Of a DNA stretch of 64,000 nucleotides, positions 1 through 64,000 are shown in pieces (the stretch's first letter is position 1; every line of letters starts with the position of its first letter). The notes below the pieces were generated by a model, which saw nothing but the letters and a program-made list of their open reading frames with translations, was not told the DNA's origin and ran no database searches. Location: positions 1,664,001 through 1,728,000 of the forward strand of contig OZ253442.1 of the NCBI GenBank assembly GCA_965261085.1. The letters are read 5' to 3'. This DNA comes from a bacterium. Its GTDB lineage: Bacteria; UBA8248. The position numbers were made by a program, and so were the translations under genes.

Positions 1-1799
1 GCGAGATAGACGAGGCGTTTCATACGGCTGATGCTACGTTCTCGGATGATTTCCACACCCATCTCGCGCACCAGGCGTATATCGAACCCACGGGTTGCGC
101 GGCAAAGTGGCATCCGGACGGGAAAATCTCCCTCTGGGGTTGTTTGCAGTCGGTGTTTTTGATTCGAACGTTTATGCTGGCGCCCGTCATGGGCATGTCC
201 CCCGATGATTTTCGCGTGACGCAAACAAAACCGGGCGGCGCGTTCGGAGGCAAGCTGGACGTGAAAGCGGCTCTTATGGCTGCGATGTTGAGCCGCGCGG
301 CGGAAAAGCCCGTCCGGTTCATCATGAGCCTGGAGGAAGATTTAACCGCCATGCGCCCGAGGATGCCGGTGCACATATCCCTGGAATCCGCCTGGATGAG
401 CGATGGCGCGCTCGCGGGCAAGCGCGTCAAAATCGTGGCGGAAAACGGCGCTTACAGCTCGCTGTCCCCGGCCATTATGAGTTCCATCGCGCTGCGGACG
501 GATAATCTCTACAAAACGCCTGCCGCGGAGATTCAGGGAAAACTCGTCTATACGAACGTGATTCCCTCGGGCCAGATGCGGGGGTTTGGCAACGTGCAGG
601 CGACTTACGCCTGGGAGAGTCACCTTGACAACGTGGCCGATGGCTTAGGCGTGGACCCGGCCGAACTTCGCCTCAAGAACTATACCGAAAAGGGAGATGT
701 CTCGCTCCACGGCTGGAAAATCGCCAGTTGCGCCGTGGCCGACGCCACGAGATACGTGGTGGACAAAATAGACTGGAAAGCCAAGCGCGCCCGGGGAGGA
801 AAAGGCCGTGGCGTAGGTCTTGCGAGTTGCATCCATGTTTCGGGAAACAAAGGATTTTCCGTCGAACTGGGGCCCGATGGCACCGATCCCTCGAGCGGTG
901 TGGTTCGCGTGGATGAGGAGGGAAAAGTCGAAATATGGTCGGGCGAGTCGGATTTGGGCCAGGGCGCCACGAGCGTGATGGCCTATATCGCCTCTGAGGT
1001 CTTGGGTATTCCGGTCGACCGGTTCAAGGTGCCTCCCACGGATACGGGCTACATGCCCTTCGGTATGGGGGCGTTCGCGAGCCGTATTACTTTGATTGGC
1101 GGAAACGCCGTAAAAATCGCTGCGGAAGACGCGCGTAGAAATTTATTGGATGCGGCGGCGGATTTCATGGAAATTCCAGCGGATGAAATCGAAATTATCG
1201 AGGGAGAAGTCCGGGCGAAAGCCCTCCCCGAGCGGAAGATGACGGTGGGCGAAGTCGTCAGGCGGGCGGGAAGCGTGATTGAAGGCAACGGAAAATGGCT
1301 GGCCGGGGGAGACGTGCTCGATAAGGAGAAATACGGGAATCCCTCGACCACGTATTCTTTCAGCACCCATGCCGCCGAGGTGGAAGTGGATATGGAGACG
1401 GGGCTCGTCACCGTTTTGCAGATTTGCTGTGGGCATGACCCGGGCCGGGTGATCAATAGGCTGGGCGCCGAGGGCCAGGTCGAGGGCGGTGCGGTTCAGG
1501 GGATGAGCTTCGCGATGATGGAAGGCCTGGCGCCGCTGGAGGGGCATATACGCGGCAGGAATTTTCACGACTATTTGATCGCCACCTCGATGGATGCCCC
1601 GCCGATAGAGCATGATTTCTTTGAATCGATGGATCCTTACGGCCCCTATGGCGCCAAGGGTTTGGCCGAAGTGGCGATAAACCCGATTACGGCGGCGATT
1701 TGCAACGCCGTCTATCATGCGACGGGCGGCGCGCGGATTCACAGCCTGCCCATCAGCCCCGAACGCGTTCTCGAGGCGATCGAAGAAGCAAGGAAATAA
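1..1799 (+). CDS. Xanthine dehydrogenase / aldehyde oxidoreductase family molybdopterin-binding subunit (5'-truncated by window edge)
   Basis: Frame is open from base 3 (EIDEAF..HQAYIEPTG); motifs GGAFGGK, MRGFG, GQG, GQVEGG and GAKGLAE. Confidence 0.92.
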   Translation, partial: EIDEAFHTADATFSDDFHTHLAHQAYIEPTGCAAKWHPDGKISLWGCLQSVFLIRTFMLAPVMGMSPDDFRVTQTKPGGAFGGKLDVKAALMAAMLSRAAEKPVRFIMSLEEDLTAMRPRMPVHISLESAWMSDGALAGKRVKIVAENGAYSSLSPAIMSSIALRTDNLYKTPAAEIQGKLVYTNVIPSGQMRGFGNVQATYAWESHLDNVADGLGVDPAELRLKNYTEKGDVSLHGWKIASCAVADATRYVVDKIDWKAKRARGGKGRGVGLASCIHVSGNKGFSVELGPDGTDPSSGVVRVDEEGKVEIWSGESDLGQGATSVMAYIASEVLGIPVDRFKVPPTDTGYMPFGMGAFASRITLIGGNAVKIAAEDARRNLLDAAADFMEIPADEIEIIEGEVRAKALPERKMTVGEVVRRAGSVIEGNGKWLAGGDVLDKEKYGNPSTTYSFSTHAAEVEVDMETGLVTVLQICCGHDPGRVINRLGAEGQVEGGAVQGMSFAMMEGLAPLEGHIRGRNFHDYLIATSMDAPPIEHDFFESMDPYGPYGAKGLAEVAINPITAAICNAVYHATGGARIHSLPISPERVLEAIEEARK

Positions 1800-1847
1800 A
1801 ATACCTCTTGAATTCGCTCAAATTCGCTCAATTTCCCGGGTGACCCC

Positions 1848-3479
1848 GTGCAAAATCTCTCCTGCGGCGTATTGATCCTGGGCGGCGGACCCGCCGCGAT
1901 GACGGCGGCCATCGCCGCCATGGATAGCGGTGCGGACGCGCTTTTGGTCTGCAAGCAGTCTCCAGGCAGTTCGGGCAACATCGTCATGGCCCGGGCGGGG
2001 CATTCGGCGAATTTCGCGCCCGATGACAGCGCGGCCCTGTTCCTGGAGGATACCCTGGAGGGCGGCGCGCACCTCAATCACCCCGCCGTCGCCGACGCCA
2101 TGTGCGCGGATTCCGCCGCGCGGATTCGCGACCTCTACGACTGGGGAATCCCTTTCATCACGCGCGAGGACGGCTCTTTCGACTTACACCCCCAGGGCGG
2201 CCACAAGAGGGACCGCGGCATTTACCCGCTCAGGAACTGGGGCGTGGAGGTGGCGAGGCCGCTGCGCAAAAAGCTGGACGCCGACGCCGCCCGGATTCTC
2301 GAAAACGTCATGGCCGTGGATTTACTCGTGGATGAGGGGGTGTGCCGGGGCGTCATCGGCTTTCATACGAGAAGCGGGGAGATTTACGCCATATCCGCCG
2401 CAGCCACCATATTGGCCACGGGCGGGGCGGGCCAGATATTTTCGGAGAACACGAACGCGGGCGGCATCACGGGAGACGGCTTCGGGGTGGCGCTGCGGGC
2501 GGGTCTCGCCCTCTCCGATATGGAGTTCGTCCAGTTCTACCCGGCCGTCATCAAGCGCCCCGAGAGCAATATGGTGGTGGCGCCCACGCTGTTCCCCCTC
2601 GGCGCGCGGTTCCTGAACCGGGATGGTGAGGACGTCCTGCGCGATGTGCCCGGCGGCGGCGGCGCCACGCGAGATTTGATGTCGCGGGCGGTCTATCTCG
2701 AACTCATGCGGGGCGGCGGGGTGGACGGCGCGGTGCGGATGGATTTGTCCGGCATATCGATGGCCGATCTGGAGCATTTCGCCCCCGACAACTTGAAACT
2801 CTTCGCCAGGAGGGGCGTTTCGCCCCACGGCGGCGATATCTACGTCTCGCCCAAGGCCCATTTCTTCATGGGCGGGGTGCCGATCGATGGAAACGGCGCG
2901 ACGGCCATGCCGGGCCTCTACGCGGCCGGTGAGGTGAGCGCGGGCGCGCACGGGGCGAACCGCCTCTCGAACAACGCCTTCACCGAGGCCCATACGCTGG
3001 GCTGGCGAGCGGCCAAAGCCGCCGCCGACTGTGCGGCTGGCATGAACGGGGCGGCGATAAACCCTGCGCTCGTGAAGGCTCATGCCGATGCGCTCACGGC
3101 GCGCGCGGGCAGGGTGAACCGCGCGGTGGAGTTCACCCGCGAGATCAAGCGCCTCTGCTGGGAGAAGGCCGGCATCGTGCGCGAGAGGGGCCTGCTGGAG
3201 GAGGCGAGGGACGAACTAGACGAGGCCCGGCGCGGCCTGGCCGCGTGCGGGGGGAGCGAGCCCGCGCGGCTAATAGAGGCCATCGAGGCGGAGAACATGT
3301 GCCTGAGCGCGCGGGCGGTCGTGGAGTCCGCGCTCATGCGGACGGAGAGCCGGGGCGCGCACTACCGGACCGATTATCCCGAGCCGGACGATGCGCGGTG
3401 GCGGGTGAACATTTTCGTGAAAAAAGATGAAAACTCATTTTTGGCTTGCACCCGCCCCGTCGGCGCCCATGCGTGGTGA
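1848..3479 (+). CDS. FAD-dependent oxidoreductase, L-aspartate oxidase / succinate dehydrogenase flavoprotein family
   Basis: GGGPAA, LATGGAG, MEFVQFYP, HFFMGG, HGANRL and ESRGAHYR motifs. Confidence 0.88.
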   Translation: MQNLSCGVLILGGGPAAMTAAIAAMDSGADALLVCKQSPGSSGNIVMARAGHSANFAPDDSAALFLEDTLEGGAHLNHPAVADAMCADSAARIRDLYDWGIPFITREDGSFDLHPQGGHKRDRGIYPLRNWGVEVARPLRKKLDADAARILENVMAVDLLVDEGVCRGVIGFHTRSGEIYAISAAATILATGGAGQIFSENTNAGGITGDGFGVALRAGLALSDMEFVQFYPAVIKRPESNMVVAPTLFPLGARFLNRDGEDVLRDVPGGGGATRDLMSRAVYLELMRGGGVDGAVRMDLSGISMADLEHFAPDNLKLFARRGVSPHGGDIYVSPKAHFFMGGVPIDGNGATAMPGLYAAGEVSAGAHGANRLSNNAFTEAHTLGWRAAKAAADCAAGMNGAAINPALVKAHADALTARAGRVNRAVEFTREIKRLCWEKAGIVRERGLLEEARDELDEARRGLAACGGSEPARLIEAIEAENMCLSARAVVESALMRTESRGAHYRTDYPEPDDARWRVNIFVKKDENSFLACTRPVGAHAW

Positions 3480-3751
3480 AACCCCGTAACACATTATATA
3501 TCAATGAGATATTCCTTCATTTATTTACCGGAAAACCCCGTGAATTTATCGATATTTTCAGGTATTCATCCCTTTTTGAAAAAACAGCATCCTAGGGTAT
3601 CGCACGGACATCCTGCCGTGCGCCCGCCCCCCAGCCATGACGCCAATTGCAGGCAAATGCGCGCGCGGTTTTTCATCGGTGATTTCTGCGGGAGCGTTTG
3701 ACCCGATTGACGAGGGAGGGCGAGCGGGGCGAGTGAAGCATGATTCTCTCC

Positions 3752-4200
3752 AACCCCCCAACCCCCCTTGTCAGGGGGGCTTTGTTTCTTACCCCCCTGT
3801 CAAGGGGGGGTAGGGGGGGTTGCTCCTGCGGGATTATGCCGACCAACGCGGGGGGTCAGTTCCTCCCTTCCCGGTCGGAGCCGCCCTTCGATACGCCGTC
3901 TTCGTCGGCTACTCAGGGTGAAGTCGATACAGTGGCGATGCAAGACGAGGGGAGGGAGTGTTCATGGCAAGGAAGGATGGGGGGGAGTCGGAGGGAATAG
4001 TGCTTTACCCGTCCCGCTCGCCCTCTTTCGGCTGGTAAAAGCAACCCCCCTGTCCCCCCTTGTCAGGGGGGTAAAGGCCATGCGCCCCGTCGAGGGGGTA
4101 AAGGCCATGCCACCCGACGAGGGGGTAAAGGCCATGCCACCCGACGAGGGGGTGTTGAAAAAGCCCCCCTGACAAGGGGGGACAGGGGGGTTTATGACAA
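3752..4200. repeat. REP-like palindrome cluster (CCCCCCTTGTCAGGGGGG family) including three tandem 27-bp units at 4067-4147
   Basis: Repeated CCCCCTTGTCAGGGGG / CCCCCTGACAAGGGGG palindromes; GGGGGTAAAGGCCATGC..CGA three times; about 3948-4100 recurs inverted at about 15150-15295. Confidence 0.8.
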
Positions 4201-4202
4201 GA

Positions 4203-4537
4203 GGGGTTGTTGAAAAACCCCTGATTCCGTGAATTGGTGAATGAAACCAACCGGGGAGGAGAGTCCGTAGGGACAATCCCTCCTCGGGGTCGTCCCACAG
4301 GTCGCGACCTGTCCTTACAGGGCGGTGCGGTTTTGTTCGTCATTCCGGCGAAAGCTGGTGGCAACCGCGAGGTTGACCATTTGTTTTGCCTTTGTTTTTT
4401 ATTTTCTGATTGGTTCCCGTCGATGACGAGGAGATGAAAAGCCGGAGTTTTGTCCTTTTGCATCAGAATGGATTCCGGCTTTCGCCGGAATGACGACGGT
4501 GGTTAACTCCGAGCGCGGAGGGCTTTTTCAACAGCCC
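4203..4537. mobile_element. MITE-like element, copy 1 (ends GGGGTTGTTGAAAAACCC ... GGGCTTTTTCAACAGCCC)
   Basis: Near-identical to 14741-15037; terminal inverted repeats; carries internal REP palindromes; no credible ORF. Confidence 0.65.
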
Positions 4538-4574
4538 TTCATCAGTCGCGTTTCACCCCCAGCATCCAAGCAAA

Positions 4575-4642
4575 AAAAAAGGAACCGCCCACCCTCCCGT
4601 ATCCAGGTCGGTTGCCTGGGAGAGGGGGGCAGTCCCTTTTTC
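4575..4642. terminator. Long hairpin flanked by A and T tracts, likely an intrinsic terminator downstream of the lipoprotein genes
   Basis: AAAAAGG..CCCTCCC..CCAGG-loop-CCTGG..GAGGGGGG..CCCTTTTT. Confidence 0.5.
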
Positions 4643-4833
4643 CGGTGTTACGGTGTTGCCAAGCGTCCTGATGCTGCGTATAAAAGAGAGCGGGGGTTGC
4701 CCCTTGTTCCCAATCCCGGCCCGAGGACTCAAACTCTAAGCAAGGAGTGGTACAGTTTGCCCTATCACGAGGGAAGCAACCAACGGGCAACCCCCATTTC
4801 GCTCTCCTTCAAAGCATCGTGCTCTTTCGGTTT

Positions 4834-6551
4834 CTACCTGTTCGCCCCGAATGCCCCGATGAAGGCGGCGCTTCCCACCGGAGCGCTTTGCTGGGTAGCA
4901 CATAAAAGGTTCCCGCCACCGAGCCGGGATGCTGAGACGAATACGTCGTTGTTATTGTTCTTGTTGTAACACCATCAGTCGGAGTATCCGCCGCAGTCAC
5001 TGTTGTCGGCGATTCTTTTTTGTATCTCAGTCCGAAAAACTGGCCCTTCCATGCGCCGCTGAAGGATTTCCCATCAACCACGCCGATGGCCACACCAGCT
5101 TCAAATGCGGCATTTATAGTATCGTTGTCAAAGGTCTGTTTCTGTAATTCGATGCTGCCCGCCATGGATTGTCCACCGGCGGTGATGTTGGTGACCGCGC
5201 CTTCGATGCTGCCCTCGCCATCCGTACCTGTGCCTGTCGGATTCTGGAACTCGGCGGTGAGTTCAACTGTCGCCCGGAAATAGCCCGTCTCTCCTCCCGC
5301 GAGGTAGGCGCCGTTCGCATCCCCCTTGTAGGTGGCCGTTACATCTTCGCCGTCTTTCACAAATCCGCTGATGCGGTCGAATCCAGTAGTATCCCCGCAT
5401 AATCTGTTCGTTATGGTTGTTCCGGATGTAGATGTAGTTTGACCACTATTTTCATTACCACTACAGAAGTTTGAAGTGGCGATGATGGGTTGGCCACCAT
5501 ACGTGAAAGCCGTTATTCTGGAATCGCTCAGATTTCCGTTGTCCACCGTAAGCCAGATTCCGGCGAGCAGATAATCGGTGTCGGGTTTATAGTCATACCG
5601 GTCGTCGTGAAGCGTATCGGTTTCATCAGCCGCGACTTTATTTCTTACCCTTCTCTCTTTACTGATGTCCGTGTAGGCGTTGACGAAGGTGGTGCCGCCT
5701 TCGTTTTTCAGATCGAAGCCATTGGAAAGGCGGCCCGTTCCACTGAGTTTAGGCGTCTTGCTGTTCGATGTAAGACCCTGTACCAAAACCGTCCGCTGTC
5801 CAATTTTTCTGTTTGCGCCGGTCCCGATATCCGCAGGGTATTCAGCGCATGGCGCAACGCAAGGAGTACGAGGGTTGCCGCTGGACGGGCCTGAGTTACC
5901 AGCCGGGCCTACGACAATGCTTCCGGCTGTCAGGGCGGCCGTGTCCAACACGGCGTCAGAGAGGAGTTTGTTGTCTCTCATGTGCTTGATGAGGGAGGAG
6001 TTGTTCGTCAGAGCGGCCTCGCTCGCTTGCCGTTGTCTGCGAGCGGACGCAACCGCATTTGCGGCGCTCAGGATGGACCCAACCGACGATTGCGCGCTTA
6101 TCAGGTCACCACGCGCCGCCTGCGCCTCCGCCAGCGCGCTTTCCGCATCCTCCGGCATGGTGGCCGCATCCGCCGTGTCTTTCGCGTCTTCAATCTCCGT
6201 CAAGAGGTCTTGCGCTTCGACTGCAAGAGCGAGAGCTCTTGTTATCTGATCGGGCGTGGCGTCGTCGTGGGCCTGCACCGCCGCCGCTGCAGATCGCGCC
6301 GCCAGTGCTCGATCAATAGCGTCGTCGACGATGTCGTCGAGATCATCCTGCGCGTCTGCTATCCTTTTCTCGTCCGTCGGCCCCGGAGCCATGCAGTCCG
6401 GGTACGTCCCGACTTGACCCTCCGTACACATCATCACCGCGCCGTCGTCGTCCATGGCGGAACCGCCGCCTCCGCCACCGCAACCGGAGGCAAATGCCGT
6501 AATGAACACCACAAAAACCATCAAGCCCAAATATCTGAGCATTTTCATCAT
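4834..6551 (-). CDS. Surface lipoprotein with a TbpB-like C-terminal beta-barrel; apparent 2-nt frameshift near the 3' end
   Basis: Lipobox ASGC plus poly-Gly linker; barrel motifs YLLAGIW, ATYKGDANG, GAWKGQFFG, SVAGTF. Removing 2 nt at about 4900 restores the ending ..SAAFIGAFGANR*. Confidence 0.75.
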
Positions 6552-6667
6552 TTGCCCCCTAAGGCTACGCCCCCCTTCCAGGAAATCAGAAGGGGGCGGG
6601 CGGAAAAACTGAATTCAATTTATTACGCTTATGTGCGCCGAAGCGCCGGTAATTCCCGTTCTTTCAT

Positions 6668-6712
6668 CCCCCGGCCCCGGGCGTCATGCCGACGCCCGGG
6701 GCCAAAGGGGCG
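6668..6712 (-). terminator. GC-rich hairpin between the two lipoprotein genes
   Basis: GGCCCCGGGCGTC-ATGCC-GACGCCCGGGGCC. Confidence 0.5.
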
Positions 6713-6735
6713 TCATGTCTATCCTCTTATTACTA

Positions 6736-8512
6736 TTACTCCGCCTTCCAAGAGCCGAACGCGCCCAGAATGCTCACCGGGGCAGTGCCACCACTCGTAC
6801 CGCTGAAAGTGCCTGCGGCGGTCGTGGGGAATTCGGATTCAATCGCCTTGCCGGTCGCCTTGTTGGGGCCGTAGAACTGGCCGCCCCACGCGCCCTTCAA
6901 CAAGGCGCTTCCCAAGGTGCCCTCAGTGACGCCGATGAAGCCGCCGTCGCTGGCGCCATTTGCTGCACCCGCGATGACTTTCGCCCTCTTCAACGTCAGC
7001 GAACCTTCCATGTCCATGCCGCCGGCCCTGATGTTGGAGACGGTTCCGGTGACGGCGCCTATGAGCAGCCCGTCATTGTCGGTAACAGCCGCCTCACTAC
7101 CAGGTGTGTTATCAGCCCCGGCGTTGCCGCCGAAGTTGGCTTCCAGGCTGACGTCCGCGTCGAAGTACTCGACCCATGCCGGCCGCCGAGTACAGGCCGT
7201 TTGCGACACCGTTATACGTCGCGCTGCCCTTGAGTACGGCCATGACGTTGAACCGGTCGTTGCCGTAAGCGAATGCGCCTGCCTGGGCGTCTGGACCGGT
7301 TTTATCCGGGTTGGAGTCTCTGATGGAAGCTTGTACCCAGAAACCCCAGGCGAGGTAGTCGGTATCGGCCTTTTTGGTGCCCGTTGCGTTCGCCACGGGC
7401 TGAAACACGTAGCCCACAGTTGTGATGATTTCGCCCTTGGCGTTGGCGCTTATGGAGCAGTCTGTGGCTGGAGCGCAGTAGAACCGCCCTTCCTGCGCCG
7501 GTATATTGTCGATAGCGGACACATCATGTGTTCCCTCGAAGCTCTTTCCGTCTCCCGGAATAACGCCGGTGATTACATGGTCGTCTGCCAGAGTGACATC
7601 GGCTCCATAGCTCGGCGTCGCCACATCCCCTTGAATGTCCGTGCTGACGACGAGATGAGTTTTCAGCATAGTAGTCTCTTCGGTGGTGGTGTCCGGCAAC
7701 AGCAGATCCTGGGCTTCCCAGTTTCCTTTGGTATTGAAACGTGAAGCAGTTTCACCCGCCAGCAGACGATTACCCTCACCAATTTCAAGCGCAAATGCTG
7801 ATCCACTCGCCTTATGCGCCGCTACTGCCGTGGCCGCTACTGTAGCTACCACAATCTGAGTGCCTTCGTCGGCATCGCTTTTTCCGCCCTGGTTAGTCAA
7901 ACTACCAGCTACAGTTACTGCTGGCTCTCCAATTTGTAAATCAGCATCAGCAGTAGGAGCATCTCCGGCAGCCCCTATTGCGGCGCCCACGTTTTTCGCA
8001 TTGTTAACAGCCTTGGGCGCTTCCGAACCACTCAACTCGGCATTTTCGATATCGTCGCCGTTAAGGGGCTTGTTCGACAGCATAATTATTCCCAGACCGG
8101 TCGCGCCGCCCGCCATCATCGCGCTGTCGCGAGCCGCCTCGGCTGCCGTCTGATACTCCCCGGCCATTGCGGAAGTCGTGGCCATCGCCGCCGAGTCGGA
8201 CGCGCTTTTGGCCATGGCCGCGTACTTATACGCATTGCCTGACGCCACGGGGTCCACCGCGCTGCCCACGGCGGCCATCGCCGCTACCGCCGCCGCCATG
8301 GCGCCTTCCTGCGCGTCACTCAGGGCCTTCGCTTCGATTTGATCAGGCGTCGGGCCTGGATCCACCGGATCCACCGGATCCACCACAGGCGGCATTTCCT
8401 CATCCATATCCATCATGGCGCTGCCGCCGCCGCAGCCGGCGAGCGTCAGCGCAAACACGGCCGCCAGTGCAAAAGCGTAGAACTTGCTTATTGATTTCTC
8501 TCTGAACATCAT
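6736..8512 (-). CDS. Second TbpB-like surface lipoprotein; 1-nt frameshift at about 7174 joins ORFs 7112-8512 and 6736-7209
   Basis: Lipobox LAGC; PVD repeats; DYLAWGFW and ATYNGVANG, then in the other frame VEYFDADVSL..GAWGGQFYGP..GTF..LGAFGSWKAE*. Confidence 0.78.
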
Positions 8513-8719
8513 TTAGTGAGTCCTCCTGATTACAGTAGAAAAAGGGATTTTCAGTGTATTTCCGGCTTTCTCCGATTAACCTCCTTTCCTCGCGTATCTT
8601 TCGGGCCGTAAAACCTGGTTCTGTGTTTTTTTAGTTGACCGGAGAGCAACGACGTTTCGGACGGGCCGTCCGGTCCGTATGGGACAAAATTCAGGAGGCA
8701 TGGGTGTAGCGGGATGGTC

Positions 8720-9242
8720 CCTGCCTTCGGCAGGGAGGGTCTTTTTGTTTTCCGCCGTCATCCCGAAGGTGACCGCGCCTCGTGAATCGTGTCGCAAACT
8801 TAGGTCAAAAAAGGTTTCTCAACGTATTTCCGCTTTGTCCGGTGAGCCTCCTTCTTCTCGTGTATACATGCGGGCTGTTAATAAGCCGATTGAGATCTTT
8901 TTTCGTCGGCGCCGGAGTGCGAAGAACGGCATGTCGCAGTCCGGGCCGGTTGCGACACAATCCACGAGGTATAGGATCTTGAGGTGGGTTCCCGCCTATT
9001 CCGGCCTTCAGGAGAAGGTCGTCTTGTATTCAGCGGGCAGCCCGAAGTCGACTGCACCTCATGGAATGTGTCGCAACATTCATCTTGCTACAGCTATTTC
9101 CGTTTTGTCAAGGTGATTAATCGCCTAATTCGGCCTTCTGTGAGAAGACCGCCTCGTGTCGGCGGGCAGCCGAAGCCTCGTCACCTCGCGGATTGTGTCG
9201 CACAATTTTCATCTTGCGGGAATTTTTCCGGTTTTGTCAAGA
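8720..9242 (-). promoter_or_regulatory. Array of degenerate ~120-130-bp units sharing a CCTCRYGRAWYGTGTCGCA core; two units start with TTGACA on the minus strand
   Basis: 8994-9112 aligns with 9123-9241; weaker copy at about 8722-8840; inverted core at 8950-8970. Confidence 0.5.
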
Positions 9243-9349
9243 GAAAGTTTTTGCTCAATTTCGAGCGGGGGGGGGGGTGGGCTTTGCCGGGGAGGGAAAG
9301 CCTGCGCCTTTGAGGAGTGGGGAGCGATTGTGGTTCCCCTCCTTTATAT

Positions 9350-10552
9350 TCACTCCCCCCTTGAGGGGGAGTCGGTGAGGTAAGGGCGCAAGCCCGCAAG
9401 CGAACCGGTGGGGGGTGCTTTTATTTTAGAATCGTCCCCTCACCGCATCAGCCTTCGCACAAACCGCTCGGCTTCTGCGACTCCCCCTCAAGGGGGGAGT
9501 GATTCCCGTCCTTCTTCAGTTGGCAATACCCTCAAGGGGGGAGTGTTCCCGTCTGCTCGGCTTCTGCGACATCCCCTCCCTCATCACTCGCGTTTGTTAC
9601 CCAACACTTCGTGTATTTTCTCCAGAACGCCGTGGAGATTCTCAAAAACCTCCGTGTTCCAGAAGCGCAGCACGCGGTAGCCTCTGCGCCGCAGAAATTC
9701 ATCGCGCTCTCGATCGCGGGCTTTCCGCTCGGCGTGGCCGCCGCCGTCGAGTTCGATCACGAGTTTTTCGGACATGCACGCGAAATCCGCGATGTAGGGG
9801 CCGATGGGCTGTTGGCGGCGGAATTTGCGGGCGCCGAGCCCTTTGTCGCGCAGGCGAGCCCACAGCAATCCCTCCGCGTCCGTGTGTTCGCGGCGGAGGG
9901 TTTGGGCGTTTTGCAGGGTATTTCGGGCGTATCGACGGTTGGGGTCGGTTTGCTTGCGCGGTGGAGGGTTTTTCATGCGGTCTCCTCGGTGGCGGCTTTG
10001 GTATTACTCCTTCTTGGCCTTCATAATCACTCCCCCCTTGAGCAACGCCCTCGAACTAGCATTGTATCCAATCACTCCCCCCTTGAGGGTCATTTCCGAC
10101 CGATAAGGGAGGGAATGTCCCCTGCCTAGCGAGATATGTGGTCACTCCCCCCTTGAGGGGGAGTCGCAGAAGCCGAGCGTTTTGTGCGAAGGCTGATGCT
10201 GTGGGGGGTATGATTCTAAATAAAGGCTCCCCACAAAATAGAAGCACCCCCCACCGGCGCGACTTCGGGCTTCGCCCTCGTCTTGCCGACTCCCCCTCAA
10301 GGGGGGAGTGATTCCCGTCCTTCTTCAGTTGGCAATACCCTCAAGGGGGGAGTGTTCCCGTCTGCTCGGCTTCTGCGACATCTCCTCCTTCATCAGTCGA
10401 AGTTGACCCTCAAGGGGGGAGTAATTTTATAATGTGTAAGTCTAATGAGAAATCCAATCCTCCATTTTTCCCATGGACTTTTTTCACTCCCCCCTTGAGG
10501 GGGAGTCGGCAAGACGAGGGCGAAGCCCGAAGTCACGCCGGTGGGGGGAGTG
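9350..10552. repeat. Cluster of CACTCCCCCCTTGAGGGGGAGT palindromes, with 109-bp direct repeats at 9478-9586 and 10287-10395
   Basis: About ten full or partial copies seen directly; a related copy at about 37570-37655. Confidence 0.85.
9584..9976 (-). CDS. DUF559 / Vsr-like endonuclease domain protein
   Basis: LRREHTDAE..LW..LR..KFRRQQPIGPYIADF..LVIELDGG.H..D.ERD.FL..GYRVLRFWN. Confidence 0.9.
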   Translation of the reverse strand: MKNPPPRKQTDPNRRYARNTLQNAQTLRREHTDAEGLLWARLRDKGLGARKFRRQQPIGPYIADFACMSEKLVIELDGGGHAERKARDRERDEFLRRRGYRVLRFWNTEVFENLHGVLEKIHEVLGNKRE

Positions 10553-10581
10553 GTTTTGAAGACCAGGGAGAAGACCGACTC

Positions 10582-11610
10582 TCACACCGCCTCATACGCC
10601 CGGTGCACCGCGCGGCTTGCGCCGTTCCACCCCGGCATCACCGCGCCAAGCGGCCCGTTGCCGCCCGCCACGATGAGGTGCAGGTCTTCCGGTTCGTTCA
10701 CGGCGCGGATGAAGAAATCATCATCATCCCTGTCCACGGGATACTCCCACCGCCCGTTCGGCTTATCCTCCCGCCAGGGGCCGCCGCGCTTGAGCTCGCC
10801 CACCGTTCTGCCCGCGTTCGCTGAGACGTATGCGTGCACGTCCGCGCGGGAAAACCCCGCCTTGGCGCACAGGCGGGCGTGTTCGGGGGAGAGGATGAGC
10901 ACGGTGTCCGACCTCACCCAGATGGGCCACGAACCCATCGCCGCCATGTTGTCCATGTGGGAGACGAGCAGGCGCTTGGGGTCGCGGTCCACGTCGTTGA
11001 AGATGATGTGGGGGTTTTCCACCATCACGGCGGTGATGACGTCTTCATCCGCCCCGTAGCCGCGCGATGCGGCCAGCGATTCCCAGGGGCTGTCCTCTTC
11101 GTTCTCCGCTATGCAGAACGTGAAGCGAGACGGCTGGCTGTAGATGCTCATGCACGCCACGCGCGCGACGCCGCCCCCCAGGTTGAGCAAAAGGAGCCTC
11201 ACCGCGCGGCCGATGGTGGCGTTCGCCCGAAAGCCGGGGCCGAAGCATCCCTGGCCCCCCGTGACGCCGATTCGCTTCGCATAGGGGCCGTTTAAGATAA
11301 GAAGGGGCGCCACGCTGTGCATGGTGGCCTGCACGCCGCGCAGGTTGAGCGGTTCCTCGACGATGAGTTCCAGCGCCGCGATGACGACGGGCAGGTATTC
11401 GGGCTTGCAACCCGCCATCACGGCGTGCGTGGCGACGCTCCGCACGGTGGCGACCTCATCCAAAGGCGGGACGGGCGTCACCACCTCATCGGGGGCTCTG
11501 GACGTTCCCGCGAGCATGCGCTCGATTCTTTCTTCTGTTGGCGTGACCACGGGGAGGCCGTCCGACCAGGGTTTTTCCAAAAAAAATTCGAATTCATCCA
11601 TCTCGTTCAT
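10582..11610 (-). CDS. Conserved hypothetical protein (WSDGLPVV..PT family, often found beside UGSC thioredoxin-like proteins)
   Basis: WSDGLPVVTPT, AVMAGCKPEY, GPGFRANATIGRA, ENEEDSPW; paralog at 37708-38739. Confidence 0.75.
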   Translation of the reverse strand: MNEMDEFEFFLEKPWSDGLPVVTPTEERIERMLAGTSRAPDEVVTPVPPLDEVATVRSVATHAVMAGCKPEYLPVVIAALELIVEEPLNLRGVQATMHSVAPLLILNGPYAKRIGVTGGQGCFGPGFRANATIGRAVRLLLLNLGGGVARVACMSIYSQPSRFTFCIAENEEDSPWESLAASRGYGADEDVITAVMVENPHIIFNDVDRDPKRLLVSHMDNMAAMGSWPIWVRSDTVLILSPEHARLCAKAGFSRADVHAYVSANAGRTVGELKRGGPWREDKPNGRWEYPVDRDDDDFFIRAVNEPEDLHLIVAGGNGPLGAVMPGWNGASRAVHRAYEAV

Positions 11611-11681
11611 GGGTTGTTCTCCGGTTGGTGTTTTTAGAGTGTATGTTTCCTCACACTATCACGCATGGCTTTGTTTTGGCT

Positions 11682-11842
11682 CGTCATTCCGGCATACACC
11701 CCGAATGACGGGCGTTGTGATTTCTCCAGAATGACGGCGTAGGGGCGGACCTGTGTGTCCGCCCGTTTTATGTCTCCTCCATATAAGGGGGTGATGTGAT
11801 AGGTGATCGCATAGGGCGGACACACAGGTCCGCCCCTACAAA
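11682..11842. repeat. REP palindromes: GTCATTCC..GAATGAC plus an inverted GTAG-type pair
   Basis: GTAGGGGCGGACCTGTGTGTCCGCCC and GGGCGGACACACAGGTCCGCCCCTAC. Confidence 0.75.
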
Positions 11843-11886
11843 CCCTCCCTCCCCGCACAGCAACCCCTCATCAATCGGGTTTGACC

Positions 11887-12276
11887 TCACCCCCCGGCCT
11901 TGTTTTTCTCTATCGCGCGCTTCGCCGCCGCAAGCGCGTGGTTCGTTTTAGGAAAGCCGATATAGGGCGTAAGCGAAATGATGGCCTCTATCAACTCCTC
12001 GGGCGAGAGGCCCTGGTTCAGCACGCCGCGCGAGTGGATTTCCACCTCGCCCGATAAATCCTGCGCCGCCGCCGCCGCGACGATGAGCATCTCGCGCGTC
12101 TTGTTGTCGAGCAGGGGCTGGCTCCAGCAGGTGCCGAAACAGTATTCCACGATGGCGCGCGTGTGGGTGGGGGCGAGTTCGCCCATCTCGGTGAACGTGC
12201 CCGCGAGGCCGTCCTCACCATAGATGCCGAGAGATTTTCGTACCTCGATACCGCGCTCGTATCGCTCCTCGTTCAT
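11887..12276 (-). CDS. Carboxymuconolactone decarboxylase family protein
   Basis: EYCFG..W....LD.KTRE; H.RG.LN.G....EL.E; YIGFP. Confidence 0.85.
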   Translation of the reverse strand: MNEERYERGIEVRKSLGIYGEDGLAGTFTEMGELAPTHTRAIVEYCFGTCWSQPLLDNKTREMLIVAAAAAQDLSGEVEIHSRGVLNQGLSPEELIEAIISLTPYIGFPKTNHALAAAKRAIEKNKAGG

Positions 12277-12471
12277 GTGCGTCTCCTTGTGTGTGAAGGA
12301 TGATGGGCCGTAGGGACAGGTCGCGACCTGTCCTTGTCTTTTATATTGGACGGATGGTGATGGGCCGTAGGGGTGTCGAACTTCCCGAAGAGGGGAGCTC
12401 TAGTGTAGCCGCCCGCCTTTGTTTTGATCGTCATTCCTTGTCGGCGGTTCCTCCCCCCTCATCCGTTGCTC

Positions 12472-12861
12472 TCACTCGCTCTCCTCGGGAATCACGCCGG
12501 GCCGCGTGGTGATGAAGCACACCACGCACGCGCATATCGCAAAGAGCAGGACTCTCGCGTAGGCCGGCGCGCTTAAGAGATAAATCGAGGGCCCCGCCAG
12601 GATGACGATGAGCGAGACGGAGGTCCACTTGGCCCGGGGCCTGATGACGCCGTGGCGCTGCCAGTTCGTGATGAGCGGCCCGTAGAGCCTGTGGTTCAGC
12701 AGCCACCCGTGGAGTTTCTCAGAGCTTTTCGAGAACGCGAACGCCGCCAGCAGGATGAACGGGGTGGTGGGCAGGACGGGCAGCAGCAGGCCGATTATTC
12801 CCAAGCCCAGAGAAACGTAGCCCAGCGTCAGAAACAATGGACGGGATATTTTTCCCCACAT
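12472..12861 (-). CDS. YbaN / DUF454 family inner membrane protein
   Basis: LGIIGLLLPVLPTTPFILLAAFAFSKSS..H.WL..H..YGP. Confidence 0.9.
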   Translation of the reverse strand: MWGKISRPLFLTLGYVSLGLGIIGLLLPVLPTTPFILLAAFAFSKSSEKLHGWLLNHRLYGPLITNWQRHGVIRPRAKWTSVSLIVILAGPSIYLLSAPAYARVLLFAICACVVCFITTRPGVIPEESE

Positions 12862-13015
12862 GATTTCGCCACCCCCGCATGGACTGCGTATCTGTTTTGT
12901 TTCAGGAATTCTCCCCCGAAGCGGCGTTTTCCACAACGCGCGCGCTTGGGCTTTCTCCGGGCCGATGTATTAGAATGGGCGGACGCTACCTCTTATATAT
13001 ATCTCAGGAGACGAC

Positions 13016-14770
13016 ATGGCCGTTCAGGACAAAGTGAGCGCGGATTCTTTGTGGAAAGACTTGGAGGGCATCTGCCGGTGGGAGCGGTACACGGGCACGG
13101 AGGGCGAGAATGCGGCGGTGCGCTACATCGAGGCGGAGCTTTCGAGCTTGGGGATAGACGTCACCGTCCATGCGTTCGAATCGCTCATCAGCATACCCGG
13201 CGCGGCGACGCTCCACATACTGGGAGAAGGCGGAGAGCGGATTTCCGCCATCACGGCCGTTTTCGGCGCCTCCACCGGGGCGGCCGGCGTGATCGGGCAG
13301 GCCGTCTACGTCGGCGAGGCCGGCCCGCCGGCTACGCCCTTCACCCATCCTTATTATCAGGGCGCATCGGGGGAGCACCCCGTGGCGGGGCGCATCGTCG
13401 TGGCCGAGGGGATGCTGAGCCCGGGGCGCTTTTATTTCTTTGAGCAAAGGGGCGCCATCGCCCAGGTCTATGTGAACAAGGGCAACGCGCATGAGCTCAC
13501 CGTCTCCACCATCTGGGGCGCGCCGACGCCCGAGAGCATCGCGCGGCTGCCGGCGACGCCCGTCATCACCTTATCTCGCGAACAGGGCGCGGGGCTGATG
13601 GAGCGGCTCAAGGCGAAAGAAGAGGTGAGGCTCCTCGTCCATGCCAAGACGGATACCGCCTGGCGCGAGACCCTCATGCCCGTGGCCACCATCACGCCCG
13701 ATAACGGGAGCGATGAATACGCCCTCGTGGGCGGGCACGTCGACTCGTGGCACATCGGCGCGAACGACAACGCGGCGGGCGACGCCACGCTCATGGAGCT
13801 TGCGCGCATCGCCCACGCAACGCGGGGAGAGCTTAAGCGCGGCCTCAAGGTGGCCTGGTGGAACGGGCACTCGCACGGGCGCTTCTCGGGCTCCACCTGG
13901 TATGCGGACCACATGTTTCACGAGTTGCGCCGAAACTGCGCCGCTTATCTTAATATCGATCAGCCCGGCTGCCGGGGGGCGACGCTCTATCGTCCGTTCT
14001 GCACGGCGGACATACGAGACTGGGTGCAAGACGCCGTGGCGCGCATCGGCGGCCAGAGTACGCAGCCCGATCATCCCCGCAAAATGGCCGACCAATCCCT
14101 CTGGGGGGTGGGCGTTCCCTCGTTCTCCTTCCTGCCCGTGCTCCCGCCGGGTCATCCGGAGTTGCGAAAGGATCACCCATCAGACGGCTTTCCCGAATAC
14201 TGGCATCACCCCGCCGACACGCTGGACAAGATGGATAAGGACTTGTTGGCGGAGCATTGCCGCCTCTACGCGGCGTCGCTGCACGAGCTTTGCTCTCTCG
14301 AGCGGGTGCCCCTGAACCCGGCTGCGACCGCAGCCGTCGTGAACGAGGAGATCGGCAGGCTTGAAGAACAAGGGGGCGGCGCGGTGGACCTGGGCGATCT
14401 GCGCGAGGCGGGCGCGCGCTTCTCCCGTGCGTGCGAGGCGTTGGGCGCGAAGCTTAAGAGCATCGACACCGCCCGTGCCAACCGCGCGCTTCTCGATATG
14501 AGCCACGCGGTCAATCCCGTTCTCTACACCCTCGCGGGGCCGTTCGATCACGATCCGGCGAGCGGCGCGTTCAGAATGCCGGGGCTTCAGTGCGTGAAGC
14601 ATTACGCCGAACGAGGCCCAGAGAGCGACGGGGGGAAAGTCATCTACACGCGCATCCTGCGCGAGAAAAACCGCGTCGTCTCAGGCCTCGATGCCGCAAG
14701 CGCGCTGGCGGAGTCGGTGGAGGTCAATTCCGAGCGAGGAGGGGTTGTTGAAAAACCCCTGATTCCGTGA
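13016..14770 (+). CDS. M28 family metallopeptidase
   Basis: GGHVDSW, GANDNAAG, YLNID, WHHPADT; the C-terminus runs into a repeat element. Confidence 0.85.
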   Translation: MAVQDKVSADSLWKDLEGICRWERYTGTEGENAAVRYIEAELSSLGIDVTVHAFESLISIPGAATLHILGEGGERISAITAVFGASTGAAGVIGQAVYVGEAGPPATPFTHPYYQGASGEHPVAGRIVVAEGMLSPGRFYFFEQRGAIAQVYVNKGNAHELTVSTIWGAPTPESIARLPATPVITLSREQGAGLMERLKAKEEVRLLVHAKTDTAWRETLMPVATITPDNGSDEYALVGGHVDSWHIGANDNAAGDATLMELARIAHATRGELKRGLKVAWWNGHSHGRFSGSTWYADHMFHELRRNCAAYLNIDQPGCRGATLYRPFCTADIRDWVQDAVARIGGQSTQPDHPRKMADQSLWGVGVPSFSFLPVLPPGHPELRKDHPSDGFPEYWHHPADTLDKMDKDLLAEHCRLYAASLHELCSLERVPLNPAATAAVVNEEIGRLEEQGGGAVDLGDLREAGARFSRACEALGAKLKSIDTARANRALLDMSHAVNPVLYTLAGPFDHDPASGAFRMPGLQCVKHYAERGPESDGGKVIYTRILREKNRVVSGLDAASALAESVEVNSERGGVVEKPLIP

Positions 14771-15037
14771 ATTGGTGAATGAAACCAACCGGGGAGGAGA
14801 GGCCGTAGGGACAGGTCGCGACCTGTCCTTACAGGGCGGTGCGGTTTTGTTCGTCATTCCGGCGAAAGCCGGAATCCATTTGTTTTGCCTTTGTTTTTTA
14901 TTTTCTGATTGGTTCCCGTCGATGACGAGGAGATGAAAAGCCGGAGTTTTGTCCTTTTGCATCAGAATGGATTCCGGCTTTCGCCGGAATGACGACGGTG
15001 GTTAACTCCGAGCGCGGAGGGGTTTTTCAACAACCCC
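14741..15037. mobile_element. MITE-like element, copy 2
   Basis: Terminal inverted repeats GGGGTTGTTGAAAAACCCC / GGGGTTTTTCAACAACCCC; near-identical to 4203-4537. Confidence 0.7.
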
Positions 15038-15126
15038 GAGGAGCGAGGAATTGCGTACCAAGGCGGGAGGGTTTGACGCGACGGTGGAGGAATGGAATCA
15101 CTCCCCACTTGAATGTCAAACGCGAG

Positions 15127-15352
15127 CGATGAGGGGCTGTTGAAAAACCCCTCGTCGGGCGCATGGCCTTTACCCCCCTGACAAGGGGGGCCAGGGGGGT
15201 TGGTTTCCAGCCGAGGGAGGGCGAGCGGGACGGGTAAAGTACTATTCCCTCCGACTCCCCCCCATCCTTCCTTGCCATGAACGCTCCCTCCCCGGTCGCG
15301 TTCGACCCCCAACCCCCCTTGTCAGGGGGGCTTTTTCAACAACCCCTCATCG
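15127..15352. mobile_element. Second unit with the same terminal inverted repeats but different REP cargo
   Basis: CGATGAGGGGCTGTTGAAAAA ... TTTTTCAACAACCCCTCATCG; interior is the reverse complement of about 3948-4100. Confidence 0.55.
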
Positions 15353-15367
15353 GTCAGGTATGACCCC

Positions 15368-16297
15368 CTACCGCACCCTCAGGATAATCTTTCCGCGCAC
15401 GTGGCCGGTTTTGCTGATCTCGTGCGCCGCCGCCGCTTCGGCCAGCGGCATCTCTTGTATCTCGGGCGGGCGCACCGCTCCCGATGCGGCGAGTTTGATG
15501 ATTCTCCCCAAATGCGCGCGGTCCCGCCGCACGTCCGGGCGGATGACGCGCACGTCCTCTCTAGGCGGCGAAAAGCCCGGCGGACTCGCCACGATGTGCA
15601 CCAGCCGTCCCCCCGGTTTCAGGACCGAGAAGCTCCTCGCTTGCACCTCCCCGCCGATGGTGTCGAACACCACGTCGCAAGGAGGCGCCGCCTCGGCGAA
15701 GTCCTCCTTTTTATAGTCGATGGCGAAATCGGCCCCCAGGCTTTTCACGTATTCGTGGTTGGCCGCACTCGCCGTCGTGTAGACGGTGGCGCCGACGTGT
15801 TTCGCGTACTGCACGGCGAAACCGCCCACGCCTCCCGCGCCCGCGTGGATCAGGACTGTTTCACCGGCTTTCAGCCTGGCTTCGTCTTCAAGGGCTCTCA
15901 GGGCCGTGAGACCCGTGATGGCGAGCGCCGCGGCTTCTGAGTGTGAGAGGAAATCCGGTTTCGGGGCCGCAAGGGCTGCGGGTATGGCGATAGCCTCCGC
16001 GTATCCCCCTTCGCAACCCTGTTCATTGATGGCGAACACGGGGTCTTTGGGCTGAAAATCGGTTACGCCTGCCCCCGTTTCGCGGACGACGCCCGAGAAA
16101 TCCCTCCCCAGGATGTGGGGGAAGTGGGCGCGCACGTCTTCTTTGCGGAGTCCCTCGCGCACCTTCCAGTCGGCGGGGTTCACGCTCACCGCGTGGATAT
16201 CGACCACGATCTCCCCCGGCCCCGCCACGGGGTCGCGAGTATCTGCGTATTCGAGCACTTCCGGGCCGCCGTAGCCCCGCATCAAAATGGCTTTCAC
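15368..16297 (-). CDS. NADP-dependent oxidoreductase (MDR / quinone oxidoreductase family)
   Basis: VNPADWK, ILGRDFSG, VLIHAGAGGVG, RGKIIL. Confidence 0.9.
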   Translation of the reverse strand: MKAILMRGYGGPEVLEYADTRDPVAGPGEIVVDIHAVSVNPADWKVREGLRKEDVRAHFPHILGRDFSGVVRETGAGVTDFQPKDPVFAINEQGCEGGYAEAIAIPAALAAPKPDFLSHSEAAALAITGLTALRALEDEARLKAGETVLIHAGAGGVGGFAVQYAKHVGATVYTTASAANHEYVKSLGADFAIDYKKEDFAEAAPPCDVVFDTIGGEVQARSFSVLKPGGRLVHIVASPPGFSPPREDVRVIRPDVRRDRAHLGRIIKLAASGAVRPPEIQEMPLAEAAAAHEISKTGHVRGKIILRVR

Positions 16298-16401
16298 CGC
16301 GTTCTCCTTGGCTGTCTCATTCTTTTACTTAAGGTCCGCGAAGGGCCCTGTGTCCTCGATCAATCCCAGGTAGTTCGTGCGTATGTGGTACCACAGGGCG
16401 A
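16294..16401 (-). repeat. 108-bp diverged copy of 17681-17788 (gene 3' end, stop, RBS and GTG)
   Basis: Manual alignment gives about 15 mismatches. Confidence 0.85.
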
Positions 16402-16755
16402 ACTTCGCCTCGGGGGACCGTCAGAATGGTTATTGGGAATCTTATACATCATTTAACGAATTCCCGAGAAGGTGAGGTGTTTGAACGCTCTCGTTTTTTC
16501 TTCCGAAAATTTTGTTATGATTCTGGTGCAAGAATGTTGCGACACAGACTGTCAAAGCAAGTATAGGGAAAAATCCAGCGACCCTACAGAGCCGTACAAT
16601 GGAGATGGGTATCCGAGTGCATCAATCTCCTGTCCAGGAATTGAGAATTCGGGATTTCTCGGAGTGACGAACGGCTTGTCAATTTTTTGATGGCTCCCAT
16701 GTCATAAGGAGTTGGGCATATTAAACGGTTTCTCAAAGTAGAATGCCTTTTCGGA

Positions 16756-17559
16756 TTGTTAATCAGCATCTTCGCTTTTGGTGCTTTCGGAGAAACCGCT
16801 TGGGCCTGCTCGAACGATATGAAGACGACCGTATCCGGGGGTGAGGCGTGCTGGGCGATCCATGTGATCAATGACGGCGGAATCGAACCCGGACGGCCTC
16901 TCGTCGTCTTTCTGCATGGTGATGCCGAACCCGTCGGAAAAAGCGGAAGATATGGAAAAAGTATTAGAAGAATGCTGCGAAAGCTCAAAAGTAAGAATAT
17001 AAATACCATACTCTTAGCGCGTCCAGGTTGTGAAAGAGAATTGCCCACCGGTTTGATTACCACCGGAATCGACGTGTCATGCAGAGGCAATAATTATACG
17101 CCTGAGGTTCTCGATGGGCTGGCCGCTGCGCTGAAGGCGCTCAAAGCCCACTACAAACCCTCGAAGCTCATTTTGCTGGGACACTCCGGTGGAGCGATGA
17201 TTTCGGGCATTTTGCTGGGGAGGACCCCGGGTCTCGCGCAAGGCGCCGTGCTAGTGGGCTGGGGGTGCGACACTGCGGAATGGAGGGACTGGCGCAACTA
17301 TTCCGCCGGGAAAAGGGGCGAGTGGGATGAGAGTCTTTCCGCTATAGACTTTGTTGGCAAGGTGCCGGTGAAAACCAAAATCGTCGCGCTGACGGGAAGC
17401 AAAGATCAGAATACGCTTCCCAAGTTCGGCAAAATGTGCACGGATAAATTGATCGCCCGGGGCGTCACCGCGCGCTTTGAGGTTCTGGAAGGCTGGGGCC
17501 ATGGCTCCGCTCTAAGGACCGGTGACGTGACAGAGGCGGTTCTGGAGGTTTCTCGTTGA
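16756..17559 (+). CDS. Secreted alpha/beta hydrolase
   Basis: Signal-like N-terminus; VFLHGD; GHSGG nucleophile elbow; G..D and GH catalytic residues. Confidence 0.8.
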   Translation: MLISIFAFGAFGETAWACSNDMKTTVSGGEACWAIHVINDGGIEPGRPLVVFLHGDAEPVGKSGRYGKSIRRMLRKLKSKNINTILLARPGCERELPTGLITTGIDVSCRGNNYTPEVLDGLAAALKALKAHYKPSKLILLGHSGGAMISGILLGRTPGLAQGAVLVGWGCDTAEWRDWRNYSAGKRGEWDESLSAIDFVGKVPVKTKIVALTGSKDQNTLPKFGKMCTDKLIARGVTARFEVLEGWGHGSALRTGDVTEAVLEVSR

Positions 17560-17711
17560 TTTTGGGGCGTTTCTTCCCGAGATAAAGCTGCGAGGGGTCG
17601 AATTCCAGTTGTTTGCGTCCGCTACTTCAAGCGCATTGGCCTTTATTAGTTGTGCCTGATCGATCCGAACACCCTGCGTCTCACCGTGTTCTCCTTGGCT
17701 GTCTCATTCTC

Positions 17712-18287
17712 TCATGCGAGGTCCGCGAAGGGCCCTGTGTCCGCCTCCAGCCCCAGATAGTTCGTGCGTATGTGGTTCCACAGGGCGAGCTTTGTCCAGT
17801 CGGCGGTTTCGAGGACCCGGTAGTTTTGGTCGAAAAACGGGTTGGGGAGATAGAAGGTCACCATCTGCTCGTCGCGCCCGTTTAGCAGCGCCACCGAATA
17901 GCTCACGGGGGCGTGGCCCGCGATGGGGGGATTCTGGTAAATCCGCAGGAGCATCGCCCGCGCGCACTTTCGCCACCGCGCCAGTTCGGGCGGGCAGGGG
18001 TGTTGCGCGTCGCCCCGGTGCTCGCCGATGCACAGGTGAAAATGCCAATCGCCCAAATCGACGGTCAGGTAGCCGTCCAGATAGCTGATCCGGCGGGGAG
18101 GTGATTTCACGCGGCACTCGAACACGGCTCCTTGGATGCAGGGGCCGAAGACGAGCGATTCGTAGTGGTTCTCGAACAAGTCGCGCAGCATGGTTTCCAA
18201 CGGCTCGCGCTCGGGCCGGAATTCCCAGACGCACTGCCGGCTCCCGTCCGCGCCTGTTTCTTGTCGATACAGCACGTCTACCTTCAT
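17712..18287 (-). CDS. Conserved hypothetical protein
   Basis: FGPCIQGAVFE and WHFHLCIG; codirectional with the btu operon; GC-rich codon usage. Confidence 0.7.
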   Translation of the reverse strand: MKVDVLYRQETGADGSRQCVWEFRPEREPLETMLRDLFENHYESLVFGPCIQGAVFECRVKSPPRRISYLDGYLTVDLGDWHFHLCIGEHRGDAQHPCPPELARWRKCARAMLLRIYQNPPIAGHAPVSYSVALLNGRDEQMVTFYLPNPFFDQNYRVLETADWTKLALWNHIRTNYLGLEADTGPFADLA

Positions 18288-18351
18288 GCGAGACCCCGTT
18301 TGCGAACCGCGCCGCTTGTCTCGGCGGGACCCGGGCGGCGTGATTCTTAGG

Positions 18352-18810
18352 TTATTCAGTTGTTCGCAAAAGAGTATAGCGTATGGTCAGCACGAGTGTC
18401 TTATCCAGGTAGGGCAGGGGAGCCGATTTTCGCACCGCCTCCAAAGAGGCGTCATCCAGAAAGGCGTTGCCCGAGGTATTCTTGACTCTCAAGTCATGCA
18501 GCCGCCCATCCGGTAGAATCTGAAAACTCACCGTGGCCGCGCCCTGGGCCCCTGATTCCCGTGCGATGCCCGGGTAGTGCTGGTAGCGCCTGATGCGCTC
18601 GATGATGGCCTGAAGGCGCGCGTCCGCATCGACCCGCACCCGTCTTTTCCTGAAAGTGAAAGAGGGCGTTTCGGACGATGCGGGACGACTTGTCTTGAGC
18701 GATGGCGCGTCCACGGAGGTTTCGATCTCCTGGGCGAGAAGCGGTGCGGGCATCGCGAGAAGAAAGAAGGTGAGGATTCTCGCGCATACGAGGGTTTTGC
18801 CGGTTCTCAT
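18352..18810 (-). CDS. tonB: Energy transducer TonB (short, C-terminal domain)
   Basis: YPGIARESGAQGAATVSFQI..G....V..TSG...LD..S..AV. Confidence 0.8.
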   Translation of the reverse strand: MRTGKTLVCARILTFFLLAMPAPLLAQEIETSVDAPSLKTSRPASSETPSFTFRKRRVRVDADARLQAIIERIRRYQHYPGIARESGAQGAATVSFQILPDGRLHDLRVKNTSGNAFLDDASLEAVRKSAPLPYLDKTLVLTIRYTLLRTTE

Positions 18811-19592
18811 TCTCTCTCCTCCAGCGTGCGCATGATGAAGTATCGCTCTTCCTCGCCGTTCACCGGAAGAATCTGGGCGCATACGTGAAAAGCCTTTTCG
18901 ATGAGCCGGGGCGTCAGGACGCTGCCTGCGTTTCCTTGGGCCAGGATTTCTCCTTCATACAGCAAAAGCAGTTCATCGCAGTAGCGGAGCGCGAGGTTCA
19001 AATCGTGCACGGAGACGACCACGGTGCGTCCCTCACGGGCCTGGGCGCGCAGGATTTCCAGGATGGCGAGGCAGTGCCTGACGTCGAGATTCGCAAAAGG
19101 CTCATCGAGCAGCAGGACGGGCGTTTGCGCGGCGAGCGTTCTCGCGATCAGGACGCGCTGCAACTCTCCGCCCGAGAGTTCGTTGAGCGTACGGCTTGCA
19201 AGGTCGGTAGCGTCCACGTCGCGAAGCGCCGTGTCCACCGCCTCGCGATCGGCCCCGGTCTCGGGCGCGAGTCTCCCGAGATGGGGGTATCTCCCCATCA
19301 TCACCGTCTCCTCGACGCGGAAGGGAAACGTCGGCTCCTGCTTTTGGCCGAGATAGCCCACGCGGCGGGCGGTTTCTTTTCTGTCGAACGAATCGATGGG
19401 TTGGCCCTCCAGCGAGATACTCCCCGCCTTTACGGGCAGCAGACCCGCGAGCGCGCGCAGGAGCGTCGTCTTGCCCGCTCCGTTCGGGCCGATGACGCCC
19501 GTGAGCGCGCCCGGATGAAAATCGGCCGACACGTCTTTGATCACGTCCCGCTCGCCGAGTTCGAGGTATGCGTTTTCCACTTTGAGCAGCAT
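18807..19592 (-). CDS. Cobalamin/iron ABC transporter ATP-binding protein (BtuD/FepC-like)
   Basis: GPNGAGKT, LSGGELQRV, LLLDEP. Confidence 0.9.
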   Translation of the reverse strand: MLLKVENAYLELGERDVIKDVSADFHPGALTGVIGPNGAGKTTLLRALAGLLPVKAGSISLEGQPIDSFDRKETARRVGYLGQKQEPTFPFRVEETVMMGRYPHLGRLAPETGADREAVDTALRDVDATDLASRTLNELSGGELQRVLIARTLAAQTPVLLLDEPFANLDVRHCLAILEILRAQAREGRTVVVSVHDLNLALRYCDELLLLYEGEILAQGNAGSVLTPRLIEKAFHVCAQILPVNGEEERYFIMRTLEERE

Positions 19593-20626
19593 CAGAACAT
19601 CTCCGCTCGCGCGCGATTACTGACGATTAAGTAGAGGAAAAACGGCCCGCCGATGCTCGCCGATAGAACGCCCAAGCGTATTTCGCCTGCGGGCGAGAGC
19701 GTTCGCGCCAGCAAGTCCATACCCATCACGAATATGGCGCCCGCCATCATGCTGAGCGGCAGAAGGCGGCGGTGGTCCGGCCCGGCCAGCATGCGCACGA
19801 TGTGTGGAACGAGCAGGCCAACGAAGCCGACCACGCCAGATACGGCGACGGACGCCCCGGCGGCTGCGGCGGCGATGACGAGAATCCACGCCTTCGTCCG
19901 CGCCGTGTTCACGCCGAGCGCCATCGCGGATTCCTCCCCAGACATCATGAGGTTCAGTTCGCGCCCGAAGAAGGCGGCGGCGACCGCCGAGGCGGCGAAG
20001 AAGGGCGCCACGAGGAACACGTGCTCCCACGTGCGGTTCGTGAGACTCCCCATGAGCCAGAAGAGAATCTGGCGGGCGATCTCGAAATCGCTCACGCTGT
20101 AGCTGAGCACGAGCGTCGTCAAAGCGCCCGCGATGGAGTTCATCGCCATCCCGCAGAGGATGAGCGCGCCCAGCGGGGTGTGTCCTTTGTGGGAGGCCAC
20201 CAGGGAGACGAGAACCACCGTCGCAAGCGCGCCCCCGAAGGCGCTCAGGGGAACGGCCCAGATCGAGGCGGCTCCTAATCCCAAAGCGATGGCGCTCGTA
20301 GCGCCCAGCGCGCCGCCCGTGCTGACGCCGATGACGACGGGGCTCGCCATCGGGTTCCTGAAAAGACCCTGGAGCATCACGCCCGAAAGCGCGAGCGAGG
20401 CGCCGACGAAAGCGCCCGTGAGCGTCCTGGGGAGGCGGATGTGCCAGATGATGGCGCGCTCGTGCGCGGAGACGCCCGCCCCCTCAGCGGAGAGAAAGCC
20501 CAGTTCGCTCAGGATGACCTCGATAATTTTCTCAGACGCGATGTCCGTGACGCCCAGGCGGACGCTGAGGGCGGCGAGGAGCAAGGCGAGGGCGATCAGC
20601 ATAGCCGTGAGGGCGTATTTCCTCAT
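19592..20626 (-). CDS. FecCD/BtuC-family permease
   Basis: IRLPR, QGLFRNPMASP, GEESAMALG, GFVGLLVPH. Confidence 0.92.
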   Translation of the reverse strand: MRKYALTAMLIALALLLAALSVRLGVTDIASEKIIEVILSELGFLSAEGAGVSAHERAIIWHIRLPRTLTGAFVGASLALSGVMLQGLFRNPMASPVVIGVSTGGALGATSAIALGLGAASIWAVPLSAFGGALATVVLVSLVASHKGHTPLGALILCGMAMNSIAGALTTLVLSYSVSDFEIARQILFWLMGSLTNRTWEHVFLVAPFFAASAVAAAFFGRELNLMMSGEESAMALGVNTARTKAWILVIAAAAAGASVAVSGVVGFVGLLVPHIVRMLAGPDHRRLLPLSMMAGAIFVMGMDLLARTLSPAGEIRLGVLSASIGGPFFLYLIVSNRARAEMF

Positions 20627-21489
20627 CGGTACAATCCTCTCACCAGATCGCCCAGTCCATCGACGATGTATTGGGATACGCTCGAAAAACGCGGATAGGG
20701 AATCTCGACGATCTTCTTATCCCGCAAGGGGGCGTATACCCCGTTCGCGTGGATGGCGGCTTTCATGCTTTCTCCCGATTCGGGGTTAACGCCCACCATG
20801 ATGACGTCGGGATTCCAGGCGATGGCCCGCTCCGCCGATATCCTGCGCGCTCCCCGGATTCCGCGTTCGGCGGCCACGTTCTCACCGCCCGCCAGGCGGA
20901 TGAGCGCGTCGTGCGAGGTATGGCTTCCCGTCACCCAGCCGCCCCGCACGAGGGTCAGGATGCGCGGGGGTTTCATATTGGGCGGAATGCGTGCGCGGAT
21001 GGCGCGAATTTTCTCTCTCGCGCCTGTAATGAGTCTTTTCGCCTTCTCTTGTTCTCCGATCAGGCGGCCCATCTTCTCGATGTTCTTGAAGACATCCTCC
21101 ACGCTCGAAAAAGAGGAGAATTTGGAGACGGGAACCCCGGCGGCGCGCAGGTGGTCCAGGAATTCCGCGCTGGAGTATGAGGCGACGAACACCATGTCCG
21201 GCCTGAGAGCGATGATGCGCTCGGGCGTGCTTTCGATGAGCGGGATGCCCCCCACCTTATCCGCGACGTTGGAATACCCCGGGTGTCCGGCCAGCTTGTG
21301 AAGGCCGACGATTTTTTCCCGAGGCGCAAGGGCCATGAGCATCTCGGCGGTGGCGAGCGTCATGGCGATCAGGCGCGCGGGTTTCCTGGCGGCGCGGGCG
21401 AGTACGGGTCCCTCCGGAATCGAGGAGACCGCAGCTCCCAAAAGAGCCGCCGCCAGGAAAAAGATTTTGAGCTTGCCGCTCGCTCTCAT
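20623..21489 (-). CDS. Periplasmic binding protein (BtuF-like)
   Basis: Signal peptide; E.IIALRPDMV; GGENVA; position within the operon. Confidence 0.85.
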   Translation of the reverse strand: MRASGKLKIFFLAAALLGAAVSSIPEGPVLARAARKPARLIAMTLATAEMLMALAPREKIVGLHKLAGHPGYSNVADKVGGIPLIESTPERIIALRPDMVFVASYSSAEFLDHLRAAGVPVSKFSSFSSVEDVFKNIEKMGRLIGEQEKAKRLITGAREKIRAIRARIPPNMKPPRILTLVRGGWVTGSHTSHDALIRLAGGENVAAERGIRGARRISAERAIAWNPDVIMVGVNPESGESMKAAIHANGVYAPLRDKKIVEIPYPRFSSVSQYIVDGLGDLVRGLYR

Positions 21490-21567
21490 CTGCCGCCCTT
21501 TGCGCGAAGCCCCTCTTCTGTGGAGGGGGTTTTCCTAAAAGATCGCCCTTCAGTGGAGGGGGTTTTC

Positions 21568-23646
21568 CTAAAAGATCGCCCTTACGCCCGCGAACCACTG
21601 GATGCCGGGCGCGCCGAAGCCGTATATGGCGTCGTATTCCTCATCGAGCGCGTTGTTCACCTTGAGTTCGACCGTCAAATCCTTGACCTTCGATTTCCTC
21701 GTCTTGTCGAACATTGAAATACGGTCCTTCACGACGTCCAAAGAGAGCGCTAAATCCACCCGCGTGTAGCCGGGGTTGACCACCCGCACGGGGGGCGAGG
21801 GCAAAGGCGCCGAATCGTCGCGGTCCCACCGATCGCTTACCGTGTTCACCCTTAAAGTGGCTCGCAGGCGATCCGGGTGGTAGCTGATCGAGGCGCTCCA
21901 CCACCAGTCCGGGCGTCTTAAGAGCGCTTCTCCTTCCGCGTAGTTCAGTGAGGAGACGCCTCCGTCGTCCAGCGTGATGGTGTCCATGGTGTTGAAGCTC
22001 GCATGGGCCGAGAAATCATGAAAATCGAGGAGCGACAAGGAAAGTTCCGCGCCCTTGATCCGCGCCTTTCGGATGTTCTCGTAGTTCGTACCGTTGGCGA
22101 ATGGGGGGGGAGACCCGGGGGGCGTGGTGGGCGTGGGGGCCCACGCGATTAAGTCGTCTATTTCGTTTTCATAATAGGTGGCGCTGAACTTGAGCTTTTT
22201 GTTCGCGAGAAACTGATCGAAGCCCGCCTCCCAGCTCTTCTGCCTTTCGCTCTTCAGGTTCGGATTTCCGATTTGGCCGTAGAGGTCGAGTGTCTCACCG
22301 AAGGTGGGACGCTTGGTTCCCTCGCCCACCGCCCCGCGGATTCGCGCGCCGGTTCCGGGGATTTTATAGGAAGCGGAAATTTTTCCGGTCGTCTCGTCTT
22401 CGGCGCCGTCGAAACTATCCACCCGCACCCCGCCCGCGAGTGTGAGGCCTTCCCGGAACTGGAACTGCTGCTGCGCGTAGAAGGAGACGGCTCGCCTATC
22501 GCTTTCGTATTCGGTTTTCCCGAACCCGGAATCGCTTGCTGCGGAGATGTCCTCGTTCTCCCATTCGACGCCCAGCGTGGATATGGACCGGCGAAGGGCG
22601 CTGAACCCCAGTTGCTCTCCCGAGAGTCTGACGTTGACCTGATTGTCGAAATGGAGCCTCGTTCCTTCCGTCTCGCCTGTGGAGGAAGATGGATTCGCAT
22701 CCGGCTTGTTTTCATGCAGTGTATCCCGCAGATACAGGGAAAGGCGCGGGATGTACTCGAGCCACGGGAGGGGCTTGAGATGAGCGCGCGCGCCGATGAT
22801 TTGTTCGGTAAATTTCGAGTAGTTGTTGGGGTCTGCATAGCCTTGGTAGGCCGGTCCCGGGATGTCGTAGCGGTTCTGGTTGACGTGGTGGAGAAAACGC
22901 AGTTTGGCGTTATCCGAGAAGAAATGGTCCAGCCCCACCGTCCCCACTGTGCGCTGATACCCGTCGTTGGGCAGGTGACCCTCGGTGTCGAGACGGCTCA
23001 GGGTGGCTGCGTATCCGCTTCTGGTCGTTCCACCCTTGAGTTTGAAGGACTCCTCAAACGTGTCGTGGCTGCCGCCTCTTGCGCGCATGGTGAAGGAGGG
23101 CGCTTCTCCGGGTTTTCCGATGTCGGGCAGGAAATTCATTACCCCGGACGCCGCGTCCGATCCGTACAGCGGACTTTGCGGACCCTTGAGCACCTCGGCT
23201 GCGCCGACCCATTCCGGGGAGAGATGCCCGAAGTCATACGCGCTCCCGTCCGGGAAGGTGAGCTTGAAGCCGTCTATCATGACGCTGGTGAAGTTGCTCT
23301 CACTGCCTCTTAGGAAAAGGCTTGCCTGACCGCCCCTGCCGCTCGTCTGCGGGAGGATGACGCCCGCCCCCTCGATGAGGAAGTCGATCGCGTCGCCGGG
23401 CAGGAGGCTCTCGATTCTGTCGCGGCCGAACACCTCCACCGAGTCGGCCACGTCGCTGAGCCGCTCGGGCGTGCGCGTGGCGGTGACGGTGATGGGGTCG
23501 AGATAAAGCTCCTCCTCGGCGACAGCGCTTTGCGCGTCGGCAATGCCTGCCCCGCCCAAGAGGATGAGTGCTGCGGCCCCCAGGATGATGAGGCCTCGTT
23601 TTAAGCGGATAGGGAATTTCGTGGTTTTTCCTGCGGGATGCTGCAT
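21568..23646 (-). CDS. btuB: TonB-dependent cobalamin receptor (BtuB-like)
   Basis: TonB box (ITVTATR); plug motifs LFLRG and EVLKGPQSPLYGSDA; C-terminal Phe; AAGGAGG RBS; upstream cobalamin riboswitches. Confidence 0.82.
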   Translation of the reverse strand: MQHPAGKTTKFPIRLKRGLIILGAAALILLGGAGIADAQSAVAEEELYLDPITVTATRTPERLSDVADSVEVFGRDRIESLLPGDAIDFLIEGAGVILPQTSGRGGQASLFLRGSESNFTSVMIDGFKLTFPDGSAYDFGHLSPEWVGAAEVLKGPQSPLYGSDAASGVMNFLPDIGKPGEAPSFTMRARGGSHDTFEESFKLKGGTTRSGYAATLSRLDTEGHLPNDGYQRTVGTVGLDHFFSDNAKLRFLHHVNQNRYDIPGPAYQGYADPNNYSKFTEQIIGARAHLKPLPWLEYIPRLSLYLRDTLHENKPDANPSSSTGETEGTRLHFDNQVNVRLSGEQLGFSALRRSISTLGVEWENEDISAASDSGFGKTEYESDRRAVSFYAQQQFQFREGLTLAGGVRVDSFDGAEDETTGKISASYKIPGTGARIRGAVGEGTKRPTFGETLDLYGQIGNPNLKSERQKSWEAGFDQFLANKKLKFSATYYENEIDDLIAWAPTPTTPPGSPPPFANGTNYENIRKARIKGAELSLSLLDFHDFSAHASFNTMDTITLDDGGVSSLNYAEGEALLRRPDWWWSASISYHPDRLRATLRVNTVSDRWDRDDSAPLPSPPVRVVNPGYTRVDLALSLDVVKDRISMFDKTRKSKVKDLTVELKVNNALDEEYDAIYGFGAPGIQWFAGVRAIF

Positions 23647-23713
23647 GAGAGTACGCCTCCTTGAGCGGCCCAAGCGCTCAGAACCGACCCCTGGCGGGGT
23701 CGCGTGGGAGATG

Positions 23714-23870
23714 CCGACAGGCCGGTATTCTGGCTCGCGCCGATGGCCGCTCTTCATTCCTTCCCGGGGTGTATCCCAGTGGTTGCATGAAAAGCGCGTC
23801 GCTTACAGCTGCTGGGCAGCTCCGGTCTTACACCGGATTCCCGAACACCTGCGGCTGTTTAGGCGGCGGA
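23714..23870 (-). ncRNA. Cobalamin riboswitch (proximal)
   Basis: Minus strand reads GGGAATCCGGTGTAAGACCGGAGCTGCCC..CTGTAA..CCACTGG..GGGAAGG..GAGCCAGAATACCGGCC. Confidence 0.88.
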
Positions 23871-24015
23871 TGGGTCCACCGCTCCTATGACGAAAACTTT
23901 AACGCAGCGCGTGCGTGATGCCCGCGCGTGCGGTGATGCCGTCGAGTTTGGGTTCAGTGATCAAAAAGATACCACCCACCTCCCGTTCCGCGAGGACGTG
24001 ACGGGTCATCGGCAG

Positions 24016-24176
24016 TTGCAGGTCGGTCTCCTGGCTCCCGGAAACACCTACTCACGGCCCCTTCCCGGCGGCATCCGCCAGTGGTTACAGCCGCTTTCGT
24101 CCCCGGTCACAGTGGCGGGTCCGCGCCGGATTCTCACCGGCTTCCCGGGCTTTCATGAGGAAAGCCCCCCTGCAAC
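24016..24176 (-). ncRNA. Cobalamin riboswitch (distal)
   Basis: Minus strand reads GGGAAGCCGGTGAGAATCCGGCGCGGACCCGCCACTGTGA..CCACTGG..GGGAAGG..GAGCCAGGAGACCGACC. Confidence 0.9.
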
Positions 24177-24232
24177 AAGTCAGAAAAAACTACTCTATTC
24201 GAACAATCAGCACGCTACATATTGGAGCGGTA

Positions 24233-24736
24233 TCAGACCGCCTCGTACTTGTCGCGCGTGATGGTGTCCAGATCGATGCCTTCGATTCGGATGAGGCGCG
24301 TCTCTCCCTCGCGCTTGGGCGAGTGGAATTCCCCCACGTCGTAGGCTTTCGAGAGTCCCGGCGAGAGGTCGTAGCTGCGCACGGGCTTCACCTTGCCGGG
24401 CGCGGCTCCGTTGGGCCTTTCCACGAGTTCGTAGTCCGTCATCGTGGTGGTGCCGACCGCCTGGCCGTAGATGGCCCACGAGTCGCCGTGATCGTGCGGG
24501 GTGCTTCCGCTCGCGCCCTTGTGCACGTGGGCGAAGATGCAAAAGCCGAGTTCCGGGTCCTGATACAGGAGTTCTCGGGGGGAGTCGTTGTCCGGCCCGA
24601 GGTGCTCTTGTACGAACTCTTGTTCCACCAGCACCTTCTCCAGGCCGTCGCTCACTTTCTGAAGGCCCGCCTTGCTCGAATCCGCTTTCAGTATGTCGTG
24701 GCACTCGGCCGCGAATCCATCGAGAATTTCACCCAT
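24233..24736 (-). CDS. Cupin-fold protein (cysteine dioxygenase-like)
   Basis: TPHDHG.SWAIYGQA.G and FHSP motifs. Confidence 0.7.
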   Translation of the reverse strand: MGEILDGFAAECHDILKADSSKAGLQKVSDGLEKVLVEQEFVQEHLGPDNDSPRELLYQDPELGFCIFAHVHKGASGSTPHDHGDSWAIYGQAVGTTTMTDYELVERPNGAAPGKVKPVRSYDLSPGLSKAYDVGEFHSPKREGETRLIRIEGIDLDTITRDKYEAV

Positions 24737-24892
24737 AATGCGCTCTCCTTATTTTTGAGAGATTGATTTTAATTCATTCTACAGGTAGTCCGCGTATTTT
24801 GTAAATCCAGGGAGCGGTTTTCCCGAATCGGGTGTATGATTCGCTTATACCTCATTTGACAAGCGCGCATCTAAACTCCCACGAGGAGGTTT

Positions 24893-25672
24893 TTGATGGA
24901 TACGGCGAAGCAGCGAAACATCGAGACTTTCACGCGAATGGCGGAGAGCTACGCTGGCTATTACAGCGATGCGGAACAGGCGCGCCTGGGAGCGATGGCC
25001 GAGCGCATCGGCTTCGGCGCAGGCTCTTGGCTGGTCGATTTCGGGATGGGCACGGGCACTTCCGCGCGGCCTTTTTTGGTGGCGGGCGGGAACGTCGTGG
25101 GGCTGGATCTCACCCCCGCGATGGCCAAAAACGGACGCGAGCGCCTGCGCGAATGGGGTCTGGATGCGAACGCCCGCTACGTCATGGCGAACGCGCACGA
25201 CGCGCCCGTGGCGGAGGGGACCGCCGACGCCGTCATCTGCCGCCACACGTTTCATCATCTCGAAAACCCCAGACAAGTTTTTGGGGAGATGGCGCGCGCG
25301 GTGCGACCGGGCGGCCACGTCTTCTTAATCGACTATCACTATCCCGACGAGGCGGATGAGCGCGAAAAAATTGAAGAACTCGACCGGGTGCGGGAGCCGA
25401 CCATCACGCGGCATCTATCCGGAAATGAGATGGAGGGCTATTTTCAAGAAGAAGGAATCCGCATCAAGGAGACCTTGGTCGACAGGAACGACACGCCCTT
25501 TGATGAGTGGATGGACGTCGCCAAGACCTCGCCAGACGTGTTCCCCCGGCTTAGGGCCGCGTTCGAGTCCCTGCGCGATCGAGGAGGAAGCTGGTATGAG
25601 GAAAAAGGCGAGGGCGCGGAATTCACCGTCGTCAGAAAACGGCTGACCATCCTGGGCCAGAAACCGGCCTGA
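24893..25672 (+). CDS. Class I SAM-dependent methyltransferase
   Basis: VDFGMGTG, GLDLT, FHHL, EMARAVRPGG. Confidence 0.88.
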   Translation: MMDTAKQRNIETFTRMAESYAGYYSDAEQARLGAMAERIGFGAGSWLVDFGMGTGTSARPFLVAGGNVVGLDLTPAMAKNGRERLREWGLDANARYVMANAHDAPVAEGTADAVICRHTFHHLENPRQVFGEMARAVRPGGHVFLIDYHYPDEADEREKIEELDRVREPTITRHLSGNEMEGYFQEEGIRIKETLVDRNDTPFDEWMDVAKTSPDVFPRLRAAFESLRDRGGSWYEEKGEGAEFTVVRKRLTILGQKPA

Positions 25673-25780
25673 GTTTCTTTTCGAGGAATTATGTCCTTAA
25701 GACTGCAAAACCATAGTAACATCTGTCTTACAGCGTCGTTGGATTCATCAAATGTTGTTTCTTCATAATTATTTTATTGT

Positions 25781-27103
25781 TCATCTTGAATCCACCATAA
25801 ATTCGAGTTTTTTGTTTTGACGACGAAGGCCCGCTAAAGTGTAGATATTACTCTTTAACTTATTGCATGGGCCACAAAGAAGAACTCGATTTGAGATATG
25901 ATTTAAGCCACCATCGGAACGAGGCGTATTATGATCTAATTCCAGATATCTAGGATCATCAAATTCTCGATCACATCCTTGGCATTTTTGTCCATATTGG
26001 TCCAATAAAAATTCGTACATTTCTGCACGAGTCCTTTTTTCACCTTTAGGCTCATCTACTTTTAATTTAGTTTTCAGAAAAGGAACAGCCTCTTCTCCAT
26101 CGTCCGTACGAACAGGAAGTTCTCTAGTATAGGTTATCGTTCCTTGAGTAATGAGCCATTCACCCCACTCTTCGTCGGGCGTTACTAACTGCTCTTGCTT
26201 GAATCTATGAAGCACTGCATCGTGCGCTCCGGCCCAGATATCCGCCCCCACCCATTGGCGTTTAAGCCGTTCAGCCGCAACTAATGTTGTGGCACAACCG
26301 CAAAACGGATCAAGAACAATGTCATTAGGGTTAGACCCAACCTTAACGATGCGGTCAAAAAGCTGAATTGGTTTCTGTGTAGGGTAACCATACCGCTCTT
26401 TTGACATTGGGGGTATAGCGGGTATATCCCACCAATCTTCAGGTATCTTGCCATCTTTATGGGGCATATATGTTTTACCTGTATCCTTACGGGTAACCCC
26501 CCTCCCCGAAGTTTGATAACCGCCTGTCCCCCTATATGGCACCCGCGTTCTGTCGGCATTAAAAACCCAATTCTTGCCCTTAGAATACCAAAATATAATG
26601 TCGTGTTTACGTGCAAACTCCTTAGATGAACGCCCTCCCTGCCTATAACACCATATAATTTCATTCCGAAAATTCTTGTGTCCAAAAACAGCATCCATAA
26701 TGGCTTTGAGATAGTGGCTCGCCGTTGGATCACAATGGAGATAAATACTTCCATCTTCTCGTAGTATTCGCTTCATTTCTAACAACCGTACAGCCATAAA
26801 GCACATATAGGCACCCATACCATCCGAATGAGCATATCGAGCGCTCTCTATTGCTTCCATTAGTTTCGGGAAATCGTCTGTAATCTTATCAACCCATTCC
26901 TGATGAACATCCCTATCCCAAGACCACCTATCCTGAAAAGAAGCACCATCGGCTAGGCTATCTGGCGTAGCATGAAAATCTCGATTCTTGTTGAAGGGCG
27001 GATCAGTAGCAATCAGATGAATAGAATTACTATTGATCTCACGAAGAAAATCTAGGTTATCGCCATGATAAAGAGTTCGATTTTCGACATTTAATTTCGA
27101 CAT
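25781..27103 (-). CDS. N6/N4 DNA methyltransferase fused to a C-terminal HNH nuclease
   Basis: DPPF, YPTQKP and DPFCGCAT; C-terminal CQGC..DH..P...GG..H..N..LLC..CN; AT-rich. Confidence 0.88.
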   Translation of the reverse strand: MSKLNVENRTLYHGDNLDFLREINSNSIHLIATDPPFNKNRDFHATPDSLADGASFQDRWSWDRDVHQEWVDKITDDFPKLMEAIESARYAHSDGMGAYMCFMAVRLLEMKRILREDGSIYLHCDPTASHYLKAIMDAVFGHKNFRNEIIWCYRQGGRSSKEFARKHDIIFWYSKGKNWVFNADRTRVPYRGTGGYQTSGRGVTRKDTGKTYMPHKDGKIPEDWWDIPAIPPMSKERYGYPTQKPIQLFDRIVKVGSNPNDIVLDPFCGCATTLVAAERLKRQWVGADIWAGAHDAVLHRFKQEQLVTPDEEWGEWLITQGTITYTRELPVRTDDGEEAVPFLKTKLKVDEPKGEKRTRAEMYEFLLDQYGQKCQGCDREFDDPRYLELDHNTPRSDGGLNHISNRVLLCGPCNKLKSNIYTLAGLRRQNKKLEFMVDSR

Positions 27104-27318
27104 TTATCCTATTCGCTCCTTCCGGTTACTTTCCAATGACGCAATCAAATCTTAGAATTTAAGTCTTTTATTAAAGTTGTTGTAGTTCAATGGTAGAGCA
27201 GTTGTTAAGCAAATGACAGATATTGGGCTGAGTCCCGCCAAAGATTCCATGCTCGGAGTCCCCTGAACAAATTCAATCTCATAATTTGTAGATTGAAGTA
27301 TCCGACCCCCTTGCCCCC

Positions 27319-29010
27319 TCAAAGCACCTGTGGCGCGCCGCCCAAAGGGGTGGGCTTGACGACCGCGTCGATGAGGAAGGGTTTCTCGCTTCGGGCGGCC
27401 TCTGCAAGACACGCTTCCAGTTCATCGGGCGTATGGACGCGGGCGGCTTCCACGCCCATCGATTCCGCCAGCTTGATGAAGTCCAGGTTCGGTTCGGTCA
27501 GGTCCATGCCGACGAAGCGGTGAAATTCCTTCGCTTTTCCCTCCAGGGCCAGCACGCGCCCTTTCAGGATGTGGTAGGCCCCGTTGTTCGCGATGAGGAA
27601 GACCACGCCGACCTTGTACCTCGCCGCCGTCCAAAGGGTCTGGTTGGAATACATGGCCGAGCCGTCTCCCGAGAGACAGATGACGGGTCGATCGGGCGTC
27701 GCTATCTTGGCGCCCAGCGCCATGGGCAGGCCGTTTCCGATGCCGCCGCCCTTTCTGCCGAAAATCTGTGAAGCGTTGCGCCCCACCGCGCGCCGGAAGT
27801 TAGGCCCGGCGGAGGTGAGCGCCTCATCCACCCACACGGCGCCCTCGGGCGCCACTGCGCCGAGCGCCCGGTGGAAAGCGGGGAGGGACATGCCTCCCGA
27901 AAAATCACTCTCCTCTTTTGGAGATGAGGCGGCCTCGCGGGCGCTTTGGTTCTCTTTCGCAATCCGCTCCGCGCGCGATTTCGCTCCCGCTGCCTGCTCG
28001 CTCGTCTGCGCTTTTTTGACCGCCTCACGCAAGACGGGGAGCGTGGTTTTCGGGTCTCCGTAGAGCGAGGCGTCGAGTCCGAAATTCTTGCCCATCTCCC
28101 ATGTGTTCAAATCCAGATGCACGACCCGGCAGCTTTCGGGCAGGGGCCGCACGTCGGGGGGGTATGAGAACAGGAATACTTCCGTGCCGACGAGGAATAC
28201 CAGATCCGACTCCGCAAGGCGCTCCCTGAGGGGCCTGGCCAGATTGGGGAGCTTCCCGGCGTAGAGCGGGTGCGCGAGGGGATAGGTGATCATGTTGGCG
28301 AAATTTTCTTCATAGACTCTGGCGCCGATTTGTTCGGCGAACTGCGCCAGTTCGCCCAGCGCGCTCGATTTTGCGACGCCTGAGCCCGAGACGACCACGG
28401 GCCGCTCCGCTTTCGCGATGAGCTCGGCTGCCGCTTCGATGGACTCGGCAGATGCGGCGAAGCGCGTGTGAATGCGCGTGGGCTTTTCCATCAGACCCGA
28501 GGCGGCGCTAAGCATGACGTCTCCGGGGAGAGAGAGGAATACGGGCCCAGTCGGCGGCGTGAGGCACACCTTGATAGCGCGCCGCACGGCCTGTTCCAGG
28601 TCCTCGACGCGGCGTACTTCATACGACCACTTCACCAGGGGTTCCGCCATGCGCGCGAGATCGTCATAGAGGATGATTTCCTGAAAATGCCCGCTTTGGG
28701 GCTGGTTCCCGGCGGTGACGAGCATGGGCGCTCCAGAGCGCTTGGCGTTGTAGAGAAGCCCCATCGCGTTGCCGAGGCCGGGCGCAACGTGAAGGTTGAC
28801 GGCGGCGGGCTTACCCGTACTCAGGCCGTATCCTTCCGCCGCCGAGATGGCCACACCCTCATGCAGCGTGAGAATGAACTTGAGCCTTTCTTCGTTCACG
28901 AGCGCGTCCATCAAGGGAAGCTCCGTCGTGCCGGGATTCCCGAACAGGTGCGTCACTCCCTCATCGAGCAGGGTTTCCAGGAACAAGGATGCGCCGTTTT
29001 TGTTTCTCAT
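27319..29010 (-). CDS. Thiamine pyrophosphate-binding enzyme (benzoylformate decarboxylase-like)
   Basis: FGNPGTTELP, LHEG, GDGSAMY..NN. Confidence 0.9.
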   Translation of the reverse strand: MRNKNGASLFLETLLDEGVTHLFGNPGTTELPLMDALVNEERLKFILTLHEGVAISAAEGYGLSTGKPAAVNLHVAPGLGNAMGLLYNAKRSGAPMLVTAGNQPQSGHFQEIILYDDLARMAEPLVKWSYEVRRVEDLEQAVRRAIKVCLTPPTGPVFLSLPGDVMLSAASGLMEKPTRIHTRFAASAESIEAAAELIAKAERPVVVSGSGVAKSSALGELAQFAEQIGARVYEENFANMITYPLAHPLYAGKLPNLARPLRERLAESDLVFLVGTEVFLFSYPPDVRPLPESCRVVHLDLNTWEMGKNFGLDASLYGDPKTTLPVLREAVKKAQTSEQAAGAKSRAERIAKENQSAREAASSPKEESDFSGGMSLPAFHRALGAVAPEGAVWVDEALTSAGPNFRRAVGRNASQIFGRKGGGIGNGLPMALGAKIATPDRPVICLSGDGSAMYSNQTLWTAARYKVGVVFLIANNGAYHILKGRVLALEGKAKEFHRFVGMDLTEPNLDFIKLAESMGVEAARVHTPDELEACLAEAARSEKPFLIDAVVKPTPLGGAPQVL

Positions 29011-29028
29011 CGATGAAACCTCTAAAAA

Positions 29029-29763
29029 TTAGTGGAAATGAATGCCGCCGTTCAGAAGGAGGGTCTGGCCCGTAATGTAGCCGTTTCTAATCATCATCAT
29101 AATGGCGTCGACCGTCTCCTCCACCGTGCCGAACCGCTCCATCGGGTTATGGGGGGTGGAGACTTGTAAGTCTTGCGTCATCATGTCGGTTTTTATTACG
29201 GCGGGCGCCACGCTGTTCATCGTGATGCCTTCTTTCACCAGGGCGGCGGCGTAGGCGTGGGTGAGCCCGTGCATGCCCGCCTTGGAAGCCGCGTAGTGCG
29301 GCCCGACCCGCCCTCCGGTGAAGGCGGCGTTCGATGAGACGTTGACGATTCTTCCCCACCGCGCTTGTTTCATGTCGGGCAGAACGGCCTGTGTGAGTAA
29401 AAACGCGGACTTGAGATTCACGTCGAGCGTGGCGTCCCAATCGGATTCGGTGAGTTCCTCAAATGGCTTCTTGATGGCGACGCCTGCGTTGTTCACGAGA
29501 ATCGAGACGGGGCCGAAGCGCGCTCTCGTCTCATCCACGAGGCGGCGGACTTGCGCCTCGTCCGATACGTCGGCTTTCACGGGATGCGCCTCTCCGCCCG
29601 CTTCATCTATCAGGCGGCAGGCTTCTCCCGCTTCGTCCGCGCGCTCGCGGTAGTTCACCGCCACGCGGCAGCCCGCGCCCCCTAATGCCAGCGCGCATCC
29701 GCGCCCGATGCCCCGGCTCGCGCCGGTGACGATGCAGGTTTTCCCCTTCAAATCCGGTGGCAA
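29029..29763 (-). CDS. Short-chain dehydrogenase/reductase
   Basis: TGASRGIG, NNAG, YAASK. Confidence 0.92.
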   Translation of the reverse strand: MPPDLKGKTCIVTGASRGIGRGCALALGGAGCRVAVNYRERADEAGEACRLIDEAGGEAHPVKADVSDEAQVRRLVDETRARFGPVSILVNNAGVAIKKPFEELTESDWDATLDVNLKSAFLLTQAVLPDMKQARWGRIVNVSSNAAFTGGRVGPHYAASKAGMHGLTHAYAAALVKEGITMNSVAPAVIKTDMMTQDLQVSTPHNPMERFGTVEETVDAIMMMIRNGYITGQTLLLNGGIHFH

Positions 29764-29873
29764 CTCGGGGCCCTCACAGAATGAGAATATGAACGCCCAT
29801 CCTAATCCATACGCCGCGAGATGGGCAGTCGAGATGGGGATTTTTGTTATGGTTTGAGAAATCTACAAGAAGA

Positions 29874-29902
29874 TTGACAGTGAGAAACGAGAAGTATATT
29901 TT
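29874..29902 (+). promoter_or_regulatory. Putative sigma70 promoter for the repeat-RT locus
   Basis: TTGACA (29874-29879), 17 nt, TATTTT (29897-29902); the predicted start lies about 10 nt before repeat 1. Confidence 0.55.
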
Positions 29903-29920
29903 CAAATTGCGTATCCGTGA

Positions 29921-30056
29921 TCGTCGCCGGGCATATATTGTGCGCCGGAAAGACGGGAAGCGGGCCACCATTTGTCGGTAACGTTCCGATGAAGGGTGGA
30001 CGGGTTGCCGACGGATGTGTCTTATCAGACCCATTCGCAGGTCCCGTGAAGCAACA
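29921..30056 (+). repeat. 136-bp structured direct repeat 1 (candidate ncRNA module)
   Basis: Identical to 30312-30447 except T30018 vs G30409; contains nested hairpins. Confidence 0.95.
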
Positions 30057-30311
30057 GGTTAGCCTTGCCTCAGGAATGACCGTTGCCCTCGATGTGGAGG
30101 TCCAGATCGAGTGTCGGGCGGTCAATGGGGCAAATTATAGGCTGCGCCTGTCCGGGGCGGTCGATTTGGACTTGCTTTCCTCGCGAAAAAGGTACAATGC
30201 TTTAAGGAGGAACGCACGATGAAATCGCACCCATGCAAAAACGTGCCAACTTCCGAGTTGGACATGTAGCTATCAGATTTGTTCACGTGATAGCGCTTGC
30301 AGTTACGTTGC

Positions 30312-30447
30312 TCGTCGCCGGGCATATATTGTGCGCCGGAAAGACGGGAAGCGGGCCACCATTTGTCGGTAACGTTCCGATGAAGGGTGGACGGGTTGCC
30401 GACGGATGGGTCTTATCAGACCCATTCGCAGGTCCCGTGAAGCAACA
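30312..30447 (+). repeat. 136-bp structured direct repeat 2 (candidate ncRNA module)
   Basis: Same sequence as repeat 1; additionally closable by GTTGCT(30307-12)/AGCAAC(30441-46). Confidence 0.95.
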
Positions 30448-30503
30448 ATGCTTCCAGAGGCAAGGCGAGGCAATCCGACGTCGCCTGCCCCAGAGATCCT
30501 TTA

Positions 30504-32252
30504 GTGGTGAACTTATTTATTGAAGCAACAAAACAGTCTTCTCTTCGCCATGCATGGTACAGGATCCGTGCAAATGGTATCCGATCACCGCAACAAGAGA
30601 CCCGTGATGCCATTAATGAATTTGAACGCGCTGCTGAGAACTATATTGTCCGTGTTCAGAGAAGATTACGTAATGGCAGCTTTTTGTTTGAACCACAAAC
30701 AGGTGTTAGGAAGAAAAAGCGAAGTGGCGGAAAAAGGGGCATCGTCATGGCCCCTATTCAAAACCGAATCGTCGAGCGTGCTTGGCTGAACTGTCTGCAA
30801 AAACATGTGCCCTTTGTCCGCAATGTGATTCAGACGCCGACGAGCGTAGGCGGCGTTCCTGATCGAAGCGTTCCGCATGGACTACTTCTCATCCGTGGTT
30901 CTATGCGCGAAGGAAAAAAGTGTTTCATTCGGGCGGATATTTCGGGATTTTTTGACGGAATCCCGCGTCGCGATGTCATCTGCACATTGGGGCAGCATAT
31001 TGATGATGGCAATTTCCTGAAGACTTTGGAAGCTGCAACCGAAGTAACCTTGGAGAATGAAAAAGCGCTCGGTGAAGATCGGAAGCTTTTTCCGACTGAT
31101 AGAGAAGGTGTAGCACAAGGATCACCTCTCTCCGCCTTGTTCGGCAATATTCTACTTCATAAATTTGACAAGCAGTTTAATGAACGAGGGATTGTATGCG
31201 TTCGCTTCATAGATGATTTCATCATGCTTGGCGAACGACAAAGTGATGTACGCAAGGCGTTTGAGAATGCAAATGTGCATCTGGAGGATCTTGGTCTCAA
31301 ATGCCATGACCCTTTCAAGAGTGAAACGTCCCAAGGCAAGGCGCAGTATGGCCTTGTTGAAAGTGGTTTTATCTTTCTTGGTTACGATATTCGGCCTGGC
31401 CTTATGCAACCGTCAAAGCAAGCACGGAAGACGTTCTTAAATACGCTGGATCGTCATCTTAGATATGGTCGAGAAGCGATTTTAGATGTTTTGAGCGCGC
31501 AGGACAGCTTCGCGCATCGGCAACGTTATGTGCAGACTTTGGCTCTGCTAGATCGAGTTGTCCGTGGCTGGGGAAACTCGTTCGCTTATTCAAATGCGAC
31601 AGCTACAACGAATGACCTTGACAAACAAATCGAGCTTAAGATTGAGCAGTTTCGTGATTGGTATCGGCGCAAATTGCGCGATGCTGATTGGAAGGCAAAA
31701 CGCCGGGCTGGCGGCGTGTGCCTCCTGGCTGATATCGAGTCGAAAAGCCTTGATGAGCTTCCATTTCGCTTAGGAGAAAGAAAACGATATCGGCGAACAA
31801 AAGGTATGATCGTTGTTTCGACCGACGGTTCGGTGATCGGTGCTGGTCCTCGTGCTGGACGCGATAAGGGCCCAGGTGGCTGGGGAGTCGTTTTTCATAG
31901 TAGTGGTAAAGAGGCGAGTGGGAACGCTTCTGATGTGACGAATAACGAAATGGAGTTGGTGGCTGTCATTGAGGCGCTAAAGCTAACGCCTCCAGGAAGC
32001 AGGGTAAAAATTCGAACTGACAGCCAGTACGTTTATCGTGCGGTACAGGAAAATGCGATGATAAGTTCAAATACCGCGCTATGGAGTTGCTACAAAATCT
32101 TGAGTGCTGAAAGAAAAATCGATGTTGTCTGGATAAAGGGTCACGCAGGTGATCAGCACAATGAACGAGCAAATGAACTGGCTCGGCAGCAGGCCAGTAA
32201 CATGCTCGACTCATCCAAGGCGGGGGGATGGGCGCGCGTGGAATCGCCCTGA
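30504..32252 (+). CDS. Group II-like (G2L-type) reverse transcriptase fused to C-terminal RNase HI
   Basis: RT motifs K.SGGKRGI....NRIVER, ADISGFFD, GVAQGSPLS.LFGNI.L..FD, RFIDDF, FLGY, and thumb/domain-X-like VRGWGNSF. RNase H motifs TDGS..GPGGWG, TNNEMEL, TDSQY, WIKGH...NERANELA. Confidence 0.93.
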   Translation: MVNLFIEATKQSSLRHAWYRIRANGIRSPQQETRDAINEFERAAENYIVRVQRRLRNGSFLFEPQTGVRKKKRSGGKRGIVMAPIQNRIVERAWLNCLQKHVPFVRNVIQTPTSVGGVPDRSVPHGLLLIRGSMREGKKCFIRADISGFFDGIPRRDVICTLGQHIDDGNFLKTLEAATEVTLENEKALGEDRKLFPTDREGVAQGSPLSALFGNILLHKFDKQFNERGIVCVRFIDDFIMLGERQSDVRKAFENANVHLEDLGLKCHDPFKSETSQGKAQYGLVESGFIFLGYDIRPGLMQPSKQARKTFLNTLDRHLRYGREAILDVLSAQDSFAHRQRYVQTLALLDRVVRGWGNSFAYSNATATTNDLDKQIELKIEQFRDWYRRKLRDADWKAKRRAGGVCLLADIESKSLDELPFRLGERKRYRRTKGMIVVSTDGSVIGAGPRAGRDKGPGGWGVVFHSSGKEASGNASDVTNNEMELVAVIEALKLTPPGSRVKIRTDSQYVYRAVQENAMISSNTALWSCYKILSAERKIDVVWIKGHAGDQHNERANELARQQASNMLDSSKAGGWARVESP

Positions 32253-32295
32253 CGGGATTCAGGAGGAGAGGAGCGCGTCGTCCCGCCTTAAGAAA

Positions 32296-33180
32296 TCACT
32301 TGCCCCACACGACGGCCCATGCGCCCAGGACGGAACACGCCCCGCCGATGATGACCTGCGCGCTTATGCGCTCTTGTTTTCTGAAAAAAAGCCAGGAGAA
32401 GAGGATGACGATCAGGATCGAGAGCCGGTTGATGGGAACCACCTGAATAACCTCTCCGTCCTTGATCGCCCACCAGAAGAAAAATGCGGCCAGAAAATTG
32501 CACACCGCGCCCAGGGACGTGATCGTGAGCGAATGGCGGGTGAAGGGGGCGCTTTTCATCTGGAGCGTCGGGAGGAAGAAAAAGCTCGAGACCAGCAGTG
32601 TGAGCGACGTCATGTTCGAGATGCTCATTCCCAGACTGACCGATGGAATGTGGACGAAGCCGTATTTGCGCACGATGTGCGAGATGCTCGCAAAGGCGGC
32701 CCCCACCACGGGGATGAGGTAATAAGTGAGCGGAACCCGTCTTTCGATGGCTTTCTTGTCGTATAGGAGCAGGACCCCGCCCGCCATGATGCCCAGCGTC
32801 CCCAGCGTCACCAGGGGGGTGAGCGTCTCGCCCAATAGAATGACGGCCAGCCCTGTGGACCAGATGAGCCCCGTTTGCGTCAGTATGGGCGTGCGGGCCA
32901 GGCCCAGAAGCTTGATGGATATCATCCCCATGTAGCGCCCGCCCAATCCGCCGACCACCCCCACGAGAACGAACCACAAGACCCCGTAGAGCGGCCAGTG
33001 GTCGAGCCCCTCGCCCATCGCATAGAGGCCCAGGGCGAAGAAGGTGGTGATGATCGTCGCGATTACCGTAGTCACGAGGGGGCTCAAGCTCATGAGCGCG
33101 CCCCGGTAGAGGGTTCTGGCGACGGAGATGAAAAACGCCGAGAGAAGCGCCATCAGGTTGGGATGCAGTGGCTCGAGCAA
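32296..33180 (-). CDS. DMT/EamA family transporter
   Basis: About 10 hydrophobic segments in two repeats; LLGE motif. Confidence 0.85.
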   Translation of the reverse strand: MLEPLHPNLMALLSAFFISVARTLYRGALMSLSPLVTTVIATIITTFFALGLYAMGEGLDHWPLYGVLWFVLVGVVGGLGGRYMGMISIKLLGLARTPILTQTGLIWSTGLAVILLGETLTPLVTLGTLGIMAGGVLLLYDKKAIERRVPLTYYLIPVVGAAFASISHIVRKYGFVHIPSVSLGMSISNMTSLTLLVSSFFFLPTLQMKSAPFTRHSLTITSLGAVCNFLAAFFFWWAIKDGEVIQVVPINRLSILIVILFSWLFFRKQERISAQVIIGGACSVLGAWAVVWGK

Positions 33181-33302
33181 ATGGAAAACCTGAGATAAGA
33201 GAAAAACCTATTATCCACCCGCGGAGGGGGCAGGGCAAGGGAGGGGTTCCGACCAATGCAAGAGGAATTGCGACCGAAGAGGGATGATTGCGATTGGACC
33301 GA

Positions 33303-33612
33303 CGTCATTCCGGCGCATGCCGGAATCCAGGCGGACGAGGAGTTCATCGGTTCTAGATTCCAGCATGCGCCGGAATGACGGTGTTACAGGACAATCTCGA
33401 CCGATGACGTAGGAGCAGCGCCTTTGTAGGTCGGACATATATGTCCGCCACCCATATATGCGTCCCATGCTCTATCGTCTTCAAAAGAAGGGTCGCAACA
33501 TGTGCGACCTCTACGAGGTTCCTCCTGCCCGCCACGCGCGAACGGCTCCTACGCCCTAGTAGGGTCCGTTCGCGAATGGTGGGGCGACCCCGAAATGAGG
33601 CCGCCCCTACCA
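33303..33612. repeat. REP cluster: GTCATTCCGGCGCATGCCGGAATCC inverted pair plus GTAG-type palindromes
   Basis: Palindromes seen directly; same family as those at 4338, 4469, 14852, 14968 and 35476. Confidence 0.75.
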
Positions 33613-33622
33613 TGTATTCGTT

Positions 33623-35398
33623 CTACTTCTCAGGCACCACGGGCAGCATGATGTAAGACGCGTGGTCCGGTCCGCAGTGGAGTGTCACGTTTTTCCCAAA
33701 TATCTCCTCGGGCCTGTCCGTGGGGTCATCGTGTAAGAACGGCCCGCAGCCCCTGAACACGTTCTTCATGTTCGAGAGTTTGTGTGTCGTGGCGCAACTG
33801 TACTCATAATCCTTGCCGCGCACGCTGAGCGCCAGCCGGTAGCCGGGGGGCGCCACGATGCAGGTGGGCCAGACCTCGATGTCGAGATCATATATCTCAC
33901 CGGGGTTTAAGTATTGCTTCTCATCATGCGCCTGGTAGGGCTTCCACTCGGTGGACAACTCGGGCACGAGCTTTCTGTGCGAGGCCCGGAGCCAGCCCTG
34001 CGCGATGGGGGTGTTCGGGTCGAGCGTGCCCTGGAAGGTGATCTCCTTCATATCGGGCGTGAACAGGCGCAAGACGAGGAACAAGTCCGCGTCCTCGGTT
34101 TCCGAGGAAACGAAAAGCTTGGACGCGATGGGGCCCGTTATCTCCGTCTCCTTCTCAAAGGGCGGCAGCATGAAGGTCACGCCGTCGCTCAACCCCGCGT
34201 AGGTGATGGTTTGCTTGGCCTCGAGAGGTGCGGAACCCAGGTTCATGTGGGCCGGGTCCAGATAAAACTTCGTCCACTGCGTGCGTGCGAGGGGCCATTC
34301 GTTCTCGCCGCGCTCGACGAATTTTTCCCCCACGTGTCGCACCTTGAGCATGACGGGCGGTTTTTCCATCCAGCCTGTGTCTTCACCCTTCAAGTAATGG
34401 CCAAAAAACTGTTTCTGGAGCTTTTCCCCGTAGGGGGTGTAAAACTCCGTCCAGTGCTCGAAGCCGTGGACTTCCAGCCATTTCTCGGTAGAGGCCGCCC
34501 GCATGAAGCCCTCGTAGTTTCCCCTGGGGTGTAAGCCCTGTCCGCCCCAACTCGCCGCCGAGATGAAGGGTGTTTTTATCTTGTCCCAGTGGGCGGAGCG
34601 ATCTGTATACCACTCGCCATCCAGCGGGCGTTCGAGGATGTCACCCCCGTAGTCCGAGCGGTTTTTCTCCATCTCTTCTTCGCTCAAGGTCTCGGGGCCG
34701 CAGGCCAGACCGCCGTGGACGCGGCTTTTCGGGCCGTTCTCCCCCAGGCCGTACTGCACGCTTTTGACCTGCATGTCGTACCAGTTGGCGAGGAACGTCG
34801 TGAGGATGCCGCCCTGGTGGCTCATGTCGCGGTAGAAATCGGCCGATCCCTCCCAGACGCACATGGCGGCCAGATTTTTGGGTTGCAGTCCCGCCACATG
34901 CCATTGGTTGATGGCGTAATAGGAGATTCCCGTGAGGCCCACCTTGCCGTTGCACCAGGGCTGCTCGCCCGCCCAGTCGATGCAGATGGCGAAATCCTTG
35001 GTCTCGCGCGGGGAGAAGTGGTCGATATAGCCCGGCGAGCGGCCGGCGCCGCGCGAATCCACGCGCACGCAGATGTAGCCGTCCGGCACCCATTTCTCGG
35101 GGTCCACGACCTCCCAGCTCTGGTGGACGTTCGAGGAGCCTTCGATGGCGTCTGGATGCGCGCCGGCGAAAAGCTCCCACGCCGTCTCGTACCCGTCCTG
35201 CCATGCCAGGTCCTTCGCATAGGGGCCGTAGCTTAATATGACGGGGTATTTGCCGTCATCATCGGGACGGTAGACGTTCGCCCGCAGCACCAGGCCGTCT
35301 TCCATCCGGATGGGGACGTCCCATTCGATAAGAAAGCCGTCTCGTTTCTCGGTTCGGTATTGAGGGTCCGTGCTCAGGTCGATATCGCTCATGTTCAC
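33623..35398 (-). CDS. CocE/NonD family serine hydrolase
   Basis: YGPY.K, DSRGAGRSPG, GISYY; PepX C-terminal domain (GWLRASHR). Confidence 0.93.
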   Translation of the reverse strand: MNMSDIDLSTDPQYRTEKRDGFLIEWDVPIRMEDGLVLRANVYRPDDDGKYPVILSYGPYAKDLAWQDGYETAWELFAGAHPDAIEGSSNVHQSWEVVDPEKWVPDGYICVRVDSRGAGRSPGYIDHFSPRETKDFAICIDWAGEQPWCNGKVGLTGISYYAINQWHVAGLQPKNLAAMCVWEGSADFYRDMSHQGGILTTFLANWYDMQVKSVQYGLGENGPKSRVHGGLACGPETLSEEEMEKNRSDYGGDILERPLDGEWYTDRSAHWDKIKTPFISAASWGGQGLHPRGNYEGFMRAASTEKWLEVHGFEHWTEFYTPYGEKLQKQFFGHYLKGEDTGWMEKPPVMLKVRHVGEKFVERGENEWPLARTQWTKFYLDPAHMNLGSAPLEAKQTITYAGLSDGVTFMLPPFEKETEITGPIASKLFVSSETEDADLFLVLRLFTPDMKEITFQGTLDPNTPIAQGWLRASHRKLVPELSTEWKPYQAHDEKQYLNPGEIYDLDIEVWPTCIVAPPGYRLALSVRGKDYEYSCATTHKLSNMKNVFRGCGPFLHDDPTDRPEEIFGKNVTLHCGPDHASYIMLPVVPEK

Positions 35399-35605
35399 CT
35401 CATCGGTTCATTGTGGAAACAACGCGCCCCGAATGGGCTTTTTCATAACTCTGTCTTGGTATCCGCTTAAAGCTCGTCATTCCGTGATGATTTAACACGG
35501 AATCCAGAAACACCCCAAGCTAGGCGTCTCACCTTTGGAAACCTCCGGATTCCGCCTGAGAGCATGGCGGGATGACGTATATTCAATATGCCATCGCCTC
35601 CGTTC

Positions 35606-37357
35606 TTATTTCTCGGGTATCACCGGCAGCATCACGTAGGCCGCGTGCTCTCCGCCGCAGTGTAAGGTGACGTTTTTCCCGAACACCGCGGCCGGCCTGT
35701 CCTTGGGGTCGGTGTGAATAAAACAACCGCAACCAGTGAACTCGTTTTTCATGTTGGAGAGGCCGCCGCCCACGCCGCCCGGATATTCATAGTCCTTTCC
35801 GCGCACCGTGAAGGCGACCCGGTAGCCCTCGGGAATCACGATGCAGGTCGGCCAAATCTCGATGTCGAGTTCATAGACCGCACCCGGCGTCAGGGGTTGT
35901 TCCTCATCGTGCGTGTGGTAGGGCCTGTAGGGCAGTGTTTTTTCAGGGTCGAGTTTCCTGTGCGAGGCTCTCAGCCAGCCCTGCGCGATGGGGGTGTGCG
36001 GGTCGAGTGCGCCCTGGAATACGACTTCTTCCATGTTGGGCGAGAAGACGCGCACGACGAGGAAGAGGTCCGCGTCCCTCGACTCTGAGGACACGAAGAG
36101 CTTGGCCGCTATGGGGCCGGTGACTTCCGTGTCTTCGGAGATGGGCGTCGTGGTGAAGGTGACGCCGTCGCTGAAGCCCGCGTAGGTGGTGGCCGCAGCA
36201 TCTGCGACGGGGGCGTCTTCGAGCGAGTGTGTATTCGCGTTTAAGTAGTATTTCGTCCACTGCGTCCGCGCGAGGGGCCATTCGCTCTCGTGTCGCTCGA
36301 CGAAGCGCTCGCCGGGGTGGCGCACCTGGAGCAGCACCCGGGGCTGCTCCGGCCAGCCGGTGTCCTCGCCCTTGAGATAGTGGCCAAAGAATTTCTTCTG
36401 CATGTTGACGCCGTAGTCGGTGTAAAACTCCGTCCAGTGTTCGATGCCGTGGACTTCGAGCCATTTCTCCTCACAGCCGGTTTCGAGAAAACCCTCGAAG
36501 TTCCCGCGCGGGTGCAAGCCCTGTCCGCCCCAGTTGGCCGAAGAGAGGAGGGGTACCTGGATTTTACTGAAATCGGGCATTCTCGACTGCCAGAATTCGT
36601 CGGTGTCCAGCTTGTGGGAAAAACAATCCTCGCCGAAATCGTTTCGGTTCGCGCCGAGTTCCTCCTCGGTGAGGGTCGGAGGGCCGGAAACCCAATCGCC
36701 CGTGAAGCGGCTCTTGAAGCCGCGCTTGCCGCGACCGTGCTGCACGCTGTAGACCTGCATCTCGGGCCAGTTGCGCGCGAAGCCGTTACAGAAGATGCCG
36801 CCGTGGTGAGCCATTTCCCGGTAATAATCGGCCGCCCCCTCCCAGACGCACATGGCGGTCAGGTGCGGCGGCTGGAGCTCGCCCACCTGCCACTGGTTCA
36901 TGCCGTAATAGGAGATGCCGTTCAGCCCGATCTTGCCCGTGCTCCAGGGCTGCACCGCCGCCCATTCGATGCACTGGTAGAAGTCTTGCGCCTCGCGCGC
37001 CGACCAGATGTCGATGACGCCTGGGGATCTGCCCGCGCCGCGCGAATCCACGCGAATGCAGACGTAGCCGTCGGGCACCCATTTTTCCGGGTCCACGACC
37101 TCCCAGTTCTGGTACTTGTTGGTGGAGCCTGCGGGCACGTCAGGGTGTTCCTCGACCATGCGCGTCCAGCAGGTCTCGTATAGGTCTTCAAAGTGCAGGT
37201 ATTTCCCGTACGGGCCGTACGTCATGATGACGGGGTATTTCCCGTCGTCCTGGGGGCGGTATACGTCGCACCGCAGAACGACGCCGTCTTCCATGGGGAT
37301 GGGCGCGTCCCAGTCGATGCGCATCCCGTCTCTGTCTTCGGTCTTGAAATCGCTCAT
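35606..37357 (-). CDS. CocE/NonD family serine hydrolase (tandem paralog)
   Basis: Same motifs; collinear with its neighbour. Confidence 0.93.
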   Translation of the reverse strand: MSDFKTEDRDGMRIDWDAPIPMEDGVVLRCDVYRPQDDGKYPVIMTYGPYGKYLHFEDLYETCWTRMVEEHPDVPAGSTNKYQNWEVVDPEKWVPDGYVCIRVDSRGAGRSPGVIDIWSAREAQDFYQCIEWAAVQPWSTGKIGLNGISYYGMNQWQVGELQPPHLTAMCVWEGAADYYREMAHHGGIFCNGFARNWPEMQVYSVQHGRGKRGFKSRFTGDWVSGPPTLTEEELGANRNDFGEDCFSHKLDTDEFWQSRMPDFSKIQVPLLSSANWGGQGLHPRGNFEGFLETGCEEKWLEVHGIEHWTEFYTDYGVNMQKKFFGHYLKGEDTGWPEQPRVLLQVRHPGERFVERHESEWPLARTQWTKYYLNANTHSLEDAPVADAAATTYAGFSDGVTFTTTPISEDTEVTGPIAAKLFVSSESRDADLFLVVRVFSPNMEEVVFQGALDPHTPIAQGWLRASHRKLDPEKTLPYRPYHTHDEEQPLTPGAVYELDIEIWPTCIVIPEGYRVAFTVRGKDYEYPGGVGGGLSNMKNEFTGCGCFIHTDPKDRPAAVFGKNVTLHCGGEHAAYVMLPVIPEK

Positions 37358-37707
37358 TCTGTCTTTCTCCTTCGTTCGTCAAAGGTGTTTTAGAACAGGC
37401 GGCGCGAATGGCCGCCACGAAAAATTTGGTTGTCCTATCGGTGAACGCGGCGATTATAGCGGGCTTGCGCTTCGTGATCCAGATGGGCGGGCCAATCGCG
37501 ACTGATGAAGGAGCGATTGCTTGCGGATGAGGAAAGCATCCGTTCGCAAACCTCCTCGCTCGGAATTGACCCCCACCGGTTCGCTTGCGGGCTTGCGCCC
37601 TAAGCTCACCGACGGACTTTCCCCTCGGAAAGCCCGACCCTCAAGGGGGGAGTGGTATTCGTTATTGTTCATAGGTTTCGTAGGTTAGGTCGCGACCCGC
37701 GCTCCCC

Positions 37708-38739
37708 TCAATTCGTCCGGTAGGCCTGCGTGATGGCCTGGCTCGAGGTGTTCCAGCCCGGGATGACGAGACACGAGGGGCCGGGGATGCCCCCTGCGAC
37801 GATTAAGAGAATGTCTTCTGGCTCATGCACCATGGGGACGGGGAAATCATCGTCTTCGTGGTCCACCCAGGCCGGCCAGCGCGAGAGTTCGGGCCCCCGG
37901 TAGCGCCCGCCTTTTTTAAGCACCCCCACGGGCATTCTCGCCCGCTCGAAGAGTTCTCGTTTCACATCCGCTCGGCTCAGGCCCCCCCGCGCGAGAATGT
38001 CGGCGTGATCGGGGCCGACGACGATGACCCAGTTCGTCTGCGTGTAGGCCGTCGTGGCGCCCATCGCGCACATCGTGCTCGCCAGGGTGGTGAGGACGCC
38101 TTCGGGCTTTGCGCTCACGTCGTCCATGGCCATGCGCGGGGGTTCGGCGTTGCAGACCGTGAGGACGTCGGCATCCCGCCCGTAGCCGAAATCGCCCGGC
38201 AGCGGCTCCCAGGGGCTTTGCTCCTCGTTCTCACGGACGCAGTAGGTGAATTTCGAGGGGCTGCCGAAGGTGCTCATGTCCGAGACGCCCGGAAGCCCGC
38301 CCCCTAAATTCATCATGATGAGCCTTATCGCCCGGCCGATGGTGGCGTTCGCCCGAAAGCCGGGGCCGAAACAGCCGGAACCCCCGTGGACGCCGATCTC
38401 ACGGGCGTAGGGGCCGTTCAGTATCAACAAAGGCCCGCCGGTGAACATGGTGGCCTGAATGCCCACGAGGTTGAAGCGCTCGACCAGCATGGTCTCCATG
38501 GCTCCGAGCACCACGGGCAGATATTCGGGTTTGCAGCCCGCCATCACGGCGTGTAAGGCGACGCTTTCCACAGTCGCCGTGTTCAGCGAGGGGGGAACGT
38601 CTCCCAGCACCTCTGCCGGATCTCTGCTAGTGCCGCCCAGCATCCAGGCGAGGCGCTCGGGCGTGGGCGTCACCACGGGCAGCCCGTCCGACCAGGGCAT
38701 CTCGAAAAAATACTCAAAAGGGTCCGTCGTCTGGTTCAT
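37708..38739 (-). CDS. Conserved hypothetical protein (paralog of 10582-11610)
   Basis: WSDGLPVVTPT, AVMAGCKPEY, GPGFRANATIGRA. Confidence 0.75.
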   Translation of the reverse strand: MNQTTDPFEYFFEMPWSDGLPVVTPTPERLAWMLGGTSRDPAEVLGDVPPSLNTATVESVALHAVMAGCKPEYLPVVLGAMETMLVERFNLVGIQATMFTGGPLLILNGPYAREIGVHGGSGCFGPGFRANATIGRAIRLIMMNLGGGLPGVSDMSTFGSPSKFTYCVRENEEQSPWEPLPGDFGYGRDADVLTVCNAEPPRMAMDDVSAKPEGVLTTLASTMCAMGATTAYTQTNWVIVVGPDHADILARGGLSRADVKRELFERARMPVGVLKKGGRYRGPELSRWPAWVDHEDDDFPVPMVHEPEDILLIVAGGIPGPSCLVIPGWNTSSQAITQAYRTN

Positions 38740-38748
38740 CGCGTGTCC

Positions 38749-39642
38749 TTACAGGGTGAGATTGTAGAAATTTCTTGCGTTCTCGAACGACACTTTGCGG
38801 ATCGCCTCCTCCGATAAACCGGCGTTTCGCATGGCACGCAGCGTCTTGGGAACCGAGAGGATGTCGATGGGCCGGTAGCCCAGGTGGTCGGAGTTCAGCA
38901 TGATACGGTCCGGCCCGAATGTCTCCACCCACTCGATGACCTGGGCGGGCTGGAGCGGCCTGAGCGCGCTGCCGATGCTGATGGCGCACATGGCGCGCGT
39001 GTTCTTGTGGATGTATTCGACCGTCGTGGCGTCGGTGTGATCGACTGCGACTTGGGCTTCATCGAAACCGGCCTTGGCCAGCACCTCTAAATCTTTTTGC
39101 ATGTAATGAAGCCGGATTTGCTCGGGCGGCACGTCTTCCTGCACGGCGACTTTGCCCAGAAAATCCTTGCTCTTTTTAGGAGTCGGCGTATGCAGGATGA
39201 TGGGTTTATCGTGTTTTTTGGCTATCTCCGCCTGGGCTTCGAGGCAGGCGGCTTGTTCTTCCATCGGCCAGGTGAGGGAGAAATATTGCGTGGGGTCCAG
39301 GCCGATCTCCCCGAAGGCGACGACGCCGGGGTTTTCGAGTAAGCCGGGGAGTTCCGCCAACAATTTTTCCCAGTCGTTCACCCGCGTCATCGAGCTGATG
39401 CCGACCGCGCAGTGGATTTTGATGAAGTGCTGCGCCTCCAGAGCCCGGACCATCTCGATGGGGCCCTCCCAGAAGCGCATGATGTCGTCGTAGCCCGGCG
39501 CTTCGTCCCACACCTCGCGGTAGAGGTGGGGGTTGCCGCAGGAGAGCACCGCCGCGCGCATACCCGTCGTGCCGAGGAGTTCCCATTCGTCCCAGTTCAG
39601 GGCGTGCATGTGGTTGTGGCTGTCGATGTATTCGCCGAACAT
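38749..39642 (-). CDS. TatD-like / amidohydrolase-fold metal-dependent hydrolase
   Basis: IDSHNH, AFGEIGLD, ILHTP, VDH, MLNSD. Confidence 0.85.
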   Translation of the reverse strand: MFGEYIDSHNHMHALNWDEWELLGTTGMRAAVLSCGNPHLYREVWDEAPGYDDIMRFWEGPIEMVRALEAQHFIKIHCAVGISSMTRVNDWEKLLAELPGLLENPGVVAFGEIGLDPTQYFSLTWPMEEQAACLEAQAEIAKKHDKPIILHTPTPKKSKDFLGKVAVQEDVPPEQIRLHYMQKDLEVLAKAGFDEAQVAVDHTDATTVEYIHKNTRAMCAISIGSALRPLQPAQVIEWVETFGPDRIMLNSDHLGYRPIDILSVPKTLRAMRNAGLSEEAIRKVSFENARNFYNLTL

Positions 39643-39995
39643 CGGAACCTCTCAGCTCGTTGGACGCTTTGAGGGTCAACCTATCCGCATGAACCCCGGG
39701 GGTCAAGGGGAGGAGGGGAATAGGGAATATCAGGCGGGAGTGAAGCCCTACAATAACCAATGCCGGAGACGCGTGCTCCCGGCGATAGAATTGGACTCTA
39801 TATATCGCGGGGTGGGTTACGAGAAGATCGGCCCGCGTTCCGTCCGCCGTATCGCGGATGGTCTCGCTCGGCTGGCCTGTGGTAAAGTCATCTATAATTG
39901 TTACGTTCGCAACAATATCCGCCAGTGTCGACCCGTGCACGGTTTCCCGAAGATGAACTATTAACTACTACAGTTCGCCCCAGTATGCTAGGTTA

Positions 39996-40412
39996 CTATA
40001 TTGAAGAGTTACGAATTGCACTGACAATACTGTTTGTTTGCCATCCGACCATCTCGTCTGCAAGGTTTTGTACATCGACCGGGACGCGAATTTGGCCCCA
40101 TGGAACGATGCCAATGATTGGCTTTCGGTAGGCGCGGGCGGTATCGATTTCCTCCTGAATCCATTTCCGGTGATTCAAATACATCCCCGACACGACCAAA
40201 AAGCAGTTAACAGGCCGAATTTGTCTGTCGAGTGCCGTGCTAAGTTCCTTATCGGTCTTGGTTCCTAGTGGATCGTGCTCTGGTACGGAGTAGTTTCTCC
40301 AAGAAAAATTTGGGGCGGAACCAAGCAACTCCGCAAGGCGATAATATTCCGAGTTCTCGGTGCTGCGCCATACGTGACTCAAGAAAAGATCATATGTTTT
40401 GAGAATAGGCAT
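39996..40412 (-). CDS. TIR-like domain protein (MTH538/DUF1863, ThsB-like)
   Basis: LFLSH.W, NYSVP, QIRP....LV.SGMY..HRKWIQEEI..A....KPIIGI.PWG. Confidence 0.85.
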   Translation of the reverse strand: MPILKTYDLFLSHVWRSTENSEYYRLAELLGSAPNFSWRNYSVPEHDPLGTKTDKELSTALDRQIRPVNCFLVVSGMYLNHRKWIQEEIDTARAYRKPIIGIVPWGQIRVPVDVQNLADEMVGWQTNSIVSAIRNSSI

Positions 40413-40429
40413 CGGATATCACTTTGCAG

Positions 40430-40978
40430 TTATGGATACAAAACTTGGCACACATAACTTGCCACAAAACCGAGGCCAAGAATACCGTATAAAAGCATGA
40501 ATATAATAGGAACAATCTTCTCGCTATTTGTAGAAGCCTTGTATATCTCCGGATTTATCCCTTCGCCTAGAGCATGCCACTCTGCGGCAAATAGCGCCAT
40601 CGGTAGATGCTTCTCAATAAGATGGATTATCTTAAATTTCCCTGTGTTGAGTTGGTTGTATGAGTGAATTAATGTGCGCCAAGCATGACAGATGAAGCAC
40701 CCGGCCACAGAAACAACTATGATGCCTACTGTAACCAGTTCTATTTTGATCGCGTTTTTCCCCATCAACCCAATAGCCAAGCCTAGTGCCGACATAGACA
40801 GAGTATTTATTGAAAAAAAGAAAGTATTCACTGTTTGGCGACGCGACACCAATTTCTCAGATGTTTCGACAAATATTTTATACTGTTCCAAGATAATTGA
40901 CAGCTGTCCACTTTCGTTATTTGGAACTCCTTGAGGAAATAGAGTCGATTCTAAGTCGAGTTCTCTAAGCTTAGTCAT
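40430..40978 (-). CDS. Small multi-TM membrane protein (candidate pore-forming effector, RipA/octameric membrane protein-like)
   Basis: EQYK..VE..EK..SRRQ..NTFF..INT followed by 2 TM helices, SY.QLN.GKF.II..IE..LP...F..EW, then a C-terminal TM; family name is from recall. Confidence 0.6.
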   Translation of the reverse strand: MTKLRELDLESTLFPQGVPNNESGQLSIILEQYKIFVETSEKLVSRRQTVNTFFFSINTLSMSALGLAIGLMGKNAIKIELVTVGIIVVSVAGCFICHAWRTLIHSYNQLNTGKFKIIHLIEKHLPMALFAAEWHALGEGINPEIYKASTNSEKIVPIIFMLLYGILGLGFVASYVCQVLYP

Positions 40979-41400
40979 TTCACCAGTTCTCTCAATCTTA
41001 GCTGCGCTTCATATGACAGCAATTTAAAATCGTAAGATAGTGGCGCAATGGAATTTTCTCTTAATATCGGGGGAATCTGTACTGCACCGTCAACGATTCG
41101 TATTGGGACAACTGGCTTTGCAAGTTCAATCGCTTTGCTAATTTCCCAAGTGACAGCGGCACTTCTGTGAGTTTCTCCACCAATCAAACAGATAAAGAAG
41201 GTTGATTGTCCAATCTTTGTCTCGCAGTGGGATTTCCAATCTTGTTCGTAAATGTCTGTTACAGGGTGCCCCAACAGTCGAAGATGCGGATATTGATGAC
41301 TCACTTTTTTCCTAAACAAGGCAGCATACAACTTATCAGTTGTGGAAAAACTGACAAACGCGCTTGTATCCGAGTCATTTAGAAGACGACGCGAGAACAT
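40975..41400 (-). CDS. Second TIR-like domain protein
   Basis: AFVSFS..D; I..S.FFICLIG..T..S..V.WEI..A....KPVVPI; 4-nt overlap with the downstream gene. Confidence 0.75.
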   Translation of the reverse strand: MFSRRLLNDSDTSAFVSFSTTDKLYAALFRKKVSHQYPHLRLLGHPVTDIYEQDWKSHCETKIGQSTFFICLIGGETHRSAAVTWEISKAIELAKPVVPIRIVDGAVQIPPILRENSIAPLSYDFKLLSYEAQLRLRELVK

Positions 41401-41413
41401 TGACAATTTATCT

Positions 41414-41610
41414 TTACATGAAGTTACCTGCTGAACATTCAACATTAGCAATTCCCAAGCCGAGGTTGGTTCTTTGTCCACTAGGTAGCGTCAAACGTTG
41501 CACCCAACTTTTCGACCCGGTGAATCCAACGACCAGATACAACGTCGGACCATATGATGACAGCCCGGTCTCTTGATGGCCGCCACCTCTTTCGCCGTTA
41601 TGTTTTTCAT
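41414..41610 (-). pseudogene. Frameshifted, truncated integrase N-terminal arm-DNA-binding domain
   Basis: MKNITAKEVAAIKRPG followed in another frame by GPTLYLVVGFTGSKSWVQRLTLPSGQRTNLGLG; lies just 3' of the tRNA. Confidence 0.75.
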
Positions 41611-41778
41611 GGAAAATTCTCCCCAAAAATTGATTTGCCACGCAAAATACCACTCCCAAAACCGGAATACAACGGAAGCAAACGGAGGCGTCAAGGTGCA
41701 GTGCGCAACAAAAAATCAATATTTCTCAATCATTTGTTGAGAATATTGGAATGGTGTGAAATTTAGTGGAAACATGAG

Positions 41779-41854
41779 TGGTGCGCGTGGCAGGAGTCGA
41801 ACCTGCGACTTCCTGCTCCGGAGGCAGGCGCTCTATCCTCTGAGCTACACGCGC
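41779..41854 (-). tRNA. tRNA-Arg (CCG)
   Basis: GCGCGTGTAGCTCAGAGGATAGAGCGCCTGCCTCCGGAGCAGGAAGTCGCAGGTTCGACTCCTGCCACGCGCACCA; cloverleaf with encoded CCA. Confidence 0.97.
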
Positions 41855-41886
41855 ATATTCATCAAAGACTTAAAAAAACCTCACCC

Positions 41887-42126
41887 CTATATCTTGGAGT
41901 GCGTGCCGTCGCACATGGGCGCGTTGCCCGTCTGCTTGCAGCCGCAAAAGGCGCAGGTCTTGCCCGCCTGAACGTCGAGCACGATGGGGCGGAATTCCGA
42001 TCCCTTGTGCGAGCCGTCACAGAAAGGCTGCGATTTGCTCAGGCCGCATGCGCACCAGGCGACTTTTTCATCTTTTTCCGGTTTATAGATATAAGGCGAT
42101 TTCTGGGCCATGTGGGGGTCGGCCAT
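41887..42126 (-). CDS. CDGSH iron-sulfur domain protein (two motifs)
   Basis: WCACGLSKSQPFCDGSH and FCGCKQT..APMCDGTH. Confidence 0.92.
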   Translation of the reverse strand: MADPHMAQKSPYIYKPEKDEKVAWCACGLSKSQPFCDGSHKGSEFRPIVLDVQAGKTCAFCGCKQTGNAPMCDGTHSKI

Positions 42127-42284
42127 CGATACGTTCTCCTTTCGTGCAACGCGGTGGTCGGTATGGAATTCGTCCGGTATTCTAGTCCGAATCATCGCCC
42201 TTGAAAAGAAGGCTGCGCCGCAAGGCCGCCGGTTCGTGTGGCGCAGATGCGAAATGCCCTATTTGTAAGTGAAACGGAGCGCAT

Positions 42285-42923
42285 ATGCCCGCATCCTCGA
42301 CCGCGCGTCTTCTGCGCGTATTGGAGCAAACCTACCCCGCTGCGCGCTGCGCGCTTCACTACCAAAACCCGCTCGAACTGCTGGTGGCGACGATGCTCTC
42401 CGCCCAATGCACGGATGAGCGGGTGAACAAGGTCACCCCCGCTCTTTTCGCCCGCTACCCGGACGCCGCCTCTTTTGCGGAGGCGGAGCCCGCTGAACTC
42501 GAGGAATTGATTCACTCCTGTGGCTTTTATCGCCAGAAGGCGAAGTCCATACGCGCGTGCTGTCGCCGCCTCACCGAGGAATTCGGGGGTGAAGTACCCG
42601 ATGAGATGGATGATCTGGTGACCCTTCCGGGTGTGGGGCGCAAGACGGCCAACGTCGTTCTGAACGAGGCTTACGGGCGGCCCGCCATCGCCGTGGATAC
42701 GCACGTTCTGCGCACGGGGAACAGGCTGGGCTTGATATCGACGCGCGACCCGGTGAAGGCCGAGTTCCAACTCTTAGACGCCGTGCCGAAAAAATGGTGG
42801 GGTCGCGTCACCTTGTTGTTGATTCACCACGGGAGAAATTGCTGCTCGGCGAGAAAGCCCCGTTGCGCGGATTGTCCGATTCTGGAGGATTGTCCCCATG
42901 GCCGGGAGGTTGTCTCTCCTTGA
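42285..42923 (+). CDS. nth: Endonuclease III
   Basis: LSAQCTDERVN, LPGVGRKTANV, VDTH, C-terminal 4Fe-4S cysteine motif. Confidence 0.95.
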   Translation: MPASSTARLLRVLEQTYPAARCALHYQNPLELLVATMLSAQCTDERVNKVTPALFARYPDAASFAEAEPAELEELIHSCGFYRQKAKSIRACCRRLTEEFGGEVPDEMDDLVTLPGVGRKTANVVLNEAYGRPAIAVDTHVLRTGNRLGLISTRDPVKAEFQLLDAVPKKWWGRVTLLLIHHGRNCCSARKPRCADCPILEDCPHGREVVSP

Positions 42924-43032
42924 TGGTTTCGGTTTGTTCCCTATCGGGCTGGACAATTGAATTTCCGAGTCTTTATAATCAGGTATTGATCATTCGTCTT
43001 GTGAAGCCGAACCCGTAATCCGGAGGTTATCC

Positions 43033-44031
43033 ATGGCCAATGGCGCAGCCGTCGGTACCGACACGATTCTGGAACTAAGAGATCTGCACACCTATTTTCA
43101 TACGCCCGAGGGCACGGTGCGCGCCGTGGACGGCGTGAGCTACAGCTTAAAAGCGGGAGAGACGCTCGGGGTCGTGGGCGAGTCGGGGTGCGGCAAGACG
43201 GTGACGGCGCTTTCGGTGCTTCGCCTCATACCCGAGCCGCCGGGCGAGATATTCGGAGACGGCATCTTCTTCGAGGGCCTCGATCTGACGAAGCTCAACA
43301 CGAAGGAGTTGCGCAAGATTCGGGGTAATCACATCTCGATGATCTTCCAGGAGCCGATGACGAGCTTAAACCCGGTGTTCACCATCGGCTTCCAGATCGC
43401 CGAAGCCGTTATGCTCCACCAGGGGATGACGAAAAAAGACGCGATGGACAAGGCCGCCGAGATGCTCGACCTGGTCGGCATCCCCCTGCCGCGCCAAAGG
43501 GTCCGGGAATATCCCCACCAACTCTCGGGCGGCATGCGGCAGCGCGCGATGATCGCCATGGCGCTCTCGTGCAACCCGAAAATCCTCCTGGCCGATGAGC
43601 CGACCACGGCGCTCGACGTGACCATCCAGGCGCAGATTCTCGACCTCATGGTCAAATTGCAGGACGACCTGGGCACGGCGGTCATCCTCATCACGCACGA
43701 TTTGGGTCTCGTGGCCGAGACTTGCAAACGCGTCGTCGTGATGTACGCCGGCAAGGTGGTCGAGGAAGCGACGACGGAGGAAATTTTCGGAAACCCGCTC
43801 CATCCCTACACACGGGGGTTGCTCAACTCGATACCGAAGATCAACACCACCAACCCGGGCCAGCGTATTCGACTGGAGGAGATCAAGGGCATCGTGCCCA
43901 GCTTGAACCGCCTGCCGACGGGTTGCAGCTTCAATCCGAGGTGCCCCGAGGTGAAGGCGATGTGCCTGGAGCACGAACCCGAACTCAAAGAGGTAACTCC
44001 CGGGCACTTCGTCCGCTGTCTGCTCTATTAG
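43033..44031 (+). CDS. Oligopeptide/dipeptide ABC transporter ATP-binding protein (OppD/DppD-like)
   Basis: [37 protein letters not shown]. Confidence 0.93.
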
Positions 44032-44263
44032 CCGCGTTCCCCGCCACTGAGGCCATCCGAAATCATTTTCTCTCCTCCTCTTGGAGAAAATATAGATTTT
44101 GGGATATAGTCGCCTTTCTGTGGACTCGGTTGTTGGTCCAGATTGACCTGATTTTGAATCCGCACGCGCGTGGTCGATGGCGAGAATCCTGACGTATGGA
44201 CTCGATTCCGGATTCGCCTTTTAAGGCCGCAGCGACTGCAAAGGCAGGAAAGGAAACGCATAC

Positions 44264-45409
44264 ATGTCATTGATTCGCATCGCCATCGCCGGCGTCGGGA
44301 ACTGCGCGAGTTCCTTGCTACAGGGCATCGAGTATTACCGCCATGATCCCGAAGAGGAACTGGGCCTCATGCACCGGGATCTGGGCGGCTATGGGCCCGA
44401 AGACGTCGAGGTCGTGGCGGCTTTCGACATCGACGTCCGCAAGGTGGGGCAGCCGCTTCACGTAGCGGCCTTCGCCAAGCCCAACTGCACCAAAACGATC
44501 TGGGAGAACCTGCCCGACTACGGGGTGAACGTCCTGATGGGACCCATCCTCGACGGGGTGGCGTCCCACATGGCGGAATATGCTTCTGATCGCTCTTTTC
44601 TGCCCGCCGAGGCCGAACCCTGCGACGTGGCTGCGGAGCTTCGCGAGAGCGGCGCGGAAATCCTCCTGAACTTCATGCCCGTGGGTTCCGAGCAGGCGGC
44701 GCGCCACTACGCCGAAGCGTCGCTGGAAGCCGGTGTTTCCTTCATCAACTGCATGCCGGTGTTCATCGTCTCCGACCCCGAATGGGCGGGCCGATTCACC
44801 GAGGCGGGCATTCCCGTGGTGGGAGACGACGTGAAGGCCCAGCTCGGCGCCACCATACTCCACCGCACACTCGCCAGGCTGTGCGCGGACAGGGGCGTGA
44901 AGCTAAAGCGCACCTATCAGCTGAACACGGGCGGGAACACCGATTTTCTGAACATGCTGGAGCGCTCCCGTCTCAAATCGAAGAAAATCTCGAAAACGGA
45001 CGCCGTGCAGAGCCAGTTGCCCGAACCACTCGATTCGGACGACATCCACATCGGCCCCTCAGACTACGTGCCCTGGCAGAACGACAATAAGATATGTTTC
45101 CTGAGAATCGAGGCGGAAGGCTTCGGCGGCGTGCCGCTCGAAATCGAAGCGCGCCTCTCGGTCGAGGATTCCCCCAACTCGGGCGGCGTCGTCATCGACG
45201 TGATTCGCCTGGCGCGCATCGCGCGCGACAGGGGCGAGGCGGGGCCGCTCTACCCGGTGAGCGCCTATATGATGAAACACCCCCCGGTGCAGGTGCCCGA
45301 TTCCGTATCGCGCATCATGATCGACGAGTTCATCGCGGGCGATCTGCGTGCGAGCGATCAGGTCGAGTTCAACGGAAACGGTTTGCCTGCGCGCTACCAT
45401 CACAAATAG
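44264..45409 (+). CDS. ino1: Inositol-3-phosphate synthase
   Basis: GVGNCASSL.QG, GDDVKAQLGAT, QLNTGGNTDFLNM, DSPNSGG. Confidence 0.93.
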   Translation: MSLIRIAIAGVGNCASSLLQGIEYYRHDPEEELGLMHRDLGGYGPEDVEVVAAFDIDVRKVGQPLHVAAFAKPNCTKTIWENLPDYGVNVLMGPILDGVASHMAEYASDRSFLPAEAEPCDVAAELRESGAEILLNFMPVGSEQAARHYAEASLEAGVSFINCMPVFIVSDPEWAGRFTEAGIPVVGDDVKAQLGATILHRTLARLCADRGVKLKRTYQLNTGGNTDFLNMLERSRLKSKKISKTDAVQSQLPEPLDSDDIHIGPSDYVPWQNDNKICFLRIEAEGFGGVPLEIEARLSVEDSPNSGGVVIDVIRLARIARDRGEAGPLYPVSAYMMKHPPVQVPDSVSRIMIDEFIAGDLRASDQVEFNGNGLPARYHHK

Positions 45410-45432
45410 TTCCTCGCTTCAGAGAAAATTCA

Positions 45433-45465
45433 GCCCCCGGGTTTGACGCCCGGGGGTTTTTGTTT
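45433..45465 (+). terminator. Intrinsic terminator
   Basis: CCCCCGGG-TTTGACG-CCCGGGGG followed by TTTTTGTTT. Confidence 0.75.
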
Positions 45466-45475
45466 ACAAGGCGCA

Positions 45476-45886
45476 TCAATTCCCGCCGTAGGTCTCTCCC
45501 GCTCGCTCTGAAAGTTCTATTCGCACGTCCTCGGGCCCCCGGATGTAGGCCGTCGTTCTGCCCCCCATGCCCGAAGGAGAAGGGTCGCGGATGAAATCCG
45601 CCCCTGCTTCTTTCATCTGGGCGGCGAGGCCGTGAATGTCGTCCACGGCGAAGGAGAAGTGGTCGAGACCCATGACGGCCTCGGGATGGTTCTCGCCGAT
45701 GCTCTCCCCGGGCCGCACGCCCCTTAGGAAAAGCCTGGCTTCCCCGACGCGGACGACGGCGTTGGGCGCGCCATGAAAGTTTTCTTCCTGGTAGATGACT
45801 TCGCCGCCGAAGATGTCCTCGAAGAAGGCGACCATCTTTCCTGAATCCTTGCAGATAATGTGCACATGATCGAACGATAAGCCCAT
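45476..45886 (-). CDS. VOC / glyoxalase family protein
   Basis: FDHVHI, LDHFSFAVDDI, GPEDVRIEL. Confidence 0.85.
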   Translation of the reverse strand: MGLSFDHVHIICKDSGKMVAFFEDIFGGEVIYQEENFHGAPNAVVRVGEARLFLRGVRPGESIGENHPEAVMGLDHFSFAVDDIHGLAAQMKEAGADFIRDPSPSGMGGRTTAYIRGPEDVRIELSERAGETYGGN

Positions 45887-46011
45887 GGATGACTCCTTTT
45901 ATATGACGGTTGGAACCCCTCGTTTTGATGAGGGCCAATGTCGCCCGTTCGGGGGCGTGTGGTCAATCGCTCTCATCGTGTAGAATGATGAACCTTAAAG
46001 AGGAGGTGCGC

Positions 46012-46914
46012 ATGGCCGGTATGCAGAAAGTGCCCACCAGTTGGAAAACGGGGCTTCAGCGCATGGCCCCGGGTGTTTACGCCTACATTCAGGCGGGCGG
46101 GCTGAACGTCTCGAACGCAGGCCTCGTCGTGGGAGATGATGAAGCTCTCGTCGTCGATGCGCTATACGTGCGGCCGATGACGCAGGCTTTTCAGGAGTCG
46201 ATCCGAAAGGCGACCCGAAAGCCTGTGCGCAAGATAGTCTGCACCCACCACCATGCGGATCACACACTGGGGCTCACCTGGTTTGATAAGGATATCCCCA
46301 TCATCGCGCACCGCTACATGCGCGAGCGGATGGTGGAAACGGGCCTCGACCTCGCGCATTACAGGGGCGTGAACCCCGAGCACGCGGGAGAACTGAAAAA
46401 TCTCAAACAGCGGTTTCCCACCATCGCCTATGAGGGGGGGATGACGCTGCGCCTGGGCAAGCGCGTCGTGGAACTCCACCACCTGGGCCATGCGCATTCC
46501 AAGGGCGACACCGTCGTCTATCTGCCGAAAGAACGCGTTCTCTTCACGGGAGATATCTGCTTTCACTTCGTCACGCCCGCCACGTTCGATGGCCACATAA
46601 GTGGGTGGATACGGATTGCCGAGAAGATACTGAAAACCTTCTCCATCGAGAGGGTCGTTCCGGGGCACGGGCCGCCGGGGGATAAGGGAGCGCTTCAGGA
46701 GACCTTGGGGTACTTGAGGCTCGTGCGCCGTGAGGCGAAAAAGCGTTTCGAGAAAGGGATGCCGCCTATGCGCGCCGCGCGCGAGATTCCCTTAGGGCGA
46801 TATGCGGACTGGATGAAGCCGGACCGCGTCGAGCAGGCCGTGATGAAGCTCTATAACGAATTCAAAGGCAGAGGCGAGCAAGGGATATCGCTTCACGACG
46901 CACGGGGCGGATGA
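46012..46914 (+). CDS. MBL-fold metallo-hydrolase (cyclase-like)
   Basis: THHHADH, AHSKGD, FTGD, PGHG; GAGGAGG RBS. Confidence 0.9.
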   Translation: MAGMQKVPTSWKTGLQRMAPGVYAYIQAGGLNVSNAGLVVGDDEALVVDALYVRPMTQAFQESIRKATRKPVRKIVCTHHHADHTLGLTWFDKDIPIIAHRYMRERMVETGLDLAHYRGVNPEHAGELKNLKQRFPTIAYEGGMTLRLGKRVVELHHLGHAHSKGDTVVYLPKERVLFTGDICFHFVTPATFDGHISGWIRIAEKILKTFSIERVVPGHGPPGDKGALQETLGYLRLVRREAKKRFEKGMPPMRAAREIPLGRYADWMKPDRVEQAVMKLYNEFKGRGEQGISLHDARGG

Positions 46915-47309
46915 GTCTCCGGGCCGGGCCGCCTGAAAGCCGGGAGGGCGCGATGCCCGAAAATTACGACCAAAGACGAAGCCGCTGCATGCTCGATCAA
47001 TCCTCGAACACCCAGAACCCCATACACCTCATCTTGAGAAGCCCCTATGCGCTCAAAACGGGCTATGCGGATTCGCATGATGACGTGCGCGCCCTACTCG
47101 ACGCCTATAACACCCTGGCTACTCTGGATGAGCCCGCCGCCGATGCGCGCGAAGCCCTGGCCAAAGACGCAGATGCGCTCTCATCGCACTACGCCCGCGC
47201 GCACATGTCGGCCCTCTCTGAACACCTGGGTTTTCTCGCGGAACTCCTGCGCAGCGGCTACCCCATCCGGCCGGTGATGGATGCGACCAGGCTGGAGGAA
47301 ATTTCGTAG
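46911..47309 (+). CDS. Hypothetical protein
   Basis: ORF overlaps the upstream stop codon; no recognised motif; start uncertain. Confidence 0.4.
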   Translation: MSLRAGPPESREGAMPENYDQRRSRCMLDQSSNTQNPIHLILRSPYALKTGYADSHDDVRALLDAYNTLATLDEPAADAREALAKDADALSSHYARAHMSALSEHLGFLAELLRSGYPIRPVMDATRLEEIS

Positions 47310-47532
47310 AATCGAAAAAATTGCTGCTCGGTAGTTTTCAATTAAAGGTTGCAAGAAGTTTCAATTTTCGCTATCATTACGCCTGTCCTTGAAGTTTATA
47401 TTCTGCTACTATATTTTGTGTGCAGATTGCTAATTTCTACAAGATGCGGTAATTATATCTATCATTCAACTTAACGATGAGCTAATATATTTGCATGAAC
47501 GATGTGCCTCGATTCGTATGGCTCTCTAAACT

Positions 47533-48585
47533 ATGGATAATTCCAAAAATTTGATGACATTCCACAATTACCATGAAACCGAGAAGGGAAAAATGGTATT
47601 GGGGGACTCGGCTGAGTTCTTGTCTCTCTGCGAAGAAAATTCCGTCAATCTCATAATGACAAGCCCTCCTTTCGGCTTGGTTAGAAAAAAGGACTATGGA
47701 AACGTACATGCGGATGACTATATAGATTGGTTCAAACCTTTCGCGCAACATTTCAAGCGGGTTTTAAGGGATGATGGCAGTTTGGTAATTGATATCGGAG
47801 GTGCCTGGAATCAGGGACAGCCGACGAGGCATCTTTATCACTTCAAATTATTGATCATGCTTTGCGAAGAATACGGATTTCATTTAGCGCAAGATTTTTA
47901 CTGGTGGAATCCATCGAAGTTGCCGACACCGGCGGAGTGGGTGACTGTAAGAAGAATCAGGGTCAAGGATAGCATCAATACCGTTTGGTGGTTGTCGAAA
48001 ACTCCCTGGCCAAAAGCCAGTAATCGTAGAGTTCTCCAGCCATACAGCGACAGTATGAAAGAGCTTTTGGAAAAAGGATACAAACCAAAAGCTCGGCCAT
48101 CGGGTCATGATATTAGTGAGAAATTCAGGGTCAATAATGGGGCGGCAATTCCACCTAATTTGCTTGCTGTTCCTAATACGGAAAGCAATAGTTTTTATTT
48201 GAGATATTGCCAGTCAAAAGGGTTGAAACCCAATCCCGCTAGGTATCCGGCGCAAATACCCGAGTATTTCGTTCGTATGCTGACTGATAAAGACGATTTG
48301 GTTTTAGACCCGTTCGCCGGAAGTTGCGTCACCGGTGAAGTATGCGAGCGACTGGAGAGAAAGTGGATATGTATCGAACTTGTTGAGGAGTATCTGAAAG
48401 GCGCAATCGGGCGATTCGGAAGTTCTGCGGAAATGAGTATGAATGTCGGATATACAAAGGCCTCCTCGAATTATTATAGAATCCCCAAACTTGGCTCTTT
48501 CTGGAATGGCACGCCAAATGATGTGCTACCCTCCGATGGTGGAAGAAAAAGGCCGAACAAAAAAATACAAAAAGTAGATGGTTAG
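47533..48585 (+). CDS. Site-specific DNA methyltransferase (N4-cytosine type, beta class)
   Basis: TSPPF catalytic motif precedes DPFAGS SAM-binding motif; AT-rich. Confidence 0.9.
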   Translation: MDNSKNLMTFHNYHETEKGKMVLGDSAEFLSLCEENSVNLIMTSPPFGLVRKKDYGNVHADDYIDWFKPFAQHFKRVLRDDGSLVIDIGGAWNQGQPTRHLYHFKLLIMLCEEYGFHLAQDFYWWNPSKLPTPAEWVTVRRIRVKDSINTVWWLSKTPWPKASNRRVLQPYSDSMKELLEKGYKPKARPSGHDISEKFRVNNGAAIPPNLLAVPNTESNSFYLRYCQSKGLKPNPARYPAQIPEYFVRMLTDKDDLVLDPFAGSCVTGEVCERLERKWICIELVEEYLKGAIGRFGSSAEMSMNVGYTKASSNYYRIPKLGSFWNGTPNDVLPSDGGRKRPNKKIQKVDG

Positions 48586-49576
48586 GCTAAGTAAAAAACA
48601 ATTACTGAAACACGTTGAGAATTCTTTTGCTGAAAGTGGATGGATTTTTTTCTATATATCAAGCACCGGCACTCACCCTGCACGATTCCATATCTATCGA
48701 AATGATCAGAGATTCATAGTTCGAGTTTACATCTGGAACCTTACACATGGTGGAGGCGTAGCCCGTCCCCCAGATGAATATAGAATTCAGATCACGGGGT
48801 TTGATCATTTTGAACCCGAACCGGAAGGCGTAACCTTGATTCTCGGTTGGTGGGATGACGCAGGTGTTTTTGCGGGATTTGATTATAAGCATCATTCAGG
48901 AATTTTGGGGTCTTCGCCGTCGATTCAAATTCAAGAATCAGCTTTGAGAACGGCGGCAATCAATGGATTCGCCCCGTACAATAAAGGCAGTGGGGAGCTG
49001 TCTATCGCTTTTCGACCGGATTTTATCGGAGCTTATGTCGAAAACATAGAGCACCTTCATGATTGCGGAAAAGCGAATTCCGATAGAGAAATTTTGATGA
49101 AAGTTGCGAATGAACCGGACTCTGTCGAAGACATCGAAATAGAAACGAGTGTTACCCAAAAGCGCCGGTATGCAATTACATCGACTCGTAGGGCCTTGAG
49201 AGATATTAATTTTCGGGATCGCGTTTTGACCGCTTATAAACATCGTTGCGCATTTTGTGGAATTCAACTCAAATTACTCGACAGTGCGCATATTTTACCT
49301 GCCAGGCATCCCGCAAGTAGTGATCTTACGTCGAATGGAATCGCATTGTGCGCTTTGCATCATAGGGCATACGATAGGTCTTTAATCACGTTTGATTCTA
49401 GTTTTCAAACAAAAACGAACAATGTAAAAATTCAAGAGTTTAAAGAGACTGGACATGATGGTGGGCTGACAAGTTTCTTAAAAGCAATGAGGCCAATTTT
49501 AATTTTACCACCCGATAGGCGGGATCATCCTCGCGAAGATTTCATTCAGAAAGCAAATCGAATAAGAGGGTGGTGA
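48578..49576 (+). CDS. HNH restriction endonuclease
   Basis: FR..VL.AY..RCAFCG....LDSAHI.P....D...NGIALC..HH.AYD; overlaps the methylase stop. Confidence 0.88.
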   Translation: MVRLSKKQLLKHVENSFAESGWIFFYISSTGTHPARFHIYRNDQRFIVRVYIWNLTHGGGVARPPDEYRIQITGFDHFEPEPEGVTLILGWWDDAGVFAGFDYKHHSGILGSSPSIQIQESALRTAAINGFAPYNKGSGELSIAFRPDFIGAYVENIEHLHDCGKANSDREILMKVANEPDSVEDIEIETSVTQKRRYAITSTRRALRDINFRDRVLTAYKHRCAFCGIQLKLLDSAHILPARHPASSDLTSNGIALCALHHRAYDRSLITFDSSFQTKTNNVKIQEFKETGHDGGLTSFLKAMRPILILPPDRRDHPREDFIQKANRIRGW

Positions 49577-49606
49577 ATTTTGTTGCAAGAACTTTGAGAG
49601 CCACAC

Positions 49607-49643
49607 AAAAAACCCCCGGAACTCACGCCCCGGGGGTTTCTTA
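49607..49643. terminator. Bidirectional intrinsic terminator
   Basis: AAAAAACCCCCGG..CCCGGGGGTTTC between convergent genes. Confidence 0.65.
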
Positions 49644-49714
49644 TGGCTCGGCTTTTCTTACTTCACTACATCCGTTGCCCGCGTTGAGAGGGCTTTATGT
49701 TTTCCTCGCCCCTA

Positions 49715-50914
49715 TCAATGCCCGTTGGCGGCGGCGCCGGCGGGGGCTTCCGTGAGGCCGCAGAAGAACTCGTAGTCGATGAGTTCGGTGATCGATGGGC
49801 TGTCTCCGCACACCGGGCAGGCCGGGTCGCGCCTGATCTTGAGCGTTCTGAACTGCGATTTGAGCGCGTCGTACATCAGCAGTTTGCCGATCAAGGGTTC
49901 GCCGAAGCCCACGATGAGCTTGGCCGTCTCCGTCGCCTGGATGGAGCCCATCGTGCCGCACAGCGCGCCCAGCACGCCCGCGTCCTGGCAGGAGGGCACC
50001 ATGCCGGGAGGCGGCGGTTCGGGATAGAGGCAGCGGTAGCAGGGGCCGCCCTCTCCGGGGTGGTAGACGGTGGCTTGGCCCTCGAACTTGAAGATCGAGG
50101 CGTCGACGATGGGTTTACCGAGAAAGACCGCCGCGTCGTTCACGAGGTAGCGGGTCGGGAAGTTGTCCGCCCCGTTCACGATGACGTCGTAGTCTTTCAG
50201 GAGGTCGAGCGCGTTGTTGCGGTTAATCATCTCCTCGTGCGAGATGATGTTCACGTCCGGGTTCAGCGCGGTGAGGGTGGCCCTTGCGCTTTCCACCTTG
50301 GAGGTGCCCACGCGATCGTTCGTGTGGACGATCTGGCGCTGTAAGTTGCTCATGTCCACCACGTCCAGGTCCACGATGCCGATGTTGCCCACGCCCATGG
50401 CGGTCAGATAAAGCCCGGTCGGAGAACCCAGCCCGCCCGCGCCTATCAGGACGACCTTGGCGTCCAGGAGTTTGGACTGGCCTTTTTCCCCGATTTGAGA
50501 GAGCAGGAAGTGGCGGCTGTAGCGGTTTAACTGCTCGGCGCTCATCTGCTTGTCCACCTGGACGGGGAAGGCCAGGTCTTTCCATTTTCCGTAGCCGCCC
50601 GCCATGGATTTCACGTTCTGATAGCCCATGGACTGGAGCACCTGGCCCGCGAGCAGCGAGCGCACCCCACCCGCGCAATAAGCGATGATGGGCGTCGTCC
50701 TGTCGGGAACGACTTGTTCGATTTTAAGTTCCAGGAATCCTCGGCTCACGTGCTCGGCGCCCGGCAGGTAGCCGCCCCTGAATTCATCGGGTTCACGCAC
50801 GTCGATGAGCGCCACATCGGCGCCTGAATCGATGGCGGATTTCACTTCTTCCACCGTGATCTCAGGAACATCGCCCCGCGCGGCCTCGAGCAGATCCCGT
50901 CCTGTTTTAGACAT
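49715..50914 (-). CDS. moeB: Molybdopterin-synthase adenylyltransferase MoeB with N-terminal rhodanese domain
   Basis: IDVRE..E and YCAGGVRS; RYSRH, IGAGGLGSP, SNLQRQ, PCYRCLYP. Confidence 0.92.
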   Translation of the reverse strand: MSKTGRDLLEAARGDVPEITVEEVKSAIDSGADVALIDVREPDEFRGGYLPGAEHVSRGFLELKIEQVVPDRTTPIIAYCAGGVRSLLAGQVLQSMGYQNVKSMAGGYGKWKDLAFPVQVDKQMSAEQLNRYSRHFLLSQIGEKGQSKLLDAKVVLIGAGGLGSPTGLYLTAMGVGNIGIVDLDVVDMSNLQRQIVHTNDRVGTSKVESARATLTALNPDVNIISHEEMINRNNALDLLKDYDVIVNGADNFPTRYLVNDAAVFLGKPIVDASIFKFEGQATVYHPGEGGPCYRCLYPEPPPPGMVPSCQDAGVLGALCGTMGSIQATETAKLIVGFGEPLIGKLLMYDALKSQFRTLKIRRDPACPVCGDSPSITELIDYEFFCGLTEAPAGAAANGH

Positions 50915-51124
50915 TTCTTGATCTCCTTTGCTGCCAGCGTTCGCTGAAAAGGGATATGGGATAAAAGAATCATATCGCGTAAGTCGTTTGGGTGGAAGAG
51001 CGCGCAGCGCCCGCCCCATAATTCTATTAAATACTAAACTAAATTACTCAAGAATAGCAAGCCTTCCACGAGAACCCCAAAATCGAGCCATTATCCCGGA
51101 AAATGCTCTTTATCGCCATGCGGG

Positions 51125-52003
51125 TTAATTCATCCCTGCGCTTTTTTCAAAAAACTCTAAAATGGCGTTTTGGTCCGCGTTCCCGTGCCCCAAAGCGGCC
51201 GCGCCCATATAGACCTGCCGCGCCATGGTTCCCAGCGGAATCGGCGTCGCGAGGCCATCGGCCATCGCCGCGATGATGCGTAAATCCTTGAGCATCAGGT
51301 TCACCGTGAACGTGGGCGTATAGTCCTTGGCGATCATGGGCGAGGCCTTGTATTCGAGAATCTTAGGGATGACGCTCGCCTTCAGGAACTCGACCATCTG
51401 CTCGGGGTCCAGACCCCCCTTCGTCCCCATCGTCAGCGCCTCGGCGATGGCGGAGATGTGGACCGCGAAGATGTGGTTCGTCACCAGCTTCATCTGGAGG
51501 CCCGCTCCGTTCGGGCCGAAATAATGGATCGAGGCGCTGAAGGCTTCTAAAACATCGCGGTGGGCTTCGAGTGCGGCCTCATCGCCCCCCACCATGATGG
51601 CGAGGGTTCCCGCTCTTGCGTGGGGCACGCTCCCGCTCACGGGGGTGTCCAGAAACCGGACCCCGCGCTTTTTCGCCTCCCCGGCGAGTTCCTGGCTGCC
51701 CTCGACCGTCAAGGTCGACAGGTCGAAACAGACCGTGCCTTCAGAAGCGGTGGTGAGCGCGCCGGTCTCGCCCAGATAGGCTTCTTTCGCGTGCTCGACT
51801 TCCGGCACCGAACTACAAATGACCTCCGCGCCCGAGGCGGCTTCCGCCGCCGTCTCTAAAACAGTAAGACCCGCTGCGGCCGCCCGCTCGCGCGTGGCTG
51901 GAACGGGGTCGAACCCGCGAACGTCGAAACCCGCCTTCACCAGATTTTTCGACATGCCCGAACCCATGTTGCCGAGACCCAGAAAAGCAACCACTTTCGC
52001 CAT
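51125..52003 (-). CDS. Beta-hydroxyacid (3-hydroxyisobutyrate-type) dehydrogenase family
   Basis: FLGLGNMG, DTPVSG, MKLVTN, KDL. Confidence 0.9.
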   Translation of the reverse strand: MAKVVAFLGLGNMGSGMSKNLVKAGFDVRGFDPVPATRERAAAAGLTVLETAAEAASGAEVICSSVPEVEHAKEAYLGETGALTTASEGTVCFDLSTLTVEGSQELAGEAKKRGVRFLDTPVSGSVPHARAGTLAIMVGGDEAALEAHRDVLEAFSASIHYFGPNGAGLQMKLVTNHIFAVHISAIAEALTMGTKGGLDPEQMVEFLKASVIPKILEYKASPMIAKDYTPTFTVNLMLKDLRIIAAMADGLATPIPLGTMARQVYMGAAALGHGNADQNAILEFFEKSAGMN

Positions 52004-52146
52004 TTTGCGTCACTCCTGAAATTTTATCACTTCGCTGATCAACGCCCATTCTGCGAATCGATGGGCTGTATTGAGACAAGGGCCATACCCCTGAAATTCG
52101 CAGAGGCTTTTCCCGGCGCAGGTGTCCGCTCCGCCTCCCATGAAAT

Positions 52147-53052
52147 CTATTTTCTCTTTATTCTCATTCCTGCGGCGTTCAGGAAAACCTCGAAAACCGA
52201 GTTGCCGTCCGCTTGTTCGAATCCGAGCGCGATGGCGGAGGTGTGCTGCTGGCGCGCGGCGGCTCCCAGGGGAACGGGTGCGCCCAGATCGTTCGCCTCC
52301 TCGATGCTGAGCCCCAGATCCTTGAAGCTTAGTCCCAAGTTCCCGATGACGTTGGAATAATCGCGCGCGGCCATCTCCGTGCCCTTGTAGAACATCAGGT
52401 TCGGGATCACGCTTCCCTGTAAAAACTTCATCATTTTGGGAGCCCTCATCCCCGCCTTCACCCCGAACGCCAGTCCCTCGGCCATGCCGGCGTGCTGGAT
52501 GTGCAGAATGTGGTTCGCCACCAGTTTCATGATCAAGCCGTTTCCGGATTTTCCCATATACGTGACGGACTTGCTGAACGCATCGAGCACGTCTCGGTGT
52601 TCCTTGAGCGCGGCCTCGTCTCCGCCCACGATGGTGGAGACTCCCTTGCGCTCTAAATGCGGAACGCTTCCGCTCACGGGCGCATCCAGAAAGGCGATTC
52701 CCTTCTTTTTGGCTTCTGCCGCGATCTGCTTCGCCAGACCGACGCTGCTCGTTGAAAGCTCGAAACAGACAGCACCGCGGCGCATCGCCTTGAGCGCGCC
52801 GCCTGCGCCTAGGTAGACATCCTGCACGATGGCGGTTTTGGGAAGCGAACTGCACACAACGTCCGCGCCCTTGACGGTCGCCGCAACGGTTTTCGCGGTT
52901 TTCGCGCCGTTTTTCTTGGCCGCCGAGACGGCTTTGGGAAAAGGGTCGTAGCCGGTGACGTCGAAGCCCGCATCTACCAGGTGTTTCGCCATCAAACTAC
53001 CCATGCGGCCCAGGCCCAGGAACCCGATCTTTTTCTTTGCCTTTCGCGCCAT
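52147..53052 (-). CDS. Beta-hydroxyacid dehydrogenase family (paralog 2)
   Basis: FLGLGRMG, DAPVSG, MKLVAN. Confidence 0.9.
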   Translation of the reverse strand: MARKAKKKIGFLGLGRMGSLMAKHLVDAGFDVTGYDPFPKAVSAAKKNGAKTAKTVAATVKGADVVCSSLPKTAIVQDVYLGAGGALKAMRRGAVCFELSTSSVGLAKQIAAEAKKKGIAFLDAPVSGSVPHLERKGVSTIVGGDEAALKEHRDVLDAFSKSVTYMGKSGNGLIMKLVANHILHIQHAGMAEGLAFGVKAGMRAPKMMKFLQGSVIPNLMFYKGTEMAARDYSNVIGNLGLSFKDLGLSIEEANDLGAPVPLGAAARQQHTSAIALGFEQADGNSVFEVFLNAAGMRIKRK

Positions 53053-53182
53053 CTCTTCAGACTCCTGAAATCAAATGCGCCATCGCCCGCCGTCCGTGCT
53101 TGCGAACCGGCATGGGGCGCCTCTAAAAATCAGGCGTGGCGTCTTTCCACGCGAGCACATATTTCCGTTTGCCCCTATAAAT

Positions 53183-54088
53183 TTATTTTCTCTTCGGCCT
53201 CGTGCCCATGGCGTTCAGGAACGACTCGAAAACCGCGTTGAAATCCGCATCTTCGAGTCCGAGCGCCATGGCGGAGGTGTATTGCTGGCGCGCGGCGGCG
53301 CCCAGGGGAACAGGTACGCCCAAATCATTCGCCTCGTTGATGCTGAGCCCCAAATCCTTGTAACTGATGCCCAGGTTGGCGATGACGTCGGAATAATCGC
53401 GCGCCGCCATGGTCGTACCTTTGTAGTGGATGAGGAGGGGAATCACGCTTCCTTGTAAGAATTTCATCATTTTGGGAGCCGTCAGTCCCGCCTTCATCCC
53501 GAACGCGAGGCCTTCGGCCATACCGGAATGCTGGATGTTCAGAATGTGGTTCGTCACCAGTTTCATGATCAGGCCGTTTCCGGATTTCCCCATGTAGGTG
53601 ATGGACTTGCTGAAGGGGTCGAGCACGTCGCGGTGTTCTTTGAGCGCGGCCTGGTCTCCACCGACGATGGTGGATACCTCCTTGCGCTCCAGATGCGGGA
53701 TGCTTCCGCTCACGGGAGCATCCAGAAAGGCGATTCCCTTTTTCTCGGCTTGCGCGGCGATCTCCTTTGCGAGGGCGACGCTGCTCGTCGAAAGCTCAAA
53801 ACAGACGACGCCCCGCCGCGCCGTCTCGAGCACGCCCTTGGGACCCAGGTAGACGTTCCTCACGACGGCGGGGGTGGGGAGCGAACTGCATACAACGTCG
53901 GCGCCCTTCACGGCCGCTGCTACGGTTCTCGCGGTTTTGGCGCCATTTTCCTTAGCAGTAGCGACGGCTTCTGGGGAGGGATCGTAACCCGTGACATGAA
54001 GACCGGCGTCGACCTGGTGCTTCGTCATCAATCCGCCCATGCGGCCTAAGCCGAGGAATGCGATTTTTTTCGTTGCGTTGCGCGCCAT
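53183..54088 (-). CDS. Beta-hydroxyacid dehydrogenase family (paralog 3, close to paralog 2)
   Basis: FLGLGRMG, DAPVSG, MKLVTN. Confidence 0.9.
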   Translation of the reverse strand: MARNATKKIAFLGLGRMGGLMTKHQVDAGLHVTGYDPSPEAVATAKENGAKTARTVAAAVKGADVVCSSLPTPAVVRNVYLGPKGVLETARRGVVCFELSTSSVALAKEIAAQAEKKGIAFLDAPVSGSIPHLERKEVSTIVGGDQAALKEHRDVLDPFSKSITYMGKSGNGLIMKLVTNHILNIQHSGMAEGLAFGMKAGLTAPKMMKFLQGSVIPLLIHYKGTTMAARDYSDVIANLGISYKDLGLSINEANDLGVPVPLGAAARQQYTSAMALGLEDADFNAVFESFLNAMGTRPKRK

Positions 54089-54097
54089 TTTTCTCTC

Positions 54098-54976
54098 CTA
54101 TCTATCGAGCCCGAGCAGTTTCAGGGGGTTTTCCACGAGTATTTTTTCACGAACGCTCTCATCCGGCGCCCAGTCGAACAGTTGATCCAGCAAATCACCA
54201 TCGTTGGGCATCGGTATCTTACAGACGGGATGCGGCCAGTCCGTACCCCAGATGACGCGCGCAGGCGCCGTTTCGATGAGGGCGCGAGCGATGGGGTCCA
54301 CGTCCGTGTAGGGTGTCTGAGGGAGGCTCGTGATGCGGTAGGCGCCTGTGATTTTCACCCACGTCTTGCCCTCTTTGAGCAAATCCATAAATTCCCGGAG
54401 CGGTCCCAACCCCTCGCTCGCCGGAACGTAGCCCATGTGGCCGAAAACACTGTGGACGGGCAGGGAGGAGAAGGTTTTTCTCAACTCGGGGAATTCATGC
54501 ACGTGAATGAGAAACTCCATGTGCCAGCCCATGCTCTCGATGCGATCGCCCATTGCCTGAACGTCTGAAAACGAAGCGAAGGGATTCCCGCCCTTGTCCG
54601 CGAGGTTGATGCGGATGCCGCGAACGCCCGCGTCGTGGAGGCTGGTAAGTTCTTCCTCGCTCACCTCCTTGTCCACGGAGGCTACGCCCATGAGTCTCCC
54701 ATCCGAGCGGGCCATGGCGTCGAGCATGGCGGTGTTGTCGACCCCGTAAACGCTGGGCTGGGTGAGGACGCCGCGCGCCACACCGAGCGTTCGGTGGAGG
54801 GATTCGTATGCCGCAAGCGTAGCGTCGGGAGGCGTGTAGCCCCGTCGGGGGGAATAGGTGTATTTGCTCTCGGGGCCGAAGATGTGCCCATGCGTGTCCC
54901 ACGAGTTAGGGGGGAGTTTGAAACGTGGCGCCCTGGGGCGGGGGTCTGGGGGCGGGCAGGGGAGCATATCCGGCAT
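54098..54976 (-). CDS. Amidohydrolase, 2-pyrone-4,6-dicarboxylate lactonase (LigI)-like
   Basis: DTHGHIFGP, QPSVYG.DN, GVRGIR, WGTDWPH. Confidence 0.85.
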   Translation of the reverse strand: MPDMLPCPPPDPRPRAPRFKLPPNSWDTHGHIFGPESKYTYSPRRGYTPPDATLAAYESLHRTLGVARGVLTQPSVYGVDNTAMLDAMARSDGRLMGVASVDKEVSEEELTSLHDAGVRGIRINLADKGGNPFASFSDVQAMGDRIESMGWHMEFLIHVHEFPELRKTFSSLPVHSVFGHMGYVPASEGLGPLREFMDLLKEGKTWVKITGAYRITSLPQTPYTDVDPIARALIETAPARVIWGTDWPHPVCKIPMPNDGDLLDQLFDWAPDESVREKILVENPLKLLGLDR

Positions 54977-54988
54977 ACGCGTTTCCCT

Positions 54989-55288
54989 CTAGTGGAGGTC
55001 GCCCTCGCGGCCATAGAGCTTGTGACGAGGTCGTCCTGCCAGAATCTCCGCTTTTCCCCAGTCCGTGACGGCGCGAAACGCGTCGCTCCTGATGAAGGTC
55101 ATGAAGTCTTCCTGCGCCTTCCACTCCGAGAGGATGGTATAGGAATTCGGTTTTTTTACCTGTTGATACAAAAGGCTCTGCACGTGTCCGGCCTGTCCTT
55201 CCAGGGTGTCGGTCACGGTCTCGAATTTCTCTTCGAATTCTTTCTCCTTGCCCGGCAGCACATCGTAATACATGCCTACGGTGATCAT
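54989..55288 (-). CDS. Antibiotic biosynthesis monooxygenase domain protein
   Basis: V.PGKE.EFE..F; Y.I.SEW....F..F..S.AF. Confidence 0.85.
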   Translation of the reverse strand: MITVGMYYDVLPGKEKEFEEKFETVTDTLEGQAGHVQSLLYQQVKKPNSYTILSEWKAQEDFMTFIRSDAFRAVTDWGKAEILAGRPRHKLYGREGDLH

Positions 55289-55316
55289 GTTCCGCTCCTT
55301 GCCTGATGCTGTTGAA

Positions 55317-56186
55317 TCATCCTAGATAGTCACGCTCCCACGTCTGAATTTCCGAGATGCCCAGGGCGTCGTTGTATTCCTGAAAAGTGGCCATCATCTC
55401 GCGCGCCGAGCGCGTTGAATTCTCCTCTTTGAGGATGTGCAGTACGTCGTTCACCGCTTTTAGGTATGTGCAGCGCACGATGCCTGGGTAGATGATGACG
55501 CCGAAGCCGAGTTCTCCGAGTTCATCCACACTGAGGGCTGCCTCGCGCCTCGATTCATCGAGCGTGGTGACGTGGGGTGGGGGGACCTCCGCGCCGATTT
55601 TCCTGAGTTCTTCCTCCGTGCCTTCCACCTCGATGAACGTGAGGTCGGCCCCCGCCTCTTTATAGGCGACGGCCCGGCGGATAGCCTCGTCCAGCCCATG
55701 GTCGGAGGCTGCGTCCGTACGGGCGAGGATGAGGAAGTCCTTGCTCTGGCGGGTGTCCAGGGCCGCCTTGAGCTTACCGAGTTGTTCTTCCAGCGAAATG
55801 ACCGGGACCGAGCCGGGCAGGAAACCGCACCTTTTGGGAGTCACCTGATCCTCGATCTGGATGCACGCTACGCCCGCCGATTCGAGTTCGCGGACGGTGC
55901 GAATCATGTTCACGGCGTTGCCGTAGCCGGTGTCGGCGTCCGCGATGAGGGGAATCGAAGTGGCCTGGACAATGTTCCGGGAAACGTCGGCCACCTCGCG
56001 CAGCGTCATGAAGCCCACGTCCGGCTTGCCGAGGAGCGCCGCCGAGGCGCCGTTGCCCGTCAGATAGTTCACCTCGAACCCCGCCTGCTCCACCATGCGC
56101 GCACTGAAGGCGTCGATGCAGGCGGGAGCAAGCACGGGTCGTTTCTCTTCCAATAGCGCCCGGAGGCGCGCTCCGCGATGATCCAT
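55317..56186 (-). CDS. Isocitrate lyase / PEP mutase family protein
   Basis: DADTGYG, IEDQVTPKRCG, ARTDA. Confidence 0.92.
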   Translation of the reverse strand: MDHRGARLRALLEEKRPVLAPACIDAFSARMVEQAGFEVNYLTGNGASAALLGKPDVGFMTLREVADVSRNIVQATSIPLIADADTGYGNAVNMIRTVRELESAGVACIQIEDQVTPKRCGFLPGSVPVISLEEQLGKLKAALDTRQSKDFLILARTDAASDHGLDEAIRRAVAYKEAGADLTFIEVEGTEEELRKIGAEVPPPHVTTLDESRREAALSVDELGELGFGVIIYPGIVRCTYLKAVNDVLHILKEENSTRSAREMMATFQEYNDALGISEIQTWERDYLG

Positions 56187-56328
56187 GGTTTTATCCCTCA
56201 AATAGATGGATAACAGGTTATTCGGAAGTTCTCCCACCACCGGCCTCGTGTCAAGCGAGCCTTGTATTCCGCGCGACCCGGGGTTAGGTTAGATATTACC
56301 TCCACGACAAGAACAGGGTCCACGTTCC

Positions 56329-57102
56329 ATGCCGAAGAAGCGCTCTCCTCGAGTCGAGTGTGAAGAGATGGCGGTGCTCGCCCACGCCGTCCAGCGTTCG
56401 CTGGCAGAGGGTTGCATCGGTCTTAATCACTTGTCCACGCCCCTGGGACGCGCCAATTATCTGCGCAAAGCGGGCATCGTGAAAAACCTGAAGCCGGATG
56501 GCGGCAGGTTGCTGGATTGGGGATGCGGCTATGGGCAAATGTCTTATTTGCTTAGAAACCGGGGTTTCGAGGTCGTTTCGTACACCATCGAGTCGAGGGA
56601 GCCCTCTCCTTCGAATTTTTTTCTCCGCGAACAGACCCTCGATGTCGTTTATGGTGAAGACCCTGTTTGGCTTCCATTCGAGGATGAATCTTTCGACGTC
56701 GTTTTGTCCTGCGGCGTTTTGGAGCATGTGGAAGACGAGAGCGGTTCGCTCACAGAAATTCGGCGCATCTTGCGCCCCGGAGGGTTGTTCGTCGTGTTGA
56801 TGCTTCCCAACGAATGGAGCTATGTGGAGTTCATGACGAGAAACGTCTTCAAGGCGAGTGATCACGACCGGCTCTATTCTATCAAAAAGATGTGTCGCCT
56901 CCTTTCCCGGTTCGGGTTTCAGGCAATCAGGACATGGCATTCGAATACTCTGCCGAAGAATTTAACCCCTTTGCCGGAAGCGTTGAGGCAATTGCTGGGA
57001 GCGCATCCACGGATATGGCTGGGTGCGGAGGTCTGGCTATCCAGGATTCCTCCCGTTTCCTGGTTTAGCGGGGTCGTCGAAGGCGTTTTTGTCCGTGTGT
57101 AG
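56329..57102 (+). CDS. Class I SAM-dependent methyltransferase
   Basis: LDWGCGYG, PFEDESFDVV...VLEHV, RILRPGG. Confidence 0.88.
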   Translation: MPKKRSPRVECEEMAVLAHAVQRSLAEGCIGLNHLSTPLGRANYLRKAGIVKNLKPDGGRLLDWGCGYGQMSYLLRNRGFEVVSYTIESREPSPSNFFLREQTLDVVYGEDPVWLPFEDESFDVVLSCGVLEHVEDESGSLTEIRRILRPGGLFVVLMLPNEWSYVEFMTRNVFKASDHDRLYSIKKMCRLLSRFGFQAIRTWHSNTLPKNLTPLPEALRQLLGAHPRIWLGAEVWLSRIPPVSWFSGVVEGVFVRV

Positions 57103-57350
57103 CGAAAATATATTGAGAGGTGGAATCGACCGGCGAGACGTGCAAGTATTCGTAGGTAGCGGTTTTAATCGCCTGAAATGTGCCGCAAGCGCCTTGCGCT
57201 TTTTCAGAGATACCGCTTTACTGGAAGCCCTGCACTCATAGGACCCACCAAATTTCTGGAATGAGAGCAATCGAAAATTTCAAGATTTCCGGATGATGGT
57301 AGTTCAGCACCGCTATGCCGCGAGGCATGCGCCTTCAGCATGGGTGGGTC

Positions 57351-58469
57351 ATGATGCGTGTTTTAGTTATTTCCCGCTTTTGCGCGTCTCCGATTTATCG
57401 GGCGAAGTTCGCCGCGCTCGCCCGGCGACCCGGGTTGGAAGTTTCTCTGCTCGTGCCTGCGAAGTGGAGAGAAGGCGCTCGGGTGCTCACCTGCCGAGAA
57501 GGTGAAGAGGACGGCTACCGGATTTTCACCGGTCCCTTGATTTTCAGCGGCAAGGTAGGCGGGCATGTTTACCGCCGGGGACTCTGGAAGGCGCTCAGAG
57601 GAGTGCGGCCGGACATCATTCATCTGGAGGAGGAGTCCTACGGCTTCGCCGCGGCCCAGGTGTTGCTTTATCTAGCACTGATGCGAGCGCGCCCGAAGCT
57701 CATGATCAACAACTCGGAGAATTTCGACATTGTTCTCCCCTGGCGCGCCCGCAGAGTCGAAAAAATCGTTTTTCGCCGGGCGGACGCGCTGTTGGTCTTT
57801 GCCCGTACCGCCCGGGAAAGGTTGTTGCGCCTCGGCGCGCCGCCGGAAAAAGTGAGAACGCTGCCCCAATTCGGCCTGGACCCGGAACTTTTTCGCCCCC
57901 CTGAACCGGGTGTGCGTGGCGATGTTTTTTGCGTCGGGTATGTTGGGCGACTCGTCCACTCGAAAGGGGTGGACATCCTCTTGAGAGCGCTTGCCGGCTT
58001 TTCGGGGGAGTGGATAGCGCAGATCGTGGGGGATGGGGATGAGCGGGAAACGCTCGAGCGTCTGGCGCGATCCCTCGGGATAGAAGATCGGGTCGAATTC
58101 TTAGGGTGGGTCGACCACTTCGACGTGCCCGGGTATTTGCACAGGTGGCATGTTTTGGCGCTGCCATCGAGAACAACCACGCGCTGGAGAGAGCAGTTCG
58201 GCCGGGTGTTGATTGAGGCGATGGGCTGCGGCGTGGTTCCCGTGGGAGCGGCCACGGGCGAAATCCCGTACGTCATCGGCGAGGAGGGGTTCGTATTTCC
58301 CGAAGATGACGTAGAGGCTTTCCGGAAAATTCTCCAGAAACTGAACAACGAACCCCATGAGCGCAAACGGATAACGGAGGTGGGCCGAAAAAGAGTGCTG
58401 GAAGAATTTACCTGGGATGTGCTGGCCGAAAAAGCCCATCGTCTCTATGAAGACATCTTGAATGTGTGA
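57351..58469 (+). CDS. Glycosyltransferase family 4
   Basis: VGRL...KG; EQFGRVLIEAM. Confidence 0.9.
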   Translation: MMRVLVISRFCASPIYRAKFAALARRPGLEVSLLVPAKWREGARVLTCREGEEDGYRIFTGPLIFSGKVGGHVYRRGLWKALRGVRPDIIHLEEESYGFAAAQVLLYLALMRARPKLMINNSENFDIVLPWRARRVEKIVFRRADALLVFARTARERLLRLGAPPEKVRTLPQFGLDPELFRPPEPGVRGDVFCVGYVGRLVHSKGVDILLRALAGFSGEWIAQIVGDGDERETLERLARSLGIEDRVEFLGWVDHFDVPGYLHRWHVLALPSRTTTRWREQFGRVLIEAMGCGVVPVGAATGEIPYVIGEEGFVFPEDDVEAFRKILQKLNNEPHERKRITEVGRKRVLEEFTWDVLAEKAHRLYEDILNV

Positions 58470-58639
58470 GGTGAGGGCGCATGGACGAAGTGTGGAGGGC
58501 GGCATCGCTCATGACCCGCTTGGGTTCCGGGGGCGTTATATATTTCCTGGGATTATGTGGGGCGGAATTTCCGCCGAGGGGCGAAGCGCGATATATTCTT
58601 TATTGCCTGTGAGATTGAAATTCTTTTCGAGAGTGCAAG

Positions 58640-59947
58640 ATGGATAGGTTGGAAAATGTAGGGATGCGCGAATCATCCCACGATGCGGCGACTTTTTTCG
58701 ATGAGGCTCGCTTGCGCCTGCCTCCCAAATCCGCCGCGCCCTCGATGAGAGAGGTGCTCAGGCCGGAGCGGGGCCACAGGATTTCCGTTTTCGAGCGCAG
58801 CTACCACTATAAGAGGTTTCCGGTGAGGTGGGCGTTTCGCGCGCTCGACCTGATGGGTGAGACCTTTGTTCGCAAGACGAGGGAGCGACCACCGGCCATT
58901 CGCCGCGTTCTTTTGATGCGCCCCGACCATATCGGCGACGTCGTCTGCACGCTGCCTGCCATCCATGCGCTTCGCGAGAACCTGCCGGATGCACAAATCG
59001 ACCTTCTCATTAGCTCATCGGCGCGCTCTTTATTCAGGGATCCGGGCGAAGAATTGGACGGGGTGGATTTCCTCGTCTTCAATGCATCCTGGCGCGACAG
59101 GCCGAATCGCAAGAAGTTCGCTTTCCTCTCCATGAGTCGTCTGAGGCGTTTGCTCAGATTGAGAGCCGAGGAAATCGGAGGGCCCTACGATCTGGCGGTG
59201 GATTTTGCCGGCGATTTTCAATCGATCATCGCGGCCAGGCTCGCGGGTGCGCGCTATCTGGTCGGGCGGGGAATCAGGGGATTCGGCTTCGGACTGGACG
59301 TAGAGGCCGAGGAGTTCCCGAAACGCCACCAGGTGGAATTTAATTTAGGTATGCTCGAATATGCGGGGCTGGGTCCGTTCGAGACGAAAAACCCCGCGCT
59401 GAAGCTCTCTAAAGCAGAACTGGCCGAGGGGCGCGCCTGTGTATCCGCCCTGGTGGAGGGCGACTCGGACTTTTTGATCGGAATTCACCCGGGTGCCGGA
59501 GGAGAAGAGAGAATATGGAGCCCGAAACTTTACGGGGAGTTGATCAGGCGGGTTGTCTCCACTCTTCCCGCTCGGGTCCTGCTGCTGGGCGGGCCGGATG
59601 ATCGGCAAGTCGTCGATGCGATACTCAAATCCATGAAGGGCGTTCGCGTCCGGGGCACTATTGTGGACATGTGCGAGAAAGTTCAGCATCTCCGCTCGCT
59701 CATGGGGGTGATGAAGGCCTGCCGATTGTTCATCGGCAACGACTCGGGCCCCACCCATATCGCCGCGGCGCTTGGCGTTCCCGTGATTTGCATCTTTCAG
59801 GGACCGGCTGAACCAAGCGTTTGGGGGCCGCGTGGCCCGAATGTTGTGGTGTTGCGAAAGCGTCTCGCTTCCGCAAGCGGTACTCATACGGACAAAGAGA
59901 ATCAGGAACTCGAGCGCTTCTACGAGGCGGTGAAGAGATGCGTATAG
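58640..59947 (+). CDS. Glycosyltransferase family 9 (LPS heptosyltransferase-like)
   Basis: DHIGDVV..LP, IHPGA, IGNDSGPTHIAAALG. Confidence 0.9.
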   Translation: MDRLENVGMRESSHDAATFFDEARLRLPPKSAAPSMREVLRPERGHRISVFERSYHYKRFPVRWAFRALDLMGETFVRKTRERPPAIRRVLLMRPDHIGDVVCTLPAIHALRENLPDAQIDLLISSSARSLFRDPGEELDGVDFLVFNASWRDRPNRKKFAFLSMSRLRRLLRLRAEEIGGPYDLAVDFAGDFQSIIAARLAGARYLVGRGIRGFGFGLDVEAEEFPKRHQVEFNLGMLEYAGLGPFETKNPALKLSKAELAEGRACVSALVEGDSDFLIGIHPGAGGEERIWSPKLYGELIRRVVSTLPARVLLLGGPDDRQVVDAILKSMKGVRVRGTIVDMCEKVQHLRSLMGVMKACRLFIGNDSGPTHIAAALGVPVICIFQGPAEPSVWGPRGPNVVVLRKRLASASGTHTDKENQELERFYEAVKRCV

Positions 59948-61068
59948 GGATTGACGCCCGGATGCTCTCGAAGGGCGGCATCGGCGCCTATTTGAAAACT
60001 TTGCTCGCCGGGCTCAGCAGGCGCGACGACGATGTCGAATACGTAGTGTTCCTGCAAGAAAAGGATATGGATGGTTGCGCAGGTCTGGGTAGTAATTTCA
60101 GGCGGCTGGTTTGCGCGGCGGCGCCCTATTCGCTCGCCGAGCAGGTGACGCTGCCCCGGCTCCTGGGGCGCGAGCGGCTGGATTTGATACACCATCCGCA
60201 TTATTTCGCTCCTTTTTTCGGCCATACGCCCATGGTGGCGACGATTCATGATTTGATCCATCAGTTGTTTCCGGCGCTTTGCCCTTCGCCGCTGCATTGG
60301 CGCGCCTCCAAATGGATGATCGCAAGAACGGCGCAGCGGGCGCGTCTGATTCTCACTGTTTCCGAACACACGAAGAGAGATATCGCGGAGCAAGTGGGTG
60401 TCCCGGATGAAAAGATACGCGTGACGCACAACGCCCTGCCGCCTGGCTGGGAGGATGGGCGTGCTTCCAGGCCCGAAGCCCTGGAAAAACTCGGGGATGC
60501 GCCTTATTTCCTGTATGTGGGAAACCACAAACGCCATAAGAACCTGCATCTGTTGCTCGACGCCTTTGCGGATTTACTGAAGGAAGCGAGCGGAGTTCGT
60601 CTCGTCATGACGGGTGAACGGGAGAGTCTCGAGGATGTTTTGCGCTTTTTGAGGCTGGACGAGGAGGTGGTGTTTCTGGGGCAGATGCCTCAGGAGGCGC
60701 TGCCGGGCATCTATCGATCCGCGCTGGCGCTGGTGTTTCCCTCCCATTACGAGGGGTTCGGCTACCCTCCTCTGGAGGCCATGGCATGCGGCACGCCGCC
60801 GATTGTATCGGACGCAGCATCCCTGCCCGAAGTGGTCGGCGACGCCGGTCTGATCGTCGCGCGGGGGGATAAGGGCGCCTTGCGAAACGCGATGCTGCGC
60901 TTTCTCACGGAGCCGGGCCTGAGAGACGCCCTCGCTGAAAAGTCGAAAGAGCGGGCGCGCTTTTTTCACTGGGAAAAACTCGCCGCCGAAACGCACCGCG
61001 CCTACAGCGACGCCCTTTCGTGTTCGCCCGGGAGGATCCCCGCCTCGCCATCCGTCTCCAGGCCGTGA
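59938..61068 (+). CDS. Glycosyltransferase family 4
   Basis: MRIGIDAR, TIHDL, HKN, FPSHYEGFG.PPLEAMACG. Confidence 0.92.
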   Translation: MRIGIDARMLSKGGIGAYLKTLLAGLSRRDDDVEYVVFLQEKDMDGCAGLGSNFRRLVCAAAPYSLAEQVTLPRLLGRERLDLIHHPHYFAPFFGHTPMVATIHDLIHQLFPALCPSPLHWRASKWMIARTAQRARLILTVSEHTKRDIAEQVGVPDEKIRVTHNALPPGWEDGRASRPEALEKLGDAPYFLYVGNHKRHKNLHLLLDAFADLLKEASGVRLVMTGERESLEDVLRFLRLDEEVVFLGQMPQEALPGIYRSALALVFPSHYEGFGYPPLEAMACGTPPIVSDAASLPEVVGDAGLIVARGDKGALRNAMLRFLTEPGLRDALAEKSKERARFFHWEKLAAETHRAYSDALSCSPGRIPASPSVSRP

Positions 61069-61084
61069 GACCTCAGGAGCAGAC

Positions 61085-62281
61085 ATGCGGGTAGCGATCG
61101 TGCACGATTGGCTCACGAGCATGAGAGGCGGGGAGAAATGCCTCGAGGTGTTTTGTGAGATATACCCGGAGGCGGATATTTTCACGCTGTTTCATCTGCC
61201 GGGTTCGGTTTCTGAGGCCATCGAGCGCCACCGCATACATACCAGCCCCTTACAGTGGATTCCCGGCGCCAAGCGCTGCTATCGCCACATGCTTCCCCTC
61301 ATGCCGACGGCAGTGCGGATGTTCTCCCTCGAGGAATACGATTTCATCCTCTCCAGCTCGCATTGCGTCGCAAAAGGAGCGAAGGGAGGTTATGAAACAT
61401 ATCACCTCAGCTATTGCCATACGCCGATGCGCTACGCCTGGAGCGGGTATGAGGAGTATCTCGCGCGTTTAGGCGGCGCGGCCAAGTGGTTTTTCCCCCG
61501 CCTCGTCGAGTACCTGAGAAAGTGGGACAACGAAGCCAACAGGGGAGTGCATGATTTTATCGCCAACAGCTATACGGTGGCGGAGCGTATCCGTCGCTAT
61601 TACGGCAGAGAAGCAGCGGATGTGCTCTACCCTCCGGTGGATACGGAGTTCTACCAGTCCCGAAATGAGCGCGTATCGGATTATTACCTCATGGTCACGG
61701 CGTTCGCGCCTTACAAGCGCGTCGATGTGGCGGTCGAGGCGTTCGGGCGGCTCGGCCGCCCGCTCATGGTGGTGGGAGAGGGGCAGGATTTCGAGCGCAT
61801 CCGAGTGCTGGGAAAACCGAACGTGGAGTTCCTGGGCTGGCAGGACGATGAAACCATCCGCGAGCTTTACGCGCGGTGCCGCGCCTTCATCTTTCCGGGG
61901 GAGGAGGACTTCGGCATCACCCCGCTCGAGGCCCAGGCGTGCGGTCGTCCGGTTCTCGCCCTGGGCGCGGGTGGCGCGCTCGAAACCGTCGTGGGCGTGA
62001 ATACGCAGGAATATGAAGTTCCGCCGGGCTTCACCCCTTGGGCTGAGGCGGAAGATGACGAAGCGGAGCCTACGGGAATGTTTTTCTCTTGTTCAGAGCC
62101 GTCGCATATCGAAGAAGCCGTCCTGGCGTTCGAGAGGATGGAGCACATGTTTTCTCCTAAAGCCGCGCGCAAACAAGCAGAACGATTCGCTCGTGAGAAC
62201 TTCAAGAAAGCGGCGAGGGAGCGTTTCCGGCGGGGTTGGCTGAATCACCGCGATCGTCTGGAAAAATCGGATGAAATATAA
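61085..62281 (+). CDS. Glycosyltransferase family 4 (mannosyltransferase-like)
   Basis: VHDWL...RGGEK, YCHTPMRY.W, EDFGITPLEAQACG. Confidence 0.92.
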   Translation: MRVAIVHDWLTSMRGGEKCLEVFCEIYPEADIFTLFHLPGSVSEAIERHRIHTSPLQWIPGAKRCYRHMLPLMPTAVRMFSLEEYDFILSSSHCVAKGAKGGYETYHLSYCHTPMRYAWSGYEEYLARLGGAAKWFFPRLVEYLRKWDNEANRGVHDFIANSYTVAERIRRYYGREAADVLYPPVDTEFYQSRNERVSDYYLMVTAFAPYKRVDVAVEAFGRLGRPLMVVGEGQDFERIRVLGKPNVEFLGWQDDETIRELYARCRAFIFPGEEDFGITPLEAQACGRPVLALGAGGALETVVGVNTQEYEVPPGFTPWAEAEDDEAEPTGMFFSCSEPSHIEEAVLAFERMEHMFSPKAARKQAERFARENFKKAARERFRRGWLNHRDRLEKSDEI

Positions 62282-62372
62282 TGAGTAAGAGAGTAACACT
62301 GATAAGATAAGGTTGCTTGAAAGCGCCTTGCACGAGGAACTTTTGGCCGGACCCGACAAGGAATGTCATGTC

Positions 62373-63761
62373 GTGTTGCGCAAATACGGCCAATTGAACG
62401 CGCTTTTTCTCTTTGGTGGAGACGTCATCGCGCTGATTTCGGCCTGGTTCGTGGCGTATTGGCTGCGTTTCGTCGCGGAGATAGTTCCCGTTCCTTCCGG
62501 GTATCCCGATTTCAGCGTTTATCTCGTTTCGCTTTTCGTGATACTGCTCATTTGGCTCATCGCTTCGGGCATAACGCGTTTGTACCATTACCGTGCCGGC
62601 CTCAATCGCACTCAGGAGGTCATTCGGCTCACGAGCACGTTGGCCTGGACGGTTCTGTTGTTCGCCTTCTTCACGTTTTTCTATCGCAAACAAAGCTACA
62701 GCAGATTGTTGGTTGTTCTGTTCATGGGCCTGGGGCCTGTTTTTCTTTTCTCGGTTCGGCGTCTGGTCTGGTCCTTCATCAGACGCTTGAGGCGTCGAGG
62801 CGTAGACGTGCGGCGCATCCTCATCGCAGGAACAACGCCTATCGCTCGCCGGATCGCCGCTCATTTGGAGACGTATCGATATCTTGGCTTTCATGTCGTG
62901 GGACACCTCTGCGAGGGAGATGCCGCAGAAGACGCGCCTGTGCTCGGGAAATTGGGGGAAGTGCGCGAAGTCGTGACGCAAGAGAGAATCCATGAAGTCT
63001 ACGTGGCGCTTCCCCCGAATTCGCGCGCCGCGCAGGAGGAATTGCTGAACGTTCTGGCGGACTCGAGTGTCGATGTCCGCCTGGTGCCCGATATCGTCGA
63101 ACACATGCGGCTGAACGCCGGGATTGAGGAACTCGATGGTTTGCCGGTGATCCTTTTGTCGCAAACACCTCTTCTGGGCTGGAATCGGTGGGTGAAAGTG
63201 GTATTGGATTATTCTTTGGGAACCTTGGCGTTGCTCGTTTTCAGCCCGCTCATGGTGGTCATTGCGCTCGTCGTGAAGTGGACGAGCCGGGGACCCGTTC
63301 TGTATCGCCAGGAGAGAATGGGCCTGGACGGCGAGCGGTTTCGCATGTACAAGTTTCGCTCCATGAGGGTGGATGCGGAAGCGGAGTCGGGCGAGGTTTG
63401 GACGAGGGAAGACGATGAGCGGCGCACCCGGTTCGGCGCTTTCTTAAGAAAGACGAGTCTCGATGAGTTGCCGCAGTTGTTCAACGTGTTGCGCGGTGAA
63501 ATGAGCCTCGTGGGTCCGAGGCCTGAGCGTCCGGTTTTCGTGGAGAAATTCAGAGCCTCCGTTCCCGATTACATGCTGCGCCACAAAATGAAATCCGGAA
63601 TAACGGGCTGGGCGCAGGTGAATGGGTGGCGCGGAAACACGTCGATAGAAAAAAGAATCGAATTCGATTTACACTATATCGAGAACTGGTCCTTGGGCTT
63701 TGACATCAAGATTTTATGGCTCACCTTCTGGAAAGGACTACTAAACAAAAATGCGTATTAG
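62373..63761 (+). CDS. Undecaprenyl-phosphate glucose phosphotransferase (WcaJ-like)
   Basis: N-terminal TM helices; YKFRSM, SLDELPQL.NV..GEMSLVGPRPE, GITGWAQV.G.RG. Confidence 0.93.
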   Translation: MLRKYGQLNALFLFGGDVIALISAWFVAYWLRFVAEIVPVPSGYPDFSVYLVSLFVILLIWLIASGITRLYHYRAGLNRTQEVIRLTSTLAWTVLLFAFFTFFYRKQSYSRLLVVLFMGLGPVFLFSVRRLVWSFIRRLRRRGVDVRRILIAGTTPIARRIAAHLETYRYLGFHVVGHLCEGDAAEDAPVLGKLGEVREVVTQERIHEVYVALPPNSRAAQEELLNVLADSSVDVRLVPDIVEHMRLNAGIEELDGLPVILLSQTPLLGWNRWVKVVLDYSLGTLALLVFSPLMVVIALVVKWTSRGPVLYRQERMGLDGERFRMYKFRSMRVDAEAESGEVWTREDDERRTRFGAFLRKTSLDELPQLFNVLRGEMSLVGPRPERPVFVEKFRASVPDYMLRHKMKSGITGWAQVNGWRGNTSIEKRIEFDLHYIENWSLGFDIKILWLTFWKGLLNKNAY

Positions 63762-63782
63762 ACGGCGTCATGGGTGGAGAGA

Positions 63783-64000
63783 ATGAGCGATATCCGGATC
63801 ATCGCCGTCATACCCGCTCGCTGGGCTTCCACACGCTTTCCGGGAAAGCCGCTGGCTTTATTGTGCGGGCGTCCCATGATTGAATATGTGTATAGACGCG
63901 CATCAAGGTCGGCGTTGGTGGATTCTGTCTGCGTTGCCACCGATGATGAGCGGATAGCCGATGCGGTGCGCGGATTCGGCGGGAATGTGAAGATGACACG
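63783..64000 (+). CDS. kdsB: 3-deoxy-manno-octulosonate cytidylyltransferase (3'-truncated by window edge)
   Basis: Manual translation [25 protein letters not shown]...MIEYVY.RA......VATDDERI. Confidence 0.92.

What the first reader, a model, noticed from the sequence alone, without database searches (positions are those of the whole stretch)
29874..32252. Stand-alone group-II-like RT fused to RNase H, preceded by twin structured 136-bp repeats: candidate RT-ncRNA system
Seen: a 582-aa ORF with all RT blocks, a non-canonical FIDD active-site motif (usually YADD), a domain-X-like thumb (RGWGNSF) and a C-terminal RNase HI domain. The RNase H retains D-E-D-H, with Asn at the last Asp. Upstream are a TTGACA-17-TATTTT promoter and repeats at 29921-30056 and 30312-30447 (one mismatch) around a 255-bp spacer. 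The block is AT-richer than its flanks, sits antisense between housekeeping genes, and has no cas, transposase or recognisable intron RNA nearby. Known: bacterial RTs rarely carry their own RNase H. From recall, G2L4 RTs have a YIDD motif, act in DNA break repair and are preceded by paired palindromic ~140-bp repeats of unknown role. Inference: this is a G2L4-related variant that gained RNase H and uses the repeat-spacer-repeat RNA as scaffold or template. RT plus RNase H plus terminal direct repeats is the toolkit for retrovirus-like strand transfer, so it could make a circular or concatemeric cDNA for defence, repair or mobility.
Basis: partly seen in the sequence, partly recalled or inferred. 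Interest (0 to 1): 0.92.

Follow-up and report, generated by a model that had tools for sequence, protein, structure and literature searches.

The report
G2L4-like reverse transcriptase with RNase H
This is a small, horizontally acquired bacterial element that encodes a reverse transcriptase related to the DNA-repair enzyme G2L4 but fused to its own RNase H, preceded by two near-identical repeats that form a conserved structured RNA whose job is still unknown.

Summary
ORF 30504-32252 is an RT-RNase HI fusion. Its RT part matches solved G2L4 RT structures (E 1.6e-75; fold TM 0.83). On a quick tree it belongs to a sister clade of YIDD G2L4 RTs with a FIDD motif. Of the 120 best homologs, 119 carry RNase H.

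The twin 139-nt repeats plus 252-nt spacer match the "long direct repeat" (LDR) layout published for Pseudomonas G2L4. Twenty of 25 RT-RNase H loci have it; the other five keep one LDR.

New here:
- The whole module is conserved and folds on the sense strand with strong covariation.
- A covarying helix X:X' sits just 3' of each LDR, in both clades.
- The two LDRs are homogenised within each locus (median 99.3% identity, against 62% between loci).
- The module shows no protein-coding signature.

The element (about 29853-32200) was not found in 22 of 22 same-genus genomes and replaced a host gene.

How it works is inferred only. I favour an RNA partner that is reverse-transcribed with repeat-mediated strand transfer (about 0.35-0.4). 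The main rival is a regulatory or cofactor RNA (about 0.35). It is a new variant of a known kind.

The parts
29853..32200 (+). Whole inserted element (about 2.35 kb): promoter, LDR module and RT-RNase H gene
   Evidence: Same-genus genomes align with the window up to about 29845-29852 and again from about 32201. In between they hold a ~1-kb oxidoreductase gene, or 31-136 bp. The RT-RNase H was not found in 22 of 22 same-genus genomes searched.
29874..29902 (+). P1, sigma-70-like promoter (TTGACA-17-TATTTT) just upstream of LDR1
   Evidence: Consensus scan. A TTG...-10-like pair stands at the same alignment columns in most of the 18 aligned loci. The -10 end lies 5-30 nt before the LDR1 start. 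The transcription start was not measured.
29918..30056 (+). LDR1, first long direct repeat (three covarying hairpins at 29927-29948, 29965-29999 and 30001-30046)
30066..30075 (+). X, 5' strand of the long-range helix (wider arm 30062-30086), immediately 3' of LDR1
   Evidence: Inverted repeat I1. It is helix 7 of the consensus structure: 10 pairs, 8 with changes on both sides, 92% of cells paired. An equivalent helix of different sequence occurs in G2L4-like loci.
30078..30123 (+). Conserved spacer hairpin (helices 8/9)
   Evidence: 16 pairs, 8 with changes on both sides. These compensatory changes would be non-synonymous in the open frame.
30057..30308 (+). Spacer, conserved across loci. It holds a promoter-like motif (about 30171-30198), a Shine-Dalgarno-like AAGGAGGA (30204-30212), a conserved AUGCAAAAAC motif (30231-30247) and hairpins at 30244-30264 and 30269-30294.
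   Evidence: Alignment A2. An nhmmer profile of the spacer hits 19 RT-RNase H loci at E 1e-37 to 1e-68, and its 3' half hits 8 G2L4-like loci at E 1e-5 to 1e-10. The roles of the motifs are untested; the window's promoter-like motif did not pass the consensus scan.
30309..30447 (+). LDR2, second long direct repeat
30453..30462 (+). X', 3' strand of the long-range helix (wider arm 30442-30466), immediately 3' of LDR2
30463..30486 (+). Conserved hairpin (helix 19) between X' and the RT start codon
   Evidence: 6 pairs, 99% of cells paired, 3 with changes on both sides.
30504..32252 (+). RT-RNase H ORF, 582 aa: RT fingers/palm 30714-31310, FIDD 31206-31217, thumb/GIIM-like 31524-31703, low-confidence linker 31713-31808, RNase HI 31812-32195
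32201..32252 (+). Last ~17 codons of the ORF, derived from the 3' end of the displaced host oxidoreductase gene (chimeric tail)
   Evidence: The same 3'-end sequence closes the ~1-kb gene of a same-genus genome (L091, compared). The tail is shared only with the 88%-identical homolog P0001.

Best explanation
WHAT IT IS (about 0.9): a stand-alone, horizontally acquired 2.35-kb element with two parts.
1. A reverse transcriptase of the G2L4 lineage, in a FIDD sister clade, that has gained a C-terminal RNase HI domain. The catalytic residues of both domains are conserved.
2. The lineage's upstream module: promoter P1, LDR1, a 252-nt spacer and LDR2. This is a sense-strand structured non-coding nucleic acid, not a protein gene (about 0.75 that it is the enzyme's dedicated RNA partner).

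HOW I THINK IT WORKS (inferred, about 0.35-0.4):
1. P1 makes an RNA that begins close to LDR1.
2. Helix X:X' clamps the two identical LDR domains. G2L4 RT is a dimer in its solved structures, so the RT may bind both.
3. The RT copies part of the module into cDNA.
4. The fused RNase H removes the copied RNA.
5. The nascent cDNA is complementary to both LDRs, so it re-anneals on the other copy. This resembles strand transfer at the retroviral R repeat.
6. The result is unit-length or longer cDNA.

Occasional recombination of such cDNA with the locus, or plain gene conversion, would keep the two LDRs identical. The purpose of the product is open. It could be break repair, as shown for G2L4, or defence.
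For: Shown:
- G2L4 kinship by sequence, fold and a quick tree.
- RNase H is present in 119 of the 120 best homologs listed, and its D-E-D-H residues are invariant in 27 of 27.
- The LDR pair plus spacer is present in 20 of 25 RT-RNase H loci with at least 650 nt upstream, window included. It is also present in 13 of 19 YIDD loci.
- The module folds on the sense strand. 91% of cells pair, against 34-45% when partners are slid. 68 pairs change on both sides, against 30-45 when slid. 0 of 500 shuffles reach the observed values. There are 332 G-U cells against 33 A-C cells.
- Helix X:X' covaries and recurs with a different sequence in the YIDD clade.
- The module diverges by 15% between close pairs, while RT third codon positions diverge by 50%.
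- The LDR copies are 97.6-100% identical within a locus and a median 62% identical between loci. In 116 variable columns the two copies agree in 2049 of 2076 cells.
- LDR1 starts 5-30 nt after the P1 -10 element.
- No conserved neighbouring gene was found in 27 loci.
- In print: sense-strand reads over the P. aeruginosa LDRs are 20-fold above those over the RT gene, and the LDRs modulate survival after DNA damage (passages). G2L4 RT anneals strands strongly and acts as a dimer (passages).
Against: - No cDNA, RNA end or RNA-protein contact was observed for this or any related locus.
- G2L4's shown activity is DNA-templated end joining, and it extends long primers poorly (passages).
- Gene conversion alone can homogenise 139-nt repeats 250 bp apart.
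- The predicted P1 start lies some nucleotides upstream of the repeat boundary. A strong-stop cDNA would therefore carry a non-homologous tip.
- The priming site is unknown.
- The window's own RNase H has Asn at the last acidic position.
Confidence: 0.4

Rival explanations
1. Cofactor or regulator RNA, not a template. The LDR RNAs are stable structured RNAs that bind and gate the RT, which is a DNA-break-repair polymerase like G2L4 (microhomology-mediated end joining). The two identical domains serve the two protomers of a dimer. Alternatively, they toggle between local hairpins and inter-repeat pairing. The RNase H domain clears RNA:DNA hybrids at breaks or after RNA-templated repair.
For: - G2L4's repair role, its dimer and its plugged apoenzyme are in print (passages).
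- LDR RNA accumulates, and the LDRs 'modulate' survival without changing the protein level.
- Because each LDR is palindromic, the single-sequence fold of 29911-30503 pairs LDR1 arms with LDR2 arms (-273 kcal/mol, z = -7.5). Identity of the copies could therefore be selected for pairing alone.
Against: - This reading gives no specific reason for a fused RNase H with conserved catalytic residues.
- It does not explain conservation of unpaired spacer sequence.
- Homogenisation must then be ascribed wholly to gene conversion.
Confidence: 0.35
2. Cis/trans expression control. P1 makes a small RNA (LDR1-X-hairpin). A second, internal promoter makes the RT mRNA with LDR2-X' in its leader. X pairs with X' next to the ribosome-binding region, and the RT binds the LDR and hairpin 19 to autoregulate. 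This would resemble a group II intron protein binding DIVa, or an sRNA-controlled toxic gene.
For: - There are promoter-like and Shine-Dalgarno-like motifs in the spacer, and a conserved hairpin directly before the start codon.
- X' lies 40 nt upstream of the start codon.
- Three of the five solo-LDR loci have truncated RT genes.
Against: - The internal promoter motif did not pass the consensus scan in the window.
- No terminator was found after the spacer hairpin.
- Regulation alone does not need two 139-nt copies kept identical.
Confidence: 0.12
3. The repeats are LTR-like ends of a retro-mobile element that transposes through an RNA copy.
For: - Sporadic distribution, low GC, and insertion without an integrase gene.
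- Near-identical repeat pairs, and solo repeats that resemble solo LTRs.
Against: - Both repeats lie upstream of the gene rather than flanking it.
- The conserved element includes promoter P1, which a P1 transcript would not carry.
- There is only one copy in the genome.
Confidence: 0.06
4. The module encodes a small secreted protein in circularly permuted form: a start codon and hydrophobic segment before LDR2, and a C-terminal part after LDR1. The gene would be completed only in a circular or concatemeric copy, like Neo of DRT2.
For: - One frame is open across LDR1 plus the 5' spacer in 18 of 18 aligned loci. Another frame is open from the spacer start codon through LDR2.
- YIDD loci show the same layout with an 'MQKRA' start.
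Against: - Stop-free runs are not longer than in dinucleotide shuffles (p 0.08-0.5 per locus).
- Substitutions fall 279:264:312 over the three codon positions, with 129 synonymous and 367 non-synonymous codon changes. The RT gene gives 1111:763:2875 and 1944 to 1300.
- The start codon is missing in L018, and L019 has a stop there.
- No Pfam family matched.
Confidence: 0.04

Closest known systems
G2L4 reverse transcriptase with upstream long direct repeats (P. aeruginosa; bioRxiv 10.1101/2022.03.14.484287; PDB 9D4S, 9D5X)
   Same: - The RT core is 34-42% identical over aa 1-410 and has the same fold.
- Ile stands at the second position of the xIDD motif.
- It is free-standing, with no intron RNA.
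- It has the same upstream layout of two ~140-nt repeats and a ~250-nt spacer, with an X:X' helix.
- It lies in low-GC, horizontally acquired DNA.
   Different: - FIDD instead of YIDD.
- A C-terminal RNase HI domain of ~150 aa joined by a flexible linker.
- The LDR sequence is not alignable with the Pseudomonas LDRs by BLAST.
- It occurs mostly in Alphaproteobacteria.
- A three-residue gap lies where G2L4 has its active-site-plugging Arg pair (alignment). Whether that plug exists here is open.
Retroviral and LTR-retrotransposon RT-RNase H with R-repeat strand transfer
   Same: RT and RNase H sit on one polypeptide. A direct repeat lies at or near the RNA 5' end and again downstream. Solo repeats arise by recombination.
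   Different: The RT belongs to the group II/non-LTR lineage, and the RNase H is closest to bacterial RNase HI (32-35% identity). Both repeats lie upstream of the gene. There are no gag, protease or integrase genes and no tRNA-like primer. Strand transfer is not shown.
DRT2 (UG2) defence RT with ncRNA-templated rolling-circle cDNA (abstracts seen; details recalled)
   Same: A single RT gene sits next to a structured ncRNA. The proposed template jump would give repeats of a unit.
   Different: It is a different RT lineage. Here the homology for the jump would be 139 nt. The unit shows no selection for a protein. No link to defence was tested.
Retrons
   Same: The RT has an adjacent structured RNA closed by a helix of inverted repeats (a1/a2 compared with X:X'). 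RNase H is needed to process the RNA-DNA product (title and abstract of PMC8989520).
   Different: There is no msr/msd signature and no Rfam hit. The RT is G2L4-like and not retron-type. The RNase H is built in rather than supplied by the host.
UG17 and UG4 RTs (best named PADLOC models)
   Same: Moderate HMM matches: UG17 at E 6.5e-34 and UG4 at E 5.6e-28.
   Different: UG17 goes with a SLATT gene and UG4 with fimbrial genes (passages). No conserved neighbour was found here. The match to G2L4 is far stronger.

Membership tests
G2L4 RT family | RT sequence and fold closest to G2L4, clearly separated from group II intron RTs | tested here: met
   phmmer gives 9d5x at E 1.6e-75; the next RT, 7uim, is at 6.9e-15. 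Foldseek gives 9d4s at TM 0.83 and a group II RT at 0.64. The joint clade has support 100 (quick tree).
G2L4 RT family | YIDD at the active site | tested here: not met
   FIDD in the window. F is found in 26 of 27 and I in 26 of 27 family members. Of 21 RT-only loci with a readable motif, 20 have YIDD and one has YLDD. The Ile that the authors tie to strand annealing is kept.
G2L4 RT family | RT-only protein of ~410-420 aa | tested here: not met
   582 aa with an RNase_H domain at aa 437-564. 119 of the 120 best homologs carry RNase H.
G2L4 RT family | Two ~140-bp long direct repeats around a ~240-bp spacer within 1 kb upstream (~70% of loci in print) | tested here: met
   139 + 252 + 139 nt, ending 57 nt before the start codon. 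20 of 25 clade loci have the pair.
G2L4 RT family | Function in double-strand-break repair by microhomology-mediated end joining | not testable with these tools
   Needs survival and biochemical assays.
G2L4 RT family | RT3a insertion with the Arg pair that plugs the active site in the apoenzyme | tested here: inconclusive
   The phmmer alignment to 9d5x has a three-residue gap at that spot. A nearly invariant Arg (R193) lies nearby.
Mobile group II intron | Intron ribozyme domains around the ORF | tested here: not met
   No Rfam match at E <= 1 in 28500-33500.
RNase HI (type 1 RNase H) | D-E-D-H-D catalytic set | tested here: met
   D441, E484, D506 and H547 are invariant. The fifth position is Asn in the window and Asp in 23 of 27. 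The fold has TM 0.72-0.76 to E. coli RNase HI. That an Asn at this position keeps activity in E. coli RNase HI is recalled, not checked.
UG17 / DRT systems | Adjacent SLATT effector gene; clade membership | tested here: not met
   No recurrent flanking ORF family in 27 loci. The UG17 HMM match is much weaker than the G2L4 match.
LTR retroelement | Direct repeats flank the coding region | tested here: not met
   Both repeats lie upstream. The LDR profile finds no third copy in any locus, and there are only two copies in the genome.
DRT2-like de novo gene synthesis | The repeat unit carries an open frame under selection | tested here: not met
   run lengths are as in shuffles, and there is no codon-position bias.

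The most novel reading that the evidence does not exclude
The LDR-spacer-LDR RNA is a self-contained 'R-unique-R' template. The RT-RNase H copies it and, after RNase H clears the 5' LDR, transfers the strong-stop cDNA to the second LDR. This would yield circular or concatemeric DNA of the ~390-nt unit. It would be a domesticated bacterial counterpart of retroviral strand transfer, arising inside the group II intron lineage. It would also explain the unexplained LDRs of G2L4, which would borrow host RNase H. The identity of the two repeats would be a footprint of that copying.
Probability: 0.3. Interest if true: 0.9.

Novelty: new variant of a known kind. Interest (0 to 1): 0.66.

Why it matters
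Bacterial RTs are generally described as lacking RNase H. I saw this stated in passages on group II introns and in the abstract on retrons.

Here a whole clade fuses a G2L4-type RT to an RNase HI with intact catalytic residues. At least 119 listed members carry the fusion. That implies RNA:DNA hybrids are a real intermediate for this lineage. This bears on the open question of what G2L4 enzymes and their unexplained long direct repeats do in cells.

The comparative data turn the LDRs from an oddity into a defined RNA with testable parts: the X:X' helix, the identity of the twin repeats, and the solo-repeat derivatives.

A compact natural RT-RNase H of the processive group II type may also interest enzyme developers.

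Tried and rejected
**Protein-coding reading of the module.** It looked attractive at first: open frames in 18 of 18 loci, an 'MQKRA' start and a hydrophobic segment. I reject it as a conventional gene. Run lengths match dinucleotide shuffles, there is no codon-position bias, and no Pfam family matched.

**Search for related loci.** The first scan of genome contigs with the single protein found no relative. The allowed second scan, with alignment A1, gave 78 loci.

**Expression.** No RNA holder was listed for this stretch, so expression is unknown.

**DNA contigs.** I laid Logan contigs of four runs from one sample.
- Contigs break at the LDR edges, as any 139-nt repeat would make them.
- No joint was reported.
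- The LDR unitig has about 1.6-2 times the depth of its flanks, and the spacer contig has the same depth as the RT contig.
- The tool warns that such depths are not copy numbers. I take this only as no sign of extra DNA copies in that sample.

**Other blanks.**
- Rfam: no match.
- tRNA-like primer: none.
- Plasmids: one hit, a P. aeruginosa megaplasmid G2L4. Phages: none.
- No recurrent flanking ORF family apart from the RT itself and ORFs overlapping the RT gene or the LDR module.

**Weak or unfinished results.**
- The consensus fold of the YIDD-clade LDR2 region was weak: 9 sequences, 38 pairs, 10 compensatory. I do not claim the two clades share LDR hairpins, only the layout and the X:X' helix.
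- Duplex-energy z-scores for X:X' were modest. The case rests on position and covariation.
- The careful tree search did not finish in time, so the tree cited is the quick IQ-TREE run. Before it I dropped 14 rows that were truncated or near-duplicates: L012, L021, L022, L026, L029, L041, L043, L044, L045, L049, L050, L051, L059 and L075.

**Literature.** Six searches found no description of an RNase H-fused G2L4-like RT. 'RNase H' occurs 0 times in the G2L4 preprint, in Simon and Zimmerly 2008, in Mestre 2022 and in the 2021 review. The library is partial and supplements were closed. Supplementary RT lists, and Toro et al. 2019, which I did not read, may already hold this clade.

Full report
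**1. The observation**

The window holds a 582-aa ORF at 30504-32252 on the plus strand.
- Pfam finds RVT_1 (aa 71-269), RNase_H (aa 437-564), and a GIIM/thumb match 0.2 bits under its cut-off.
- The active-site motif is FIDD.
- Two direct repeats of 139 nt lie at 29918-30056 and 30309-30447 and are 98.6% identical. They are separated by 252 nt and end 57 nt before the start codon.
- They are the only copies in the 4.27-Mb genome.
- A TTGACA-17-TATTTT promoter-like site at 29874-29902 is the only such hit in 29700-32400.
- GC drops to 0.45-0.52 in the RT gene, against 0.57-0.65 outside it.
- Rfam finds nothing at E <= 1.

The Asn at the fifth RNase H catalytic position is particular to the window and one close homolog. 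The family has Asp there in 23 of 27 aligned members.

**2. What the protein is**

Against PDB sequences the best hits are the two G2L4 RT entries (9d5x, 9d4s) at E 1.6e-75 over aa 9-412. The next RT scores 6.9e-15. The C-terminal domain matches E. coli RNase HI at about 1e-14.

An AlphaFold model built on 27 family members has mean pLDDT 82.8 and a low-confidence linker at aa 404-435.
- Its best Foldseek hit is 9d4s (TM 0.83 on the target, 38% identity).
- Group II intron RTs follow at about 0.65.
- The RNase H domain superposes on E. coli RNase HI at TM 0.72-0.76.

PADLOC's best named models, UG17 and UG4, match far less well. Their hallmark neighbours, SLATT and fimbrial genes (passages), are absent.

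**3. The family**

A search of 5.8 billion proteins listed 120 best hits of about 540-645 aa. Of these, 119 carry both RVT_1 and RNase_H; the exception is a 417-aa fragment. Source names, where given, are 'RNase H family protein' or 'ribonuclease HI/retron-type reverse transcriptase'. The named source organisms are mostly Alphaproteobacteria.

In 27 aligned members the RT aspartates and RNase H D441, E484, D506 and H547 are invariant.

A scan of one genome per species returned 78 loci.
- About 27 encode RT-RNase H proteins, 48-75% identical to the window's.
- About 21 encode RT-only proteins of 410-430 aa, 30-42% identical over aa 1-410. These are mostly from Pseudomonas and carry YIDD in 20 of 21. 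They are G2L4 proper.
- More distant hits have YADD or FADD. Ten of them were scanned with Pfam: six are RT-Cas1 fusions, four are plain or GIIM-bearing RTs, and none has RNase H.

On a quick maximum-likelihood tree of 51 RT cores:
- the FIDD/RNase H rows form one clade (SH-aLRT 97);
- the YIDD rows form its sister (82);
- both together are separated from the outgroup with support 100.

One gain of RNase H in a sister lineage of G2L4 is the simplest reading. The careful tree search did not finish, so this rests on the quick run.

**4. The repeats are the published G2L4 'LDRs'**

Passages of the G2L4 preprint state the following.
- Sense-strand read depth over the LDRs is 20-fold that over the RT gene.
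- Co-expressing the LDRs modulates survival after DNA damage without changing the protein level.
- The loci look horizontally acquired.

The authors left the role of the LDRs open. A 2026 paper on G2L4 does not mention them.

Among my loci, self-comparison of the 1.5 kb upstream finds such a pair in 13 of 19 YIDD loci with enough sequence. It also finds one in 19 RT-RNase H loci plus the window. With an nhmmer profile, 20 of 25 RT-RNase H loci with at least 650 nt upstream have LDR-spacer-LDR. The other five (L006, L013, L021, L022, L043) have a single LDR at the LDR2 position, preceded by a P1-like promoter and followed by X', with no spacer. That is the expected product of recombination between the two repeats. 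Three of those five have truncated RT genes, including the window's two closest relatives.

**5. What the module is**

The whole ~650 nt aligns across 18 loci.

RNAalifold predicts 112 pairs, 68 of which show compensatory change. Counting that structure gives the following:
- 91.0% of cells paired, against 34-45% when the partners are slid by 1-3 columns;
- a covariation score of 0.442, against at most 0.122 when slid;
- 0 of 500 shuffles reach the observed values.

Helices in LDR1 and LDR2 are the same sequence and are not independent, and the loci are related. The numbers therefore overstate independence, but the slid controls keep relatedness.

G-U cells outnumber A-C cells 332 to 33, so the strand that folds is the RT sense strand. 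This agrees with the published read strand.

Each LDR has three hairpins. The spacer has a strongly covarying hairpin at 30078-30123. A further hairpin at 30463-30486 sits just before the start codon.

A long-range helix joins X (30066-30075), immediately 3' of LDR1, to X' (30453-30462), immediately 3' of LDR2. Eight of its ten pairs change on both sides. YIDD loci have a helix at the same two places with an unrelated sequence. This is the strongest sign that the pairing itself matters.

**6. Not a protein gene**

One frame is open through LDR1 and the first half of the spacer in all 18 loci. Another frame runs from a start codon behind a Shine-Dalgarno-like AAGGAGGA through LDR2. Read around a circle, the two would give a ~125-aa protein with a signal-peptide-like start. 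I tested this reading and reject it.
- Stop-free runs are no longer than in dinucleotide shuffles.
- In 15 close pairs, substitutions fall evenly on codon positions (279:264:312), with 129 synonymous and 367 non-synonymous codon changes. The adjacent RT gene gives 1111:763:2875 and 1944 to 1300.
- The compensatory changes in the spacer hairpin would be non-synonymous.
- Two loci lack the start codon.

The same comparison shows that the module diverges far less (15%) than RT third codon positions (50%). The entire unit, spacer included, is therefore under nucleotide-level constraint.

**7. Concerted evolution**

The duplication predates the split of the FIDD and YIDD clades, because both share the layout and part of the spacer. 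Even so, within each locus the two LDRs are 97.6-100% identical (median 99.3%, n = 18). LDRs of different loci are a median 62% identical. In 116 variable columns the two copies agree in 2049 of 2076 cells. Something keeps re-copying one repeat onto the other, or selection demands identity.

**8. The element and its arrival**

The RT-RNase H was not found in 22 of 22 same-genus genomes.
- Eleven of them have a ~1-kb oxidoreductase gene between the SDR and EamA genes.
- Three have 31-136 bp there.

In the window that gene has been replaced from about 29853 to 32200. The last ~17 codons of the RT-RNase H ORF are the old gene's 3' end read in frame.

The element brings its own promoter P1 but no recombinase. 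No gene recurs next to it in 27 loci. It is not on phages in the collection searched, and only a G2L4 stands on one plasmid.

**9. How it most likely works**

Shown:
- an RT and an RNase H with intact catalytic residues on one chain;
- a dedicated, co-inherited, structured sense-strand module;
- twin repeats kept identical, the first starting 5-30 nt after the P1 -10 element;
- a helix that ties the 3' borders of the two repeats together.

Inferred: the RNA is bound and partly reverse-transcribed. RNase H removes the copied 5' LDR. The cDNA end, complementary to both repeats, moves to the second LDR.

I put about 0.35-0.4 on this. The main rival, at about 0.35, is that the RNA only gates or guides a repair polymerase. 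In that reading the repeat identity is maintained by gene conversion, or by the need for inter-repeat pairing that the palindromic LDRs allow. Pure expression control (0.12), an LTR-like mobile element (0.06) and a permuted protein gene (0.04) follow.

No RNA data exist for this organism in the runs offered. DNA contigs gave no sign of extra copies (weak).

**10. Known or new**

This is not a member of G2L4 in the strict sense, because it lacks YIDD and is not RT-only. It is a sister variant that shares the fold, the Ile and the LDR module.

I found no description of an RNase H-fused G2L4-like RT in six literature searches or in the papers read in passages. Supplementary tables that I could not open may list it.

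I file it as a new variant of a known kind. Its value lies in making the function of the LDRs, and the question of whether this lineage really reverse-transcribes RNA in cells, directly testable.

Noticed in passing
window 25781-27103 (-): A 440-aa fusion of an N6/N4 DNA methylase with a C-terminal HNH nuclease domain, about 3 kb from the element. It may be a restriction-modification or defence-type gene. Its region has low GC (0.476 at 27000-27499).
   Followed up: no
window 32201-32285; L091 4060-5100: This is a remnant of a ~1-kb Gfo/Idh/MocA-like oxidoreductase gene. The gene is intact in 11 same-genus genomes and has been displaced here by the element. Its 3' end now supplies the RT-RNase H stop codon. 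The family name is my reading of the translated sequence and was not scanned.
   Followed up: partly
window 33623-35398 and 35606-37357 (-): Two tandem paralogous S15-family (X-Pro dipeptidyl-peptidase/CocE-like) hydrolase genes (Pfam for the first). Further paralogs at ~65-72% DNA identity are scattered in this and related genomes.
   Followed up: no
window 30219-30269 (+): A 16-codon micro-ORF starts 7 nt behind the Shine-Dalgarno-like AAGGAGGA and reads the conserved AAAAAC motif as ...CKNVP.... Similar micro-ORFs stand at the same place in YIDD loci. The conservation is at nucleotide level, so translation is unproven.
   Followed up: partly
L042, L046, L047, L048 (Pseudomonas G2L4 loci), about -480 to -270 before the RT start: The 3' part of the spacer (promoter-like motif and the AUGCAAAAAC motif) is tandemly duplicated, which lengthens the unit to 485-492 nt.
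   Followed up: no
L008, L009, L010, L011, L012, L027, L029: Seven contigs end within or just upstream of the LDR module. This is probably because short-read assemblers break at the 139-nt repeat. It means LDR counts from draft genomes are underestimates.
   Followed up: no
L093 (P. aeruginosa megaplasmid NZ_CP131792.1) 3741-8930: The plasmid-borne G2L4 gene has an annotated 64-aa 'hypothetical protein' over its LDR2 region. Next to it lie a recombinase-family gene, a TIR-domain gene, an HTH regulator and an inovirus Gp2-type gene.
   Followed up: no
window 29600-29790 and 32200-32400, runs X1-X4: Flank contigs have 2-4 times the word depth of the element's contigs, and a variant right-flank contig with 5 differences is present in X3 and X4. 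This suggests that related strains without the element share the sample. The tool cautions that depths are not copy numbers.
   Followed up: no

Follow-up and report, generated by a model that had tools for sequence, protein, structure and literature searches.

A leader with two predicted hairpin modules and long-range pairings upstream of a G2L4-class reverse transcriptase fused to RNase HI

The stretch of DNA analysed here, hereafter the window, comprises 64,000 nucleotides of a bacterial contig (OZ253442.1, positions 1,664,001 to 1,728,000; assembly GCA_965261085.1), and the features described below all lie on its forward strand. A promoter-like site, a first direct repeat (R1), a spacer, a second direct repeat (R2) and a gene for a reverse transcriptase (RT) with an RNase H domain together make up an inserted cassette at 29846-32200, delimited by synteny. 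The correspondence with three genomes of the same genus (L085, L087 and L088) breaks at window positions 29845 and 32201, and these genomes hold about 999 bp of other sequence at the cassette site, which is true sequence and not a run of N. The downstream end of the cassette cuts the RT reading frame near codon 566, so that the last ~17 codons lie beyond it. The cassette is present in one of 51 genomes of the class and seems to have been gained by horizontal transfer. The neighbours of the RT gene in the window encode an SDR, a TPP enzyme, peptidases and a hypothetical protein, and no conserved neighbouring gene was evident across the window and 33 genome loci.

The RT-RNase H gene (30504-32252) encodes 582 amino acids, with a G2L4-like RT at aa 12-412 and RNase HI at aa 437-566. 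A phmmer search matched it to the solved structure "Group II intron-like 4 RT" (PDB 9d5x_A, E 1.9e-75; 9d4s_A is likewise a G2L4 structure), residues 12-410 of 411 in 9d5x_A aligning end to end with aa 12-412 of the window RT. The active-site motif is FIDD, with RFIDDF standing opposite RYIDDF of 9d5x: the hallmark isoleucine of G2L4 enzymes (YIDD in the type enzyme) is present, and the tyrosine is replaced by phenylalanine. Pfam recognises RVT_1 (aa 71-269) and RNase_H (aa 437-564) in this frame, together with a weak match to the maturase-type GIIM domain at aa 341-400, which at 22.8 bits falls slightly below the 23-bit cut-off. The top named family in PADLOC was RT_UG17 (E 6.5e-34), but since the match to 9d5x_A is much closer we assigned the window RT to the G2L4 class; identity with UG17/DRT10 was rejected on the same comparison and because the locus has no SLATT gene or other conserved neighbour. 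A retron identity was likewise rejected, given a score of 32.5 bits for NCBIfam retron_St85_RT against a cut-off of 235 and a G2L4 enzyme as the best solved relative. The window protein combines a G2L4-class RT with an extra RNase HI domain. Its RNase HI residues D441, E484 and D506 are invariant in 32 relatives, and among the 120 relatives listed, out of 316 from the protein search, RT and RNase H domains occur together in 119, the lone exception being a 417-aa entry on a 1,375-bp contig. The large alphaproteobacterial clade with this fusion represents a natural bacterial RT-RNase H enzyme and is a hint that RNA/DNA hybrids matter to the family; no description of such an enzyme was found in the literature searched, as far as the accessible texts extend.

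The two repeats are direct copies of 139 nt each, R1 at 29918-30056 and R2 at 30309-30447, with 99% identity and a spacing of 391, which leaves a spacer of 252 nt between them and 56 nt from the 3' end of R2 to the RT start codon. In register, the copies differ at repeat position 3 (A/C) and position 101 (T30018/G30409); the latter had been called the sole difference in a preliminary description of this DNA, which is accurate for the 136-mer considered there but not for the full repeat. A genome-wide BLAST search (4,267,820 bp) revealed no third copy, and a covariance model of the module gave two strong matches in the same genome, at 129.5 bits (R2) and 128.9 bits, the runner-up reaching 17.5 bits (E 0.05). 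As both genomic copies sit before the RT gene, the earlier proposal that the repeat is linked to the RT and not dispersed is borne out. The pair corresponds to the long direct repeats (LDRs) known from the upstream regions of group II intron-like RTs of the G2L4 class, and is as such already in print: the available text of Park et al. (2022; 10.1101/2022.03.14.484287) reports two LDRs of ~140 bp with a spacer of ~240 bp before ~70% of G2L4 ORFs, describes them as palindromic, conserved and transcribed, with sense-strand RNA reads 20-fold deeper on the LDRs than on the ORF, and leaves their function unexplained. In the full-text literature, the LDR term in combination with reverse transcriptase matched only this preprint, and two later G2L4 papers (PMC13728195 and PMC11761039) mention neither LDRs nor direct repeats nor RNase H (in PMC11761039, an RNase H domain).

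To describe the fold of one repeat module, 47 related modules (43 distinct) were aligned together with their 3' flanks. RNAalifold on a plain MAFFT alignment recovered only 19 pairs, and the structure derived from the window was therefore projected onto the alignment and tested there. The window segment 30300-30503 has a folding energy of -97.3 kcal/mol (z -6.17), equalled by none of 200 shuffles. Over the 47 modules the complete structure is 77.8% paired against 66.1 +/- 0.6 in shuffled alignments, a level reached by none of 500 shuffles, and the covariation score is 0.369 against 0.185, with slid controls at or below 0.169. Covariation across the upstream regions of homologs, by which the preliminary description had proposed to judge its RNA fold, is thus found, and it supports the individual hairpins named there. 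H1 (CCGG-GCA..TGC-GCCGG; 29927-29948 in R1, 30318-30339 in R2) is 90.7% paired; H2 (CCACC..GGTGG with the inner TCGG..CCGA; 29965-29999 and 30356-30390) is 71.6% paired and shows compensatory change in 13 of 13 pairs; H3 (ATGGGTC..GACCCAT plus its base; 30001-30046 and 30392-30437) is 79.9% paired, the helices given for R1 being those tested on R2. H4 (GGCAAGGCGA..TCGCCTGCC), which follows R2 just before the RT start, is 89.4% paired over the 47 modules, and 88.6% in the whole-leader test below. What does not survive is the nesting of these hairpins. The proposed outer stem ACGGGA..TCCCGT is 69.4% paired, no better than shuffles (241 of 500 reach this value), and as an alternative a second CGGG (30392-30395) pairs with CCCG (30434-30437) so as to enclose only the last hairpin, supported by alignment pair 127:170 (GC20 AU12 GU7 CG4). 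The module thus consists of three adjacent hairpins and not of a single nest.

The mismatch at T30018 weakens the last hairpin of R1 as had been proposed, the folding energies being -58.6 kcal/mol for R1 and -69.1 kcal/mol for R2 (a comparison that includes the position-3 difference). The further suggestion that this mismatch makes the copies functionally asymmetric finds no echo among the homologs: the 19 copy-to-copy differences compared in register in 18 loci are scattered and occur in either copy, and in L005, for instance, the damaged copy is copy 2, unlike the window. We therefore read the T/G difference as recent; it looks like a young mutation awaiting conversion. A real asymmetry is evident in the flanks, where R1 is followed by the segments P1 and H5, while R2 lies within a closing helix and is followed by P2 and H4.

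These flanking elements emerge from an alignment of 26 two-copy leaders (724 columns), in which the spacer is as conserved as the repeats themselves. Taken together, the helices tested on this alignment are 86.7% paired against 77.0 in shuffled alignments, and none of 500 shuffles reaches the observed value. P1 (30062-30076), located after R1, is complementary to P2 (30452-30466), and this inverted repeat (I1) would form a 15-bp helix that is 89.1% paired over the 26 loci, with compensatory changes in 10 of its 15 pairs. H5 (30078-30123) is predicted as a long irregular hairpin in the spacer, its outer part 99.0% paired and its inner part 83.8% with compensatory changes in 9 of 10 pairs; on its 3' side, a bulge of six bases (K1, 30112-30117) is complementary to K2 (30475-30480) in the loop of H4 (30459-30489). 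This second long-range contact is 96.8% paired and both of its variable positions covary, as in alignment pair 268:677 (GC12 GU4 UA3 AU2 UG2). Three further elements complete the leader: a hairpin within a small ORF (84.0% paired in the 26 leaders), H6 between that ORF and R2 (30269-30294; 75.1% paired, 9 of 9 pairs compensatory), and the helix that closes around R2 (30295-30443), formed by 30295-30299 with 30439-30443 (90.8% paired, 2 of 5 pairs compensatory). It is this helix that replaces the GTTGCT/AGCAAC closure proposed earlier for R2, which is only 48.8% paired. Since P2 and the 5' arm of H4 have 8 nt in common (30459-30466), P1:P2 and a complete H4 would be mutually exclusive, and H4 directly precedes the ribosome-binding region of the RT. 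From the comparative evidence, the two modules and the 252-nt spacer form a single conserved architecture of ~600 nt.

The leader also holds signals for transcription and translation. A consensus scan identified a promoter-like site, TTGACA-17-TATTTT (29874-29902; 10 of 12 matches), ending 16 nt before R1, and a promoter-like site lies at the equivalent place ahead of copy 1 in a second locus (L083). Within the spacer, a terminator-like hairpin (30150-30171, found by the same scan) belongs to a region (30150-30198) in which it overlaps with a promoter-like element, TTGCTT (30172-30177) and TACAAT (30193-30198) separated by 15 nt; this element was not called by the scan in the window, but homologous spacer sites are called promoter-like in L090 and L083, which belong to two other clades, and the T, A and final T of the TACAAT hexamer are invariant in 26 loci. 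Further downstream, a putative Shine-Dalgarno sequence AAGGAGG (30204-30210) precedes a small ORF at 30219-30269 (MKSHPCKNVPTSELDM), the unit spanning 30204-30269. The combination of ribosome-binding motif, start codon and x-K-N-(V/M)-P is found in most of the 26 main-clade loci listed, in six of six loci of a distant clade and on a Pseudomonas aeruginosa plasmid, and in the distant clade the small ORF stops at the 5' edge of copy 2.

A second frame of 96 codons (30233-30523), whose ATG falls within the conserved GCATGCAAAAAC, runs through R2. In 44 of 47 loci it crosses the module without a stop, as the other two frames do in 2 and 10 of 47; its first codon positions contain 49% G and 10% T, and in most two-copy loci it begins at the same conserved ATG 81 nt upstream of the module (window 30233), giving an N-terminus MQK(R/H)A that is often followed by a hydrophobic stretch. 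The variation shows no codon periodicity (entropy 1.14, 1.25 and 1.30 at the three positions), the peptide is conserved only where RNA or nucleotide motifs are, and the stop falls anywhere between -130 and +206 nt, counted from the RT start. Transit of ribosomes through copy 2 is possible, and a functional protein from this frame seems unlikely.

The paired arrangement recurs widely. Among genome contigs with 900 nt of upstream sequence, a repeat pair was found in 20 of 26 loci and was missing from six; the repeats in genome loci measure 122-154 nt, with identities of 97.6-100% and spacings of 380-425 (267 in one distant locus). Metagenome loci hold the pair in 16 of 45 cases, eight of which are contigs that begin inside copy 1; the pair is missing from 15 loci with at least 640 nt upstream, and another 14 are too short to judge. 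Many contigs start at the position of the repeats, ~100-200 or 430-600 nt ahead of the RT, as expected if the repeat breaks short-read assemblies. Given 21 loci with sufficient upstream sequence and no detected pair, the paired architecture seems dispensable or often lost. The 14 examined among these 21 each carry a single module and lack any spacer motif, and in two of them (L059 and L060) the upstream flank of copy 1 adjoins the module, which is then followed by the flank of copy 2. Such loci reflect either recombination between the copies or assembly collapse, which give the same picture here.

In a distant clade, whose RTs are 31-36% identical to that of the window and show no RNase H match, the repeats are unrelated in sequence and again comprise three hairpins, while the spacer contains a promoter-like motif, the small ORF and a segment able to pair with the bases that immediately precede the RT start. 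NZ_CP131792.1, a finished plasmid of P. aeruginosa, provides a complete example: a 415-aa RT, 33.5% identical to the window RT, is accompanied by two repeats of 137 nt (99% identical, spacing 376), by the same small ORF motif and by three complementary stretches (12, 8 and 8 bp) shared by the sequences following copy 1 and copy 2, one of which adjoins the start codon. The main-clade covariance model missed these repeats, its top match on the plasmid (24.3 bits) lying elsewhere, which argues that architecture, and not sequence, is conserved. The model gave exactly two strong matches, both at the RT locus, in each of five RT-bearing genomes (that of the window and four other carriers), with all remaining matches at 19 bits or less; the other 50 genomes of the window's class gave no match, and the RT is likewise absent from all 50. 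The element occurs only beside the RT.

Comparison between loci shows how the two copies stay alike. In 12 locus pairs, 263 between-locus differences are common to both copies and 34 are confined to a single copy, whereas the orthologous pattern, in which R1 matches R1 and R2 matches R2 of the other locus and the two types differ, was found in no case. Within loci, the copies differ at 32 of 2,945 aligned columns (21 loci). Of the causes that the preliminary description offered for the near-identity, namely recent copying, homogenisation or strong selection, these counts support homogenisation, and the copies are kept identical by a process that is still ongoing. In four sequencing runs from one sample, the repeat assembled as a separate 136-nt contig at 1.6-1.9x the depth of its flanks, and the contigs contained no joints or loose ends at the repeats. 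Although contig depth is a crude measure, this value agrees with two genomic copies, and nothing in it indicates abundant additional DNA.

We suggest, at about even probability, that the leader is an RT-linked regulatory or scaffold RNA whose pairings tie the upstream module to translation or activity of the RT and whose copies are kept identical by gene conversion. In this scenario the element would be an RNA partner of its own RT, descended from the relationship between intron RNA and intron-encoded protein, and the two modules would be candidate binding sites or scaffolds for the RT, which forms a homodimer in the accessible accounts of the solved G2L4 structures. The contacts P1:P2, H4 and K1:K2 could link the upstream module to the translation start of the RT mRNA, and this module might act either within the RT transcript itself or in trans, as an RNA started from a promoter of its own. 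RNA folding would then set RT synthesis or activity, with translation of the small ORF as a possible further input. The simplest account of the identity of the copies would be RecA-type gene conversion between repeats 252 bp apart, with selection removing the frequent deletion products. According to the text available for Park et al. (2022; 10.1101/2022.03.14.484287), co-expression of the LDRs "modulated" survival after DNA damage while the protein level was unchanged, a result that counts only lightly against translational control, since the RT in that assay was a tagged fusion expressed from a vector. The open frame through R2 (44 of 47) is not predicted by a pure RNA-scaffold model.

The main rival, though a doubtful one, is that the leader serves as a template or primer RNA that its RT copies into cDNA, in the manner of retrons, DRT2 and DRT10. 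The fusion to RNase HI with its three invariant residues suggests the formation of RNA/DNA hybrids, and this agrees more readily with a template than with a role in regulation alone; the inverted pair P1:P2 flanks the spacer together with copy 2, the copies evolve strictly in concert, and the related group II-like RTs UG17/DRT10 use an upstream ncRNA as template, as described in the accessible part of that literature. Set against this are the depth of the repeat contig, only 1.6-1.9x (a crude measure, as single-stranded DNA may escape library preparation), the published G2L4 repair activity, which in the accessible texts proceeds by end joining without an RNA template, the topology of P1:P2, which unlike retron a1/a2 leaves the RT-proximal module outside the enclosed loop, and the lack of an identified priming site in the leader. 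As to the details of such a reaction, P1:P2 would bring a priming end beside the 3' edge of copy 2, identical modules together with RNase H would allow strand transfer, and the cDNA could re-convert the genomic copies. We consider it decidedly improbable that the RT-RNase H reverse-transcribes its own leader in the specific manner of priming at the 3' edge of copy 2 as positioned by P1:P2, release of the cDNA by RNase H and acceptance by copy 1. If leader reverse transcription were true, it would imply an RT-made DNA product and cDNA-mediated re-conversion, a DGR-like but non-mutagenic homing that would explain copy identity in every lineage, and the G2L4 family would gain an RNA-templated activity beside end joining.

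Quite unlikely in our estimation is a cis-regulatory leader that works independently of the RT, in the manner of a riboswitch or attenuator, where translation of the small ORF, a ligand or stress picks between P1:P2 and H4 and thereby sets RT translation. The conservation of the small ORF and its ribosome-binding motif in three clades speaks for it, as do the mutual exclusion of P1:P2 and H4, both supported by covariation, and the stop of the distant-clade small ORF where copy 2 begins. RNAs that sense ligands are usually shared by several gene families, and the present module, with two matches per genome that both lie at the RT locus, is never found upstream of other genes; in addition, it matches no Rfam family, the scan of window positions 28000-34000 on both strands having returned nothing at E up to 1, and attenuation needs no two identical modules.

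It is very improbable that the repeats act at the level of DNA, either as recombination substrates of a switch that deletes the spacer, and with it a promoter and the small ORF, or as the termini of a mobile unit. The 14 single-module loci without spacer motifs, with the L059 and L060 flanks being those expected of recombination between copy 1 and copy 2, would agree with this, as would the horizontally acquired cassette in one of 51 genomes of the class and the integrases near G2L4 in Pseudomonas that the accessible text of Park et al. (2022; 10.1101/2022.03.14.484287) reports. However, compensatory changes in at least six helices point to selection on RNA folding beyond DNA identity, the repeats are found together on a single side of the gene and cannot bound an element whose ends (29846 and 32200) are elsewhere, and collapse of short-read assemblies yields an identical single-copy picture. 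The least credible reading makes copy 2 part of a small gene (30233-30523) and copy 1 its non-translated duplicate: the single open frame with its G-rich first positions, conserved ATG and N-terminus, and the annotation of that frame by PGAP in L090 and as a hypothetical protein of 64 aa on the P. aeruginosa plasmid, are outweighed by the missing codon periodicity, by a peptide unconserved outside nucleotide motifs whose hydrophobic stretch is missing in several clades, by stop positions spread over more than 300 nt, and by an ATG that has no ribosome-binding motif of its own and is absent from the distant clade.

Among domesticated group II intron RTs, those of the G2L4 class have been studied best; they function in the repair of double-strand breaks, and the repeat pair before most of them has lacked an explanation since 2022. 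The comparative model presented here defines a set of named helices, adds two long-range pairings at the start of RT translation and a conserved small ORF, and proves that the copies evolve in concert. In the accessible text of Park et al. (2022; 10.1101/2022.03.14.484287), whose supplement may hold more, we found no mention of the fold, the long-range pairings, the small ORF or concerted evolution; measured against the literature searched, these elements and the RNase H-fused clade appear to be new.

The arrangement can be compared with several known systems in which an RT is associated with repeated or structured RNA. The likeness to the retroviral R repeats, between which RT-RNase H performs strand transfer as identical direct repeats, lies in the presence of such repeats in the RNA of an RT-RNase H enzyme; in the window, both repeats precede the gene, and neither an integrase nor a primer-binding site is present. 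An LTR-type retroelement was rejected because both copies lie upstream of the RT-RNase H gene instead of flanking it, and no third genomic copy exists. The TR/VR pairs of DGRs likewise consist of two near-identical repeats of ~130-140 bp, a few hundred bases apart beside an RT and changing in concert, but no target gene ends in copy 1 and the window RT is not of the DGR type; a DGR was rejected on the absence of adenine bias, with A in copy 2 at 3 of 19 differences and in copy 1 also at 3 of 19. DRT2, DRT10/UG17 and retrons have in common with the window a structured ncRNA immediately upstream of a single RT gene, whereas no short template repeats were recognised in the window.

Domain IVa of group II introns is bound by the intron-encoded RT, which thereby autoregulates its translation. 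Like domain IVa, H4 is a structured hairpin directly before the start codon of a group II-type RT, and the lineage of the window RT derives from intron-encoded proteins; the window differs in having no ribozyme and, by Rfam, no intron domains, and its modules are duplicated and linked by long-range pairings. Compared with the G2L4 LDRs of Park et al., the window RT carries an additional RNase HI domain and its host is not Pseudomonas, but both consist of two direct repeats of ~140 bp with a spacer of ~240 bp directly upstream of a G2L4-class RT, and like the G2L4 LDRs the window cassette looks horizontally acquired.

In genomes of the same genus, approximately 999 bp lie between the flanks that border the cassette, and synteny places the cassette (window 29846-32200), with its promoter-like site, both repeat copies, the spacer and the RT-RNase H gene, in the position of that segment. 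The final ~17 codons of the RT reading frame extend beyond the cassette end and consist of flank sequence, so insertion cost the protein its native C-terminal tail. Nearby, the window has on the reverse strand an ORF in which an N6/N4 DNA methylase domain is joined to an HNH endonuclease domain at the C terminus (25781-27103), and two adjacent X-Pro dipeptidyl-peptidase (S15) paralogs (33623-35398 and 35606-37357, both reverse strand), further copies of which, at ~70% identity, are found in other parts of the genome.

Upstream of related RT genes the repeat is not always found as a pair. The entire spacer is absent from 14 loci with a single three-hairpin module (L007, L015, L023, L024, L033, L040, L048, L049, L055, L059, L060, L062, L068 and L069), which reflects either a genuine deletion from one copy to the other or collapse during assembly; megabase-size contigs carry some of these single-module loci. 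At a further set of loci (L010-L014, L032, L042-L046, L050, L051, L054, L056 and L063) the contig starts 100-200 nt 5' of the RT gene, within or beside the repeat, suggesting that short-read assemblies are often broken by it.

One reading frame crosses the repeat (30233-30523, with the same frame in copy 1, 29918-30056) and is open in 44 of 47 loci, its P. aeruginosa counterpart being annotated by PGAP as a 64-aa hypothetical protein; first codon positions are G-rich, but codon periodicity is absent. The spacer itself contains a small ORF (30219-30269), equipped with a ribosome-binding motif of its own and reading x-K-N-(V/M)-P, which is kept in the main clade, the distant clade and the P. aeruginosa plasmid (L090, 2227-2277), and its AAAAAC bases are invariant, synonymous sites included. 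On that plasmid, the stretch downstream of the G2L4-like RT (3914-5690) carries genes for a recombinase-family protein and a TIR-domain protein.

The G2L4-type RT (ORF 30504-32252) carries a fused RNase HI domain at aa 437-566, and no bacterial enzyme of this class with RT and RNase HI fused is described in the papers searched. The genome contains one more RT-like match, a distant one (L004, G000:C1:1149765-1150457; 25% identity over aa 40-270), which sits within a 506-aa open frame. Among the 120 listed of the 316 relatives found by protein search, which are mostly alphaproteobacterial, 119 share the fused domain. Its residues D441, E484 and D506 show no variation across 32 relatives, and the window protein reads NERAN where the family consensus is NERAD.
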